Positions 1 through 64,000 of a stretch of DNA of 64,000 nucleotides are shown here, piece after piece. The stretch comes from Thermodesulfobacteriota bacterium. Lineage in GTDB: Bacteria > Desulfobacterota > Desulfobacteria > Desulfobacterales > SURF-7. The first letter of the stretch is position 1. Every line of letters begins with the position of its first letter. The notes beneath the pieces were generated by a model. It was not told where the DNA came from. It did not search any database and was given only the letters and a program-made list of their open reading frames with translations. The stretch lies in the NCBI GenBank assembly GCA_049320885.1, contig JBMORA010000027.1, positions 67,221 through 131,220 on the forward strand, in the 5' to 3' direction. The translations under genes and the position numbers were made by a program.

Positions 1-118
1 TGCCGATTTCATGAAAGAGCTTTTCCTCGAAGAGCTTCATGGCCGCTTCCATAATCAGGCTTTTGCGAACCTCGCGTTCGTCCTCCCGCAATTTCATGAA
101 TGTAGATCTCTCCGACAT
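1..118 (-). CDS. TetR/AcrR family transcriptional regulator (N-terminal part; runs off window)
   Basis: Manual translation MSERSTFMKLREDEREVRKSLIMEAAMKLFEEKLFHEIG..., a typical TetR HTH start; GAGGAGG RBS upstream. Confidence 0.75.
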   Translation of the reverse strand, partial: MSERSTFMKLREDEREVRKSLIMEAAMKLFEEKLFHEIG

Positions 119-189
119 TCTTCAACATCCTCCTCTGGTATCATTTCCGCTGATTATCGGACTGCCCTGGGAAAACAGCCGACCGGCTG

Positions 190-218
190 ATTGTCTGTAA
201 CACAGTTCACTATGACAA
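190..218 (-). promoter_or_regulatory. Putative sigma70 promoter of the tetR gene with an imperfect palindrome in the spacer
   Basis: TTGTCA-17 nt-GACAAT on the minus strand; the spacer contains GTGAAC-TGT-GTTAC. Confidence 0.4.
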
Positions 219-280
219 ACAAGTTAAAATACTCGACATCGCTCGGAATCCTGATAAATGCCCCTCGAACGCGCCAAACC

Positions 281-961
281 CTATGGAGCCGAGACTTTCA
301 GCTGTTGTCCCGGGAAAATATCATTCCCGTTCAGGGAAGGATTCAGGCGCCGGAGGGCATCCACCGACAGCCCGTTTTGCCTGGCGATGCCGAAAACGGT
401 TTCCCCGGCTTTGACGTGGTGAATCCTGGCGGCGGCCTTTTTCCCGGCAACGGGCTGCTTGGCCGCAGCGGGTTTGGCTGCGGCGGGCTTGGCCTGCGGC
501 GGCGCCGCCGGTTTGGGTTGCGGCTGAACCTTGGCCTGGGTCGGCTCCGGTTTCTTCTCCACCTGGATGGCTTTCATCAGCCGCTCGCCCTCCAGGCGGC
601 TGACCCGGTCGATCAGGACGCTGAGTTTTTTCTCCTGCAGTTCGATCAGCTGGAGCTGCTCATTCTGCGCGCCCAGGGTCGCGATCTGTTCTTCGATCTT
701 TTTCAGGCGGTTCTCCAGGTCGACAAGGCGGACGTCGCCGTCCGATCCGCCGCTGTTCATGGCCACCACCACCAGAAAGACAACCAGCACCAGCACGATG
801 ATGCCGATGAGAACCATGGGCAGGTCAATTCTGCTGAAACGACCGGCCATGGAAAATCCCGCGTTTCGTTTTCTGAAGGTCGAATGCTGACTGCCGTCGA
901 AATAGTCATCCAACGGCTTTTCCGGAACCAGTTCCTTCTCCGAAGGGTCATTGTACTGCAT
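281..961 (-). CDS. Membrane-anchored LysM peptidoglycan-binding protein
   Basis: Single TM helix, coiled coil, Pro/Ala/Lys linker, C-terminal LysM (HHVKAGETVFGIARQNGLSVDALRRLN...IFPGQQLKV). Confidence 0.85.
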   Translation of the reverse strand: MQYNDPSEKELVPEKPLDDYFDGSQHSTFRKRNAGFSMAGRFSRIDLPMVLIGIIVLVLVVFLVVVAMNSGGSDGDVRLVDLENRLKKIEEQIATLGAQNEQLQLIELQEKKLSVLIDRVSRLEGERLMKAIQVEKKPEPTQAKVQPQPKPAAPPQAKPAAAKPAAAKQPVAGKKAAARIHHVKAGETVFGIARQNGLSVDALRRLNPSLNGNDIFPGQQLKVSAP

Positions 962-1011
962 GGCTTCTCCTCTCCGTGGTTCGGCTTCCGCCTATCCGGC
1001 CCGGTCCGGCG

Positions 1012-2772
1012 CTATTCCAGCAGGAACAGGTGGATATAGCGCGGATCGAGGCTTTCAGCCGCCACGGCTGCATATTCATTTTCCATATCCGCAAACAACT
1101 TGTCAAATGTCGCTCCCAAATCCGCAAGCAGTTCCTTCTCGGCCAGGCCTGTCTCCCGGCCGAGCCATACCAGAAAAGCCTGTTTCATGGCCGGCGGTAT
1201 CCGGCGCGTTCCGGTCCCGCCCTTCGCCTTCCCTCCTGAATCCGCGGCCGGACCAGCCGGGGGCAGCAGTTCCTGAAAGAACAGCTTGAAACGCGGGAAC
1301 GGAACCGGCGCTTTTTCCGCCAATCCCAACCGCGCCCCGGCCCACAGGGTCAACAGCAGGCTGTCCCAGGCCGGCCCTCTGCCGGCCAATGCGGCCGGGA
1401 CCACGGGAATCAGCAGGGACAGCAGCCGATCCAGGGCCGCGACTTCCCTCAGAACGGCGTCCGTTTCCCGCAGATCGTTGCCGGTCTGGAATTCCCGGTA
1501 TAATACGCCTGTCCGGAACGCATCGAAGTACAGGGGTTTTTTGATCATCAGCCCGCCGATAACCCCCACCCGATGTTCCCCCCAGAAGCTCAACGGCAAT
1601 CCGGCGCCGGCATACCAGCTGTTCTTCCGCCATTTGTCGGCCCGGTCTTTCAATTTCACCACCCGGTCATACCCGATCCGGAAAATGTCGGTCAGGGAGT
1701 GATTCAGGATCAAACCGGCGGCGAGCTCATCCGTCGCTTCCCGCCCCTCCTCTTCCATCAGGCGCTGCAATCCGAGGGAAAGATATCCGCTGGCTTTCGC
1801 CACCATCCGGCCCAGGGTTTCCCGCTCCCTGGCAACCACCTGATCGGCCGCCATGAGACGGTTGCAGAGGGCCGCGAGTTCGATCTGGACCTGCTCGACG
1901 GCGGCGGCGGTTTTCAGGGATCGTACCGCCCGGCCGAACGGGTCCTCCCCTCGCAGCAATACCGCAGGCGACAGGGAGAAAGGAATCAGGCCCCGGTCTT
2001 TTTTCACCACCGGCTTGCCGCGGAAAGCCGCCAGCTCGTCCCTTCCAAGGGGCTGGTAGACGCCCAGGGCTTCCTCGAAGGGCAGGAAGCCTTTTTCCGC
2101 CAGCCGGATATTGCGCCAGCGATACAGCTCCTCCTCGGTTTCCGCCGGCAGCAAGGTCGTGGACTCCACGAGGATCTGCTGGTATTTCACGAAATCGGTT
2201 TCGGCCAGCTGCGCCAGCATCGCGGCCAGGAACTCATACCGCCGCCCCTCATCCAGGCCACCCGCTTCCGGGTCGCCCGCTGCATCCAATATCCGAAAAT
2301 AATAAACATCGTCAAAAGTGGCGTATTCATCACCGAAATCCGCGGGATCCTGGTCATGTTCCCGCATGATCACGGACACGTTGCGGTGCAGGCAGTATTC
2401 CAGCAGGTCGGTTTTTTCGTCCCGCAGCCAGGCTGTCAGCCGGCCGGAATCGGCCTGCATCAGCAGGGACAGCCAGGTAATCAGGTTCGACTGGGAAATC
2501 CCGTCTTTTTGCCAGATTTCCAAATCCAGGAGGTATTCCCACTGCCTTCCGGAGGCCAGCGCCAGAAGCGGCAGACTGTCCGCGGGGCCGATATCGTGTA
2601 CGAGAAAATAGAAATCCTCCTCCGCGAAGGAATGCACCAGCGGAAGCGGTTCCTCCGCCTCCAATATGGCATTCAGCGCCTTTTCCGGCGGCATCCCCAG
2701 AATCTCCGTGCGCTTCTCCCGCAGGCGGGCGAGGCGCGCCCTTATATCCAGTGGCAACATCCGATCCGTCAT
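1012..2772 (-). CDS. Conserved hypothetical protein (DUF6178-like, deltaproteobacterial)
   Basis: Long ORF with LDLEIW and EEELYRWRNIRLAEKGF motifs; start chosen at the ATGA overlap with the ampG stop. Confidence 0.6.
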   Translation of the reverse strand: MTDRMLPLDIRARLARLREKRTEILGMPPEKALNAILEAEEPLPLVHSFAEEDFYFLVHDIGPADSLPLLALASGRQWEYLLDLEIWQKDGISQSNLITWLSLLMQADSGRLTAWLRDEKTDLLEYCLHRNVSVIMREHDQDPADFGDEYATFDDVYYFRILDAAGDPEAGGLDEGRRYEFLAAMLAQLAETDFVKYQQILVESTTLLPAETEEELYRWRNIRLAEKGFLPFEEALGVYQPLGRDELAAFRGKPVVKKDRGLIPFSLSPAVLLRGEDPFGRAVRSLKTAAAVEQVQIELAALCNRLMAADQVVARERETLGRMVAKASGYLSLGLQRLMEEEGREATDELAAGLILNHSLTDIFRIGYDRVVKLKDRADKWRKNSWYAGAGLPLSFWGEHRVGVIGGLMIKKPLYFDAFRTGVLYREFQTGNDLRETDAVLREVAALDRLLSLLIPVVPAALAGRGPAWDSLLLTLWAGARLGLAEKAPVPFPRFKLFFQELLPPAGPAADSGGKAKGGTGTRRIPPAMKQAFLVWLGRETGLAEKELLADLGATFDKLFADMENEYAAVAAESLDPRYIHLFLLE

Positions 2773-4097
2773 GGCAGCACTGCTTTCCCCCATTTCCTGG
2801 TTGTCGTTTCCGGCTCACCGGCCGGCCGCGGCGCGATTTTCAACAACATCAGCAGTCCCGGGGCGGCGATCACCGCGCAGCCGATGAAAAAAGCCCCCCA
2901 TCCCATCTGCTTGGCGATCCATCCGGTGGGCGCGGAAGCCACGACCCGCGGCAACCCCATCAGGCTGCTGAGCAGGGCATACTGGGTCGCCGTGAAGCGT
3001 TTGTTGGTGATGCTGGCCATGAAGGCGGTATAGGCGGCCGTTCCCATTCCGCTGCTCAGGTTCTCGAAGCCGATGACCGCGGCCAGGATGGGGATCACCG
3101 CGGCGCCCGTCTGGGCCAGTACAGCGAAACAGGCCGTGGACAGGGCCTGAAAAAGCCCGAAAACCACCAGGCACCGATGGATCCCGAATCGCAGCAGGGC
3201 GACCCCGCCCAGCAGGGCCCCCGCCAGGGTGGCGCCGGTGCCGAACACCTTCACCACCGCGCCGATTTGGGTTCTGGTGAACCCGATATCCAGGTAAAAA
3301 GGGGTGGCAATGGCCGCCGCCATGGTGTCGCCGATCTTGAACAGGAAAATGAAGCCCAGGATCCACAAGGCATTGGGGCGGCTGAAATACTCCCCCAGGG
3401 GATCGACCACCGCCGCCCGGAGGGTCCGGGGACTTCCGGAGGCCGTCTCCGGTTCCGGCGTCAGCAGGGTGACGGCCACCCCGGGCAGCAGGCAGCCGGC
3501 CATAATGAAATACACCGTGGGAAACGACACATGATCCGAAAGAATCAGGCCGCCGCCGGAAGCCAGCAGCATTCCCATGCGATAGCCGTAGATATAAACC
3601 GAGGAACCCAAACCCAGTTCCTCGTCCGCCAGGTCCTCCCGCCGGTAGGCATCCACGACGATATCCTGGGTGGCGCTGAAAAAGGCCGTCAAACCGGCGG
3701 CGATCACCGTCAGCCAGAGCGATCGCACCGGATCGGAACAACCCAGCGCAACGATGGCCGCCATCAGCCCGAGCTGGGCAATGAGCAGCCACCCCCGCCT
3801 GCGGCCCAGTTTCGGTATGGCAAAGCGGTCCAGGAAAGGGGCCCATAAAAATTTCCAGGAATAGGGCAGCTGCACCAGGGTGATCATGCCGATCCAGGTC
3901 AAATCCACGCCCCCTGCCTGCATCCAGGCCTGGAGGACACCGATGGTCAGCAGCAGCGGCAACCCGCAGCAAAACCCCATCATGAAGGCCACCGCCATCC
4001 GGCGGCTGATCATGACCTGCAGAACGGTTATCCGACTCCTTGCATCCACTCCCGGATCCCACTTTTTCAGCCGGCCGGTCATCCCGGCCTGGTCCAT
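2769..4097 (-). CDS. ampG: AmpG family muropeptide MFS transporter
   Basis: GLPLLL, KFLWAPFLDRF, LGRRRGW, SATQDIVVDAYR, FTATQYALLSS motifs; start at the TAATG overlap with the pckG stop. Confidence 0.85.
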   Translation of the reverse strand: MDQAGMTGRLKKWDPGVDARSRITVLQVMISRRMAVAFMMGFCCGLPLLLTIGVLQAWMQAGGVDLTWIGMITLVQLPYSWKFLWAPFLDRFAIPKLGRRRGWLLIAQLGLMAAIVALGCSDPVRSLWLTVIAAGLTAFFSATQDIVVDAYRREDLADEELGLGSSVYIYGYRMGMLLASGGGLILSDHVSFPTVYFIMAGCLLPGVAVTLLTPEPETASGSPRTLRAAVVDPLGEYFSRPNALWILGFIFLFKIGDTMAAAIATPFYLDIGFTRTQIGAVVKVFGTGATLAGALLGGVALLRFGIHRCLVVFGLFQALSTACFAVLAQTGAAVIPILAAVIGFENLSSGMGTAAYTAFMASITNKRFTATQYALLSSLMGLPRVVASAPTGWIAKQMGWGAFFIGCAVIAAPGLLMLLKIAPRPAGEPETTTRKWGKAVLP

Positions 4098-6055
4098 TAT
4101 GCCTGTAATCGCGCAGGCGTCGCCACGGAACCGGTTTTTTTCCGCAGGGCGATCAATTCGTCCCGTTGCGCCCGCAGCACTGCGAAAAGCCGCTGGGGGA
4201 TATTCCATTCTTTTTTGTAGGCGTCGATCTGCAGATCGATGCGGGCCAGAATATGATCGATATACAAAGAGAACTGCTTTGTATACAGGGTTTCCGGGTA
4301 GTCCTTGGCGATGATGGATCGGAAAAGATGGCACAGATCCTCGTATTTCGGCAGATAACCGATGGGCGTATCGATCACCCCTACCTCGCCGTGGGCGTGC
4401 CTTTCCAGCCAGGCCAGCCACACCTTGACGTCCCGCTTCTCGCCCAGCAGTTTTTTGCCGCCGCCGCCCCGGGCCTCCTCGGTGAGAAAATAATTCAGCC
4501 CGGCCATCACCGGTTTCTTGTCGGCGGCGATCCGTGGATTGTTGAAGAAGGTGAACTGGGCGTCCATGTAGTCCCCCAGGGCCCCCGGGATGAACGGCGC
4601 ATTGGCCCATGGAGCGCGTTTTACGCCCGTTGCCCCGACCTCCGTTGCGGTGGCGGCCGAGACGATGCAGGCGCCGATAGCCACCCCCTGGTCCGGTGTC
4701 TTGGCAACCCAGACCGGCGGCATGGTGTCGCTGTCCCGCCCGCTGTAGGTGACGATCCGCGTGACCACGCCGGCGGGGTTTTCGGTTTCCGCCGAATAAT
4801 TGGCCAAGGCGGCGGCGGACAGCGTGCAACGAGAATTGGGATGGGAGATGGGAACCGGCTTGCCTTTGCCGTCCACCATTCCCTTTTTCCAGGGTCCCTG
4901 GTAATTTCGGCCCTCTTCCGGCGCTTCCTCGCCGTTTCCGGTCCAGTGGGGCACGCCGTTGTTGTCGATCAACACGTTGGACCAGATCACTTCGGTTTTC
5001 GGATTGCGCAGCAGTTCCATCAGGTGCGGGTCGCCCTCCTGATTGACGTCTTCCACGATGCCGAAGATGCCGCATTCGGGATTGATGGAACGGATGCTGC
5101 CGTCCGCCGCGATCCACATCTGGACCAGATCATCGCCCACGAAAAAATTTCCGGCCATGGCCGTGGTGGTCTTCCCGCATCCGCTGGGAGCCGCTCCGGT
5201 ACACCAGGTGATCCGGCCGCCGGGCCCGCTGACACCGGTGATGAACATATGCTCGGCCAGTTCATGGCCGCGGTTTTCATAGACCGCCTTGTCCACGGCA
5301 AACCGGTGGTTGCCTTTCTTCAGCAGCAGCGTGTTGCCGGCGTAGGTGCAATACATGCTGTAAGTGGTCCAGTGACTGCGATCCATGTAAACCCTGGCAT
5401 TCGGCAGGTCTTCGGGACGGTTGGCGCCTTCGCTGTGCACATTGGTGAAGAAATGGCCCAGCCTGGCGACTTCCCGGTCAAAATGGGCATAGGCGTTGCG
5501 GTATAAAATTTCCGCGCTGTGGCTGACATAGGCGGAGCTGGTGATTTCCAGGGCCGGATTGGACACCGGCGCGCCGATGGGACCGCGCATGTAAAACCCC
5601 ACCACCATGACCCGGCCGGCCATGATCCCGCTCATCTTTTCCCGGATTTCCCCAAGCGCTTCGGAACGGAGTTGCTTGTTGGCCAGGGAACTGATGGTCT
5701 CGCCCTCGTTGGCGATATAAAAGGTCCGGTCGATGATGCGGCCCTGTTCCTCTTTCAGGTCATAGTGGATGGTATGGCCCTTCATGGGCAGGGCCTCCTC
5801 TTCCCCGTTTTTCAGGGCCAGGTCGCGGATATACCGCCGATCCTCTCCGGAACCGGTATTGATGAAAACCGTCTCGGGCCGGCACATGACCATGGTATTG
5901 GCGATCTTCATCAACACCTCCGGATGCCGAATGGTTTCCACCCGGGCCAGCTGGATCGGGTCCAGTTTTTCCCGGAACAAGGCCCTTGCCTGTTCGGGCG
6001 ACCGGATTCCGCCTATTTCCGTGACGATATCGATGCCTTTGTTTCGTTCCAACAT
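4097..6055 (-). CDS. pckG: Phosphoenolpyruvate carboxykinase (GTP)
   Basis: YAGN, AEHM, APSGCGKT P-loop, VGDD, INPECGIFG, HPNSR motifs. Confidence 0.9.
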   Translation of the reverse strand: MLERNKGIDIVTEIGGIRSPEQARALFREKLDPIQLARVETIRHPEVLMKIANTMVMCRPETVFINTGSGEDRRYIRDLALKNGEEEALPMKGHTIHYDLKEEQGRIIDRTFYIANEGETISSLANKQLRSEALGEIREKMSGIMAGRVMVVGFYMRGPIGAPVSNPALEITSSAYVSHSAEILYRNAYAHFDREVARLGHFFTNVHSEGANRPEDLPNARVYMDRSHWTTYSMYCTYAGNTLLLKKGNHRFAVDKAVYENRGHELAEHMFITGVSGPGGRITWCTGAAPSGCGKTTTAMAGNFFVGDDLVQMWIAADGSIRSINPECGIFGIVEDVNQEGDPHLMELLRNPKTEVIWSNVLIDNNGVPHWTGNGEEAPEEGRNYQGPWKKGMVDGKGKPVPISHPNSRCTLSAAALANYSAETENPAGVVTRIVTYSGRDSDTMPPVWVAKTPDQGVAIGACIVSAATATEVGATGVKRAPWANAPFIPGALGDYMDAQFTFFNNPRIAADKKPVMAGLNYFLTEEARGGGGKKLLGEKRDVKVWLAWLERHAHGEVGVIDTPIGYLPKYEDLCHLFRSIIAKDYPETLYTKQFSLYIDHILARIDLQIDAYKKEWNIPQRLFAVLRAQRDELIALRKKTGSVATPARLQA

Positions 6056-6124
6056 GCTCTTTCTCCCTTTCGGACCCGCGGTTCCCGAAGATGAATCAAC
6101 AAGGGCCGCGGTCCGGAAATCGCC

Positions 6125-6790
6125 TTACGCGCCTTCGTCGCCCGGCGCGCCGCACCCCACCCGCTGCGGCGCCGGAGAATGCCGCCTGATCCAGGCCAGA
6201 ACCTTGTCGAATTCGGCGGCCATTTCCATGAGGGCCCTGGCGCGATGGCTGATCCGGTTTTTTTCCGCCAGGTTCATTTCGGCAAAGGTTTTGTTCAGTT
6301 CCGGGTAATAAAATATCGGATCATAGCCGAATCCGCCTGCCCCCGCCATGGTTTCCGCGATGAATCCATGGCAAGCCGCCTCATAGGTCAACGCCGGTCC
6401 CGAGGGCACGGCAATGGAAATCACGCACTGGAAAAAAGCCCTGCGATCGGACCGGCCCGCCATCTCCTGAAGCAGTTTTTCGCAACGCTGCCGGTCTGTG
6501 GCGTCCGTTCCCGCGTAGCGCGCCGACAGGACCCCCGGAGCCCCCCCCAGGGCCGCAACCACCAGCCCGGAATCATCGGCCAGGGCCGGCAGCCCCAGGA
6601 TCCTGGCGGTCATGCTGGATTTCTTGTACGCATTGTCGTCGAAGGTTTCCCCGTCTTCGACGATTTCCGGAATCGGGCCGAAATCGTTGAGATTTTTTAT
6701 ATCGATCGGCTGATACTTCAGCAGTTCCCTGATTTCACTTATTTTCCCCTCGTTGCGCGTGGCGATGACAAGGGTCGTTTTTGCTGGCAT
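6125..6790 (-). CDS. rdgB: XTP/dITP diphosphatase (HAM1 family)
   Basis: ATRNEGKISE, ALADDSGL, GFGYDPIF, KNRISHR motifs. Confidence 0.95.
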   Translation of the reverse strand: MPAKTTLVIATRNEGKISEIRELLKYQPIDIKNLNDFGPIPEIVEDGETFDDNAYKKSSMTARILGLPALADDSGLVVAALGGAPGVLSARYAGTDATDRQRCEKLLQEMAGRSDRRAFFQCVISIAVPSGPALTYEAACHGFIAETMAGAGGFGYDPIFYYPELNKTFAEMNLAEKNRISHRARALMEMAAEFDKVLAWIRRHSPAPQRVGCGAPGDEGA

Positions 6791-7025
6791 GGTGAAACGT
6801 CCATATCCCTGATGATGGTTTTCCCCGCTCCCCGGCCGGATCGAAGCCGCCGGGACGGTGTCGATTAAAAAGGTATATATAGTTCAAGGTATTTTCTTTG
6901 TAAAGATATTTCAACCGCTTGTCATGGAAAAGCCTTTACAGGAGGATGCCGGGTGGTATATGGAGACTGTCTATGTGAATTGGAACCCGTCCGGATCATT
7001 CCGGCTAGGATGAAAGGAAACCTCC

Positions 7026-8888
7026 ATGCATAAACTGCTGACCGACAACCCCGGCATGGAAATGCTGCTGCTCGGCAACGAGGCCATCGCCCGGGGCGCC
7101 GTTGAAGCCGGTGTGGCCTGCGCCACCACCTATCCGGGAACGCCATCCTCCGAAATCTCGCTGAATTTCTTTCAGCTATCGAAAGAAAGCGACCTCTACT
7201 TCGAATACAGCACCAACGAAAAGACCGCCCTGGAAATGGCGGCGGCGGCGGCCAATTGCGGCGTCCGCAGCATGTGCGTCATGAAACACGTGGGCCTGAA
7301 CGTGGCCGCCGACACGCTCATGACCCTTGCCTATGTCGGGGTGAAAGGCGGTCTGGTGATCCTGACGGCGGATGATCCCTACATGTTTTCCAGCCAGAAC
7401 GAACAGGACAACCGCTATTATGGGAAGCTGTCCGGACTGCCGATCCTGGAGCCGTCCTCCGTGGCGGAAGCCCGGGAGATGACCATCGAGGCCTTTGCCC
7501 TGTCGGAAGCCCTCCAGGAACCGGTCCTCCTGCGGACCACCACCCGGATCAACCATTCCACGGCCGTCGTGCCGCTGGGGGCCATCACGCCGCCCAAAAC
7601 CCATGGCGGTTTCGTCCGGGATCCCTTCAACTATGTCACCGTCCCGGCGGTCTCCCGCAAACTCCATGTCAAGCTGCTGCAGCATCTGGAACAGGCGGCG
7701 GCGCTCTCGGACCGCTCCCCCCGGAATTTTGTCCAGGGCGGCGGTCCCTGGGGACTCATCTGCAACGGCGTCAGCTACAATTACGTGACCGACGCCATCG
7801 ACGATCTGGAAATCGGGGAAAAAACCAGCGTCCTGCGCATCGGCTTCTCCCATCCCATGCCGGCCTCCATGGTCAAAACCTTTCTGCAGGGCAAGGAAAT
7901 GGTGCTGGTGGTGGAGGAAGGCGAACCGTACATGGAAGAGGCAGTCAAGGCCCTGGCCCAGGAAGCGGGCCTGACCCTGCCCATCGCCGGAAAAGGCGGA
8001 ACCCTGTTCAGCCGCCTGGGCGAATTCGATCCCGCCATGGTCCGGTCGGTGATCGCCGCCTATTTCGACCTTCCCGGCCTCTTGAAAGCCAGCCCGGATC
8101 TGTCCGACATGCCGGAAATTCCCCAGCGCCCGCCGAATTTATGCGCCGGCTGTTCCCACCGGGCGGTTTTTTACGCCGTCAAAAAAGCGGCCCAGGGCCT
8201 GGACGTGGTCTATCCCACCGACATCGGCTGCTATACCCTGGGATTTCTGCCGCCGCTGTCCATGGGGGACTTCCTGCTCTGCATGGGGTCCTCCTCCGGC
8301 ACTTCGGGCGGATTCTCCAGATTTTCCGGCAAAAAAGTGGTGGCCTATATCGGGGACTCCACGTTTTTCCATTCCGGCATCCCCGGTCTGATCAACGGGG
8401 TGTTCAACAATCACGACTTCACCCTGGTGATTCTCGACAACCGCACCACCGCCATGACCGGTCATCAACCCAATCCCGGAGTGGACATGCGGGAACTCCA
8501 ATACGAAGGGTACAATCCCATTGATATCGAAACCCTGGTCCGATCCCTGGGTGTCGGCCATGTATCGGTGATCAAGCCCTACAACCTGAAAAAAAGCATC
8601 CCGCAGCTCACCGAGGCTTTGCGCTACAAGGGGGTGTCGGTGGTGATCGCCAGGGAAAAATGCTCGCTGTACGCCAAAAGCCTGAAGCAGCTCCGGGCGA
8701 AACCGTTTTTTGTTTCCGATAAATGCAAAAACCATCGGGACTGCATCAACGAACTGGCCTGCCCGGCCTTTTTCATTCAGGACAACCGGGTGGGCATCAA
8801 CCCCGCCCTCTGCGTCGGCTGCGCCGTCTGCGCCCAGATCTGCCCCGAGCATGCCATTTTACCCTTGAAAGTGAAGGATAGCGAATGA
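7026..8888 (+). CDS. iorA: Indolepyruvate:ferredoxin oxidoreductase alpha subunit
   Basis: LLGNEAIARG, YPGTPSSE, MKHVGLNVAAD, SSQNEQD, RPPNLCAGCSHR, GDSTFFHSG, C-terminal CVGCAVCAQICP ferredoxin. Confidence 0.92.
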   Translation: MHKLLTDNPGMEMLLLGNEAIARGAVEAGVACATTYPGTPSSEISLNFFQLSKESDLYFEYSTNEKTALEMAAAAANCGVRSMCVMKHVGLNVAADTLMTLAYVGVKGGLVILTADDPYMFSSQNEQDNRYYGKLSGLPILEPSSVAEAREMTIEAFALSEALQEPVLLRTTTRINHSTAVVPLGAITPPKTHGGFVRDPFNYVTVPAVSRKLHVKLLQHLEQAAALSDRSPRNFVQGGGPWGLICNGVSYNYVTDAIDDLEIGEKTSVLRIGFSHPMPASMVKTFLQGKEMVLVVEEGEPYMEEAVKALAQEAGLTLPIAGKGGTLFSRLGEFDPAMVRSVIAAYFDLPGLLKASPDLSDMPEIPQRPPNLCAGCSHRAVFYAVKKAAQGLDVVYPTDIGCYTLGFLPPLSMGDFLLCMGSSSGTSGGFSRFSGKKVVAYIGDSTFFHSGIPGLINGVFNNHDFTLVILDNRTTAMTGHQPNPGVDMRELQYEGYNPIDIETLVRSLGVGHVSVIKPYNLKKSIPQLTEALRYKGVSVVIAREKCSLYAKSLKQLRAKPFFVSDKCKNHRDCINELACPAFFIQDNRVGINPALCVGCAVCAQICPEHAILPLKVKDSE

Positions 8889-9475
8889 ATACCAAACGAC
8901 TGATCATTGTGGCGGTGGGGGGCCAGGGCAACCTGCTGGCTTCCAGGATTCTCGGCGAAGCGGCGCTGCTTTCCGGAGTTCCGGTCCGCATGAGTGAAAT
9001 TCACGGCATGGCCCAGCGCGGCGGCGTGGTGGAGTCCGCCATCCTCTTCGGGGAAGGGCGGAGCACGATCATTTCCGACGGCGAAGCCGATGTGCTGGTG
9101 AGCTTCGAGCCGTCCGAGGCCATGCGGGCCCTGAACCGCTGCAACAACCGGACCATCGTCATCACCAACCTGTCCCCCCTGCCGCCCTTCACCACCATCA
9201 TCGGCCGGGGGACTTACCCGGACCTGAAAGCCGGCCTTGCGCTCATCCGGGAAAAAACCGGCGGACTGATCGCCCTGGACGCAACCGATCTGGCGATCCA
9301 GGCGGGGAATGTCATGGCCGTCAACATGGTGCTCCTGGGGGCATTGATCCGGACCGGGATCCTACCCCTGTCGGACGAAAACGTCCGCGCCGCCATAAGG
9401 ACCCGCACCAGAAAGTCCACGGTGGATGTGAATCTGAAGGCCTTTGACAGCGGCTACCAGGCGGGCGGGAAGTAA
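8885..9475 (+). CDS. iorB: Indolepyruvate:ferredoxin oxidoreductase beta subunit
   Basis: VGGQGNLLAS, SEIHGMAQRGGVV, NMVLLGA motifs; ATGA overlap with iorA. Confidence 0.92.
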   Translation: MNTKRLIIVAVGGQGNLLASRILGEAALLSGVPVRMSEIHGMAQRGGVVESAILFGEGRSTIISDGEADVLVSFEPSEAMRALNRCNNRTIVITNLSPLPPFTTIIGRGTYPDLKAGLALIREKTGGLIALDATDLAIQAGNVMAVNMVLLGALIRTGILPLSDENVRAAIRTRTRKSTVDVNLKAFDSGYQAGGK

Positions 9476-9601
9476 GCGCTTCCCATGCCGGCCCCCTGCC
9501 CGGCGAAGCGACGCCCGTAATCGTAATCGAACGACGGCCGGCGGCAGCGCAGGGGCACCGATTGCGATTACCGGCAGGGAAAAACGGTATGGAAAGTGTA
9601 T

Positions 9602-9832
9602 CTACTCCCCTTGCTCCCCGGTGTCCGGTTCCGTCTCCGCCTGCCCCCGCTCCATCTCGATGTGTTCCTTGATTTCCTTGAGCACAAAATAGCGCTTGAC
9701 GGCCCGGGCGATTTCCGCCTGGGAAGGAGACTGCCCGGTGGTCTCCGCGACGAACTTGCGAATGCTTTCCAGGGCGTCCCACAGGACCGTTTCGACTGCG
9801 TGGCTTTCCGTTTCCATACGCTCCCCGCTCAT
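9602..9832 (-). CDS. Small hypothetical protein (76 aa), translationally coupled to the MerR gene
   Basis: ATGA overlap with the MerR stop; helical sequence ...IRKFVAETTGQSPSQAEIARAVKRYFVLKEI... Confidence 0.6.
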   Translation of the reverse strand: MSGERMETESHAVETVLWDALESIRKFVAETTGQSPSQAEIARAVKRYFVLKEIKEHIEMERGQAETEPDTGEQGE

Positions 9833-10581
9833 TCCCCGGCGGCCGCATCGAGGTTGGATGCCGCCGCGAATTGTTTGACCATATCCAGGATCAGGCGTTT
9901 CCGGATGATGCCGATCATGGTGTTGATGACAGTGGTACCGCCTTCCACCATGCGGATCATCTCCTCCGGGCTGATCCGGCCGGCCGCCCGTTTGACCATG
10001 ATTTCCGTCTCGGCCGCCACCAGGGTCCCCATGGCCGCGAGATGCGGGGTCAATACGTCCGCGTCGAATCCCAGTTCCCGGGAAAAACCGATTTCCCTGA
10101 GTTTTTTCCAGCATTCCATGAAACGGATATCATCTTCTTCATACCAGCGCTGTTTTCCTTTCGTAACGGGCCGCAGCAGCCCCATCCGCTCCAGGGTTTT
10201 CATTTCCCGAAGAGTCGCCCCCGTGCGCTCGGCCAGTTGCTTGGTGGTGGCTTTCTTGATTTCGATGCTCTCGGTCATGTTCCGGAACAGGCGGCCGTCC
10301 ATTTCCGCTATCGTCCGGATCTCGTCGACGCTCAGTTCGCTCCGGTCGTTGCGGACCATCTTCCGGATCACCGACAGCGGCAGATACCGCTTGGTCTGCA
10401 GTTCCTTGATCACCTTGATGGCATTGACATGCTCCATGGTGTAATAGTGCATGTTGGGATTGGCGACGATGGGCCTGGGAATCAGGCCTTCCTTGATATA
10501 AAACAGGATGGTTGCCTTGGGAACGCCGGATACAGCCACCAGCTCCTTCATGCGCATGCGTTTCTTGATGGGTTCCGCCAC
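9829..10581 (-). CDS. MerR family transcriptional regulator with two HTH-like repeats
   Basis: MRMKELVAVSGVPKATILFYIKEGLIP...; second repeat TTKQLAERTGATLREMKTLERMGLLRP...YEEDD; GTG start with GGAG RBS. Confidence 0.85.
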   Translation of the reverse strand: MAEPIKKRMRMKELVAVSGVPKATILFYIKEGLIPRPIVANPNMHYYTMEHVNAIKVIKELQTKRYLPLSVIRKMVRNDRSELSVDEIRTIAEMDGRLFRNMTESIEIKKATTKQLAERTGATLREMKTLERMGLLRPVTKGKQRWYEEDDIRFMECWKKLREIGFSRELGFDADVLTPHLAAMGTLVAAETEIMVKRAAGRISPEEMIRMVEGGTTVINTMIGIIRKRLILDMVKQFAAASNLDAAAGE

Positions 10582-10664
10582 GGGTAGACTCCAGTCGTTT
10601 GCAGGTTGCCCGCCCTTCCTCCTCGCATCGGGACTGCCATCATTCTTACCCGTGAAAATACTTG

Positions 10665-10728
10665 TTGACAAGAAAAAACGCAATCATTATAGAGCGTCAT
10701 AACTGTAAAGTGTTGCTTTTCACTTTAC
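10665..10728 (+). promoter_or_regulatory. sigma70-like promoter plus perfect palindromic operator upstream of the oxoamine synthase gene
   Basis: TTGACA-17 nt-TATAGA (10665-10693); GTAAAGTG-N8-CACTTTAC (10705-10728). Confidence 0.65.
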
Positions 10729-10793
10729 TTTAATGCCTGCCCGAACGCATGATGGGAAAGGGCAAACCGCAACGATGAGAGGAGAATGATCGT

Positions 10794-12536
10794 ATGACCG
10801 GAAGAAACCCTTTTTTGCAGGAAACCTTCAAATCCAGACCGGAAAGATGGGAACCCGCCGGGGAAGAACCCATCGAATCCAGGCTTCGGATCGGCGCAAC
10901 GGAAACCATCGGCCTGGAAGTGACCTGCATCTCGGAAACCGGCATGGAAGGCCGACCGGTTTTCAAGATCCCCGAATCCGTCCGCGGGAAGGAAATCACC
11001 GAAATCCAGATCCGCTGCAACGGCCACCGGCTGTCCTTCGGTCCGGGGAAATTCGCGCCGGGCGGCCTCCATTCGGCGGACAGAACCGTCGGCATCTGTT
11101 TCGACGCCAACCAGTCGGACCAGCTTGCCCTCCTCAGGCCCCATCTGCGTCCGCGCAGCTATGTCACCCATGAACTCCGCGACGAGGTGCTGGAAGCCAT
11201 GACCACTTCCATCAATGGCTTGAAGCACTCCCTGACCGACTTCTACCGCATCGACTCCCCGGATGTCTTCGAGAAATGCAACCGCTTTTACGAAATGATC
11301 AAGGATCTGCAAAAAAACAAATATTATCAAGGTCTCTATCGCGTGACGCTGACCTCCGGCATCGGCCCCCGGATCACGGTATTCAATCCCTCCCGCAGAC
11401 GGGAGGAACCGATGATCTGCTATGATTCCAACAGCTATCTGGGCCTCCACCGTCATCCCCGGGTGCTCGCCGTCGTGGACCGGACCCTGCGGGTGGCCGG
11501 ATACGGCACCCCCAGTTCCCAGCTGCTGAGCGGCACGAACAAATACCTGCGGACCCTGGAGGAAACCGTCGCCGCCTTCCACCAGCGGGAGGACTGCATC
11601 ATCTTTCCCACCGGATACGCGGCCAATATCGGGGCCATTTCAGCGCTGATCCGGGACCGGGATCTGATCGTCCGGGACCGCTTCGCCCACAACAGCATCC
11701 GCAACGGGACGCTGTCCGCCCGTTCGCCCCATGTCGCCGTCTATCCCCACCAGGACTACGACTCCCTGGAGGAGATCCTCTCATCGGCCGGCGGCAATCC
11801 CGAAATCATCGGCAAAATGATCGTCACCGACGCGGTTTTCAGCATGCACGGCAGCGTCGCGGATCTGCCCAGACTTGCGGCGCTCTCCAAAAAACACAAC
11901 GCCCGTTTGATGCTGGATGAGGCCCATTCCATCGGCGTGCTGGGGGAGACCGGGCATGGGATCGAGGAACACTACGGCATGACCGGGGCGGTGGATGTGC
12001 TGATGGGAACCCTCAGCAAGACACCCGGCTCCCTGGGGGGCTATGTGGCCGGCTGCCGGGAACTGGTGACCTATCTGCGGCATTACGCCCAATCCGGCAT
12101 GTTCACGACCTCCCTGCCCGCGGCGATCTGCGCGGGAGTGACCGAGGCGTTTCATGTCATGGAAGAAGAGCCCGAGCACCGGGAACGCCTCTGGAACAAC
12201 ATCCGCCGGCTCACCGCCGCCATCCATGACGCAGGGCTGCTGGTGTCCCCTCCCCGCAGCAGCATCATCACGGTTTCCGTGGGCGAGCTTGGCCTTCTGT
12301 GGCTGGTCAGCCAGGAGCTTTTTCAAGCCGGCATCAAGGCGGGCAGCGTCACCTACCCCGCGGTGGCCAGGGGGGAATCCATACTCCGGCTCAGCGTCAC
12401 CGCTCAGCATACGGCGGAAGACATCGATTACACGGCCGGGACCCTGAAGGCCATCGGCCGGAAATACGGCCTGTGCGGAAAAAGCCTCGCGGAACTCAAC
12501 GAAATGTCCGAGCGGTACCGCCTGGGCGCCGATTAG
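10794..12536 (+). CDS. PLP-dependent alpha-oxoamine synthase (BioF/KBL/SPT family) with N-terminal PilZ-like domain
   Basis: SNSYLGL, TGYAANIG, DRFAHNSI, DAVFSMHG, DEAHS, GTLSK (PLP lysine), ILRLSV; about 190-aa N-terminal extension. Confidence 0.8.
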   Translation: MTGRNPFLQETFKSRPERWEPAGEEPIESRLRIGATETIGLEVTCISETGMEGRPVFKIPESVRGKEITEIQIRCNGHRLSFGPGKFAPGGLHSADRTVGICFDANQSDQLALLRPHLRPRSYVTHELRDEVLEAMTTSINGLKHSLTDFYRIDSPDVFEKCNRFYEMIKDLQKNKYYQGLYRVTLTSGIGPRITVFNPSRRREEPMICYDSNSYLGLHRHPRVLAVVDRTLRVAGYGTPSSQLLSGTNKYLRTLEETVAAFHQREDCIIFPTGYAANIGAISALIRDRDLIVRDRFAHNSIRNGTLSARSPHVAVYPHQDYDSLEEILSSAGGNPEIIGKMIVTDAVFSMHGSVADLPRLAALSKKHNARLMLDEAHSIGVLGETGHGIEEHYGMTGAVDVLMGTLSKTPGSLGGYVAGCRELVTYLRHYAQSGMFTTSLPAAICAGVTEAFHVMEEEPEHRERLWNNIRRLTAAIHDAGLLVSPPRSSIITVSVGELGLLWLVSQELFQAGIKAGSVTYPAVARGESILRLSVTAQHTAEDIDYTAGTLKAIGRKYGLCGKSLAELNEMSERYRLGAD

Positions 12537-14200
12537 AAGTCCGACAGATTCTGATAGAACATCACCGTCGCGGGGCTGGTGACATTGGGATCCGTGACCA
12601 CGTTGATGCAGGCCGGCTTGCCGGAAGCCAGCGCGCGTTGGAGGGCTGGGGCCACGTCCTCGTCCCGGGTCACCAGTTCCCCGTATCCTCCCAGCCCCTC
12701 CACCATTTTTTCATAATGCCGCATACCCAGCTCCGCGCAGGTGCAGCGGTCGTGTCCGATGCTCATTTCCTGGGAATGCTTGATCATGCCCCAGGCGCAG
12801 TCGTTGTTGACCACGCAGATGATGGGAATGTTGTGGCGCACCGCCGTGTCGAACTCCATGCTGTTGAAACCGAAGGAACCGTCTCCGTTCAGCACCACCA
12901 CCGGCTTGTCCGGATGGGCCAGCTTCGCGGCGATGGCAAAGGGAATGCCCGTCCCCAGGCAACCCAGAAGGGCGCCGGCCGGAACCTGAACCCCCGAAGG
13001 ATGCCGCGACATGAAACCCGCCAGTCCGTAATAACTGGTGTCGCCGCCGTCGGCGACGTAAAAGGCGTCCTGCCCGAAAACCTCCATGATGCGGGCCACC
13101 AGCCGGATGGGATGAATCGGATCCGACGGCGTCGAACGCTTTTCCAGCTCCGTGGTCATGAACGCCTGGTAGGCGTTGCGCAACCTGCCGATCCAATCCC
13201 CATGCTCCCGGGCCTCAACCCCGGCGAGCAGACGGCCGAGGACGTCGCCGCAGTCCCCCACCAGCCCCACGTCAGCGCTGCGGTTGCGGTCGATTTCCTG
13301 GGGATCGATGTCGATGCGGACGACCTTGGCCTGGGGAAACAACCTGCCGGATTGCAGCACCCAGTTGAAGCGGATGCCGGCGGCCACGATCACATCCGCC
13401 TGGGGCAGCCCGGTCATGACGCCCGTGAATCCGCCGTCGCTGATGGACAGCGGATGATCGTCCGGCAGGACCCCCCGGCCGTTGTTCAGGAGGCAGAAAG
13501 GCATGCCGGTTTTTTCCAGAAAGGCCCGGGCGGCATCCCCGCAATTGCTCATGCCCACGCCGCTGCCGCCGAGAAAGATCGGTTTCCGGGCGTTGTTGAT
13601 GAGCTCCGTTGCCCGGCGCAATTCGGTTTCATCCGGATGGACGGCGGTTTTATGGCTCCGGCGCGGGGGGATGTTGACGCTCTCCGTATCCACCTGGACG
13701 AAGAGAATGTCCGGCGGCAGTTCCAGAAAAACCGGACCCGGCCTTCCGGTGGTGGCTTGGCGGAACGCCAGGGAGAGGTATTCCGGAATGCGTCTGGTAT
13801 CGAAGCAGGTGGCGTTCCATTTGGTGACCGGTTTGATCATGTCGATCTGGTTCATCTCCTGCAGCGCCCCGGTGAGATCGTCCCGCAACGGGTGACGGCC
13901 GCACAATACCACCAGGGGGGCATTGTCCAGGTAGGCGTTCACGATGCCCGTCAGGGCATTGGTGAATCCCGGACCGGCCGTCACCAGGCAGACGCCCGGC
14001 TCGCCTTTGTAGACCGACCAGGCGTGCGCCATCATGGCCGCCGCCTGCTCATGACGGACATCAATGGTGCGGATGCCGTATTCGGTAAAACCGTCCAGAA
14101 TGTTTTCGATGTGCCCGCCGGACAGGGTGAAGACCGTCCGCACGTTTTCGACTTCCTTCATGTACTTCGCCACCAGATGTCCGCCGTATATTTTTGCCAT
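12533..14200 (-). CDS. Thiamine diphosphate-dependent enzyme, 2-hydroxyacyl-CoA lyase / ILVBL / benzaldehyde lyase-like
   Basis: LSGGHI, RHEQAA, TAGPG, GALQE, GRPGPV, GCLG, GDGSFGF...NN ThDP motif. Confidence 0.8.
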   Translation of the reverse strand: MAKIYGGHLVAKYMKEVENVRTVFTLSGGHIENILDGFTEYGIRTIDVRHEQAAAMMAHAWSVYKGEPGVCLVTAGPGFTNALTGIVNAYLDNAPLVVLCGRHPLRDDLTGALQEMNQIDMIKPVTKWNATCFDTRRIPEYLSLAFRQATTGRPGPVFLELPPDILFVQVDTESVNIPPRRSHKTAVHPDETELRRATELINNARKPIFLGGSGVGMSNCGDAARAFLEKTGMPFCLLNNGRGVLPDDHPLSISDGGFTGVMTGLPQADVIVAAGIRFNWVLQSGRLFPQAKVVRIDIDPQEIDRNRSADVGLVGDCGDVLGRLLAGVEAREHGDWIGRLRNAYQAFMTTELEKRSTPSDPIHPIRLVARIMEVFGQDAFYVADGGDTSYYGLAGFMSRHPSGVQVPAGALLGCLGTGIPFAIAAKLAHPDKPVVVLNGDGSFGFNSMEFDTAVRHNIPIICVVNNDCAWGMIKHSQEMSIGHDRCTCAELGMRHYEKMVEGLGGYGELVTRDEDVAPALQRALASGKPACINVVTDPNVTSPATVMFYQNLSDF

Positions 14201-14237
14201 CCCGTCCTCCTTATGGTGTCAGCGCCTGCCTGTCTGC

Positions 14238-14594
14238 CTACAGCACCAGTTTGATCCCGTTTTCAAACCACTGGGCATAAACGCTCATGCCCGCCACCTT
14301 CAATTTACCCTCCGCCGCGGCGTTGAAGGAGGCATCCGGCCGCTTGTCGGTCATGACGGAAAAACCGGTGGCGGCGTCTTTCCAGATCAACGCCACGTCG
14401 AATTCCCGGCAATCGCCGGCCGCGGACGAAACCCGGCCCCTGTTGAAAATGAACTGCCGGGCCCGCAGCCCGTCGGCGGTTTTGATCAGCACCCGGGCGT
14501 TGATCTTGGCAATGTATTTCCGGAAGGCCCGGTTGGTGATGGACGCCGTTTTCAACGCGACGAACAAAACAAACAACAGAAACGAAAAGCGCAT
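14238..14594 (-). CDS. SCP2 (sterol carrier)-like small protein
   Basis: F.F..G.V, DVALIWKD, AAAEGKLKVAG pattern typical of the SCP2 fold; co-directional between the dehydrogenase and the ThDP enzyme. Confidence 0.55.
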   Translation of the reverse strand: MRFSFLLFVLFVALKTASITNRAFRKYIAKINARVLIKTADGLRARQFIFNRGRVSSAAGDCREFDVALIWKDAATGFSVMTDKRPDASFNAAAEGKLKVAGMSVYAQWFENGIKLVL

Positions 14595-14632
14595 ACATTT
14601 CTCCTTCCCGCGACAGCCCTTGAACCCGGTCG

Positions 14633-15853
14633 CTAGGGAAAGGCCACCACGGTCTTCATGGCCTTGTGTCGCCCCTTGTTCAGATTGACCTCGATCATCC
14701 GCCGATATTCCTCCAGCCGGAACCGGTGGGTCACCAGTTTCTCCGCCCGGATTTTCCCGCTCCGCATGAGCTCGAGCGCGATTTCGAACGCATGGGCTTC
14801 CCCGTTCCGCCAGACGTTCCGGCCGTAGGCATAGACCCCCTTGACGGTTTGCAGTTTCAGCCAGAGCGGCGTCAGATCCAGCCGGACATCTCCGCCGATG
14901 CCGACGACGCTGAGGGTCCCCATGGCCGACAGCAGCCGCATGGCCAGATTCAGGGTGGCGGCGCTGCCGACGGTGTCATAAATCCGGTGAAAACCGCCCA
15001 TGAGAATTTCCTTCCCCAGCATGGGCTTGTAAACGGCGGCGCCCGTGACGCGCGCCGTCCTCTCATATACTGCCGCCGCGGGGATCAGGCCTTCGGCGCC
15101 GGCCTCCTCCGCCAACCGTCCGGCGAAGGGGGAAGGCTCGATGACGAATATCCGGCAGGCGGCCGACAGATTGCGAAGCGACTGCACCATCAGATTGCCG
15201 ATGACGCCGCCGCCGATGACCAGCACCGTCTCCCCGCCTTCCGGCTTGTTGTCCAACACCGCCTGCAGGGCCACGGCCAGCGGCTCGGTCATGACCGCCG
15301 CTTCCGGACTGAGCCCCGGCGGCACCGGGAACAACTGGCTCTTATGCGCCACGAGAAACGGCGCGAATCCGCCGTTCACCCCCCGGTTGATGCCCAGGAA
15401 CATCCCCGGCGGCAGATCGCCGTCGGCGAAATGAGCGCAATTGCCGGACCGCCCCGCCCGGCAGGCCGGGCATGCGGGCGATATTCCCCTGGTCTCGCAG
15501 CCCAGAATCGGATTCACCACCACCCGGTCGCCCGGTTGAAAGGCGCCGGCCCCGCTCCCTGCCTCCACGATTTCGCCGACGATTTCATGCCCGGTGATGC
15601 AGGGAAACGAGGTGAAAGGGGAAGCGGTGGGCGAATCGTGCAACAGGATCAGGTTCAGGTCGCTGCCGCAGAAACCGCAATAGCGCGTGCGGATCTTGAC
15701 CCAGTCCGGTGACGGGAGAACCGGCTCCGGAATGTCCGCAAGACGGATGGTGGCCACGGGGCTGTTGTAAAAAACCGAACGACCGAAAATCCCGCGAAGA
15801 ATTTTGGCCGCGATAAAGCGGGGAACCGTCACATGGAATTGAAGCGCTTGCAT
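14633..15853 (-). CDS. Zinc-dependent medium-chain alcohol dehydrogenase
   Basis: CGSD, GHE, structural-Zn cysteines (C...CPAC...C), EPLAVA, GGGVIG; GGAGG RBS. Confidence 0.88.
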   Translation of the reverse strand: MQALQFHVTVPRFIAAKILRGIFGRSVFYNSPVATIRLADIPEPVLPSPDWVKIRTRYCGFCGSDLNLILLHDSPTASPFTSFPCITGHEIVGEIVEAGSGAGAFQPGDRVVVNPILGCETRGISPACPACRAGRSGNCAHFADGDLPPGMFLGINRGVNGGFAPFLVAHKSQLFPVPPGLSPEAAVMTEPLAVALQAVLDNKPEGGETVLVIGGGVIGNLMVQSLRNLSAACRIFVIEPSPFAGRLAEEAGAEGLIPAAAVYERTARVTGAAVYKPMLGKEILMGGFHRIYDTVGSAATLNLAMRLLSAMGTLSVVGIGGDVRLDLTPLWLKLQTVKGVYAYGRNVWRNGEAHAFEIALELMRSGKIRAEKLVTHRFRLEEYRRMIEVNLNKGRHKAMKTVVAFP

Positions 15854-15896
15854 GTTTCCTCCGTCCATCCATCGCCGGAACAACGGCGCCGTCCTG

Positions 15897-15925
15897 TATT
15901 TACGAATTATTATTCATCTTGTCAA
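15897..15925 (-). promoter_or_regulatory. sigma70-like promoter of the dehydrogenase operon with a palindromic operator in the spacer
   Basis: TTGACA-17 nt-TAAATA on the minus strand; ACGAAT-TATT-ATTCAT at 15902-15917. Confidence 0.55.
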
Positions 15926-16065
15926 TATTTTTTATTATATTATTTTTCATATAGTTATTGATTTTTTATGAACTTTTAATCACATTATTATGATTGACAA
16001 ACCGGACCGGACTCTGATACTCCCGGGGCATTGAAAAATCCTTCTCATTCAGGAGCGCATCCGTC

Positions 16066-16674
16066 ATGACAGCCGTACGGACCCCGCGGCAACAGCGCGG
16101 GAAGGAAACCAAAAACCGGATCATCAAGGCGGCCTTTCACTTGTTCGCCCGCAAAGGCATCCACGGCACCAACTCCCGGGAAATCGCCGAAAAGGCCGGC
16201 GTATCCATCGGCAGTTTTTATTCCTACTTCAACAACAAAAAAACCCTGCTGCTGGAAATGCTGGAGGATTACACGGACCGCCATTACGCCAGGATATGGG
16301 ACCAGATAGGCAGCTACGCCTTCGAGAGCCTGGGAAGACAGGACATCAAGACGATTATCGGGAATGTCTTCGCGGCCTATGATATCTCGCCTGAATTTCA
16401 CCGCCAGACCCACGCCCTGCGCTACTCGGATCCGGACATCAACCGCATTTACGACCGGGAGCGCAGGCGCGAGGTGAAACAGATTAGCGCCATCCTGGAG
16501 AAAAACAGCGGACGCCTGCGGATTGCCGATACGGCAGCCGTCGCCGTCATCATTCAGAACGCCGTGGAAAACGTGGCCCACACCGCCAGGTTCATCGGCA
16601 CGGATATCGAAGACCACCGGCTGGTGGATGCCCTGGCCGATATGATTTACAGTTTCGTCATTGGTGACGAATGA
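16066..16674 (+). CDS. TetR/AcrR family transcriptional regulator
   Basis: RTPRQQRGKETKNRIIKAAFHLF...EIAEKAGVSIGSFYSYFNNK; AGGAG RBS. Confidence 0.92.
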   Translation: MTAVRTPRQQRGKETKNRIIKAAFHLFARKGIHGTNSREIAEKAGVSIGSFYSYFNNKKTLLLEMLEDYTDRHYARIWDQIGSYAFESLGRQDIKTIIGNVFAAYDISPEFHRQTHALRYSDPDINRIYDRERRREVKQISAILEKNSGRLRIADTAAVAVIIQNAVENVAHTARFIGTDIEDHRLVDALADMIYSFVIGDE

Positions 16675-17957
16675 AACCGGGGCGGAATTTCCTGATCCCG
16701 CTGTTGCTGGCGATCCTGGAGGCGACATCGGCCGGAGCGGATGCGGATCTTGCCCGCTCCTACCTTTCCGGCAGGGAAAACCAATCGCGGAAGGCTCCGC
16801 CTTCCCCCGGACTGCTTCGAAGTTATGAGGCCGGCGACAATGCGGCTCTCCCTCCGGACCTTGCCGATGTCGCGTTTGTTTACGACAATGCGCTCGTTCT
16901 TCTGGCCTGCATCCAGGACAAAAGCCCGGAAAGCAGGGCTCGCGCCGGAAACATCGCCGCCGCCTTCGTCCATGCCATGACCCATGACCGCTATTTTCAG
17001 GACGGAAGACTGCGGAACGCCTATTCGGCCGAATGCCTGATCGATCCGCAAACCGGCAAGACCCGCCTTCCCGGATGGTGGGCGGACGGTGAAGCCCGAT
17101 GGCGCGAGGACCGCTACCAGGCCGGCACCCACACCGGCAACATGGCCTGGGTGGTCATCGCCCTGTCCCAGTACCACCGCCGATTCGGCGGACGGCAGTA
17201 CAAGGAGGCCGCCGTCCGGCTCGGAAACTGGATACATGCCCACACGAACGACAACGGCGACGGATATCGGGGGGGGTTCGAGGGCTGGGAGCCGGATCCG
17301 GAACGCCTTCCATGGAAATCAACCGAGCACAATATCGATGTCCACGCCGCGTTCACCTGGCTCCACCGGATCACCGGCGACAACGCCTGGAAACAGCGGG
17401 CCGCCTCCGCCCGGCGGTTTGTGAACGCCATGTGGTCCGGAGACCATTTTCTCATCGGCACGAAACCGGACGGCAGAACCCCCGAAACCGGCAACCCCCC
17501 GCTGGATGCCCAGGCCTGGGCCGTGCTGGTTTTCGGCGGCCACGGGAAAGCCCTGGCGTGGGCCGAACGCAATTGCCTCGTCCGCCGAAACGGTCAGCTG
17601 GGATTTGACTTCAACACTTATCGAAATGGAATCTGGCACGAGGGAACCGCGCACATGGCCCTGGCCTATCGCGCCGTCCGGGCCTGCGACAAAGCCGCGC
17701 CGCTGCTGGATACGCTGCGGGCCGCCCAATCATGCGGCCCGCTGGGGGTTGGGAAAGGGATCGCGGCGGCAGCGCCGGATCACATCGTGGATACCGGGCT
17801 CGGCTGGAGATACTTCCCCTTGCCGCATATCGGCGCCACCGCCTGGTATGTCCTTGCGGAAATGGGAATCAATCCGTTTCTCGGTTCCCGGCTGCCCTGT
17901 CCTCCGGCGGACGCTCCCGTCACGTCAGCACGCCGTATCGATCCTTGTACGCCTTGA
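16671..17957 (+). CDS. Secreted alpha/alpha-barrel glycosidase-like protein of unknown function
   Basis: N-terminal signal peptide; YDNAL, GNMAW, WKSTEHNID, LDAQAW, WHEGTA motifs; ATGA overlap with tetR. Confidence 0.55.
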   Translation: MKPGRNFLIPLLLAILEATSAGADADLARSYLSGRENQSRKAPPSPGLLRSYEAGDNAALPPDLADVAFVYDNALVLLACIQDKSPESRARAGNIAAAFVHAMTHDRYFQDGRLRNAYSAECLIDPQTGKTRLPGWWADGEARWREDRYQAGTHTGNMAWVVIALSQYHRRFGGRQYKEAAVRLGNWIHAHTNDNGDGYRGGFEGWEPDPERLPWKSTEHNIDVHAAFTWLHRITGDNAWKQRAASARRFVNAMWSGDHFLIGTKPDGRTPETGNPPLDAQAWAVLVFGGHGKALAWAERNCLVRRNGQLGFDFNTYRNGIWHEGTAHMALAYRAVRACDKAAPLLDTLRAAQSCGPLGVGKGIAAAAPDHIVDTGLGWRYFPLPHIGATAWYVLAEMGINPFLGSRLPCPPADAPVTSARRIDPCTP

Positions 17958-18450
17958 CCATCCGGGTCAATTCCGCCATGTCCACCATGGCGTTGGCGAG
18001 TTGCTCGTCGGTTTTACGCATCCGCTCCACCAGGACGCCGGCGATGCCCCTGTAGAGGATATAACAGAAGGCGATCTTGTCGTTGCCGGACAGCCGGCCG
18101 ATATATTCGGTGTCGGTGGCCAGGCACACGGTTTCCTCCACCGCGTAGACCGAGGCGGACCGGTCGTTCTCGCTGATGGCGCCCATTTCCCCGAACAAAT
18201 CCCCCCGGCGCCGCAGGAAAGAAAGGTCCTCCCCGTTCTTGGTGATCCGGACACTGCCGTTGATCAGGAAATAAATCCGGCGGTCGATCTCCCCCTCCTT
18301 GATGATCAGCTCCCCCGGCGCGTACTGCCGGATCTTGCTGACCCTAAGCAGCCCCTCCAAATCCTTGAGTTCGAATTCCTTCAGGACGGGAATGGACAAC
18401 AGCTTTCTCAGGTTTTCCTCGTTGGCTTTCAACTGCCTCGATTCACGCAT
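17920..18450 (-). CDS. Stand-alone cyclic nucleotide-binding domain protein
   Basis: GELIIKEGE, GDLFGEMGAI...RSASVYA phosphate-binding cassette; no HTH. Confidence 0.85.
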   Translation of the reverse strand: MRESRQLKANEENLRKLLSIPVLKEFELKDLEGLLRVSKIRQYAPGELIIKEGEIDRRIYFLINGSVRITKNGEDLSFLRRRGDLFGEMGAISENDRSASVYAVEETVCLATDTEYIGRLSGNDKIAFCYILYRGIAGVLVERMRKTDEQLANAMVDMAELTRMVKAYKDRYGVLT

Positions 18451-18471
18451 GCCTTCCTCCGCCGAAAGGGT

Positions 18472-20124
18472 TCATTCCATGAGTTGCGTCATGTTCAGCT
18501 TGACGGCCGTCCGGACCAGCTCGGGATCGAATTGCCTGCCGGCGTTCACCTCGAGTTCCCGGAGGGCGTCGGCCATGGACATCTTTTTCCGGTAGGTGCG
18601 CTCCGACGTCATGGCCACCAGGGCATCGACGATGGCAAAAACCCTGGCGCCCACGGGAATCCTGTCGCCGCTCAATCCATTGGGATAACCGGTTCCGTCG
18701 TAGTGCTCATGATGATGCAGCAGCACTTCCCGTTCCTCGGCAAAAAAATTGAACAGCCCGGTCAGATCGGCCAGCATGCCGGGATGCGATTCGATTTCCG
18801 ATCGTTCCGTATCCGTGAGATCCCCCTGTTTGTACAGAATCGAATCGGAGAGCAGGATCTTGAAGCAGTCATGAAACGTAACCGCCCGCTTCAGCGAATC
18901 GATCAGGGATGGGGACAACCCGAGCTTGTCGCCGAAGAGGTTCAGGTATTGGGTTACCCTGCGGTTGTGATTGCGGAAGCGGTCGCCGCCCAGATCCCTC
19001 ACCAGCAGCTCCAGGGATTCCAGGGATGCCTTTTTGGTTTTTTCCAGAATGGCGCTCAGGTTCTCCTTCAGATAGCGCAAATCCTTCTGCCCGGCGGCCT
19101 TTTCACCCTGGCCCGCGACCCCTTCCGATCCTTTTTCCTGGTATATGGTCACCCGGTTGCGACCCTCGGCCTTGGCCTGGTACAACGCCTTGTCCGCCAG
19201 AGCGATCATGTCCCGGGGCCGCTCCGGCCGGTGCATGACAAGGGATGCGATGCCGATGCTGACGGTCACCGTTATCTTGCGATCGCCGTCACGATACACC
19301 CGTTCCTCGCTCCATTTCCGGATGGCCTCCCCCCGCGCCATGGCACCCTGGATGTCCGTATGGGGAAGCAGCAGCAGGAATTCCTCGCCGCCGTACCGAA
19401 AGGCGTAGTCGGTGCGCCTGGTGAAGCGTGCCAGGCAACCGCCGAACTCCCTCAACACATAATCGCCGCAGGCATGGCCGCAATAATCGTTGATCTGCTT
19501 GAAGAAATCCAGGTCCATGAGCAAGCAGGAGAAATCGGTGCGATACCGTTTCGCGCGGGCGAATTCCTGGGAAATGATGTTCTGCAGATGATGGCGGTTG
19601 TAGAGCCCGGTGAGGCTGTCGCGAATCACCAGCTCGCTCAATTTCCTGTTTTGCTTCTCGATGATTTCCTTGGATTTGTTCAACTCCGCCAGTTTCTGGC
19701 GCAATTCGCTGCTGGCGCTTTCCAGATCCTTTTTCTGCCGGTGAAATGACAGAAACATGTTGACCTTGTTCCGCAGAATCGCCGGATTCAGGGGTTTGAA
19801 CACATAATCCACCGCGCTTGAGTCGCAGCCTTGAAAATCGCCCTGGTCATGGTGATGGATGTCGGTGATGTAGATAATCGGCAGGCGGCCGGCGGCCTCG
19901 CTGCCGCCGACCATATCGGCGGTCCGGCAGTCATCCTTCTGGTTGGCCTGGGCATCCATCACCAGCATGGCGAAATCATGGGCCAGGCTCAGCATCATGG
20001 CTTCCTTTGCCGATGTCGCCTTCATGATGATCAGATCCGGGCGCCGCAGCATTTCCTCCAGAGCCGCCAATTGCTCCGGCCGCTCGTCCATCAACAGGAT
20101 TTTGATTGTCTCGTTCGTCTGCAT
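18472..20124 (-). CDS. REC-GGDEF-HD-GYP protein (diguanylate cyclase / phosphodiesterase)
   Basis: N-terminal REC; DSLTGLYNR, DLDFFKQIND, RRTD I-site, RYGGEEF; FHD, HHEHYDGTGYP, ERTYR. Confidence 0.9.
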   Translation of the reverse strand: MQTNETIKILLMDERPEQLAALEEMLRRPDLIIMKATSAKEAMMLSLAHDFAMLVMDAQANQKDDCRTADMVGGSEAAGRLPIIYITDIHHHDQGDFQGCDSSAVDYVFKPLNPAILRNKVNMFLSFHRQKKDLESASSELRQKLAELNKSKEIIEKQNRKLSELVIRDSLTGLYNRHHLQNIISQEFARAKRYRTDFSCLLMDLDFFKQINDYCGHACGDYVLREFGGCLARFTRRTDYAFRYGGEEFLLLLPHTDIQGAMARGEAIRKWSEERVYRDGDRKITVTVSIGIASLVMHRPERPRDMIALADKALYQAKAEGRNRVTIYQEKGSEGVAGQGEKAAGQKDLRYLKENLSAILEKTKKASLESLELLVRDLGGDRFRNHNRRVTQYLNLFGDKLGLSPSLIDSLKRAVTFHDCFKILLSDSILYKQGDLTDTERSEIESHPGMLADLTGLFNFFAEEREVLLHHHEHYDGTGYPNGLSGDRIPVGARVFAIVDALVAMTSERTYRKKMSMADALRELEVNAGRQFDPELVRTAVKLNMTQLME

Positions 20125-20231
20125 AGTTGGGGACCGATGAATTTGTTTCGGCGGAAGTCCTTCTGTTTATCAGCAGTACCGCATGAATGTCGGCTCCTCA
20201 CCCGGAAGCATCCGCGCATTCGGTTGGTATC

Positions 20232-20546
20232 TTACGGGAATTCATCTTCCATGTCAATCGGTTGCAACGGTTTTGGTTGCCCTGGTTGCAGCAGTACCAC
20301 GGTGGCCCCCCAGCCCCCGGAATCCGGCGCCGCATCCTGAAAAGAAACCACCAGCGGATGCTTCCCCAGCAGGTTTCGCACCCGGTCTTTCAGCCGGCCG
20401 GTTCCCTTGCCATGAATCAGCCGGAGACGGGTTATGCCGCTGCCTGCGCACGCTTCCAGATATTCATGGAGCAGATCGGGAATTTCCTTCGGCGCAAAGG
20501 CATGCAGGTCGAGAACGTCTTCAATGGGAATATGAACCGGATCCAT
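20232..20546 (-). CDS. Stand-alone Smr domain protein
   Basis: LDLH, LIHGKGTG, SGGWGATVV motifs. Confidence 0.85.
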   Translation of the reverse strand: MDPVHIPIEDVLDLHAFAPKEIPDLLHEYLEACAGSGITRLRLIHGKGTGRLKDRVRNLLGKHPLVVSFQDAAPDSGGWGATVVLLQPGQPKPLQPIDMEDEFP

Positions 20547-20643
20547 TTGGCTGCTCTTGCAATTCTCCGACGGAATCGGTAAACAGGATGAACATGAAAC
20601 GCGACGGACGTCATCTCCGCCAAATCGGGACACCCAACAGACG

Positions 20644-21279
20644 ATGAACACCTTCTTCTCCCCTGTCATGACCGCCGGCATCCTGACGATCGGCGCCTAT
20701 CTTTTGGGATCGATTCCCTGGGGGCTGATATTCACCAGGCTGTTCACCCGGAAGGATATCCGCCGGGAGGGCAGCGGCAACATCGGCGCCACCAATGTAC
20801 GCCGCACTGCGGGAACCCTTGCGGCCCTGCTGACGCTTGCCGGAGATGTCCTGAAGGGCGCGGTTCCCGTGCACCTGACCGGGCTTCTGGTTTTTCCGGA
20901 ACCATTCCCCCGCGACGCGCTGACGGCCGCTGTTTCCCTGGCCGCTTTTCTCGGCCATCTCTACCCGGTTTTCCTCAAATTCAGGACCGGCGGGAAAGGC
21001 GTGGCCACGGCCGCCGGTTGCTTCGCCGTCCTCTGCCCCCAGGCCCTGCTCGTCGCCCTTACGGTCTTTCTGGTTGCCGCCATTGCCAGCAACCATGTTT
21101 CCGTCGGATCCATCGCCGCCATGCTGATCCTGCCGGCGGCCGTCTGGCATGGAGGCGCCCCGCCCATGACCGTCATGCTCGCCGCGGTGATATCCGTGTG
21201 GGTCATTGACCGGCACCGGGACAACATCCGGCGTCTGCGGCACGGGACGGAATCGCGAATCTGGAACCGCCGCAGATAA
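20644..21279 (+). CDS. plsY: Glycerol-3-phosphate 1-O-acyltransferase
   Basis: YLLGSIP, GSGNIGATNV.R, DVLKG, GH.YP, GGKGVAT, RH.DNI.RL. Confidence 0.95.
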   Translation: MNTFFSPVMTAGILTIGAYLLGSIPWGLIFTRLFTRKDIRREGSGNIGATNVRRTAGTLAALLTLAGDVLKGAVPVHLTGLLVFPEPFPRDALTAAVSLAAFLGHLYPVFLKFRTGGKGVATAAGCFAVLCPQALLVALTVFLVAAIASNHVSVGSIAAMLILPAAVWHGGAPPMTVMLAAVISVWVIDRHRDNIRRLRHGTESRIWNRRR

Positions 21280-21308
21280 TCCGCACCTGCGTTGCGCGGA
21301 CTACGGCT

Positions 21309-23036
21309 TTACGCCGCGGCCCAGATCAGCGTCAGGAGTCCCGCCAGCACGAAAGTCGATTCCACCAGAAACGCCAGCCGGATGCCGCCGGCCAGGGCTC
21401 CGCGCTCATGGGCCAGGATAATGCCGAACATGACGGCGGGAATCATTCCCAGAACAATGCCCAGCGAGGAGATGAAACCGAGCCCGACCGCGGCGCAGAG
21501 AATCACCGCGAGCCCCATGGCCGTGTATTTCAGCAGGGTTCTGGTGCGCTCCTCCCCCAAAAAAAGCGGAATGGTTTCCCGGCCGACGATCCGGTCCCCC
21601 TGCATATCGAGGATATCGAAAAAGGCCGTCCGGATGAACACCATACCTGCGGACCAGACAAGGGCAAAAACGGTGGCCGGATACATGCGGCCGCTGATGG
21701 ACAAGGCCGGCAGCAGGGCGGTGACGATCCCCCAGGCCAGGACAATGAGCACGGTCTTGGAGCCCGGGATGTCCTTGATGGAGCGGAAGGCCCTGGTCGA
21801 ACGCCAGCCCGACCAGATCCGGACATTATACAACCCCCCCAGAACGCTCATGGCCAGCAAGACGAAAAAGGGCAGCGGTCCCATGGTGAAACCGATGGCC
21901 AGCCCGGCCGCGCCGGCAGCGGCGGCCATCAGGGTGAGGGCCACATGATGGTCCTCGTAAAAAGCGGCCCGATCCGGATCGTTATACCGGTCCGATTGAC
22001 GTCCGGTGAGATGGTTGAAGGTGTGCATGGAAAGGATGTACAGGCATGCGATGAGCAGGGGCAGCAACTGCTCGCCCATGTTCTGGAGCTGGGTCGCCGT
22101 ATAGGTCAGGCTTCCGGCCCCCAGGGCGATATAGAGGTTGCTGAACAGCAGCAACCGTTGCAGCGGATACAGCATCCGCCTTCGGCGCCGCTCTTTTTCA
22201 AAGGCCAGGGATTCCACCCGGCGGAAAACCCGGTTGATGATCCAGTTGGGCGTCGACGCACCCGCCGTGATGCCCACGGAGCGAATCGACGCCAGACATT
22301 TGGGATCGATATCCTCCTCGGTCTCGATGTGGTAGGCCGGCTTTCCGGTCTCCCGGGCCACTTCCGCCAGGCGTTGCGTGTTGCCGCTGTTGTATCCCCC
22401 CACCACGATCATCGCATCCACGGTTTGCGACAGCCGGTCGACCTCCGCCTGGCGTTTGTCCGTCGAATCGCAGATGGTGTTGAATATCCGATACTGGGGG
22501 TGACGGCGGGCGGCCCAGTCTTTCACCTGCTCGAAAAACTTCGTGTTCTGGGTGGTCTGGGCCACGATGATGGCCTGCTCGAACACCGGAAGGGCGTTCA
22601 GGGCCTCCAGGCTGTCGACCACATGACCTTTTTCTCCCGCGTAGCCCAGCAGCCCCACCACTTCCGGATGATCCCGATCTCCGATGATAATGACGGCAAA
22701 ACCGCGCACAGCATGCTTGCGGATGATGGTCTGGACTTTAATGACCCGGGGGCAGGTGGCGTCGATAACCGTAAAGCCGGCGCGGGTCAAGGTTTCCTTG
22801 GTTTCCGGCGGAACGCCGTGGGCCCGGATCAGGATGGTGCCGTTGCCTTTTTCCGGAATCCGGTCCACGACGAAAATCCCCTTCTCCTCCAACAGCCTCA
22901 AGACCTGAGGATTGTGGATGAGGGGACCGTAGGAACAGATCGGCTCGCTCGTATTGTTGGAGGCGTCCAGGGACATTTCCACGGCCCGTCGAACGCCCAT
23001 GCAGAATCCAGCGGTTTTGGCGACAACGATTTTCAT
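21309..23036 (-). CDS. ispH: 4-hydroxy-3-methylbut-2-enyl diphosphate reductase fused to a C-terminal UbiA-family prenyltransferase-like membrane domain
   Basis: AGFCMGVRRA, LIHNP, DATCP, HPEV, QTT, NTICDST..RQ, GITAGASTP; then multi-TM domain with DILDMQGD. Confidence 0.9.
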   Translation of the reverse strand: MKIVVAKTAGFCMGVRRAVEMSLDASNNTSEPICSYGPLIHNPQVLRLLEEKGIFVVDRIPEKGNGTILIRAHGVPPETKETLTRAGFTVIDATCPRVIKVQTIIRKHAVRGFAVIIIGDRDHPEVVGLLGYAGEKGHVVDSLEALNALPVFEQAIIVAQTTQNTKFFEQVKDWAARRHPQYRIFNTICDSTDKRQAEVDRLSQTVDAMIVVGGYNSGNTQRLAEVARETGKPAYHIETEEDIDPKCLASIRSVGITAGASTPNWIINRVFRRVESLAFEKERRRRRMLYPLQRLLLFSNLYIALGAGSLTYTATQLQNMGEQLLPLLIACLYILSMHTFNHLTGRQSDRYNDPDRAAFYEDHHVALTLMAAAAGAAGLAIGFTMGPLPFFVLLAMSVLGGLYNVRIWSGWRSTRAFRSIKDIPGSKTVLIVLAWGIVTALLPALSISGRMYPATVFALVWSAGMVFIRTAFFDILDMQGDRIVGRETIPLFLGEERTRTLLKYTAMGLAVILCAAVGLGFISSLGIVLGMIPAVMFGIILAHERGALAGGIRLAFLVESTFVLAGLLTLIWAAA

Positions 23037-23064
23037 TTGGCTCGCATGCCGGGAGCGGGGCGCA

Positions 23065-23256
23065 TCATTCCAGCGGCTGCAGATACACGTTGTGATCCAC
23101 CAGGGCCAGGGAGTGGATCCGGGCCTTGATGAATTTCTGCTCGCCGAAAATACTGACCAGACGCACACCGTCTCCTTCCGGTGAAACGGTGTCCACCGAT
23201 TCCATGATCAGCTGATTCCCCTTTTCATTCATCAGATAGGCATTCGCTTCGCACAT
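23065..23256 (-). CDS. CooT family nickel-binding protein
   Basis: MCEANAYL...MESVD...SIFGEQK...LVDH pattern with Cys2 and a C-terminal His. Confidence 0.8.
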   Translation of the reverse strand: MCEANAYLMNEKGNQLIMESVDTVSPEGDGVRLVSIFGEQKFIKARIHSLALVDHNVYLQPLE

Positions 23257-23304
23257 GTTTCATTTCCCTTGCAAAAGGGTTGCGGTCTTCCCGCAACCGG
23301 TTTT

Positions 23305-23745
23305 TCACGGCGCCGGCATGGTTTTTCCGGATGGCCCGGATAGCCTCAGAAGTTTCTCGATCAGCGCCTCGATGAGATGGGGCAGCGGCATGTCCGGCAC
23401 CCCCGCCACGGTTACATTTTCCTGGGAAAGCGGCAGGATGATTTTCTCGGCGGGACTGCTGGCCACGGCTTCGGCCATCCGGGGCGTAACCTCGCCCATC
23501 ATGGCATGGGCCATGAGGATGCCGATGGGGCAGATGATCACGTCCACCCGGGAACTGGTTCTGACAATGGCGTTCTCCCCCGAAGCCCCCCGATTCGCCC
23601 TGGCCTTCAACATCTGCGCGGTGGCGATGGCATTGGTGCCGAGAGCGATGATCTCGATTTCTTCTCCGGCGGTCTCCCGCAGTTTTTTGATCACGGCGCC
23701 GCCGATCCCGCCGCCCTGACCGTCGATCACGCATATCCGCTTCAT
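23305..23745 (-). CDS. DUF3842 family protein
   Basis: VIDGQGGGIG, ALGTNAIAT, GASGENAI, MMGEVTP motifs. Confidence 0.75.
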   Translation of the reverse strand: MKRICVIDGQGGGIGGAVIKKLRETAGEEIEIIALGTNAIATAQMLKARANRGASGENAIVRTSSRVDVIICPIGILMAHAMMGEVTPRMAEAVASSPAEKIILPLSQENVTVAGVPDMPLPHLIEALIEKLLRLSGPSGKTMPAP

Positions 23746-23826
23746 GGTGCGTATTTCCTTTGCCGCCTGTCCGCCCGTCCGACCCGCCGCCGGGCCATGG
23801 TTCCGGAAGCGGGTGTCACACCGGCG

Positions 23827-24354
23827 TTACAGTTTTTTCAGTTTCACCTGATTCCGGCGTTCCCGCTTCGACCGCCTGCGCTGGGGTCCTTTCTTCCGGG
23901 TGGTCGGTTCCCAGCCGTTTTCCTCTTCCCCTTCCGCAACCGCCCCTTTGACGGCCGAATAGGAGGCCATGGCGAGCCGGTTTTCGAATTCCTCGGACGA
24001 AATCACCGCTGCCTGGCAGGTTTCCGCAAACCGCGTGATTTCCCTGTCCGAACTCACCACCAGCGCCCGTTCCTTTTCCCGGGCGAGCATGCGTTTGATC
24101 ACCTCATCCGCGGATTCTCCCCGGCGGGAAAAGCGGATTCCGATCCCTTTCGCCCGGAGTTGCGGTTCAATAAAATCCGGCGCGCCGGCGGCGTCAAAAA
24201 CCACCGTAATGGCATGCGGCCTGATTTTTTTATAGGCCGAAAGCATGTCGATCAGGGCTTCCCTGCCGAGCTGCATATCCTGTTGATCCAGGGAAGCGAG
24301 GGCCTGGGACTGACGAATCAGGTTGTAGCCGTCTATAATGATGTGGACCGACAT
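23827..24354 (-). CDS. NYN/PIN domain ribonuclease (YacP/Rae1-like)
   Basis: IIDGYNLI, VVFD, ESADEVI, VVSSDREI motifs. Confidence 0.85.
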   Translation of the reverse strand: MSVHIIIDGYNLIRQSQALASLDQQDMQLGREALIDMLSAYKKIRPHAITVVFDAAGAPDFIEPQLRAKGIGIRFSRRGESADEVIKRMLAREKERALVVSSDREITRFAETCQAAVISSEEFENRLAMASYSAVKGAVAEGEEENGWEPTTRKKGPQRRRSKRERRNQVKLKKL

Positions 24355-24382
24355 GGTGGCATCAGGCGCCGATTCGGAGACA

Positions 24383-25288
24383 TCAGTCTTTCTTCAGCAG
24401 CATGAGCAGACGATCGAGATCGTCGTTGCTGTAAAACTCGATTTCGAGTTTGCCCTTTTGCCCCTGTCGTTTGATGAGGATCTTGGTTCCGAAATGGCGC
24501 GACAGTTCCTCGGCAAGGCTTTCGAAATAGATTTCATCCGAACTTTTCGACGGCGCCGGGCGCTTCTCCTTTTCTTTTTTCAACCGTTTGATCAAGGCTT
24601 CGGTTTCGCGCACCGACAGCTCCTTGCCGACCACCACCTGCCATGCCGCCAGTTGTTGGGCCGCGGTTTCAACCCCCAGCAGGGCCCGGGCATGGCCCAT
24701 GCTGATCCGCCCTTCCGACAGGCTCTTCTTGATCGGCTCCGGCAGCTGGACCAGACGCAGGAAATTGGCCACCGCCGACCGGCTTTTTCCCACTTTCCCC
24801 GCCACCTGGTCCTGGGTCAGATGGAACTCGTTCATCAGCCGCCGAAACGCCTCCGCCTCCTCCATGGGATTCAGGTTCTCCCGCTGAATGTTCTCGACGA
24901 TGGACAATTCCAGCAATTCCGTGTCCGGAACATTCCGGACCACCACGGGCACCTGACGCAGCCCGGCCATTCGGGAAGCCCGCAACCGGCGTTCACCGGC
25001 GATCAACTCATAGCCGGTATCGGCCTTGCGGACGATCAGGGGTTGGAGGATCCCCTGGGTCTGAATCGATTGTTTCAGCTCGGCCAGTTCTTCCTCGGAA
25101 AAACGGATCCGGGGTTGAAAGGGGTTGGGGCGGATCAGGTCCACGTCGCATTGGAAAAAATCCTTCGCCGTCTGCTGGTCCATTTCGCCAATATCCGGAA
25201 ACAGGGCGTCAAGCCCTCTGCCCAGAGCCACTTTTTTCTGTCCTTTCGGGTGGATTTCATTTTTACGGATCGTCATCGGCCTCGGCAT
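24383..25288 (-). CDS. parB: Chromosome partitioning protein ParB/Spo0J
   Basis: ALGRGLDAL, PNPFQPR, GILQPL, AGERRLRA, ENIQRENL, GKSRSAVAN. Confidence 0.95.
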   Translation of the reverse strand: MPRPMTIRKNEIHPKGQKKVALGRGLDALFPDIGEMDQQTAKDFFQCDVDLIRPNPFQPRIRFSEEELAELKQSIQTQGILQPLIVRKADTGYELIAGERRLRASRMAGLRQVPVVVRNVPDTELLELSIVENIQRENLNPMEEAEAFRRLMNEFHLTQDQVAGKVGKSRSAVANFLRLVQLPEPIKKSLSEGRISMGHARALLGVETAAQQLAAWQVVVGKELSVRETEALIKRLKKEKEKRPAPSKSSDEIYFESLAEELSRHFGTKILIKRQGQKGKLEIEFYSNDDLDRLLMLLKKD

Positions 25289-25307
25289 CCTGATTACAAT
25301 TCAGCGT

Positions 25308-26084
25308 TCACGGGTGAGTGCGCCGTTGGTTCTTCATCAACTCCCTGGCCAGGCCCATATAGCTGGTCGCCCCCACGGAAGCGGCGTCATGCAGCAGAAT
25401 CGGTTTGCCGAAACTGGGGGCTTCCCCCAACCGGACATTGCGGGGGATTCTGGTTTTAAACACCAGCTCCTTGAAATGTTTTTCCGCATTATCGGCCACC
25501 TGGGACGACAGGTTGGTGCGTTTGTCATACATGGTCAGCAGGATACCGGCGATTTTCAGATCCGGATTGAGCTGCTGTTTTATACGCCTGATGGTCTGCA
25601 TCAACTGCCCCAGCCCCTCCAGGGCGTAAAATTCGCTCTGGAGCGGAATCAATACCGTATCGGCCGCCGTCATGGCGTTCAGGGTCAGCAGACTGAGGGA
25701 GGGCGGGCAGTCCAGCACCACATACTCATACTCGCCGTTCACCCCCCGCAACAGGTTTTTCAGACACCTTTCCCGGGACGGATCGGCCATCATTTCCACT
25801 TCGAAGCCGATCAGTTCCACCCGGGACGGAATCACCCGCAGGTCCGGTATACCGCTTTCTACAATGATATCGTTTAGTTCGGATATACCGAGCATGCCAT
25901 GGTACAGGGTCCGCTCCAGCATGCCCTTGTCGATGCCCACGCCGGTGGTGGCGTTGGCCTGGGGATCGCAATCCACCAGCAGGGTCCGCTTGGACGACAT
26001 GGCCAGGGCGGCCGACAGGTTGATCGCCGTCGTGGTCTTGCCCACACCGCCTTTCTGGTTGGCTATACAGATAATTTGTGTCAT
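25308..26084 (-). CDS. parA: Chromosome partitioning ATPase ParA/Soj
   Basis: NQKGGVGKTTT, DPQANAT, DCPPSL, EFYALEGL, RNVRLGEAPSFG. Confidence 0.95.
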   Translation of the reverse strand: MTQIICIANQKGGVGKTTTAINLSAALAMSSKRTLLVDCDPQANATTGVGIDKGMLERTLYHGMLGISELNDIIVESGIPDLRVIPSRVELIGFEVEMMADPSRERCLKNLLRGVNGEYEYVVLDCPPSLSLLTLNAMTAADTVLIPLQSEFYALEGLGQLMQTIRRIKQQLNPDLKIAGILLTMYDKRTNLSSQVADNAEKHFKELVFKTRIPRNVRLGEAPSFGKPILLHDAASVGATSYMGLARELMKNQRRTHP

Positions 26085-26197
26085 AATCGGTTGCTCTACC
26101 ATAAAATAACCGCTTTGAAAAGAACCTAAGATCCTGGTTCAGCCCGGCCAACCCGGAAGAGCGGTTCTGGACGTTATTGAACAGGAAACGGGCATAT

Positions 26198-27619
26198 ATG
26201 AAATTGTTCCGGATAACACCCCTGTCGGCGATCTTCCTCTTTACCGCCATCATCATGCTCTGCCGGCCGGCCTCCGCCATGACGGTCAAGGAAGAGGAAG
26301 AAATGTCCCATGAATTCATGCGGATGGCTGTCAGCCATTACCAGCTCATCGAAGACCCCATGATCAACGATTACGTCAAACGGGTCGGCAGGAAAATCAT
26401 CGCCGTCATGCCGCCCCAGCCCTTCACCTTTCATTTTTATGTCGTCCAGGAAGATGTGTACAATGCCTTTGCCGGACCTGCCGGCCATATTTTCCTGCAT
26501 AGCGGACTGCTGGAAGCTCTCAGTGGAGAGGATGAACTCGCCGGCATCCTGGCCCATGAAATCTCCCATGTTTCCTGCCGACACTTATCCGACATGATTA
26601 AAAAATCAAAACAAACGACCCTGGCCACCCTGGCCGGAGTCGCCGCGGGCATTTTTCTGGGAGCCGGCGGGGCCGCGGCGGCGGGCTCCGCCGTCACCAT
26701 CGGCTCCATGGCCGCCGGCCAGTCTCTCAGTCTGGCCTACAGTCGGGAAAACGAAATCCAGGCGGATCAGAACGCCCTGCAATATCTGGCCAAAGCCGGG
26801 TACTCCGCTTCCGGTCTGCTGGAAAGCCTGAAAACCATCCGCGCCAAAACCTGGTTTGGAACCGACGAGGTGCCCTCCTACCTCATGACCCATCCGGCGG
26901 TGGATGACCGCATCACCTATATCGGCTCATGGGTCACGGCCCATGAAACAGGGCCGCACCAGCCTTCGGACCAATCCCGGAACGATTTCTCCCGGATGAA
27001 AACCCGACTGCTCGCCCGCTACGGCGACAAGCAGGCGGTTTTGAATAAATTCGCCGAGGACAGCCGGAAGCATCCGGAATCCGCCATGATTCAATATGGC
27101 TATGGGTTGGCGCTGGCCAGAAACGGCCAACACAAGGAGGCCATTGCCCATCTCCGCAACGCGCTGGAGAAAAAGCCGTTTGATCCTTACATCGTCCAAG
27201 AATTGGGCCGGATCTATTTTCTCGAAGGGCAGTACGAAAAAGCCCTCGCCATGCTGGGCACCAACAGTCCGTCCCAGCCCTTCGATCCTGAAAGCCGTGT
27301 TTACCTGGGCCGGACCCAGGCGGCCCTTTCCCTGTATTCCGAGGCCATCGCCACCCTGGAAGAAGTCACGGCCCAGAAGCCGGATTACGTCATGACCTAT
27401 TATTATCTAGGCGAAATACACGGGAAGGAGGGCCGACTCGGCAACGCCCATTATTATCTGGGAATTTACTACCGCAAAAAGGAAGATTATCTCAATGCCG
27501 ATTTCCATCTCAAGACGGCCGTGAAACAATTGACGGATCCGGCCCTGATCCGCGAGGCCGAGAAACTGCTCAACGAGGTCCGGCAGATGGAAGCCATGGG
27601 GATGACGGGCATGTTTTGA
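26198..27619 (+). CDS. M48 family metalloprotease with TPR repeats (BepA/YfgC-like)
   Basis: Signal peptide, NAFA, LAHEISH (HExxH), YSRENEIQAD, THP, C-terminal TPRs. Confidence 0.88.
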   Translation: MKLFRITPLSAIFLFTAIIMLCRPASAMTVKEEEEMSHEFMRMAVSHYQLIEDPMINDYVKRVGRKIIAVMPPQPFTFHFYVVQEDVYNAFAGPAGHIFLHSGLLEALSGEDELAGILAHEISHVSCRHLSDMIKKSKQTTLATLAGVAAGIFLGAGGAAAAGSAVTIGSMAAGQSLSLAYSRENEIQADQNALQYLAKAGYSASGLLESLKTIRAKTWFGTDEVPSYLMTHPAVDDRITYIGSWVTAHETGPHQPSDQSRNDFSRMKTRLLARYGDKQAVLNKFAEDSRKHPESAMIQYGYGLALARNGQHKEAIAHLRNALEKKPFDPYIVQELGRIYFLEGQYEKALAMLGTNSPSQPFDPESRVYLGRTQAALSLYSEAIATLEEVTAQKPDYVMTYYYLGEIHGKEGRLGNAHYYLGIYYRKKEDYLNADFHLKTAVKQLTDPALIREAEKLLNEVRQMEAMGMTGMF

Positions 27620-27678
27620 CGTCCGCGCTGGCGAAGAAGGACCGGCGGCAACTCCGCCGCCGGGAATCCGGGACAGCT

Positions 27679-29709
27679 CTAGTTGCTGTCGAAATGGGAA
27701 AAATGCATGGTGAACGTTCCGCGTCCCTGGGTGGCGGATCGCAAGGATGTGGAATACCCGAACATCCGGGAGAGGGGCACCACCGCCTTGATCAGCTGGA
27801 TGCCGGTTTTGGGATGGATGGACTCGATTTTCCCCTTGCGCGCATTCAAATCCCCGATCACTTCTCCCATGAACGTCTCCGGAACGAATATCTCCACATC
27901 CATAATGGGCTCCAGAAGATAGGGTCCGCCCTTGGACAGGGCCTCCTTGCAGGCCATGGACGCGCTCACCTTGTACGCCAGGGGCGTACCCTGGGAGTCC
28001 TTGTAGGACCCACCCACCAGGGTCGCCGCCACATCCACCACCGGGTATCCCATCAACGATCCGCTTTCGAAAGACTCCATGACGCCGGCCTGGATGGCGG
28101 GGATAAAACTTTCCGGTATCGCCTCGGGGGCCGCAACGGAAGTAAATTGATTTCCGGAACCCCTGGGCAGGGGACGCAACCGGAGGGAAACTTCCCCGAA
28201 ATGCTTCTGCCCGCCGACCTCGCGGTCGAACACCATGGTGGCTTCGGATTCCGCGGCAATGGTTTCGCGATACACCACCTGGGGTTTGCCCACATTCACG
28301 CTGGTATTGAACTCCCGCTGCATCCGGCTGATGATGATCTCCAGGTGCAGTTCCCCCATACCGGACAGAATGGTCTGCCCGGTATCCTCATCCTCCTTGA
28401 CCTGCAGGGTGGGGTCTTCGGCCATGAACTTTTCCAGCACCTGTTTCAGTTTTTCCTGGTCGCCATGGGTTTTGGGTTCCACGGCCATGGAAATCACCGG
28501 CTCGTAGAATTCCATTTTCTCCAGCAGCACCGGCCGGTCCATACTGCACAGGGTTTCGCCGGTGGAGGAATCCTTGAGTCCGACCACGCCGACAATGCTG
28601 CCGGCGCCGGCTTCCTCGATCCGCTCTTTTTTATTGGCATGCATTTTCAGGATACGGGAAAGCTTTTCCCTGGTCTTCCGGGCCGGATTGTAAACCTCCT
28701 CGCCGGCCTTCATCCGGCCGCTGTAAACCCGGACAAAGGACAGCTTGCGACCCTCCATCATGGCGACCTTGAAAATCAGCGCCGTGAACGGGCCGGTCTC
28801 CCGGGCCTCACAGGTAACCACGGCACCCGTTTCCGGATGGACGCCCTTGATGGGCGGCACTTCCAACGGACTCGGCAAAAATGCGGCGATGGCGTCCAGC
28901 AGCGGCTGGATACCCTTGTTCTTCAAGGCGCTGCCGCATAGAACCGGAACCAGCTTCAGGGAAACGGTGGCCCGCCGGATGCTGTCCAGCAACTTTTCCC
29001 TGGAGATGGGGTTTTCGGCCAGATAGTCTTCCATGATGCCGTCGTCGAAATCCGCCAGGGTTTCGATCATCCTGTCCCGATATTTTCGGGCCAGCTCCGT
29101 CTGCTCTTCCGGAATATCACGCGTGGCGTATTGGGCGCCCAATGAATCGTCATCCCAATAGATTTCCCGATTTTCAATCAGATCGATCACCCCGGAAAAT
29201 CGGTCCTCGATCCCCACGGGCAGCTGCAGAATCAGGGGCAGGGCATTGAGGCGGGTCTTCATCATCTCCACGGTGCCGAAAAAATCAGCTCCCACCCGGT
29301 CCATTTTATTGATAAAACCGATTTTGGGCACCGCGTATTTGTCGGCCTGGCGCCAGACCGTTTCCGATTGGGGTTCCACCCCGCCCACGGCGCAAAACAC
29401 GCCGATGGCGCCGTCCAGGACCCGCAGGGAACGTTCCACCTCGATGGTGAAATCCACATGGCCCGGGGTATCGATGAGCTGGATATCGTGGTCCTTCCAC
29501 TGGCAGGTGGTTACCGCGGAGGTGATGGTGATGCCCCGTTCCTGTTCGTCCGGCATCCAGTCCATCACCGCTTCACCGTCATGCACCTCACCGATTTTAT
29601 GGGACTTGCCGGTATAATACAAAATCCGTTCCGTCACCGTGGTCTTGCCGGCGTCGATATGCGCGATAATTCCTATATTTCTGATCTGATTGATTCTGCT
29701 CTTCTTCAT
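27679..29709 (-). CDS. fusA: Elongation factor G paralog (stand-alone, divergent domain IV)
   Basis: [45 protein letters not shown]. Confidence 0.92.
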
Positions 29710-30299
29710 CTCACCAGCACCATGTCGGCCGAATGGGCTGCGACAAGATCGACATGCCCCGCCAAAGTGACCGCTTCCCGCCCGTTGATCAGTATCTTGA
29801 CCCGCGTGATTTCCGGAACATTCAACACCAGGGAATTGACGATGGAAAAAACCGTCAGATACTCCGTGGTCACTCCTCCCGGATGATCCTCGCCCACCGC
29901 TTCGGATAGATCCACATAGGAAACACCCTCGTTCGAGAGGTAGAAACCGTTCAGAACCGTTCGTTCGGGAAGGGTCCGGACAAGACCCTTGGTCGGTCCA
30001 TGGATCAACGCCTCCACGATGCGCCGCCCCAGGGAGGCGGCGTCGTCGGAATGCCGCAACAGTTGCTCCTCCGTTTTCAGGCAGGAATTTCCCGCATCAC
30101 CGAAATACAGCTTGACCCGCGTTTCCCTCTGGTCCAGATGAAGGCCCGACCGGATCCGGCCGACAACCTTTCGGCCCGGGATGGCTGTTGTCAAAAGGGT
30201 TTCCTCCACCGGCCTGCTGATGACCAGATAGACACCGACACCGGCGCCCAGCAAACCGATAACAACGGAAATCCCCGCCCACATCAATATACGGCGCAT
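29706..30299 (-). CDS. GerMN domain-containing membrane-anchored protein
   Basis: N-terminal TM; VKLYF, EALIHGP, YVDLS, SIVNSL, VKILING, TLAGHVD. Confidence 0.8.
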
Positions 30300-30583
30300 C
30301 CCTGATCCTCAAATCGTGCAGCGCGGCCGAAGATGGTTTTCAAGACGCCCGGGTCGCTCTTTTTTCCTGTCGTTTTCCCAAGGCGCTTCCATCGCCCGGT
30401 TGCGGCGATCCAACCGTCACGCGTCAAAGGATTTGAATTTTTATGCCAAAGAGCGGGGGATGTCAAGAAGGAAGCGGGACCGGTAAAATGAAAACACTTG
30501 TAAAAAGAAAAAATTGTCGTAATATGATATTCTTTGTATTTCATTGGCGGAAGTAATGAACCAGCGGAAAGTCCGACCGATAG

Positions 30584-32242
30584 ATGAGCAGACACGTTTC
30601 CAGTGAGAAAAATGCGGCGCTTGTGGCGGATTGGCAGGCGTTGCGCCGGATCTTCCTGAGACCGGAAAATGACGCTGCCCGGGCCACTCTGTTGAAATAC
30701 ATGGAGCAGATTCTTTTCGGGCTCCATGATTTTTTAAAAGAGCATGTGGGCATCACGGAAGAAGCCAGCCTGAAAAACCTGGCGGATCGCCATGTAAAGA
30801 CCCGCATCGGCAAACATCCTGAAAAAAAATTGGCCGCGGTCATCACGGATCTGGTCCAGAATATCGCCCCCCATGCGGTCAACGTCGCCTCACCGTATTT
30901 TGTCGGCCACATGACCTCCGCGATACCCTTTTTCATGGTGCATCTGAAAACCATCGTGGCCGCGCTGAATCAAAACGTGGTCAAACTGGAAACATCCAAA
31001 GTGGTTTCCATAGTCGAAAAACAAGTCCTGGCCAAGCTGCACCGGCTGATCTATGACCGCAGCGAATCCTTCTACAATACCCATGTTCAGAACACCCACA
31101 CCACCCTGGGAGCCTTTGTGGAAGGCGGCACGACGGCCAACCTGACCGCCCTCTGGGTGGCCCGCAATACCCTGCTGGCGCCGAAAAAAGGCTTCCGGGG
31201 CATTGAAAAAGAGGGGCTTTCGGCCGCCTACGCCGCCTATGATCTCCAGCGCTGCGTGGTGCTGGTTTCCAGACGCGGCCATTATTCCCTGCGCAAGGCC
31301 GGCGGTCTGCTGGGAATCGGCAATGAAAACGTCATCGCCGTGGATGTGGATAAACATCACCGCATCGACACCCTGCAATTGCGGAAACAGATCGACGCGC
31401 TTCTCGCGGAGGGACGCACCCGGATAATGGCCGTGATCGGCATCGCCGGAACCACCGAAACCGGTTCCGTTGATCCCCTGCGGGAACTGGCCGGAATCTG
31501 CCGGGAGCACGGCATCCATTTCCATGTGGATGCCGCCTGGGGCGGTCCGGTGCTCATGTCGGAAAAATACCGACATCTCCTGGACGGTATCGAACTGGCC
31601 GACTCCGTCACCATCGACGGCCACAAACAGTTTTACATGACCATGGGTTGCGGCATGGTGTATTTTAAAAACCCCCGCAAAATGGATGCCATCGCCTATC
31701 ATGCCAATTATGTCAATCGCCCCGGTTCCGTGGACCTGGGCATCAAATCCCTGGCCGGCACCCGGGAGGCCAACTCCCTGGTGATGGATTGCGCCCTCAA
31801 AATCATGGGAACCCAGGGCTATGCGCTTCTTCTGGAACACGGCATTGAACTGGCCAAACAATTCGCAGCTGAAATCAGTCGACGGCCGCTTTTCCAGCTG
31901 GTCACCGCACCCACGCTGAACATCCTCACCTACCGCATCTGTCCGCCCCAGATGCAGAAAGAGTTGTACAGCGGCCCCGGAACCCTCCGGAAAAACGTCA
32001 ACAAGACCCTCAACGCCATCAATCGAACCGTCCAGCGCATCCAACGGGAAGCCGGGCGCAGCTTCGTCTCGCGCACCACCTTGAACCGCCGGTCTCCGGA
32101 TGCCGAAATCGTGGTGCTGCGCGTGGTGCTGATGAACCCCATGACGGATATCGCCATCCTGAACGACATCCTGGACGAACAGGAAGCAATCTACCGTTCC
32201 CGTTTTTCCCAGCATGACGGATTCCAGGCCGATCCGGAATAA
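30584..32242 (+). CDS. panP: PLP-dependent (group II) aspartate 1-decarboxylase, PanP-type
   Basis: FVGHMTSAIP, LNQNVVKLETSK, GGTTANLTALWVARN, HYSLRKA, GTTETG, HVDAAWGG, DGHKQ, FVSRT. Confidence 0.8.
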   Translation: MSRHVSSEKNAALVADWQALRRIFLRPENDAARATLLKYMEQILFGLHDFLKEHVGITEEASLKNLADRHVKTRIGKHPEKKLAAVITDLVQNIAPHAVNVASPYFVGHMTSAIPFFMVHLKTIVAALNQNVVKLETSKVVSIVEKQVLAKLHRLIYDRSESFYNTHVQNTHTTLGAFVEGGTTANLTALWVARNTLLAPKKGFRGIEKEGLSAAYAAYDLQRCVVLVSRRGHYSLRKAGGLLGIGNENVIAVDVDKHHRIDTLQLRKQIDALLAEGRTRIMAVIGIAGTTETGSVDPLRELAGICREHGIHFHVDAAWGGPVLMSEKYRHLLDGIELADSVTIDGHKQFYMTMGCGMVYFKNPRKMDAIAYHANYVNRPGSVDLGIKSLAGTREANSLVMDCALKIMGTQGYALLLEHGIELAKQFAAEISRRPLFQLVTAPTLNILTYRICPPQMQKELYSGPGTLRKNVNKTLNAINRTVQRIQREAGRSFVSRTTLNRRSPDAEIVVLRVVLMNPMTDIAILNDILDEQEAIYRSRFSQHDGFQADPE

Positions 32243-32278
32243 AGCGGCACCCTGTGCTCCGGATGGTGCGGGATGGGT

Positions 32279-32307
32279 TTGACATCCCCCGGCCCGTCGG
32301 TTATAAA
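32279..32307 (+). promoter_or_regulatory. sigma70-like promoter for the gene at 32400
   Basis: TTGACA-17 nt-TATAAA. Confidence 0.55.
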
Positions 32308-32399
32308 TCAATCAATCTGTATCCTGTTACCGGCAGGGGAGACACCGGAAGGAACCGGAAGCCGGAAAGCCGATCACCACCTGGAGGAGTCAGCGAACC

Positions 32400-32846
32400 A
32401 TGGGAAAACATACCGAGAAATACCATTTCGTCATCGTCCCCGCCCTTGTCTGCCTGCTGGGGATTCTGATCACGGCGCCCGCCGCCTTGGCTGAAAAATA
32501 TACCCGAGACAACCGTTGTGGAGACAACAAAATAACGGTTGTCAGCGGCTTTGCCAAAAATGTGGGATTCAAGGATATCGACCAGGTGGTCGTGGCCACC
32601 GTGCCGGCCGGAAAAAAATTCATCCTGACGGACGTCGTGGCGGACAGGTCGGTGAGAACCTTCAGCTTCTCGATTTCCGACAAGATCAGCCTGAGTATCA
32701 ATATCAATGAATACAAGGTGGACCAAAGCCCGGCCTGGCATTTCAATTCCGGGATACCGTTCAAGGCCGGGGAAAAAGTGGTGGTCAGCAAAGTGGATGG
32801 GTCCGGAAACGTTTTCATCTCCGGCTACCTGGTGGACGATAAATAG
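32400..32846 (+). CDS. Secreted beta-rich hypothetical protein
   Basis: GGAGGAG RBS, signal peptide ending AALA, beta-strand-rich mature part (TVPAGKKFILTDV...SGIPF...ISGYLVD). Confidence 0.7.
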   Translation: MGKHTEKYHFVIVPALVCLLGILITAPAALAEKYTRDNRCGDNKITVVSGFAKNVGFKDIDQVVVATVPAGKKFILTDVVADRSVRTFSFSISDKISLSININEYKVDQSPAWHFNSGIPFKAGEKVVVSKVDGSGNVFISGYLVDDK

Positions 32847-32848
32847 CC

Positions 32849-33601
32849 TTATTTCTCCGCCGCGGTCCCGTCTTTGGTTTCCCGCGGTTCGATGGTCAGA
32901 AGCTCCACCTCGAAAATCAGGGTTTCATTGGCTTTGACTTCCCCCCTGGGGCCCGCCTGCCTTTCCCCATAGGCCAGCTGCGGCGGCAAAAAAATCCGAT
33001 AGATGCTGCCCACCGGCATGAGCTGGAGAGCTTCGGACCACCCGGGCAAAACAGCATTGACCGGCACAACGGTGGGTTTATTCCGGTTGTAGGAATTATC
33101 GTATTCCTTGCCGTCTATTTTCATGGCCCGGTATTGAACGCTGACGCGGTCATCGGCCGTTGGGACGGGGCCGTTTCCCTGGAGCAGGATTTCATACTGA
33201 AGTCCGCTGGCCGTGGTCTTGATCCCGCTTTTTTTCCGGTTCTCCGCAAGAAACGCCGTCCCGGCCGCCAGGTTGCGCTCCGCGACCTCCTTCGCTTCCC
33301 GTTCCCAGGCGGCGCGTTCCCCGTCGGCGATCCGCTTTTTCACTTCCGCCGCTTCCCGGGGCGTCAGCAGGGGCGTTTTTTCCCGGAAGCCGTCTTCCAC
33401 GCCTTTCAGGAAAACCGCCATATCGATCCGGGTGCGCAGTCCTTTCTTGAGGGCCGTGGCCACATCGAGCCCCATGACATAGCTGAATTTCTGGGAATCC
33501 GTTTCCAGGTTCGTCACGGGTTGTTTTCCATTTTCTTCCGCCGCGCAGGTGACGGCCGTCAGCAGCAAGGCAATCGCGATCGGCGCGATATGGCGTTTCA
33601 T
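32849..33601 (-). CDS. FKBP-type peptidyl-prolyl isomerase (FkpA/Mip-like)
   Basis: Signal peptide, SYVMG, FLAEN, TASGLQYE, VLPGWSEALQLM, PPQLAYG, LIFEVELL. Confidence 0.92.
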   Translation of the reverse strand: MKRHIAPIAIALLLTAVTCAAEENGKQPVTNLETDSQKFSYVMGLDVATALKKGLRTRIDMAVFLKGVEDGFREKTPLLTPREAAEVKKRIADGERAAWEREAKEVAERNLAAGTAFLAENRKKSGIKTTASGLQYEILLQGNGPVPTADDRVSVQYRAMKIDGKEYDNSYNRNKPTVVPVNAVLPGWSEALQLMPVGSIYRIFLPPQLAYGERQAGPRGEVKANETLIFEVELLTIEPRETKDGTAAEK

Positions 33602-33823
33602 CCGGCACTCCCTTTTTATTATTTTTGAACCATCTGGATGCATCCTGTCTGGCTTGCCGGGTCTATTCCGTCGAATCTATATTTTCCGGCCCTCCCGCGG
33701 CATGGCGTTACCTGTATCACGTTTACCTTGATTAGGCAAACGCTGATCCGGATTCGTTTCCAGGTGGCGGGTGCGCTATTTCGCAAGCAACCGCCCTGGC
33801 TGTGGCGCCAAGACACAAGCGGA

Positions 33824-36800
33824 TCAATCGATTTTCCAGATGATCTGCTGGGCACCGCCCGGCGGGCCGGGTATATCGGAAGACGCGCCCTCCGCTCCGG
33901 CCTCGTCCCCCTGTTCCCCTGCGCCGACAATGCGGCCGCCGGCGCTCACAAAGGCGGCTGCATGCCCTTCGCGGGTGATGATGCGCACGCCGGAGGGAAT
34001 GCGGCTGTTCTCCACAAGGGTATGGGTATCCTGCACATTGTTCGCATCGGTGCCGTCTAGCACGGGTTCGTGGACCCGGTCCATGTTCATGGCCGCCTTG
34101 CCGAAGGAATATTCCAGGCCGTAGATCCGGGCGTTGCCCTTGGGGTTGCAGGGATCGCCGAACACCGGTTGATAGGTTGTGAAAAAGACATTGCTGTAAA
34201 ACAGCGTGACCGCGCTCAGCACCATTTCCGCAGTATGGTCGGTTCCGTCCTGGGTGCAATCGCCGATCCCGCCCATCACCTTGTACCAGCCCCGGGCCTT
34301 CTCGCCGGTGACCGGATAGTCGGTATCGCCGTACATGATATCGTGGAGTTCTTCCTTCGCGGTATTGTCGGCGGCTCCCAGGCTGCCGTTCAGATCCACG
34401 TCGGCATAGTCGTCCAGCTCGTCGCAGGTCAGGTTCAGCAGGTCGGTTTCATCCGCCGGAGTGCCGGTATCGGCCACCGCGTAAAAGCGGTTGTCGTAAC
34501 TGGGAATATACCGGGGATGCTCCCGGTCGCCGGTTCCGTAGTAAAGCATGGGGTAATCGGTCCAATCGCATCCGTAATAGGATACATCCGGGGAGTAGAA
34601 GGCCTTGCGCCCCTTGTCCGCCGGATTCAGGGCCGCCGGGCCGCTGAGGGCCTCCACCGCATTGTCCTGATTGGAGCCCGGGTTGGCGCTGAACACCCGG
34701 GAGAGCAGCCACTGGTCGGCCCGCAAGTAATCATGGGACACCTTCCAGACCGTGCCGTAAATATCGGTGATATAGACCAAAAGGCCCTGGTTGGTCTCGA
34801 TCACCGTGGGGTCCGCGGGAAAACAGAATTTCATGTCGTTATCCGTCTGGCTCGTTCCCGTCAACAGATCCGCCGCATCATAGGTGGCTTTAAACCGCAG
34901 ACTGCCGTCGGACAGGTTCACCACGAAAATGCCCCGGCCCTTTCCGTTCATGGTCGGGTTATAATAGTCGTAACTGCCGTTCCGATTGGCGTCGGTGTAG
35001 GTTTCGGTCCCGGAATTGAAAACGCCGTTGCCGTTGTCGTCCGTCCAGGGCTCCGGGTAATTGTCCTCCTGATTGTCATACCCGCCGCCGAACACCACCA
35101 CGTCGGTGGTGTTTCGGATGTTGGCGCCGGTCTGGATCCTGGCCACCATGGGTTTGGACCAGCTATGGCCGAGTTCGTGGAAATCCCCGCCCACGCCGCC
35201 TTGAATCCGCCATTTGACCGTCCAGTTGGCCGGGTTCGGATCGGTCACGTCCAGGGCCCAGTAACTGCGGCCGCCCCGGCGCTGGCCGAAAACCAGGGTC
35301 TGATGGGTGTATTCGCCGCTGTCCATGACCCCGTCGCCGTTGCTGTCGTGGAACGTCCGGGAACGGTGCACCACCGCCGATCCGTCCAGATAGTATTTAT
35401 GCACCGACGGATCGGCAAAATTCTTCAGCTCGCCCAACAGGTCGCCGGGAATGAAGGCCCAGACCTCGCTGCCCGGGGGATAGACAACCCCGCCGATGGT
35501 GGTGTCGGCGCTGGAGGCGGAATCCGCGTCATCCACGAAGACGTGAAGCATACCGTCATTGGCGCCGATGACCAGTAGGCGGTGCAGGATGGCGAAATTC
35601 TCATCAAAATAATCGACCACCAAGGGTTCGGAATGAATCATGTCGCCCAGAATCCACTCCCGCTTGCCCAGGGGTTTGCCGTCGGTGGCCTCCGAGTAGG
35701 TTCCCGGGTCGCCGTCGGCGTCGCCGGCTGAGTAGGTATAGCCATACACATAGTTGATGATCTTGTCCCGCAGGTTGTTGTTGGCCACCCCGAGATCTTC
35801 CTTGGTGATGGTGTCCGCCTGGCCGGCGTTGCCGTCCCGAAAGAAGCGCACCATGTCCGTGGATACGGCAGGATCCTTGCAAGTATATATATTCCGGAAA
35901 TCGTAATACGGTCCGGCGGCCATGCTGACAGTGGAAAAATTCATCATCAGAACTTCGCCCGCGCCGCCGGCGCTCACGTCGCCGCCATCCGTTGTCGTGG
36001 ACCAGTGGGATACGGAATTGGCTTTGAACTGCCCGCTGCATTCGGTGGCATTGTCGCCATTTTGATCAACCACCACCCATTCCGGATCGGGGCGGCCGCA
36101 ATCGCTTCTGTCCTTCCATTGCAGGCCGTATTTTTTCAGGTTGCCGCGCCAGCTTTCGCCTTCCTCCGGCAGCGAAAAAGCCATGTACAGACTTTCGCCG
36201 CTCTGGGTGCGGTTACTTTGGTCCACGGACACCACCGGCACCGTGAAGGATACGGCGGATGATATGACCGTTCCCAGACGCTGAAAGGCGTTGATCAGCT
36301 GCGGCCGGTTGTAAGCCGAAAGATAGACACCGTTACCGGAAGCGGCGACATCGCCCAGCAGGGGATTGTCTAGGCCGAAGCCGATGACATGCAGGGAATG
36401 TTTCCAGCTGGCCTGGTGAAACATCCAGTGGGCCGCGTCATCGGCATGGTCGCCTCCCGGCCAGTTGTCTCCGTCACCGTAACTGGCACAGCCGCCATAG
36501 CCGGATGCGCAGAAACCGAAAGTCGGATTCGGATACGCGGCGGCCTCGGCATCATTGATCCGGCTCCAATCGGAATCCACGGTGGTATCGCCAGCGGCGG
36601 AACCATCGGTCATCAGCAGAAGGTAATTCCGGGCGCAGGCGGCGCCATCCCTCCTTTCGTCCAGATACAGCTTGTCACTGTTGTAGGCATCCTGGATGGC
36701 GGCGCCCATGGAACCGCCGCCGGCCTGGAGACCGGATATCCGCTCCATGATCGTGTCGAAAGCCGTGCCCAGGGGGGCCAGAACGGCGGCGCCGCTGATC

Positions 36801-37888
36801 CCGCCGGATATGGTCAGACCCCAATGGATGGTGCCCCGGTTTTCCGCCACCACCTGTCTTATGACGGCCTTGACGGTATCCAGGCGGGATTGAATCTTCC
36901 CTCCCGCACCTTCGCCGACACAGTAGCTGCTGCGCCAGGCCTTATACCGGTCCACGGGGTAGGCCCCTTCCGCGGTACAACCTTCCAATTCAGGAGCAAC
37001 ATGAAAATCCTCCACCAATTTGAGAAAATTGATCCAGTTTCCAGTGGCAAACACATAGATCCGCCTGCCGGCGCATAATTCGGCGCCGTCGCTTTCGGCG
37101 GTGAATTCCAGGGCTGCTCCGGATTTTTCGAACAGACCGGAAAAATAAAACCCACCGGCTTTGAGCATACCCCGGAAACCCCGATCGAGGGATTCCCCGG
37201 TTTCGGATTCCCTGATCACCTCCGTGGCTGCAATATCCCGGAAATTGGGCAAGACCGCCCCCTTGACCGTCGACGGCACGGCGACGGAGTTGCCGTCCAT
37301 ATCCCGGAGTTCGCCGGTGGGAAACAACACCTTGCCGTCGGCGTTGGTTTCGATGGTGTCCATATCCGTCACATCCCACCAGACATTGGCGCGGCTCCTT
37401 GCCGGAATGACGGCGTGACGCAAGAACGGCAGACGCTTGTTGGCGACCGGGTCGGTTTCCGAACCGATGTTTTGCAAGACATCGCCGATGACGGCCGCAT
37501 GGCGCTGCCCGCCGTCGGAATCCGTATAGGGTACAATCCGGTACTCCACGCAGGTGCTCACCAGATATATCCGGTCCGGGTCCAGACGGTCGTAGTCCGC
37601 GCCTTCCCCATCGCTGTCCCACCAGGAGGAGCCGTTGCGACCGTGGTTTTCGTCATAGGCCAGGTTTTCATCGATCATCCATTTCATGAGGGCGCCGTAC
37701 TGAATGGCTTCATCATATACAGGCCAGCTCATGCTGCCGGAAGCATCCACGACCATCATGGCGTTGTTCTTGACGGAGGACCGATGGACATCCAGATCCT
37801 CCGCCGCGGCATCGAAAAAAATCACCAATGGAATCAAGCAGCTCACAAGCGCTGTCTGCATTTTTCTTTTGGCAATCGCATTCTTCAT
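33824..37888 (-). CDS. pilY1: PilY1/PilC type IV pilus tip adhesin (second copy, pilY1-2)
   Basis: Signal peptide, vWA MIDAS DASGS, LMTDG, WRGNLKKY, LGDMIHSEP, GANDGMLHVF, EVWAFIP, beta-propeller C-terminus. Confidence 0.88.
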   Translation of the reverse strand: MKNAIAKRKMQTALVSCLIPLVIFFDAAAEDLDVHRSSVKNNAMMVVDASGSMSWPVYDEAIQYGALMKWMIDENLAYDENHGRNGSSWWDSDGEGADYDRLDPDRIYLVSTCVEYRIVPYTDSDGGQRHAAVIGDVLQNIGSETDPVANKRLPFLRHAVIPARSRANVWWDVTDMDTIETNADGKVLFPTGELRDMDGNSVAVPSTVKGAVLPNFRDIAATEVIRESETGESLDRGFRGMLKAGGFYFSGLFEKSGAALEFTAESDGAELCAGRRIYVFATGNWINFLKLVEDFHVAPELEGCTAEGAYPVDRYKAWRSSYCVGEGAGGKIQSRLDTVKAVIRQVVAENRGTIHWGLTISGGISGAAVLAPLGTAFDTIMERISGLQAGGGSMGAAIQDAYNSDKLYLDERRDGAACARNYLLLMTDGSAAGDTTVDSDWSRINDAEAAAYPNPTFGFCASGYGGCASYGDGDNWPGGDHADDAAHWMFHQASWKHSLHVIGFGLDNPLLGDVAASGNGVYLSAYNRPQLINAFQRLGTVISSAVSFTVPVVSVDQSNRTQSGESLYMAFSLPEEGESWRGNLKKYGLQWKDRSDCGRPDPEWVVVDQNGDNATECSGQFKANSVSHWSTTTDGGDVSAGGAGEVLMMNFSTVSMAAGPYYDFRNIYTCKDPAVSTDMVRFFRDGNAGQADTITKEDLGVANNNLRDKIINYVYGYTYSAGDADGDPGTYSEATDGKPLGKREWILGDMIHSEPLVVDYFDENFAILHRLLVIGANDGMLHVFVDDADSASSADTTIGGVVYPPGSEVWAFIPGDLLGELKNFADPSVHKYYLDGSAVVHRSRTFHDSNGDGVMDSGEYTHQTLVFGQRRGGRSYWALDVTDPNPANWTVKWRIQGGVGGDFHELGHSWSKPMVARIQTGANIRNTTDVVVFGGGYDNQEDNYPEPWTDDNGNGVFNSGTETYTDANRNGSYDYYNPTMNGKGRGIFVVNLSDGSLRFKATYDAADLLTGTSQTDNDMKFCFPADPTVIETNQGLLVYITDIYGTVWKVSHDYLRADQWLLSRVFSANPGSNQDNAVEALSGPAALNPADKGRKAFYSPDVSYYGCDWTDYPMLYYGTGDREHPRYIPSYDNRFYAVADTGTPADETDLLNLTCDELDDYADVDLNGSLGAADNTAKEELHDIMYGDTDYPVTGEKARGWYKVMGGIGDCTQDGTDHTAEMVLSAVTLFYSNVFFTTYQPVFGDPCNPKGNARIYGLEYSFGKAAMNMDRVHEPVLDGTDANNVQDTHTLVENSRIPSGVRIITREGHAAAFVSAGGRIVGAGEQGDEAGAEGASSDIPGPPGGAQQIIWKID

Positions 37889-38047
37889 GGGTACGGCCTT
37901 TCCGAGGATGTCGCTACCCCCTTATCGGACAACGAGTTGAAAATAATCATGGGATCAACCAGCAGACCGGGGAACAGCCGCCGATTCATGCCGGGTCGAT
38001 CCATCCTGCCCGCTATTTTTGGAAGGTGGGTAAAAAACGATGAAACG

Positions 38048-38121
38048 GTAACAAGCTCTTTTCAGGTCGGACGCCTGAAAACCTCGGCGGAACATATGGA
38101 TACAGGATGTGAACTTGTTAC
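38048..38121 (-). other. Nested inverted-repeat element upstream of pilY1-2
   Basis: Outer 11-nt arms GTAACAAGTTC/GAGCTTGTTAC (one G-U pair on the minus strand) enclosing a perfect 8-bp hairpin TTTTCAGG/CCTGAAAA. Confidence 0.5.
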
Positions 38122-38220
38122 GCGACTGTCGAAATGCTGCCTGAACGGTGGGATAATACGTCCATTCGCTGTATCGCCATCCTTACTTCATTTTTGCATT
38201 CATTGCAACAAGCACCGGGT

Positions 38221-38258
38221 AAAAAAAAAAGGCCGCGCCCATGTCTGGACGCGGCCTT
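38221..38258 (-). terminator. Intrinsic terminator ending the fimT-pilWVX-pilY1 operon
   Basis: GGCCGCG/CGCGGCC hairpin followed by U10 on the minus strand (A10 at 38221-38230). Confidence 0.85.
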
Positions 38259-38316
38259 GTTGTTGAAGGTGTCTTTTTAGGCAATCAGGTCGATACCGGT
38301 CGCCATTGCCGTTCCG

Positions 38317-38733
38317 CTATTGGGGAATTTCCGGCGACCATGCCTCGCGAGCCCCCGGGACCACTTTGATGACCTCAATTCTACGGGCATGCGGACGGTT
38401 GTTCAAGGGCATTTCATAGTCGATCCAGGCCCGGCATGGATAGGGAAGTTCCGCGAGGGGAATCTCTTTCAACACCGGTACCGGATTCCCATCGGGAATG
38501 AACACGCGCGTCGACGTATAGACCACAAATTGCTGCGTCTCGGACTCGACACAATCCGGGCGCTTCTTGACAATGGTGACTTCCACGCGATTTGTCTGGA
38601 CGTACCTGTCATCGGTCCTCACCAATTCATCCTCCTGTGCCAGGATCAGACACGGCATGATGAGCAACATCAAGGAGATGATCCAAATCCGGCAGGGGAA
38701 GTGAACTGTCCTTTTTTCATTCTGGTTCGCCAT
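38317..38733 (-). CDS. Small secreted protein in the PilY2 position
   Basis: AGGAG RBS, signal peptide ending ILA|Q, about 100-aa beta-rich domain with two Cys, directly downstream of pilY1. Confidence 0.65.
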   Translation of the reverse strand: MANQNEKRTVHFPCRIWIISLMLLIMPCLILAQEDELVRTDDRYVQTNRVEVTIVKKRPDCVESETQQFVVYTSTRVFIPDGNPVPVLKEIPLAELPYPCRAWIDYEMPLNNRPHARRIEVIKVVPGAREAWSPEIPQ

Positions 38734-38780
38734 TGTATTCTCCTTCTGGCCGAAAATAATGTCTTTTACCGGCATGGTCT

Positions 38781-41700
38781 CTAGTTGCCGCGCCAATAGG
38801 TCAAACCGCTTTTGATATTGAAAACCGGATCCACGTCAATGGCAATAATCTCCCCGGTACTTTGCTGGACAAAGGCGGTAGCGCCTTCCTCCCGGCCCAC
38901 ATGGATGCCGACACTCGGCGGCGGCGCCCCGACCATGCTGGCCGTATTTTTCGGGGCCACGATGGAATAGGTTTCATTGTCATAGGTCAGGGTTCCATAG
39001 ATCTGGTTTCGCAGGATCGGCTGGAAATATGCCGTGCCCGTTTCGAAATACAGGGCGTAAAAGCCCGAAGTTCCGCCGAACTGGCAGGGATCGTCAACGG
39101 GCGTGTAGGAGGAGGCGATACTGACCCCGCCCAGCAACGCGGGTTTGGAGGTGATCCTCTCCGACGGGGAGCTTCCCCCGGCGGCTGTCAGGGGATGATA
39201 CCAGCCGTCGAATTCTCCGAGTACATACTTGGTCAATGTTTTCCATTCGCCGTCGGGGCCGTAATCCGGGGTGGAGCCATCATTGAACGGGATATCGCTG
39301 CCGGCTTCGAAAACCATGTTCTGCCCGGTGGCGGGCGCGAAACCGATCCGCACCGTGGCGGCGTTGAACAGATCGGCCATGGTCAATGTCTTGGCAATCG
39401 CCAGGCTGTGATAATATTCGCCTCCATCCACGATCCCGTCGCTGTTCGTGTCGTAAGCCTTGTTGAAGAACGGATCCCGCAGACCGTAATAATACTGTTG
39501 CAGGGTGTCCTTGCGGTCGTCAAAATCCGGAATGGTATCGGATGTATCGGGCCAACTGGTGGACGAATTGGTCCAGTCCGGGTCGCCGAATTTCCCCAGG
39601 AAACGACCGGTACCGAAATAAACCCAGACATCATCGAGGGTACCAATGCTCAGGGCCGGGGAGCCGCTGATGGGCTGGTCGCCGGTGAACAAGGTCGACA
39701 AGACCCAGGTCGTGGGATCCTCGTTGTAATCCACATCGGCCGGCAATACACCGGCCCCCCATTCACACGGGCTGCAGGGGATGCCCACCCGGTAAATTTT
39801 CCCCTTCCAACTGGCCCGGCCGCTGTTATCCGTGGTGTTGTTGGTGTTGGCATCGTAGGTCTCGCCGAAATAAGCCGAATCCACGCTGTAGTTCAGGTTC
39901 TTGTCCAGGGCAACGGGAGCGCCGAAAAACGCCTCGGTTTCAGCGGTCTGGAACAGCCAGTCGTTGGCCGCCGCGGTGGTCACCAGTCCCGCGGAATTAT
40001 AGGGCTGACCGGTCTTCAGATCCACCACGAAAATCCTGCCGGCCTGGTTCGACCAGCCCGAGTATTCCGTGGGTCCGGAGCCGAAAACCGCATACCAACT
40101 TTCGTCCACCTTGACGATGGCGGGCATGGCATTGGTGAACCCGATATTGTCGTAGGTTCGTTCCCAGATCAGGGTCGGATTCCGGGGGTCGGTGATGTCG
40201 ATCAGCGTGTAGGTCGGATAAAAATGCCGGGTGTCATTGGCGCTGCCGTCATAGGCGAAATCCTCGTTTTCGCACCAGATGTGCTTGCCGCCCATACCGA
40301 GGCCCAGCAGCATGAAGGTTCCCCAGTTGTCGTGATTCAATTCGCTGGCCAGATCGGCATCCGGGTAATGGGTGTCGTCCGGAAGGATCTTGGCTTCGAA
40401 GATTTTGGGCTTCAGGTCCACATAATAGGTATGGCTGTAGGCGGGCGACGCCAGCCATTTGAGATGGGGCAGCAGGGACTGGGGGATATAGGCCCAGATT
40501 TCATCCCCGATATTTTCGGAAGCCGGAGCGGCGGCCGGCTTGACATATTCACCGGTGTCGCCGTCATATATCCACGACGTGAAGGCGTGCAACATGCCGT
40601 CGTTGGCGCCCACATAGATGACGGTCTCCCGGTCCCGGAAGGCGTCATAATACGTCTGATAGGAGGAGTCCTTATAGATCAGGTGGAAGTTTTCCACGGG
40701 CTTGGCCACGGTCACCGGCGTGGAGTGCACGATATCGCCCAGTTTCCAGACCTTGTCCTCCTGGTTGATCAGCATGGTGCGGGTACGGCAGCCGGCGATG
40801 TCGATCCCGCGGATGTAATTGATTAGATTGATCACCCGGGCGTCATGGCTGCCGCCGAGATAGCTGTAGGCGGCCCCGTCCCGGACCCCCAGATACGGTT
40901 TCAGATAATAGGCCGCGTCGGAATTGGGAATGGTTCCGAGCGAAGCCACGGCGGTACTGGCGGCGAATCGGACCACTTCGCCGCTGGTGTCAAAATGATC
41001 CGCATCCGCGGCCACGGTTTTGTCGCCGTCCTTGTCGATGAACGTAAAGATCTGGCGGTCGGCCGCGGGCATTTCCACCAGGTTGTTGCCGGCCTCGAAC
41101 AGCGAATTGACTTCGTCCAGTTCGATTTCCTCATAGGCATAGTCGCCCGCCACCCCCACGTTTTCGCAATCATAGTGGTTTGTGTACCGGGGATGGGCGG
41201 TGAAACGTTTGACCCTGGTCTCCGACACCAGGCTGTCATAGAAGAATTCAATGATTTTATCCGTGCTGTCGAGACTCAGTTTGTGATCGTGGTTGCTGTC
41301 CTCCCGCAGATTGCCGCAGGGGTCGATCCACAGGGAGTGCATGTACCCCGTCCAGGTGATTTCCCGGCCGCCGCTGGTGACCGAGGGCTTGAAATACGCC
41401 TGGGTCATGTTGCCCTCGCCTTCCTCGTTGGTGGCCAGAACCGAGGCGGCCGTGCCCGAGGAGGCCCGTTTCAGGATATCGGTGATGGCCCGCAGGATCT
41501 CGTTCTGGAGCAGATAGCCGTCATCGGCCTCGTAGTAATTGTCCGGAATACCGTCGCCGTCCTCATCCCATTCCGTGCGGTCGGCCGCGGGCGAGGTCGT
41601 GCTGCCGTCCGGCCGGTTGTTGTTGTTGCGGTCGGTGAAACCGCCGTTGCGCGCCGCCTCCATCAGCAGGTTCCTAGCATTGTCCACGCCGCTGCCGAAG

Positions 41701-43448
41701 GCGGCGTACACCGGATACAAAAGGATATTCTGGATGCCGGCCTTGTCCGCCCGCAGGTCGTTGGCCCGGGCATACAGGGCCACGTCCTTTAGAAAATCCG
41801 TGCCGCCGGTGGCGAACCCGGTCCGGTTGGAATCGTCACTATACCCCGAGCTGTCTTCCGGCGTCAGAAAGATATCCGTATCGTCGGCGTAATCCTCCAG
41901 GTAAGTCGGCACCCAGCCGTCCTTGGTGGATTCGCCGTCGGTGAGCAGCAGTACGAAGTTCTTGGCGCAGGTCTCGGAATTGTCATAGGGGTCGAAACCT
42001 TCCTTGGCGCAGCCGTTGGGAAAGCGCAGGGTCGTGTCCGCGGCCTGGGCCCGGAAATGCTGCATGGCCACGTAATAACTTTCCCCCAGGGGGGTCCAGG
42101 TGTCGCAGTCCTGATTGGCCATATCCGCGATCATGGTGGCAAAGGGGCTGTGGCCGATGGCGTGCTGGACCGAGCCGCCGTTGTCCTTGTCGTTGACCCC
42201 GGTGGTGTAGCCGTCGGAGTTGAACCACATATTGCCCCAGCGGGCCTTGCCGCCCACCTTCTGCATCACGCCGCCAATCCGATCCCCAATCCCGTCGCCG
42301 TCACTGTCGTAAACATCCTCGGGCTCCAGGACGGGGTCCTTCTGGACCCGGATATTGAATTTGTTCGTGTTGGCGGTGTTCCAGGGCGAATTGTCCGTGT
42401 CCACGTAAATGGTGCCGTTCTCCACCCCGTACCAATTGTCCCCCGAATAGGGCGCCAGCCCCTGGGCCGAGGCGTTGGTGATATTGTACAGGTGCTGGTA
42501 CCCGGAAACCGATTCCCCCTGGAGCTGCATGGCGCCGGTGCCCTGGGTGCTCAGGGCCGAACCGCCGGTCATGACCTTGCGGACCACGTCGATGCGCTTC
42601 ATGGTGAGAAAATTGAGGAAGTTGCCGGACCAGGTGCCGGCCGCGTCGTCGATGACGAAGATATTGCTGTCGTAGCGGTATTTGTGATACGGGCTGAAAT
42701 AGCCGTAATAGGTGCTGCAGTCCGACGACCATTCGATATACAGCTTGGGGGCGTTGGCGGCGCCGCCGTCATAGCTGTAGGCGTCGGCCTCGCCGCTGCC
42801 GGTGAGGATGAAGGCGATGTTGTTGCCGGGATTCCAGCCCTGGCGGTTGACGATTTCGGAAACGATGGCCGTCACCGCCGTGCTGTTATAACTGGTTCCG
42901 GTGGTCCAGGCCCCGGTGTTCCAGGAAACCGAGGCCGTGGTGGTGGCCCGGTTGGAAATATTGTAGTTGGAGGTGCTGAAGGTGCCGGGATTGTCGTTGG
43001 CGTGGGCCTTGATGGTGAGGCTGGCCCCGGCCTTGTTGCCGTTGGCCTTGAACTGTAGATAGGCATTGGTGATGGCCGCGCCCCGGGGGATGCGGATGTT
43101 CTTGAACCGCACGCCCGCGATGGTCTGGCCCAGGTCCAGCACGGTGCTGTTGGTGGATACGGAGTGGGCGGACGTACTTTCCTCGGCGTCGTCCGTGGAG
43201 GTGCCCACCTGGGCCCACTGGGGGCTGCAGTTGTAGGCCTGGCCTTCATAGGCCCAGGTGTTCATACTGCCGGAATTGTCCATCATGATCAGGATGTTGG
43301 GAGTTGCCGAAGACTGCTCCGTGAAGATGGGCAGGGCGTTGTAATCGGACATGACCGGCTCGGCTGCCAGGGCCGGTCCGCAGATCCCCGCAAAAACCCC
43401 TATTGTTGCCAGAATGATCCAGGATGTAGTGGTAAGCTTCCGTTTCAT
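38781..43448 (-). CDS. pilY1: PilY1/PilC type IV pilus tip adhesin (first copy, pilY1-1)
   Basis: Signal peptide, PNILIMMDNSGSM MIDAS, TPLGES, LLTDGES, WKLGDIVHSTP, GANDGMLHAF, EIWAYIP, VYFGTGR. Confidence 0.9.
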   Translation of the reverse strand: MKRKLTTTSWIILATIGVFAGICGPALAAEPVMSDYNALPIFTEQSSATPNILIMMDNSGSMNTWAYEGQAYNCSPQWAQVGTSTDDAEESTSAHSVSTNSTVLDLGQTIAGVRFKNIRIPRGAAITNAYLQFKANGNKAGASLTIKAHANDNPGTFSTSNYNISNRATTTASVSWNTGAWTTGTSYNSTAVTAIVSEIVNRQGWNPGNNIAFILTGSGEADAYSYDGGAANAPKLYIEWSSDCSTYYGYFSPYHKYRYDSNIFVIDDAAGTWSGNFLNFLTMKRIDVVRKVMTGGSALSTQGTGAMQLQGESVSGYQHLYNITNASAQGLAPYSGDNWYGVENGTIYVDTDNSPWNTANTNKFNIRVQKDPVLEPEDVYDSDGDGIGDRIGGVMQKVGGKARWGNMWFNSDGYTTGVNDKDNGGSVQHAIGHSPFATMIADMANQDCDTWTPLGESYYVAMQHFRAQAADTTLRFPNGCAKEGFDPYDNSETCAKNFVLLLTDGESTKDGWVPTYLEDYADDTDIFLTPEDSSGYSDDSNRTGFATGGTDFLKDVALYARANDLRADKAGIQNILLYPVYAAFGSGVDNARNLLMEAARNGGFTDRNNNNRPDGSTTSPAADRTEWDEDGDGIPDNYYEADDGYLLQNEILRAITDILKRASSGTAASVLATNEEGEGNMTQAYFKPSVTSGGREITWTGYMHSLWIDPCGNLREDSNHDHKLSLDSTDKIIEFFYDSLVSETRVKRFTAHPRYTNHYDCENVGVAGDYAYEEIELDEVNSLFEAGNNLVEMPAADRQIFTFIDKDGDKTVAADADHFDTSGEVVRFAASTAVASLGTIPNSDAAYYLKPYLGVRDGAAYSYLGGSHDARVINLINYIRGIDIAGCRTRTMLINQEDKVWKLGDIVHSTPVTVAKPVENFHLIYKDSSYQTYYDAFRDRETVIYVGANDGMLHAFTSWIYDGDTGEYVKPAAAPASENIGDEIWAYIPQSLLPHLKWLASPAYSHTYYVDLKPKIFEAKILPDDTHYPDADLASELNHDNWGTFMLLGLGMGGKHIWCENEDFAYDGSANDTRHFYPTYTLIDITDPRNPTLIWERTYDNIGFTNAMPAIVKVDESWYAVFGSGPTEYSGWSNQAGRIFVVDLKTGQPYNSAGLVTTAAANDWLFQTAETEAFFGAPVALDKNLNYSVDSAYFGETYDANTNNTTDNSGRASWKGKIYRVGIPCSPCEWGAGVLPADVDYNEDPTTWVLSTLFTGDQPISGSPALSIGTLDDVWVYFGTGRFLGKFGDPDWTNSSTSWPDTSDTIPDFDDRKDTLQQYYYGLRDPFFNKAYDTNSDGIVDGGEYYHSLAIAKTLTMADLFNAATVRIGFAPATGQNMVFEAGSDIPFNDGSTPDYGPDGEWKTLTKYVLGEFDGWYHPLTAAGGSSPSERITSKPALLGGVSIASSYTPVDDPCQFGGTSGFYALYFETGTAYFQPILRNQIYGTLTYDNETYSIVAPKNTASMVGAPPPSVGIHVGREEGATAFVQQSTGEIIAIDVDPVFNIKSGLTYWRGN

Positions 43449-44062
43449 AATTCCCCCGCGTTTGGTATGCCGATGACTTTCCGATATTCGGCGGTTAAGG
43501 ACGCCGCGCTGTTGCGCGTCCCTGTTCCCTGGACGGATTCGTTGTAATAAATGGCCGCGCCGCCGGCCGAGCCCGCACCCACGCCTTCCGCGCCCGAGGC
43601 GAACTCAACCCCGCCGCCGATCATGGAAACGGTCTTGATGCGCCGAATATCCGCCTGAATGGGGTCGTTGCCCACCAAAAACTCCACATCCGGCTCCGTG
43701 TCATAGGCCTGGCGCCCCAGTAAATCCGTGTAACTCATGATTTCCAGATAAAATACGTCCGACACGGCTGTACTGGCAGGGTCGGCCGAGCCCGCCATGT
43801 AGGTGACACCGTTGATGCCGGTGGTTACCGGCGCGCTGGTGGTCACCACGCGCGAAATGAGCTTGGTCGCGGCGTAGACCCCGCCGTCCGTTTCATAAAA
43901 AACCATTTTATGCAGCTGATCGTTGGACGCCACCTGCTGTTCCACAATCGTGGTGTCGATGGACGAGACACCGATGACGGTGACGATGCACAGAACCAGC
44001 AATGCGATGATAATGACGGAACCATCTTCATTATTGGCATGCATGACTATCTTCTTTTTCAT
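43445..44062 (-). CDS. pilX: Type IV minor pilin PilX
   Basis: EDG|SVIIIALLVL prepilin-like segment lacking Glu5, ASND..KMVFYETDGG; overlaps the pilY1 start. Confidence 0.8.
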   Translation of the reverse strand: MKKKIVMHANNEDGSVIIIALLVLCIVTVIGVSSIDTTIVEQQVASNDQLHKMVFYETDGGVYAATKLISRVVTTSAPVTTGINGVTYMAGSADPASTAVSDVFYLEIMSYTDLLGRQAYDTEPDVEFLVGNDPIQADIRRIKTVSMIGGGVEFASGAEGVGAGSAGGAAIYYNESVQGTGTRNSAASLTAEYRKVIGIPNAGEL

Positions 44063-44067
44063 GATGA

Positions 44068-44511
44068 CTACCTTTGGCCCAGGGCTACAACATTGGTTAG
44101 GGTTATATCGCGATCCTTGAAATTCTCGGTTATGGTCAGACGGACCGTTTTGGTGTCGTTCATCAATTCATTGTCCGTCACCGTCCAGCCGGAACTGAAA
44201 CGGGTGGCGGTTTCGCCGGCTTCATCCACCAATCCGTCGTCGTCGTTGTCGATCCAGTCCGCGGTGGCCGCCGCCGGATTGGTCGTTACAATGGAGTCGT
44301 AGGGCTGACTGATGATCCGCTCCATCTGTTTGGCCGCGACATATGTCAGGTCGGTTACCACTTGGGCCGTGACATTTCCGCTGGTGGAGGCGATCTGCAT
44401 CGAAGCAACGGCCAGGACGCCGATGGAAAAAACCGCAATGGCGATGAGCACTTCTATCAGGGTATATCCGGACGCTGCATCCTGGCGGTGGTTGTACTTT
44501 TTTCTGTTCAT
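44068..44511 (-). CDS. pilV: Type IV minor pilin PilV
   Basis: SG|YTLIEVLIAIAVFSIGVLAVASMQ prepilin motif. Confidence 0.82.
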   Translation of the reverse strand: MNRKKYNHRQDAASGYTLIEVLIAIAVFSIGVLAVASMQIASTSGNVTAQVVTDLTYVAAKQMERIISQPYDSIVTTNPAAATADWIDNDDDGLVDEAGETATRFSSGWTVTDNELMNDTKTVRLTITENFKDRDITLTNVVALGQR

Positions 44512-44522
44512 GGCGCTCCTCC

Positions 44523-45194
44523 TTACCGTAACGCGATATTTCGTACCTTGACTTCACTCATCAACCGGAGGGTGCGGTTTATCGCCGAGGCCGAACCCAT
44601 ACCCACAGCCCCGCCGGCACCGACGATATTGATCTGGACTTTGCGGATATCCTCCAGATTGACAACCGGCGTCGCCAGAATCGCGTCGTTTTCATCCAGA
44701 TAGGTCAATACCAGCGAATTGATATTCTCGGCGATGGTCACCCCGTCCCGTTGAATGTCGGTGCCCGCGAGGGTATAGGTAACACCTTCGAAATCCGGCG
44801 GGACCGGCAATTGCCCATCGTAGGTTTCGTTGTTGTCCACCGTGCCGTCGCCGTCGTCATCCACGGCGTTTGCCTCGCCTCCGGTCACGTCCCATGAAAA
44901 CGAAATGGTGCTGACATCGGCCGTCACAAAGCCGGCGCCGGCCCTTCCGGTGGGGTCATACCCCGCCATGCGGATATCCCGCATCAAATAATACATGGCG
45001 GTCCGCAGGTTTTGATGGAGTTCCACCACCGCCCGTTGGGTGTTGGAAGAGCGGACCTGACTTTCATATGCCCGATAGATGCCGACCAAAACAATGGAGG
45101 CGATTCCCATGGCGACGAGCAGTTCGATCAAGGTAAACCCCTCCTGCCCGGTTTTTCGCTTGCAACCCAATCGATGGATGATGGTATTGACCAT
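44523..45194 (-). CDS. pilW: Type IV minor pilin PilW
   Basis: EG|FTLIELLVAM prepilin motif, QNLRTAM..RDIRMAGYDP, IAENI, VKVRN. Confidence 0.85.
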   Translation of the reverse strand: MVNTIIHRLGCKRKTGQEGFTLIELLVAMGIASIVLVGIYRAYESQVRSSNTQRAVVELHQNLRTAMYYLMRDIRMAGYDPTGRAGAGFVTADVSTISFSWDVTGGEANAVDDDGDGTVDNNETYDGQLPVPPDFEGVTYTLAGTDIQRDGVTIAENINSLVLTYLDENDAILATPVVNLEDIRKVQINIVGAGGAVGMGSASAINRTLRLMSEVKVRNIALR

Positions 45195-45215
45195 GCGCCT
45201 GTCCTTTATCCTATA

Positions 45216-45791
45216 TCAGTTAATGCGAATGAATCCGGTTGTGTTCACTTGAACCTCGGCCTGACGGCCGCTGTCGTCGGTCAAAAAGATCGAACCGCTG
45301 TCGGGAGCGCCGGCCAAGGTTCGCGGCAGCCCGTCATTGCCGAATACAAAACCGACTCCGGGACCGCCGGTGAAGGTCGTGCCGCTGCCACCGCCCTGGG
45401 CCGGATCGAATCGAGCGGAACCGTAGTTCGATAAACTTCCGGTAACGACGAGCCGTTCACCCGCTGTATAATTGCCGTCGACCAGGACGGTGTCATTGAA
45501 CACAATATAATCGTAGGTAATGCCGCCGATCATCTGATTGAAAGCGATGGTGCAGTTGACATTCTGTTTGATCGCTTCCATCTTGGCTTTCTGCAGGGTG
45601 GCGTAAACATCCTGGGCCGCCGCCCTGAACTGGGAATTCATGCGAAAGGCGATCAGATTCGGCAATGCGACGGCTGTAAGGATGGCGATGATGGCAATGG
45701 CGATCATCAATTCCATCAGGCTGAATCCGGAGTCTTTCCCTGTTACAATCCGCTTACGATTCCCGCGAAGATGTTCCCTTGTCCCTGTCAT
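45216..45791 (-). CDS. fimT: GspH/FimT (FimU) family minor pilin
   Basis: SG|FSLMELMIAIAIIAIL prepilin motif, LQKAKMEAIK, F.NDGLP, TGFIR. Confidence 0.8.
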   Translation of the reverse strand: MTGTREHLRGNRKRIVTGKDSGFSLMELMIAIAIIAILTAVALPNLIAFRMNSQFRAAAQDVYATLQKAKMEAIKQNVNCTIAFNQMIGGITYDYIVFNDTVLVDGNYTAGERLVVTGSLSNYGSARFDPAQGGGSGTTFTGGPGVGFVFGNDGLPRTLAGAPDSGSIFLTDDSGRQAEVQVNTTGFIRIN

Positions 45792-45879
45792 GGTATTTGT
45801 TCTCCGAGCCCTGCGCTGTTGGACCGAATCCGTTTCTGTTCGTTGTCCGGCGTTACCGTTTTATGTCGTCATGTTTCAA

Positions 45880-45896
45880 TACAAATAATATGCCAA
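45880..45896 (-). promoter_or_regulatory. Putative sigma54 (-24/-12) promoter of the minor pilin operon
   Basis: TTGGCATATTATTTGTA = GG-N10-GT (variant of GG-N10-GC), with an upstream AT-rich IHF-like tract. Confidence 0.55.
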
Positions 45897-46139
45897 TGCC
45901 GCTTCAACGGATCGACCAGGCCGCCCGTTTTCCGGCATATTATTATTTTTATATTTATTACAGCATATTATAGATAGGTCTTGCCGTTTTGCTGCGTTTT
46001 GCCAACCCCCATGGTTTTCCTTCCTGTCTGCAAGGTACTAAAACCTTTTATAGATAGATATAAAAACTTTTAATACTTTATCGTAAGGTGATACGGCTGC
46101 CATGGAGGCGATAAGAAGAGAAAACCTGCTGCGGGGGGA

Positions 46140-46382
46140 TCAATGTATCGTCGTCGATTTGGGCATCTGATCCGATTCCAGATATTGCAGAAACAACACC
46201 AGGCCTTTTTCCATGGTGCTGAAACGCGACATCAGTTCCGAGGCGGAAAAACGGCCGGCATTCTCGATGATGAAAAATTTGATGGCCATGCTCACGGCCC
46301 GGCGATCATCCGGCGCGGTGATGGGAAACAACACCCGGCTGAGACCGGTTTCCAAATGCTCCAGAATCTCCTTCTTGTTCAT
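46140..46382 (-). CDS. Small hypothetical protein (80 aa)
   Basis: GGAGGAGG RBS before MNKKEILEHLETGLSRVLFP...; has its own putative sigma54 promoter. Confidence 0.6.
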   Translation of the reverse strand: MNKKEILEHLETGLSRVLFPITAPDDRRAVSMAIKFFIIENAGRFSASELMSRFSTMEKGLVLFLQYLESDQMPKSTTIH

Positions 46383-46456
46383 ATGCCCTCCTCCGCGCCT
46401 GGAAATCAGTTGGATGCAAGTCCCCTCGACACCTGTTTTTCCATACCCATGTGGAA

Positions 46457-46472
46457 TGCATAAATCAGGCCA
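46457..46472 (-). promoter_or_regulatory. Putative sigma54 promoter of the 80-aa gene
   Basis: TGGCCTGATTTATGCA = GG-N10-GC; IHF-like TTTCAA-N4-TTA at 46513-46525 in an AT-rich tract. Confidence 0.6.
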
Positions 46473-46645
46473 GGAAAAACCCACTGGTGGTCCTTATATA
46501 ATCATATTTATATTTCAATTAGTTATAAAATCAGGAGGGTCCCGGGCCGGTTGCCGGCAGTACCGGGCGTATCATTCGGCAGGACGATCGTCCTTCGCCG
46601 GTAGACAGAAATCGATCAGCCGAATCCGGGGCCGCCGTCCGGGCC

Positions 46646-47464
46646 TCACCCGGATACGTGACGGACGGCGTTGCGGAAGATGGTCAGGCCGGTTTCGATC
46701 TCCTCTTCCCAGCCGGCGCCCCGGCGCCTGGCCAGTTCCTTCCGCCGGGTCCACTGGGGATGATGGGTGGGATGATGAAACGCCTCGGGATGCGGCATCA
46801 GTCCGAAAACGCGTCCGGAAGCATCGCAAATTCCGGCCGCGTCCAGGAGCGAACCATTGGGGTTTGCGGGGAAACGACGCCCGGCCGGCAGCCCGTCGGC
46901 ATCGGCGTATTGCAGAACCACCTGCTGGTTGTCCCGCAGGCGGGAAAGCATCCCGTCGGCGGCATAGAATTTCCCTTCGCCATGCCGCACCGGCAGATCC
47001 ATGGCGGCGATTCCTTTCGTGAACACGCAGGGACTCGCGGTATTTACCCGCAATCGAACCCATTGGTCGCGAAAATTGCCGCAGTCATTATGGGTGAGAG
47101 CCACCGACCGGGTCCGGTAATCCCCGTCAACTCCGGGCAGCAGCCCCAGGTTCACCAGGGTTTGAAAGCCGTTGCAGATCCCGATGACCAGCTTCCCGGC
47201 CTCCACAAAGCGCAACAGATCGTCCCCCAGCCTGGTTTTCATGCGCACGGCCTGGATCACCCCGGCGCCGTGATCGTCCCCCCAGCTGAATCCGCCACCG
47301 AAGGCCAGAATCTGAAAATCCTCCAGCGTGGCGGAGCGGTCGATGAGGGAATTGATATGCACCCGTCGAGCCGTTGCTCCGGCCAGCTCGAAGGCATGGG
47401 CGGTTTCGTGATCACAGTTCAGGCCGAAACCGGTCAACACCAGCACAGGGACGTTCCGTTTCAT
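46646..47464 (-). CDS. purQ: Phosphoribosylformylglycinamidine synthase glutaminase subunit
   Basis: G.NCD.ET, GGFSWGD, GICNGFQ, HGEGKF, NPNGS, GLMPHPE. Confidence 0.92.
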   Translation of the reverse strand: MKRNVPVLVLTGFGLNCDHETAHAFELAGATARRVHINSLIDRSATLEDFQILAFGGGFSWGDDHGAGVIQAVRMKTRLGDDLLRFVEAGKLVIGICNGFQTLVNLGLLPGVDGDYRTRSVALTHNDCGNFRDQWVRLRVNTASPCVFTKGIAAMDLPVRHGEGKFYAADGMLSRLRDNQQVVLQYADADGLPAGRRFPANPNGSLLDAAGICDASGRVFGLMPHPEAFHHPTHHPQWTRRKELARRRGAGWEEEIETGLTIFRNAVRHVSG

Positions 47465-50457
47465 ACCAGATCTCCAAAGGGTTTCTGCCAGGCTTCCTTC
47501 AACATGCGCACCGCAACCTTCCCAATCGTTTTTCCGTTGAGACCCGTTATGATGAGCTCCGGCAGGGAAGTCACCTCACCGATGCAGGCCCAGGGACGGC
47601 CGCGCATCAGGTTTTCGAACTCCATTCGCCGGGCCGGGTCGACGGTGACGATCAAACGGCCGGCGGATTCCGAAAACAACAGAACGTCGTCCCGCTCCAC
47701 GCCTTCCCGGGGCACCTGCCGCAAATCAACGGTCAGCCCCAGATCACCGCCCATGGCTTTCATGGCAAGATGCACTCCCAGGCCGCCCCGGTAGACCCCA
47801 TGGGCCGAAGCCGTCAGGCCCCGTTCCATGGCCAGCCCCAGGGCCTCGTAAAGGGAGAGGAAAGCCGCCGGGTCCACCTTGGGGACATTCAGCCCGACAT
47901 AGCCCAGATGTTCGTAATATTCGGAAGCCCCGAGCTCATCCCGCGTGATTCCCAGCACATACACCAGGTCTCCGGGAACCTTCGGGTCCATGCTGACGCA
48001 TTTTTTCACGTCAGCCACAATCCCGGTCACGGAAAACTGCATGGTGGGCAGCGCCGATACCTTGCGGGTTTCACCGTAGGGTCCCGCCAGATGCCCATCC
48101 ACGTACATGCTGTCCTTGCCGGACAACAGCGGAATCCCATAGGCCAGGCAGAGGTCGCGAAGGGCCTTGCAGGACCTCACCAATTGGGCGGCCTTGAATT
48201 TTCCATCGGGATTTTTCACGGGATGGTACTGGATATCCGGCCAGCAGAAATTGTCCACCCCGCCGATCTGGGACAAATCCGCGCCCACGGAGACCATCCG
48301 GCGGACAGCCTCGTCGATGGTGCAAGCCGTCATATGATAGGCGTCGATGGCGGAATAAGCCGGAGTCAGGGCCTGGGAAAAGGCGATGCCCTTCTCGGAA
48401 GTCAATACCGGCCGGATGACGGCGGCATCGGAATTGACGTCCGCCCGGGCACCCGTCAAGGGCTTGATCACGCTGCCGCCCTGGACCTCGTGGTCGTATT
48501 GGCGGATGATCCATTCCTTGGAACAGATATTCGGCCGGGCTAGCAGATCCAGCAACAGGCCGGCAAAGTCCTTGGGAACGCCCACCACCGGTTCCGTCAG
48601 GCCCCGGTCCTCCGGGGAACGCCATTCCGCCTGGAATTCCCACTGGGGAAAGCCGGACTCCAGCAAATCCATGTCTACATAAGCGCAGGTCCGGTCGTTA
48701 TAGGTGATATGGAGTTTGCCGCTGTCGGTGTATTCGCCGATGACGGTGCTTTCCACGGCATGCTGGCGGGAAAGAGCCATGAAGCGGGAAAGGTCTGTAG
48801 GCGCCACCGCCACGGTCATGCGTTCCTGGGATTCCGAGACCCAGATCTCCCACTGATCCAGGCCTTCGTATTTCAAGGGCACTTTTTCCAGTTCCACCCG
48901 GCAGCCTCCGGAAAACCGCGCGGACTCCCCCACCGAGGAGGATAGCCCGCCGCCGCCGTTGTCGGTGATAAACCGGATCAGCCCCTCGTCCCGGGCTTCC
49001 AGGAGGAAATCATGCATTTTCTTCTGGGTGTACGGATCGCCGATCTGGACATGCCCCGCCGGGGTATGGGCGGAAAAACTCTCGGAGGAGGCGGTGACGC
49101 CGTGGATGCCGTCCTTGCCCACCCGGCCGCCGCACATGATGATCCGATCCCCCGGCGAGGTGTGCTTGGTTTCCGAGGGCTCCCCCTGGATCCGGGCCGG
49201 CATGACGCCCACCGCAGTAACGAACACCAGGCATTTTCCCATATAGCCGGGGTCGAACAGCACCTGACCGAAGGTGGTGGGAATGCCGCTTTTATTGCCG
49301 CCGTCCTTGACCCCCTCGATGATGCCGTCCAGAAGACGCCGGGGGTGAAGGCGCGGCCGGAGGACACCGGAATAATCCCGGGGCCCGACACAGAATCCGT
49401 AACTCCCCATCACCAGCCTGGCGCCCTTGCCGGTCCCCAGGGGATCCCGGTAAACGCCCACTATTCCGGTGATGGCGCCGCCGTAGGCCTCCATGTTGGA
49501 GGGGGAATTGTGGGTTTCACCGGTAACCACATAATAGGTGTCCTGGTCGAAACGAGCGGCCCCGGCATTATCCCACAGCACCGACACCACCCAGGGCTTG
49601 CGCTCTTTCAACGACAAGGTCGGGGCCTCGATGCAGGTCTTGAACAGGTTGTCGACGATTTCGCTTTCCCCGGTGGTCAAATCCCGGTAATGGAATTTTC
49701 CCCGGAAGGTGTTGTGGTTGCAATGGTCGCTGCGGGCCTGGGAAATATATTCGAGTTCCAGATCCGTCGGCCCGTCGAGACCGAAGGCCCCGCGGGCCTC
49801 CCGGACTTCCCGGCGTAAAAAATAGTTCCGGATGGTGGGGATGTCGTTGGGGTTCAGGGCCAGATTGCGCTCAGCGCTGACTTTCCCCAGGGCCGCATCG
49901 CTGTCAATATCGATGGTGCCCACGACGGGGGTATGGCCGAGAATGACCTTGGGCATGATGAAGCCGACACCTTCCGACGGATTCCACTCCCCGGGCCCGA
50001 TGATCCGCCATTGCTGAATGATGTCGTTGGCCAGAAGCTCTCCGGCGATCCGGTCCGCCTGGTCCCGGCGGAGTCCCGGTCCTTTGAGGCAGTACCGTTT
50101 CGAGGTGTAGACCGCTTCACCCCGGACAAAGGACCGTCCGAGCAGATCCTCGATGGCTTCCATGGCGGTGCTGGCCGGATTGTCGCGCACCCCGGGCCGG
50201 TATCCCACCCATATCATCCAGTCGAAATCCATGGGCAGGGGTTCAAAGGAAGACTGCTGGGTCACCGGGTTGGTGAACAGTTCGTTCTGAAGGACGGTCA
50301 ACTGCCCGCCGGTCAACGCTGCGTCGATGGTGATGATCTGGATGGTCCGGACGCTGTCCAGCTCGAAACCGAAATAGGTTCTGGCGCGCTGACACACCTT
50401 GTTGCCTTCCGCATCCACCAGGTCGGACTTCAGTGAGATTTCCAGTCGGTAGGGCAT
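47461..50457 (-). CDS. purL: Phosphoribosylformylglycinamidine synthase synthetase subunit with N-terminal PurS-like extension
   Basis: SDHCNH, ETHNSPS, GGAITG, GKDGIHG, DNGGGG, SESQERM, QYDHEV, SGKDS, LFSES. Confidence 0.92.
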   Translation of the reverse strand: MPYRLEISLKSDLVDAEGNKVCQRARTYFGFELDSVRTIQIITIDAALTGGQLTVLQNELFTNPVTQQSSFEPLPMDFDWMIWVGYRPGVRDNPASTAMEAIEDLLGRSFVRGEAVYTSKRYCLKGPGLRRDQADRIAGELLANDIIQQWRIIGPGEWNPSEGVGFIMPKVILGHTPVVGTIDIDSDAALGKVSAERNLALNPNDIPTIRNYFLRREVREARGAFGLDGPTDLELEYISQARSDHCNHNTFRGKFHYRDLTTGESEIVDNLFKTCIEAPTLSLKERKPWVVSVLWDNAGAARFDQDTYYVVTGETHNSPSNMEAYGGAITGIVGVYRDPLGTGKGARLVMGSYGFCVGPRDYSGVLRPRLHPRRLLDGIIEGVKDGGNKSGIPTTFGQVLFDPGYMGKCLVFVTAVGVMPARIQGEPSETKHTSPGDRIIMCGGRVGKDGIHGVTASSESFSAHTPAGHVQIGDPYTQKKMHDFLLEARDEGLIRFITDNGGGGLSSSVGESARFSGGCRVELEKVPLKYEGLDQWEIWVSESQERMTVAVAPTDLSRFMALSRQHAVESTVIGEYTDSGKLHITYNDRTCAYVDMDLLESGFPQWEFQAEWRSPEDRGLTEPVVGVPKDFAGLLLDLLARPNICSKEWIIRQYDHEVQGGSVIKPLTGARADVNSDAAVIRPVLTSEKGIAFSQALTPAYSAIDAYHMTACTIDEAVRRMVSVGADLSQIGGVDNFCWPDIQYHPVKNPDGKFKAAQLVRSCKALRDLCLAYGIPLLSGKDSMYVDGHLAGPYGETRKVSALPTMQFSVTGIVADVKKCVSMDPKVPGDLVYVLGITRDELGASEYYEHLGYVGLNVPKVDPAAFLSLYEALGLAMERGLTASAHGVYRGGLGVHLAMKAMGGDLGLTVDLRQVPREGVERDDVLLFSESAGRLIVTVDPARRMEFENLMRGRPWACIGEVTSLPELIITGLNGKTIGKVAVRMLKEAWQKPFGDLV

Positions 50458-50555
50458 ATTCTGTTTTCCCCGGGATTCTGTCGATTTCCTGCCGTAAAGA
50501 GCTGAACCGTCATACCGGTGCCCTTCCTTCCGGACCCGGCAGGCCGGCTCCCATG

Positions 50556-51653
50556 CTATCCCGCCGCGTTGCCGGTGAAAAACCGCACAATGGGATCGAA
50601 ATAGCGCCGGATATCGTTGTACATGACAAATATCATCAGCAAAAGCAACACGAACATCCCACCCTGCTGGGCGACCTCGCGGATGCGCAGACTCACCGGC
50701 CGGCCGCGCAGGGCCTCGATGAAAAAAAACAGCAGGTGCCCGCCGTCCAGGACCGGGATGGGCAAAAAATTCACGATGGCCAGGTTGATGCTGATAAATG
50801 CGATCAGGTAGATGAAATTTTCCACCCCTTCCCGGGCTTGGTCGCCGGCCATCTGGGCGATCATGAGGGGGCCGCCGAGATTTTCCGCCGAAATCCGGCC
50901 CCCCAACAATTTGAAGACCCCGATGACGGTCAATTCCGCCACCCGGTAGGTATGGGTGATGCTTTCCGAAAAAGCCTGGATGGGATTCAGTCTCCGGGTG
51001 GACACGACTCCGGCGTCGGCGATGCCGATCACATAGCGGTCGACTTTCTCGCCAAACAGGTTGGTGTCCGGTCTCACCACCGGCGTCACGATTTTGCTCA
51101 GGGTGATCCCGTCGCGCCGAATGGACAATTCCAGCGCCTGTCCGCCGCAATCCTGAATCATCCCGGCCATCTCTTCCCAGCTTTGAATCGTCACGCCGTT
51201 GACGGCGAAAATGCGATCATCACTTTCCAGGCCGGCCCGCGCCGCCGGTGTGTCCGGCTTTACCTCGCCCACCACGGCCTGGCGCACCTGGAGTCCATAG
51301 AGCTGGAAAAACCCGAAATAAATCAAAACCGCCAGCAGGATGTTGAAAAAAGGCCCGGCGGCGACAATACAGATCCGTTGCAAGACATGTTTGTGCGTGA
51401 ACGACCGGGGGATGTCGGCGGGATCGATCTCCGCATCGGGTTCCTCCCCCACCATCTTGACGTAACCGCCCAGGGGAATCGCCGATAACCGGTAATCCGT
51501 CCCCCCCACGGTTTTCCCCAGCACCCGCGGGCCGAATCCCAGTGAAAATTTTTCCACGCCCACCCCGAAAAGACGGGCTGCCAGGAAATGCCCCAGTTCA
51601 TGAAAAAAAATCAATACGCCGAGAACGATGACGAATGAGATGATATATTCCAT
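50556..51653 (-). CDS. rseP: RIP metalloprotease RseP
   Basis: HELGH, PLGGYVKM, AGP..N, PDZ domain, NFLPIPVLDGG. Confidence 0.95.
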   Translation of the reverse strand: MEYIISFVIVLGVLIFFHELGHFLAARLFGVGVEKFSLGFGPRVLGKTVGGTDYRLSAIPLGGYVKMVGEEPDAEIDPADIPRSFTHKHVLQRICIVAAGPFFNILLAVLIYFGFFQLYGLQVRQAVVGEVKPDTPAARAGLESDDRIFAVNGVTIQSWEEMAGMIQDCGGQALELSIRRDGITLSKIVTPVVRPDTNLFGEKVDRYVIGIADAGVVSTRRLNPIQAFSESITHTYRVAELTVIGVFKLLGGRISAENLGGPLMIAQMAGDQAREGVENFIYLIAFISINLAIVNFLPIPVLDGGHLLFFFIEALRGRPVSLRIREVAQQGGMFVLLLLMIFVMYNDIRRYFDPIVRFFTGNAAG

Positions 51654-51687
51654 AATCCCCAATCGATATCCGGTTGATGCTGCGAGG

Positions 51688-52854
51688 TTATCGGTTCATC
51701 AGGTTGCGAATCCGCTGCCGGGCCGTCCGGCGCGCCCACCCATCAGCCGCGAGAACGGCCGCGAGATCGGGCACCCCTTCCACCCGATGATCCGACATGG
51801 TCTCTTCGATGGCCCGGGGTATTTTATCAAAATCCAGTTGTTCCGCCAAGAAGGCCGCCACGGCTTCCTCGTTGGCGGCATTCATCACCGCCGGCATGGT
51901 TCCGCCGGTCTCACCCGCCGCATAGGCCAGACCCAGGCAGGGGAATTTGCTCCCATCCGGCTTCTGAAACCCGAGGGAACCGACGGCGGCCAGTTCCGGG
52001 GCGGGAATTCCCAGGGGCAACCGCTCGGGGAAGGTCAGGGCATAGGCAATGGCGGTCCGCATGTCCGGAGCGCCCAGCTGGGCGATCATGGAACCGTCCC
52101 GGAAAGCCACCAGCGAATGCACCATGCTCTGGGGATGAACCACCACTTCGATGTCCGCCAGGGGGATCCCGAAAAGATGTCTGGCCTCGATAACTTCCAG
52201 CCCTTTGTTCATCAACGTGGCGGAATCGATGGTGATTTTCCGCCCCATCGCCCAGGTTGGATGCCGCAGGGCGTCCCGGGGCCGGATCTGGTGGAAGGTC
52301 CGGGCCGGCCGCTCCAGGAAAGGGCCCCCCGAAGCCGTCAGATAAATCCGGACCAGATCTTCCCGCCGTTGTCCGCAGAGGCATTGAAAGATGGCGCTGT
52401 GCTCGCTGTCCACCGGCAGAATCCGAACCCCCTTGCGCCCGGCCAGCGGCATGACGATGTCACCGGCCATGACCAGGGTTTCCTTGTTGGCCAGGGCGAT
52501 TTCCTTCCCGGCTTCGATGGCCGTGACCGTGGGCAGGAGCCCGGCGGCCCCCACCATGGCGGACAACACCGTATCCACGGACGAATGGGAGGCCACCGCC
52601 CGGTACCCTTCGTCACCGAACAGGATTTCCGTGGAAGAAGCGGCCGGCAAGATCCTTTTCAGGGCCGACGCCGTCTCCTCGTCGAAGACGCTGACGATCT
52701 CCGGCCGGAACCGGCGGATCTGGTCCGCCAGCAAGTCGATGTTGTTCCGGGCCGCCAGGGCTTTCACCGCCAGGCGCTCGGGAAACATGGCCGCCACCTG
52801 CAACGCATTGCGGCCGATGGAGCCCGTGGAACCCAATATGGCAATGGATTTCAT
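51688..52854 (-). CDS. dxr: 1-deoxy-D-xylulose 5-phosphate reductoisomerase
   Basis: LGSTGSIG, LANKE, PVDSEH, TASGGPF, HPTWAMG.KITIDSAT.MNKGLE, NAANE. Confidence 0.97.
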   Translation of the reverse strand: MKSIAILGSTGSIGRNALQVAAMFPERLAVKALAARNNIDLLADQIRRFRPEIVSVFDEETASALKRILPAASSTEILFGDEGYRAVASHSSVDTVLSAMVGAAGLLPTVTAIEAGKEIALANKETLVMAGDIVMPLAGRKGVRILPVDSEHSAIFQCLCGQRREDLVRIYLTASGGPFLERPARTFHQIRPRDALRHPTWAMGRKITIDSATLMNKGLEVIEARHLFGIPLADIEVVVHPQSMVHSLVAFRDGSMIAQLGAPDMRTAIAYALTFPERLPLGIPAPELAAVGSLGFQKPDGSKFPCLGLAYAAGETGGTMPAVMNAANEEAVAAFLAEQLDFDKIPRAIEETMSDHRVEGVPDLAAVLAADGWARRTARQRIRNLMNR

Positions 52855-53660
52855 GTCAGGATATACGCCTTGAAAAAAAAGGCCAGGGGGGCGGCGAAAA
52901 GCAGGGCGTCGATGCGGTCCAGGAGCCCCCCGTGACCGGGCAATATCGTACCGGAATCCTTGACATTCGCCGCCCGCTTGAGGGCCGATTCGAACAGATC
53001 GCCCATGGGACCGGCGACCCCGACGCCCAGGAACAGGATCAGACATCCCCCCAGGGGCAATTCCGGCAGAAACAAGGCCCGGAACAGAAAGCCGATGCCG
53101 ACGCTGGCCCCGAGTCCCCCCAGGGCCCCTTCAATGGTTTTCCCCGGACTGACCGCCGGATACAGCTTGCGCCGTCCCCAAAACCTGCCGGCATAAAACG
53201 CCCCGATATCACCGAAAAAAACGAGAAACAACAGGAAAAAAACCCAGGCGGCGCCATGGGGGTCCCGGCGGAGCATGACAATCTGCGCCAGCATCAACGG
53301 AACATACACGACTCCCGCCACCTGCTTCATGACCAGCGCCATGGCCTCCGGCTCCCGCTTATAGCGCACCAGACCGAAAAAACCGGCCACCGCCAGGTCC
53401 AGTGCCAGCAGTGTCGGCACTACGGCCTCGGCGCCGGCATGGGCTGCCGCCGCGGTCAGAATACCGGTGATGAACCCGGTGATGGCAATCGGGGAACGAA
53501 CGATGTCTTCGGTGTCCCGGCAGACGATATGATAATATTCCCAGAGGCCGATCAGGGAAACCAGGCCGATAAACATGCTGAAGACCAGACCGCCCTGATA
53601 GATCAGCCAGATCAGAAACGGCAGGGCCACCAGTGCTGTAATCCATCGCTGTGCGTGCAT
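52851..53660 (-). CDS. cdsA: Phosphatidate cytidylyltransferase
   Basis: SPGKTIEG, GDLFESALKR..VKDSG.ILPGHGGLLDRID. Confidence 0.95.
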   Translation of the reverse strand: MHAQRWITALVALPFLIWLIYQGGLVFSMFIGLVSLIGLWEYYHIVCRDTEDIVRSPIAITGFITGILTAAAAHAGAEAVVPTLLALDLAVAGFFGLVRYKREPEAMALVMKQVAGVVYVPLMLAQIVMLRRDPHGAAWVFFLLFLVFFGDIGAFYAGRFWGRRKLYPAVSPGKTIEGALGGLGASVGIGFLFRALFLPELPLGGCLILFLGVGVAGPMGDLFESALKRAANVKDSGTILPGHGGLLDRIDALLFAAPLAFFFKAYILT

Positions 53661-53703
53661 TTTTGTCAGTCGTCGTGTCCTTTCGGCCGGAACGGGACGC
53701 CGT

Positions 53704-54448
<745 letters not shown>

Positions 54449-54459
<11 letters not shown>

Positions 54460-55006
54460 GAATTTCCTTCTCTTTTTGGCTGTAGGTCGTATCGATCAGT
54501 TTCGTATGCTCGTCGGTCAGCTTCTGGATCCGGTCTTGGGCCTTGAAGGATTCGTCTTCCGAAATTTCACCGTCCTTTTTCAGCTCCTTCAGCATTTCAT
54601 TGGCGTCCCGCCGAAGGTTGCGGACAATGATCTTGCGTTCTTCACAGGTTTTGTGAACGTTTTTGACGATCTCCTTGCGGCGCTCTTCCGTGAGGGGCGG
54701 GACGGAAATCCGAATGATCTTGCCGTCGTTGGATGGGGTCAACCCGATATTGGCTTTTAAAATTGCTCTTTCAATATTGTTGATGGCCGTTGCATCCCAC
54801 GGTTGGATGGTGATCAAACGGCTTTCCGGAACGGAAAGAGACGCCATTTGGTTCAGCGGAGTCGGCGTACCGTAATAATCCACCCGGATCCCGTCCAGAA
54901 TGTTAACGGAAGCACGGCCGGTCCTGACTTTCTTCAATTCACTTTCAAGGGTGGAAACCGCTTTGACCATCTTTTCCTTGGTTTCCTGATAAATCGATTC
55001 AATCAT
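54449..55006 (-). CDS. frr: Ribosome recycling factor
   Basis: RTGRAS, YYG..TPLNQ, PPLTEERRKE, RNLRRDAN. Confidence 0.97.
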
Positions 55007-55061
55007 AGCCATCCATCCCATTGTCTAAGGAGTTGATATCCAGCCGGAGCCGGAACCCGGC

Positions 55062-55778
55062 TCAGTTGCGGATCCGGGTTCCCACCATCTCTCCACAAAC
55101 AATCTTGCGAATGCTGCCCTTTTTCTTCAGGCTGAAGACGGAAAGCGGCAGCTGGTTGTCCATCGCCAGTGAAATGGCGGTCATGTCCATGACGTGCAAC
55201 TGGCGCTCCAGAACCTCCATATAGGTAATTTCCTTGATGAACTGCGCCTGCTTGTTGACCACCGGGTCCGAGTCGTAGACGCCTTCGACCTTGGTGGCCT
55301 TCAAAAGGATTTCCGCATGGATCTCCTGGGCGCGCAGCACGGCCGCGGTGTCCGTGGTGAAATACGGATTCCCCGTCCCGGCGGCGAAAATGACCACCCG
55401 CCCCTTGTCCAGATGCCGGACCGCCCGTCGCAGGATATAGGGCTCGGCGACCTCATGCATGGATATGGCCGACTGAACCCGGGTCTGGATGCCTCGCTGC
55501 TCGAGGGCGTCCTGCAGCGCGATGCTGTTGATCACCGTTGCCAGCATGCCCATATGGTCGGCGGAAGCCCGATCCATGCCGTAGGAACTGGCGGCTATCC
55601 CCCGAAAGATGTTACCGCCGCCCACGACAATGGCGACTTGGACGCCGAGATCAAAAATCGAACGGATCTCATCCGCCACATATTTCATCATATCCGCACT
55701 GATGCCGAACTCCTGGGTGCCCATCAAGGCCTCACCGCTCAACTTCAACAGGATCCGCTTATATTTTGGATGAGACAA
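55062..55778 (-). CDS. pyrH: UMP kinase
   Basis: [33 protein letters not shown]. Confidence 0.97.
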
Positions 55779-55783
55779 TGCCG

Positions 55784-56380
55784 TTACGCTCCTATTTGAA
55801 ACCGTACAAACTGTTTGATGCGGATATTCTCACCGATCTTGGCGATGACATCGTTGAGCAAATCGCTGATGGTGATATTCGGATCCCGCACATAGGGTTG
55901 ATTCATCAGACAGGCTTCCTTGTAGAACTTATTCAGTTTGCCCTCGACGATCTTTTCAATCATGTTTTCCGGCTTGCCCATTTCCCGGGCCTGCTCCATA
56001 TAGATGGCCTTTTCCCGCTCGACGATCTCGGCGGGGACATCCTCCGGCAGAATCCCCGCCGGGCTGGTGGCGGCGATATGCATGGCGATGTTCTTGGCGA
56101 AACTGATGAAATCATCGGTCTTGGCCACAAAATCGGACTCGCAGCCGACCTCCACCAGCACGCCGATTTTCCCGCCCATATGAATATAGGATTGAATCGT
56201 GCCCTCGGTGGTTCCCCGGCCGGCGCGCTTCAATGCCGTGGCCATTCCTTTTTTTCTCAGATAATCCACTGCCTTTTCAAGGTCGCCGTTGCATTCCGCC
56301 AGCGCTTCCTTGCAATCCATCATGCCGGCTCCGGTTTTGGCCCGGAGTTGCTTGACCATTTCCGCACTAATCGTTGCCAT
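55784..56380 (-). CDS. tsf: Elongation factor Ts (short 198-aa form)
   Basis: [30 protein letters not shown]. Confidence 0.96.
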
Positions 56381-56382
56381 GA

Positions 56383-57285
56383 TTACTCTCCCGTATCTTC
56401 TGTTTCAACCACTTTCTCATTCGCGGCCATCTTGGTGGCGCTTGAGGCTGAATGCGTTGATTTTCTGATGATTTCAACTATCGGGCCTTCGGTTCCGTCG
56501 GCGATGACCTTCCGCTCACCCGGTTTCATGTCTTTTGCCGCCGCCTGGGCGCCGGGTTCTTCCTCCACGTGTTTGTCCGCGGCGGCCTGTTCGCGTTCCT
56601 GCCGTTTCCGGTTGCCCTCGATGCAGGCGTCGGCTATTTTCCCGGTGATCAGCCGGATCGCCCGGATGGCGTCGTCGTTCCCCGGAATGACATAGTCGAT
56701 TTCATCCGGATCACAGTTGGTGTCGACGATGGCCACAATGGGAATGCCGAGCCGGTGGCCCTCGCGTACGGCGATGGCTTCATTTTTGGGATCGACGATG
56801 AAAATGGCGCCGGGAAGTTTTTCCATCAAGCGGATTCCCCCCAGGCTGTTGTCCAGCTTTATTCTTTCCTTGCCCATTTTAAGCCGTTCCTTCTTGGGGA
56901 ACAGGTTGATGGTGCCGTCGTTCTCGATGGTGTTCAGATAATTCAGCCGGTCGATGCTTTTCTTGATGGTCTGAAAATTGGTCAACATGCCGCCCAGCCA
57001 GCGATTGTGGACATAGTACATCTCACAGCGGTTGGCCTCTTCATAGATGGATTCCCGGGCCTGTTTCTTCGTGCCCACGAAAACCACCGATTTGCCGCCG
57101 GCCACGGTGTCCACGATAAAATTATAGGCGGTTTTGAACATGCGCACGGTTTTCTGCAGATCGACAATATAAATGCCGTTGCGCGCCCCGAAAATGTACG
57201 GTTTCATTTTCGGATTCCACCGTTTGGTCTGATGCCCGAAATGTACCCCCGCCTCCAGCAGCTCTTTCATGGTAACGTACGCCAT
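56383..57285 (-). CDS. rpsB: 30S ribosomal protein S2
   Basis: [41 protein letters not shown]. Confidence 0.98.
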
Positions 57286-57307
57286 TTTCTTCTTCCTTTC
57301 TTGATTT

Positions 57308-57384
57308 TGGTTGTTCCTCCGCCTTCCGCGCACTCATTTTCCCACTTGTGAAAGCACCTGGAAAACAGCGAAAAGGCGTGTGTA
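57308..57384 (-). ncRNA. rpsB 5' leader (t44 / S2 autoregulatory element)
   Basis: Minus strand ACACACGCC...CCAGGTGC...GGCGGAGG.ACAACC directly upstream of rpsB, matching the hallmark motifs of the t44 leader. Confidence 0.65.
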
Positions 57385-57502
57385 TTGAAGACCGACGGCT
57401 CCGGGTCGAATACGCCCCGATTCCCGCCGTCCGTCCCCGGTATCATAAACCGAAGTTACATAACAAATTCATTCTCAATTCACAATCTTTTTTTCAGCAC
57501 CA

Positions 57503-58399
57503 TCAAACCCGCGTAAGCTGCATCACCCGGTCACGGCCGCCGTAGTCCCGGAAACAGGCAGTCCGGCCGTATGCTCCGCAATCCGCAGCAAGGGCCGCAA
57601 CGGCCGTCCGTTGATCGAAACCGATCTCCAGGAGCAGATGGCCGCCCGGCCGCAGCCAGGGGGGAGCCGACCGGATGATCTGCCGCAAGGCGGAAAGCCC
57701 GTCCTTGTCACCGTCAAGCGCCAGGCGCGGTTCGAAACCCGCGATTTCCGGCTCCAGGCCGTCGATGGCTTCCGCAGCGATATAGGGGGGATTGGAAACA
57801 ATCAGGTCAAAGGGGAGAGCGCCCTTCCGGAACGCCCCGAACCAGTCGGAGCAAAAAAACAGGATCTGGTCCGTCAGCCCGTGGGCCCTGGCGTTTTCCC
57901 GGGCCTGGGCCGCCGCCGCCGTTGATTTTTCCGATGCGAAATAGCGGTGTCCCCGCCGTTCCGAGGCCAGCGCCACGATGATCGCCCCGGATCCGGTGCC
58001 CAATTCCAGAACCCTTCCGGGACCGTCCGCCGCTTCCCGGGGCAGCAACTCCAGGGCCGCTTCCACCAGGCACTCCGTATCCGGCCGGGGAATCAGCACC
58101 GCCGGTGAAACCTGGAAGCTCATGGACCAGAACTCCTTGCTTCCGGTGATATAGGCCACCGGTTCATGCAGAATTCTCCGTCTGACGAATTCCTTGAAGA
58201 CGGCTCTTTCCGCCCGGGAAAGCGGCTGATCATAGCGCAGATACAGATCGATGCGCTCCAGGTGAAGCGCATGGGCCAGCAAAACCTCGGCGGTGGTTCT
58301 GGGACTGTCGATCCGGTGGGACTTGAAGTAATTCGTGGTCCACTCAAGGACCCGCTGGATGTTCCAATCAGTTGGCTGAAGTGGCGCCTGGCTGCTCAT
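57503..58399 (-). CDS. prmC: Release factor glutamine methyltransferase
   Basis: [36 protein letters not shown]. Confidence 0.96.
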
Positions 58400-59453
58400 G
58401 CTGCATTGCTTGGGCCCGGAAATATGTGGTCAAACCCTCGATCAATTCGCGGATATCCCCTTCCATGATGCTTTCCAGCCGATACAGGGTCAGGCCGATG
58501 CGATGATCGGTGACACGCCCCTGGGGAAAATTGTAGGTCCGGATCCGTCCACTGCGATCGCCGGTGCCCACCTGGCTCTTGCGCTCCTCGGAACGTTTTT
58601 CGTTCTGTTCGCGCTCTTTCATGTCCAGGAGTCTGGCCCGCAAGACTTTCAAGGCCTTGGCCTTGTTCTTGTGCTGGGATTTCTCGTCCTGGCAGGTCAC
58701 CACCAGCCCGGAAGGCAGATGGGTGATCCGCACGGCGGAATCCGTAGTATTGACGCTCTGCCCCCCGGGTCCGGTGGAACGGTAGACATCGACCTTGATT
58801 TCCGTCGGATCGATGTGCACATCGACCTCTTCCGCCTCCGGCAGAACCGCCACCGTCACGGCCGATGTATGGATCCGGCCCTGGGCTTCCGTGGCCGGCA
58901 CCCGCTGAACCCGGTGAATGCCGCTCTCATACTTGAAATGACTGTAGGCCCCCTTGCCCTGGATCATGGCGACGATTTCCTTGAACCCGCCAAGACCCGT
59001 GAGGCTTTCCGTCAGGATCTCGATTTTCCAGTTCTGGTTCTCCGCATACCGGCTGTACATCCGGAACAGATTCGCGGCGAAAAGCCCGGCCTCCTCCCCA
59101 CCGGTGCCGGCCCGGATTTCCAGGATGACGTTCTTGTCGTCATTGGGATCCTTGGGGGTCAGCAGCCGTTTGAGCTCTTCTTCCAGTTCCGCCTTTTTCC
59201 GGGTCAGGGCATCGACCTCTTCCTTGGCCAGCCCCTTGATCTCCGGGTCCTTGTCCTGCATCAACTCCATGCTTTCGTCCAAGGCGGAAAGGGTTTGCCG
59301 GTAGGTCCTGAACGCTGATACGACCTCGCCCAGCTCCGCGTGCTCCCGGCTGTATTTCTGGTACGCATCCCTGTTTTTCAGGGTCGCGGGATCGCTGAGC
59401 AGCTGCTCCAGGGTGGTATAGCGTTCTTCGACGCCGGCGAGCTTATCAAACAT
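58368..59453 (-). CDS. prfA: Peptide chain release factor 1
   Basis: [19 protein letters not shown] (PxT), [18 protein letters not shown]. Confidence 0.98.
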
Positions 59454-59465
59454 GGGCTTTCCCGG

Positions 59466-59687
59466 CTATTCCGCCTGCTCCGGTTGTTGGAACTTGGCGT
59501 ACTTTCTGCGGAACCGCTCAATCCGGCCGGCGGTGTCGATCAATTTTTGTTTCCCGGTAAAGAACGGATGACACTGGGAACAGATTTCAACCTTGATCTC
59601 CGGCTTCGTCGATCCAACCACTATTTCATTCCCGCAGGCGCATTTGACCGTCGCCTGATGGTATTCCGGGTGGATGTCTTTTTTCAT
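59466..59687 (-). CDS. rpmE: 50S ribosomal protein L31 (Zn-binding type)
   Basis: [23 protein letters not shown]. Confidence 0.97.
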
Positions 59688-59709
59688 TTTACGCTGTCCT
59701 CCTGAATGG

Positions 59710-60957
59710 TTACGTATTCATAGCTTCCAAAAAGCTTTTATTATTATCTGTTCCGCTCATTTTATCAAGCAAAAATTCCAGGCTGTCAACCGGATTCAGG
59801 GTGGCCAGCAATTTTCGCAATATCCATACCCGGGTCAACGTTTCCGGGGACATGAGCAGCTCTTCCTTGCGCGTGCCGGAACGGTTGATATCGATGGCCG
59901 GATACAACCGCCGGTCCGAAAGCTTTCGATCCAGCTGCAATTCCATGTTGCCGGTGCCCTTGAACTCCTCAAAAATCACTTCATCCATGCGGCTGCCGGT
60001 GTCGATCAGCGCGGTGGCGATAATGGTCAGGCTGCCGCCTTCCTCGATATTGCGGGCCGCCCCGAAAAAGCGTTTGGGGCGATGAAGCGCGTTGGAATCG
60101 ACGCCGCCGGACAAAATCTTTCCACTGGGGGGCATCACCGCGTTGTAGGCCCGCGCCAGACGGGTGATGCTGTCCAGCAGGATGACCACGTTCTTTTTAT
60201 GTTCCACCAGGCGCTTGGCCTTCTCGATGACCATTTCCGCCACCTGGACATGCCGTTCCGCCGGCTCGTCGAAGGTGGAGCTGATCACCTCGGCATCCAC
60301 CGTGCGCGCCATGTCGGTCACTTCCTCCGGCCGCTCGTCGATGAGCAGCACAAAGGGGATGACATCCTTGTGACTGGCGATGATGGCGTTGGCGATGGAC
60401 TGCAGCAGCATGGTTTTACCGGTACGGGGCGGGGAAACGATCAGCCCGCGCTGCCCGAAACCGATGGGCGTCATCAGGTCCATGATTCGGGTGGAGTAGT
60501 TTTCCGGATCGGTTTCCAGCTTGATTTTACGGTTGGGATAGAGCGGCGTGAGGTTGTCGAACAGAATTTTCTCCCGGGCCACCTCCGGGTCCTCGTAATT
60601 GATGGCCTCCACCTTCAGCAGCGCGAAATAACGCTCCGTCTCCTTGGGCTGACGGATTTGCCCGGAGACCGTATCGCCGGTGCGCAGATTGAAGCGCCGG
60701 ATCTGGGACGGCGACACATAAATATCGTCCGGTCCCGGAAGGTAATTGTAATCCGGAGCGCGGAGAAAACCGAACCCGTCGGGCAGGATTTCCAGGGTTC
60801 CCTGCCCGTAAATCAGGCCGTTTTTTTCAATCTGGGCCTGGAGCAGGGCGAACATCAATTCCTGCTTGCGCAGGCCGGCCGCCCCTTCGATCTTGAATTC
60901 CCTGGCCATCTTCGTCAACTCACTGATGCTTTTCTTTTTGAGCTCAGCAATATTCAT
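59710..60957 (-). CDS. rho: Transcription termination factor Rho
   Basis: [54 protein letters not shown]. Confidence 0.98.
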
Positions 60958-61484
60958 TCACATTCACCCCTACAATGTATTTTCATCCCCACGGACTCTT
61001 CAAGTGTCCGATGTTCTACCCTAATTGATTGTTGTCTCCAGATCAGCAAACGACAGGCGACCGTCCCGGTTACGGTCCCGCGATACAGGAAAAGCGAACA
61101 ACGCATGTCACGGATGATGTCTTCGCGAACCTGTTTCTCCGGGCGCACTGAAAGTGAATGTCACAGGTTGATTCCAAGAAAATGTCGAAGATGAATGAGT
61201 GCTTTTTTGAATCAGACCATCAGCTTATATGAAGTCGAAAACATCATCCCCTATAGGCGGGTTCCTTGATCCTGGTGGAAGCTATACCAGATCACTTTTG
61301 CCTGTCAAGCGCTTTCGTCAGAACTTTCCGTTTTTCATCCCGGCGCGAGTCGTAAAAAAAACCGGCCCACCGGATCATTTTCACTTGCAAAGCAGCGTTT
61401 TTTCAGCTATAGGGTGCCATTTACAAGTTTTTGCGGCAAAATAACCATTGGCTGGACCGCGATGGAACGAAAGGGGCGAGATTT

Positions 61485-61694
61485 TTGAAACAGATTGAGG
61501 TCAAGGTTCTGGATAACGACCTTGAAAAGGCCATGCGTATCCTGAAGAAAAAGATTCAGAACGATGGTCTTTTTAAGCGCTTGAAATTAAAAAAGAGTTA
61601 TGAAAAACCAAGTGAATACCGACGCCGCAAACAGCGGGAATCCCTGCGCAGGCAGCGTATCGCGGCAGCCAAGGCAAGAATGAGAAAATATTAA
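61485..61694 (+). CDS. rpsU: 30S ribosomal protein S21
   Basis: IEVKV..NDLEKAMRILKKK...YEKPS..RRRK; TTG start with an AAGGGG RBS. Confidence 0.92.
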   Translation: MKQIEVKVLDNDLEKAMRILKKKIQNDGLFKRLKLKKSYEKPSEYRRRKQRESLRRQRIAAAKARMRKY

Positions 61695-61726
61695 CCGTCG
61701 GTTTTTTGTTCACGAAAAACAAAACG

Positions 61727-61764
61727 AACCCGGAAAGGATGATGCCATTCTTCCGGGTTTTTTT
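61727..61764 (+). terminator. Intrinsic terminator after rpsU
   Basis: AACCCGGAA/TTCCGGGTT stem followed by a T-run. Confidence 0.7.
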
Positions 61765-61768
61765 GCCT

Positions 61769-63079
61769 ATGCATTCAGACCAATCCTATCAGCAGTGTCT
61801 CGCGTCCATGTACGCGCTGAGACGGTTCGGGATCAAACTCGGACTCGATGTCATCACCAACATGCTCGGCGGCCTGGGGAACCCCCAGGACACCTATCAT
61901 ATCGTCCATGTCGCCGGCAGCAACGGGAAAGGCTCCATTTCCGCCACCCTCGCCGCCATCCTTCAGGAGGCCGGCTTCCAGGTCGGCCTGTATACCTCCC
62001 CCCACCTGGTGCGGTTCAACGAGCGCATCCGCATCAACGGGGAAGAAATCACCGACGCGGAGGTGGTGGCCTGTCACCAAGTCGTTCAGCAGGTCCATCA
62101 CGGCGACCGGGAACCGACCTTTTTTGAATACACCACGGCCATGGCCCTTTACGAATTCGGACGCCGCAAGGTCGACTGGGCCGTGATCGAAACCGGCATG
62201 GGGGGCCGTCTCGACGCCACCAACATCGTCAGGCCGGCCGTAGCCGTCATTTCCAACATCTCCCTGGAGCATCAGTTTTATCTGGGCGATACCCTCGCCC
62301 GGATCGCCGCCGAAAAGGCCGGGATCATCAAACAGGGCATTCCGGTGGTGACCGCGGCGAAACAGAAGTCGGTCCGGGAGGTCATCGAGGAAACCGCCCG
62401 CAAGAAAAAGGCCCCGGTGTATCGGCTGGGACGGGATTTCCGGATTCGGAGAAACGGCCGTGGCGGTTTCTCCTATTACGGCCTGGACCGGACCCTGCCG
62501 CAGGTGACCCCCGCCCTGGCGGGCGCTCACCAGTTCGAAAACACCGCGGTGGCCCTGGCCGCCTGTGAAGTGCTCATGAAAGGGACGAAAACCCGTCCGG
62601 CCCTTGCGATCCCGCCGGAAGCCGTCACCGCCGGTCTTGAAAAAACCCGGTGGCCGGGACGCCTGGAGATCCTGTCCCAAAACCCCCTGGTCATTCTGGA
62701 CGGGGCCCACAATCTGCCGGCCGTCAAGCTCCTCGTCCAATATCTGAAACCGCTGGTGGAAAACCGGCGGCTGATCCTGGTCATCGGCATCCTGAACGAC
62801 AAGGCCTTCGAACCCATGCTCAACAGCATCCTGCCCATCTGCGGGCGGGTCATTCTGACCCAGCCGCAAATCGACCGCAGCCTGCCACCGGAAGAGTTGC
62901 TGCGGGTGGCCCGGAACCATGCCGCGGATATCGAAATCCGCAAGGAGGTGGGGCAGGCCGTGAAATATGCCGTTGAAAGCGCCGGGCCGGAAGATGTGGT
63001 CTGCATCGCCGGCTCCCTGTATGTGGTGGGGGAAACCAAGGCCGCCGTGGAATCCGGCCTGGTCCGATTCCGGCCCTGA
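61769..63079 (+). CDS. folC: Bifunctional folylpolyglutamate/dihydrofolate synthase
   Basis: HVAGSNGKGS, YTSPHL, TFFE, ETGMGGRLDATN, WPGRLE, LDGAHN, GSLYVVG. Confidence 0.95.
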   Translation: MHSDQSYQQCLASMYALRRFGIKLGLDVITNMLGGLGNPQDTYHIVHVAGSNGKGSISATLAAILQEAGFQVGLYTSPHLVRFNERIRINGEEITDAEVVACHQVVQQVHHGDREPTFFEYTTAMALYEFGRRKVDWAVIETGMGGRLDATNIVRPAVAVISNISLEHQFYLGDTLARIAAEKAGIIKQGIPVVTAAKQKSVREVIEETARKKKAPVYRLGRDFRIRRNGRGGFSYYGLDRTLPQVTPALAGAHQFENTAVALAACEVLMKGTKTRPALAIPPEAVTAGLEKTRWPGRLEILSQNPLVILDGAHNLPAVKLLVQYLKPLVENRRLILVIGILNDKAFEPMLNSILPICGRVILTQPQIDRSLPPEELLRVARNHAADIEIRKEVGQAVKYAVESAGPEDVVCIAGSLYVVGETKAAVESGLVRFRP

Positions 63080-63152
63080 TACCCGCCGCCGCCGATTTTA
63101 TGGCTTGACTTATCCGCCACCTTTCATTATTGCTATTCCCGTATTCGCATGC

Positions 63153-63228
63153 GCGCCCGTAGCCCAGGGGATAGGGCGTCAGCCTCCGGAGCTGGAGATC
63201 GCAGGTTCGAATCCTGCCGGGCGCGCCA
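63153..63228 (+). tRNA. tRNA-Arg(CCG)
   Basis: Acceptor GCGCCCG/CGGGCGC, D-stem GCCC/GGGC, anticodon loop CT-CCG-GA, GGTTCGAATCC T-arm, encoded CCA. Confidence 0.96.
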
Positions 63229-63238
63229 CCATGAAATC

Positions 63239-63270
63239 AAGGGAGTGGATGAAAATCCAGTCCCTTTTTT
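63239..63270 (+). terminator. Intrinsic terminator after tRNA-Arg
   Basis: AAGGGAGTGGAT-GAAA-ATCCAGTCCCTT stem (one mismatch) plus a T-run. Confidence 0.7.
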
Positions 63271-63494
63271 ATTGGCGTGGTAACCAATGGACAACCGAAT
63301 CATCGGGCTGATTACAATCCGACAGCCGACAAGCAATGCCCTTACTTTCTAAACCAGGGACAATAACCAGACGAATTCCAAATAAGTGACGTCTGAACGA
63401 TAGCCCCGGGTATGTTCTTTCCGAATGATCGCGTTGATTCGGTTTGAAGTATACAACCAAATGATGTAGCATATGCATTTAAAGGAAAAGGGAA

Positions 63495-63920
63495 ATGATA
63501 ATCCAGCCGTATCAAAAATTGCTGAGGTTTGCCGGGATATTTTTGCTTATATTCATTCTCGGTTGGATTGACTGGTGGTCCGGATATGAATTTAATTTTT
63601 TCGTTTTCTATTTCATTCCCATAGGTCTTTCGGCTTGGCTTTTCGGATTTGAATCGTCACTTTTTATTTCGATAATGTCTTCTTTGACTTGGTATATTGC
63701 CGAACATTTATCAGGACACAGTTATTCGTCACCTGTTTATGCTTATTGGAACACATTGATTCGTCTCATTTCTTTCATGGTGATCGGCTGGTCTTTTAGC
63801 AGAATACATTATTTATTCCGTTCCGAGAAAATCAAGACAGAGAGCCTGGAAAAGGCGTTGACGAAAATACAACTACAAGCCATCTCAAAAAAAAATAAAC
63901 ACTTTTGGACACCAAGTTGA
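63495..63920 (+). CDS. Low-GC membrane protein resembling a signal-transduction sensor module, possibly truncated
   Basis: Four hydrophobic segments (IDWWSG.E.NF.VFY.IP, WNTLIRL) then a coiled coil LEKALTKIQ and an abrupt end. Confidence 0.55.
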   Translation: MIIQPYQKLLRFAGIFLLIFILGWIDWWSGYEFNFFVFYFIPIGLSAWLFGFESSLFISIMSSLTWYIAEHLSGHSYSSPVYAYWNTLIRLISFMVIGWSFSRIHYLFRSEKIKTESLEKALTKIQLQAISKKNKHFWTPS

Positions 63921-64000
63921 CGAATAACTCATTATAATATTGTATAAATACATGTAGTTATAAATATTTAAATTTATTTAAAATAAAACTAGACATAACA

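Follow-up and report, generated by a model that had tools for sequence, protein, structure and literature searches.

A PilZ-alpha-oxoamine synthase fusion in Desulfobacterota belongs to a distinct enzyme clade and has lost putative pocket residues kept by most of its relatives

Introduction

Among described alpha-oxoamine synthases (AOS), those to which the protein reported here is best compared are the Bacteroidota-type SPT (S. multivorum, PDB 3A2B/8GUH; NF047600) and the AOS domains of PigH/RedN from prodiginine clusters, the latter described as using serine and an ACP-bound pyrrolyl-beta-ketoacyl substrate (PMC11188435). BioF and KBL have the same fold and catalytic residues, and CqsA/LqsA, which are much more distant, share the fold and possibly the making of a signal. 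On the regulatory side, canonical PilZ receptors and gated synthases (YcgR, MapZ, Alg44, BcsA) place a barrel-plus-helix domain in control of a glycosyltransferase or motor, and canonical c-di-GMP binding by PilZ is described as requiring RxxxR together with [D/N]hSxxG (10.1101/2020.02.11.943704, 10.1101/814665).

In the protein described here the output is, instead, a PLP enzyme. The initial annotation of this DNA knew of no characterised example, and we likewise found no paper on a PilZ-AOS fusion among the titles and abstract starts searched, a set that leaves most subscription journals outside; the word 'aminotransferase' is absent from the main text of two PilZ surveys (10.1101/2020.02.11.943704, 10.1101/814665), whose supplements may list such architectures. 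Both parts are of known kinds and the family is large; the locus contributes a clade defined by active-site and PilZ signatures of its own, one natural member of which has an eroded pocket.

Results and discussion

The gene, its start and its neighbours

The features of the gene are collected in Table 1, numbered within the window, that is, the whole 64,000-nucleotide stretch of DNA that was analysed. The orthologue in a second genome (P0002) is of equal length and in the same frame, the 79% identity being over the match, and as both the AGGAG and the ATG are conserved in it, the start given initially, upstream of the PilZ domain, is upheld; 78 of the 120 best database matches are at least 530 aa long. 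The AT-rich block carries TTGACA on the + strand (10665-10670) and a promoter-like site on the - strand, of which promoter prediction called the - strand site alone, a weak result with one site found and 0.7 expected by chance. An Rfam search of the window returned no riboswitch and a single tRNA. A single public contig, possibly the source of this DNA, covers the full stretch and shows no differences from it; contigs of three other runs contain short pieces only.

Table 1. Coordinates of the fusion gene, its domains, motifs and upstream elements in the window
Feature	Position	Strand	Support
Conserved AT-rich block between divergent merR-type gene and PilZ-AOS gene	10642..10693		Conserved in orthologue
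Shine-Dalgarno-like AGGAG, 9 nt before ATG	10780..10784	+	Conserved in orthologue P0002
PilZ-AOS fusion gene, 580 aa	10794..12536	+	ORF present; orthologue P0002 79% identical
PilZ-fold domain, residues 12-119	10827..11150	+	Structure model, structure searches; dN/dS ~0.34
Motif 1, S14-R15-x-x-R18, family-type x-R-x-x-R, canonical first Arg absent	10833..10847	+	RxxxR in 0/74, xRxxR in 74/74 family members
Motif 2, C45-I-S-E-T-G50, Cys for family D/N	10926..10943	+	[DN]xSxxG in 59/74 relatives
Residues 120-205: conserved YVTxEL tether, PigH-like AOS N-terminal extension and hairpin	11151..11408	+	dN/dS ~0.06, lowest of the regions
AOS catalytic core, residues 206-560	11409..12473	+	Catalytic residues kept; dN/dS ~0.11

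On one side the gene is flanked by a divergent MerR-type regulator and on the other by convergent genes for a TPP enzyme, a 118-aa protein and a Zn-dehydrogenase; this order recurs in the orthologue's genome. In a genome of the same genus (G001, 99% complete) both flanking blocks are present, on separate contigs, with one AOS match only and the enzyme itself absent. Since G001 keeps both blocks without the enzyme, the neighbours do not need it; the gene sits between the two synteny blocks as a solitary passenger. For the same reason a functional link to the flanking genes, including a REC-GGDEF-HD gene at 18472-20124, is unsupported. Its GC content (0.62) and GC3 (0.79) are like those of its neighbours, and composition thus gives no indication of recent transfer.

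As had been stated from the sequence, no bio gene lies nearby: there is none among the window ORFs scanned (19 + 29 distinct, two shared; a subset of the ORFs). Neither a sensor kinase nor a GNAT acyltransferase, ACP, PKS or ceramide-synthase gene was seen among the flanking genes. No bCerS/CerR gene is adjacent either; their co-location with SPT is described as not required (PMC11334938). Genome-wide, the queries were the GNAT/FemAB domains of ten fused relatives rather than true bCerS/CerR, and these gave no match in the host genome at E<=1e-3, and hence no candidate N-acylation partner.

An N-terminal PilZ fold

Taken alone, the N-terminal domain matches nothing in Pfam or NCBIfam. Its structure model (mean pLDDT 85.6), however, is a six-stranded beta-barrel with a C-terminal helix and a conserved hydrophobic core, and in an exhaustive structure search (VIA) the top 14 matches, with Z 7.5-11.2, are either titled as PilZ proteins or taken to be such. 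The best of them is the YcgR PilZ domain (Z 11.2, rmsd 2.7 A over 106 residues), while the next row, at Z 6.2, is unrelated to PilZ. Foldseek and Atlas both agree with this assignment, and 35 of 68 family members give a Pfam PilZ match at E<=1 (best 2e-5). The PilZ barrel initially proposed at residues ~12-118 is therefore borne out by model and structure search. The 'about 190 extra residues' before the core are so only in part: some 120 are PilZ plus a short tether, whereas residues ~145-200 are an AOS N-terminal extension common to PigH-type enzymes.

The full-length model of the fusion has a pTM of 0.90. When PilZ and core were predicted as split chains, the score was 0.41 against 0.00 for the best control, with runs agreeing in at least 86% of contacts and partner pLDDT of at least 80. 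In the benchmark, 116 of 157 solved pairs and two of 215 mismatched pairs attain the mark, but scores of 0.60 or less at the mark comprise only 18 of the 157 solved pairs along with both mismatches. The prediction lends weak support to a PilZ domain that docks on the AOS core.

A distinct clade on the SPT/PigH side

The core (residues 207-560) matches Pfam PF00155 (E 8e-43) and falls in PLP fold type I, AOS subfamily, with S. multivorum SPT as its best solved relative (E 8e-63; Foldseek TM by target 0.95). N213, H299, D375, H378, K409 (codon 12018-12020) and R532, which we take to be the catalytic and substrate-binding set of AOS enzymes, are intact. The complete AOS core of the initial annotation is thereby confirmed, and the substrate loop does read SSQL (S241-S-Q-L).

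No NCBIfam cut-off is passed. The best score is that of TIGR00858 (BioF; 320 bits, cut-off 426.45). As score/cut-off in bits, the SPT profiles NF047600, NF047599 and NF047603 give 284/640, 270/500 and 203/670, the KBL profiles NF005394, TIGR01822 and TIGR01825 give 275/460, 243/493 and 276/535, and the CqsA profile NF005526 gives 171/428. Compared with solved structures, a profile of the family places S. multivorum SPT first (366 bits), then KBL (332), BioF (257) and CqsA (161).

In a FastTree phylogeny of 213 rows the PilZ-AOS family forms its own clade (support 99). The reference rows were drawn from matches to the family and include no CqsA, alpha/beta-proteobacterial SPT or cysteate transferase; their labels come from NCBIfam, those of PigH from gene order. 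IQ-TREE (LG+G4, no mixture), run on 46 of the 213 rows with groups named after the first tree had been seen, again recovers the family (100/100), inside a 37-row group (100/100) of SPT-like, PigH, FAAL-ACP-AOS and PilZ-AOS-GNAT enzymes, with the BioF and KBL-related rows outside. AU tests reject grouping the family with BioF (p 0.0019) or with KBL (p 0.0019). A grouping with SPT, which is not its sister in the best tree, is not rejected (p 0.094), with only two of the six SPT-like reference rows over the cut-off, and one with a second PilZ clade is borderline (p 0.052); the best tree joins the family to PigH with weak support (63/40). The lineage formed by the gene and its orthologue sits on a long stem (0.35-0.45). 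With both groupings rejected and all profile scores below cut-off, the initial view of a dedicated enzyme is supported, and the protein falls on the sphingolipid-synthase side rather than with ordinary BioF or KBL.

The family also has an active-site signature: D211, H219, S241-S/A242-Q243, H352 and K515. D211, H219, Q243 and K515 are absent from the SPT, BioF, KBL, ALAS and PigH rows, while H352 also occurs in PigH. A salt bridge between D211 and K515 is possible, and the new residues D211, H219, K515 and G517 might point to a substrate of quite another kind. Position 242 is Ala in 113 and Ser in seven of 120 family matches, and Ser in this protein; it aligns with V79 of ThAOS, equivalent to Ser102 of SPT, which is described as the amino-acid gate and at which the variants V79A and V79S accept Ser, Ala and other small residues (PMC11906848). 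In sequence, the family forms an undescribed AOS clade marked by this signature and placed towards SPT and PigH.

With SPT the protein shares ~32% identity, the catalytic set, the gate Ser and the same large tree group. On the other hand, it has S-S-Q for G-S-R, H352 for E, and the new residues K515 and D211; the residues that mark the loop and motifs of SPT (G-S-R, SM-E-G, F-x-N-P) are missing, the N-terminal extension and PilZ domain are additional, and no ceramide synthase or reductase gene is adjacent. With PigH/RedN it shares 35% identity across 405 residues, a span that takes in the N-terminal extension, as well as the SM-H-G motif and the weak sister position, but those proteins carry ACP domains where this one carries PilZ, and their gate reads G-C-R where the family has S-A/S-Q; neither the ACP-AOS architecture of a pig/red cluster nor any pig gene nearby was found here. 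Among plasmid sequences, AOS genes from prodiginine-type clusters match best, at 35-38% identity.

The family and its domain architectures

Beyond the orthologue, the 120 best database matches are 47-59% identical to the protein. An N-terminal profile finds the PilZ domain in 77 of the 120, a partly circular count as the profile was built from 68 of the same 120. In 40 the domain is absent, with at least four changes forced by the starred branches, so that it is optional, though miscalled starts may account for some of the short forms. The members with a taxon name belong to Deltaproteobacteria, Bdellovibrionota, Myxococcales/Polyangiaceae and Riflebacteria, with one cyanobacterial label, and 35% of the 351 members of the nearest Atlas cluster carry PilZ.

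Few genomes of the host's phylum have the gene: in overlapping samples, it occurs at full length in two of 61 relatives, one of 401 phylum genomes and two of 401 class genomes, where three further matches, beginning at profile position 137-154, belong to other AOS. It is absent at full length from all 96 genomes sampled in another class and from the one genome of a further sample. A scan of genome contigs gave one orthologue and one distant AOS. A metagenome scan with a general motif gave at least 80 AOS loci at 32-40% identity, none of which, among the matches listed, has the N-terminal domain, and a scan of viral sequences found nothing.

PilZ-AOS fusions also exist beyond the clade. PilZ was matched by 25 of the 63 long representatives scanned (of 147 new), 21 of these having an N-terminal PilZ outside the family, and 15 of the 21 match RxxxR...[DN]xSxxG. 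Some of these fusions add GNAT or FemAB-like domains; other representatives carry REC, STAS, ACP or FAAL-ACP instead, and a search for longer fused forms returned generic FAAL/PKS-AOS proteins only. We also considered T185, T187 and E204, present in 100/94/99% of proteins with PilZ and 57/38/38% of those without, as residues co-varying with the domain, but with only four independent pairs (four rows dropped) this is inseparable from kinship.

A probable non-canonical pocket, apparently eroded in one lineage

The motif counts in Table 1 refer to the 74 of 78 long family members with residues at both motifs. Neither canonical motif is present in the 580-aa protein, which reads S14-R-P-E-R18 and C45-I-S-E-T-G at the two positions. 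R15, R18, [DN]xSxxG and R89 occur together in 58 of the 74 members, this protein not being one of them. PilZ domains of family members are only ~20% identical to one another, and motif conservation in spite of this suggests a real, non-canonical ligand site in the family; in most members, the domain probably binds a cyclic dinucleotide in a pocket formed by R15, R18, D/N45, S47 and R89. The motif degeneracy noted initially (SxxxR, CxSxxG) is thus present as described, but it is local only in part: CxSxxG is specific to this lineage, whereas SxxxR is the local form of a family-wide x-R-x-x-R.

In the gene and its orthologue, R15, R18, S47, G50 and F103 are retained, while Cys45 is found in both and position 89 is Pro or Gly (Pro here). 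Their PilZ domains are identical at 58 of 108 residues and their cores at 300 of 355, and in a simple pairwise count (dS ~0.9) the PilZ domain changes at about three times the rate of the core, with the dN/dS values of Table 1. By these estimates the PilZ domain is kept but relaxed, and purifying selection on it persists. Compared with YcgR, MapZ, Alg44 and BcsA, the family keeps the fold and the hydrophobic h46 and F103 but lacks RxxxR throughout, and this copy has lost D/N45 and R89 as well. Loss of these two residues in the gene and its one orthologue makes nucleotide gating doubtful in this copy. The regulation by a signal initially proposed for it is, accordingly, not borne out, D/N45, R89 and the canonical first Arg all being missing.

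What the enzyme may do

The reading we favour, at a rough probability of 45%, is that of an active AOS which makes a lipid-like amino-ketone from Ser/Ala and a fatty acyl thioester and whose docked PilZ domain no longer reads a nucleotide. Fold, residues, selection and tree position are taken from sequence and model; substrates, product, ligand and allostery we infer. Following family chemistry, a homodimer would condense a small amino acid, of Ser or Ala type as Ser242 at the gate suggests, with a fatty acyl thioester whose chain would probably be medium to long and possibly ACP-bound; loss of CO2 would then give a lipid-like alpha-aminoketone of the 3-keto long-chain-base type. The ACP, FAAL-ACP or GNAT/FemAB domains to which AOS of the wider group are fused fit this reading. 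The PilZ barrel would be an optional control module docked via the YVTxEL tether. In the two-genome lineage the eroded pocket (C45, P89/G89) would leave the enzyme most likely nucleotide-blind, being either always on or controlled by a protein partner or by transcription.

The same enzyme could, however, still be under the control of a cyclic dinucleotide, either monomeric c-di-GMP or 3',3'-cGAMP, via a remodelled PilZ pocket, which we regard as possible but doubtful. The five retained residues and the purifying selection on the domain speak for a working site, but three positions (first Arg, D/N45 and R89) have been lost together. Loss at motif 2 need not be decisive, as PA2989 is described as binding c-di-GMP with the D/N replaced (10.1101/2020.02.11.943704, 10.1101/814665); with R15, R18, S47 and G50 kept in both genomes, nucleotide binding may persist here too. 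With 18 matches to GGDEF and 25 to PilZ besides this one, the host makes wide use of c-di-GMP, yet all 23 of those 25 PilZ domains that were checked have RxxxR, in a loose pattern. One host GGDEF has Ser at the position we read as the Hypr specificity site. A Ser-for-Asp rule is described as marking Hypr GGDEFs (PMC9140294), and such enzymes are reported from Bdellovibrio, myxobacteria and Geobacter (PMC9140294, PMC6456294), Bdellovibrionota being the commonest group in the nearest Atlas cluster. The host enzyme, however, has Val where GGDEFs usually have Asn, and a Ser-type GGDEF occurs in eight of 18 genomes of the host's family, six of which have no PilZ-AOS enzyme.

A bolder version, which we consider unlikely, would extend gating to the whole clade as second-messenger-gated amino-lipid synthases. 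Their PilZ domain would be re-tuned to a ligand other than dimeric c-di-GMP, for example the 3',3'-cGAMP of deltaproteobacteria-like lineages, and would switch on a new amino-ketone chemistry set by D211/H219/H352/K515; the gene described here would be either a responding member or a natural de-regulated variant.

Somewhat less likely than gating of this copy, and compatible with either state of the PilZ domain, is a product other than a membrane lipid: a diffusible signal, as with CqsA/LqsA and with its sensor elsewhere, or a secondary-metabolite intermediate made, as by PigH, from an ACP-bound acyl chain, the gene then being an orphan of a larger module. A lone, patchy gene would suit a signal synthase, but few solved AOS are as distant from the family as CqsA, and the flanking genes showed neither a sensor kinase nor an ACP/PKS gene; the host's 7TMR-DISM and cyclase genes, situated on other contigs, occur in G001 too, where the enzyme is missing. 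The prodiginine-cluster AOS among the best plasmid matches, the common N-terminal extension and SM-H-G motif and the weak branch with PigH point towards a metabolite, whereas the differing gate (G-C-R, not S-A/S-Q) points away from it.

A decaying or catalytically silent relic we think improbable. The catalytic Lys has been lost in some relatives (P0124, P0125), and this lineage has the long stem and private changes, N300, R303 and N304 near H299 as well as A347; here, however, K409 and the other catalytic residues are intact, the core dN/dS is ~0.11 at a dS of ~0.9, and the host's own BioF reads the same H-N-S-x-x-N-G motif around H299. Least credible is that the protein is a plain BioF or KBL which happens to bear an extension, since the best NCBIfam score and the database labels of some relatives ('8-amino-7-oxononanoate synthase', 'glycine C-acetyltransferase') are outweighed by scores below every cut-off, the AU tests, a separate over-cut-off BioF between bioA and bioD on another contig (C31), and a gate Val found in 14 of 14 KBL-related rows and in none of the 120 family matches.

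Implications

This copy is an orphan gene with a doubtful sensor, which tempers what follows for the organism itself. According to PMC11334938, co-abundance is the only link so far between sphingolipid-like lipids and Desulfobacterota. An active-site signature unlike that of any aligned reference AOS makes the clade a candidate for new chemistry and biocatalysis. Within one family, intact-pocket members, an eroded member and PilZ-less members form a natural series. If gating is true, a PLP enzyme that forms C-C bonds would have a built-in cyclic-dinucleotide receptor, so that a second messenger would act directly on the making of a lipid or signal.

The neighbourhood of the PilZ-AOS gene

The Zn-dehydrogenase encoded near the PilZ-AOS (alpha-oxoamine synthase) gene is 41% identical to a dehydrogenase (L011:1529-2755) that lies directly behind a stand-alone AOS belonging to the wider group, while the remaining eight dehydrogenase matches in AOS loci are 23–28% identical to it. 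The enzyme may act as a 3-keto reductase. Against such a role, however, it is also found in three genomes that are without the PilZ-AOS enzyme (G001, of the same genus as the host, G014 and G016). The dehydrogenase is part of a conserved block (Table), in which the TPP enzyme has PRK05858 and 2-hydroxyacyl-CoA lyase as its closest models, with a score under the cut-off, and the 118-aa protein, for which no match turned up, may be SCP2-like. The block is suggestive of lipid alpha-oxidation. Among the other nearby genes, the 428-aa protein had no Pfam or NCBIfam match, and the REC-GGDEF-HD hybrid is found in G001 too.

Table. Features near the PilZ-AOS gene and elsewhere in the host genome (window coordinates unless a contig is named)
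Feature	Position	Strand	Remarks
Block of TetR, Zn-dehydrogenase, 118-aa protein, TPP enzyme	12533-16674		kept in four other genomes
Zn-dehydrogenase	14633-15883	-	near PilZ-AOS gene
428-aa protein	16671-17957	+	behind tetR; counterparts in G001 and G002 (53–61%)
REC-GGDEF-HD hybrid	18472-20124	-	GGEEF intact; 6 kb from PilZ-AOS gene
IspH (LytB) fused to UbiA-family prenyltransferase domain	21309-23168	-	kept in genome of orthologue P0002
Minor-pilin cluster	33824-45791	-	includes 1555-aa PilY1 and 1354-aa vWA protein
GGDEF protein	G000:C28:41607-42080 (host contig)		motif AGDEF; L130/L131

A candidate cGAMP synthase

The host genome also encodes a GGDEF protein of motif AGDEF in which Val replaces the usual Asn and Ser occupies what is read here as the site of Hypr specificity, a state that is identical in six of the eight loci matching the search pattern for this protein. 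We regard it as a candidate cGAMP synthase in the host's family of sulfate reducers.

AOS loci and signalling-domain fusions

Two AOS loci in other genomes (L093 and L094) are plasmid-borne prodiginine-type clusters, one from Methylocystis iwaonis and one from Thioclava sp.; the Thioclava cluster has luxI/luxR-type genes at its flanks. Two further AOS genes come from the same order as the host, one adjoining a B12 radical-SAM gene (L113) and the other a UbiA-like gene and a putative lipid-kinase-like gene (L114); both are possible sphingolipid loci.

Active sites are degraded in three family members or sisters (P0124, P0125 and P0232). Two of these, P0124 and P0125, are without the catalytic Lys and have kept the PilZ domain, which suggests that they may be pseudo-enzyme receptors. 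Elsewhere, AOS is fused to PilZ plus GNAT/FemAB, to FemAB plus a C-terminal PilZ, to REC or to STAS (P0130, P0139, P0147, P0152, P0208, P0140, P0186). Signalling inputs have thus been joined to this AOS group on several occasions.
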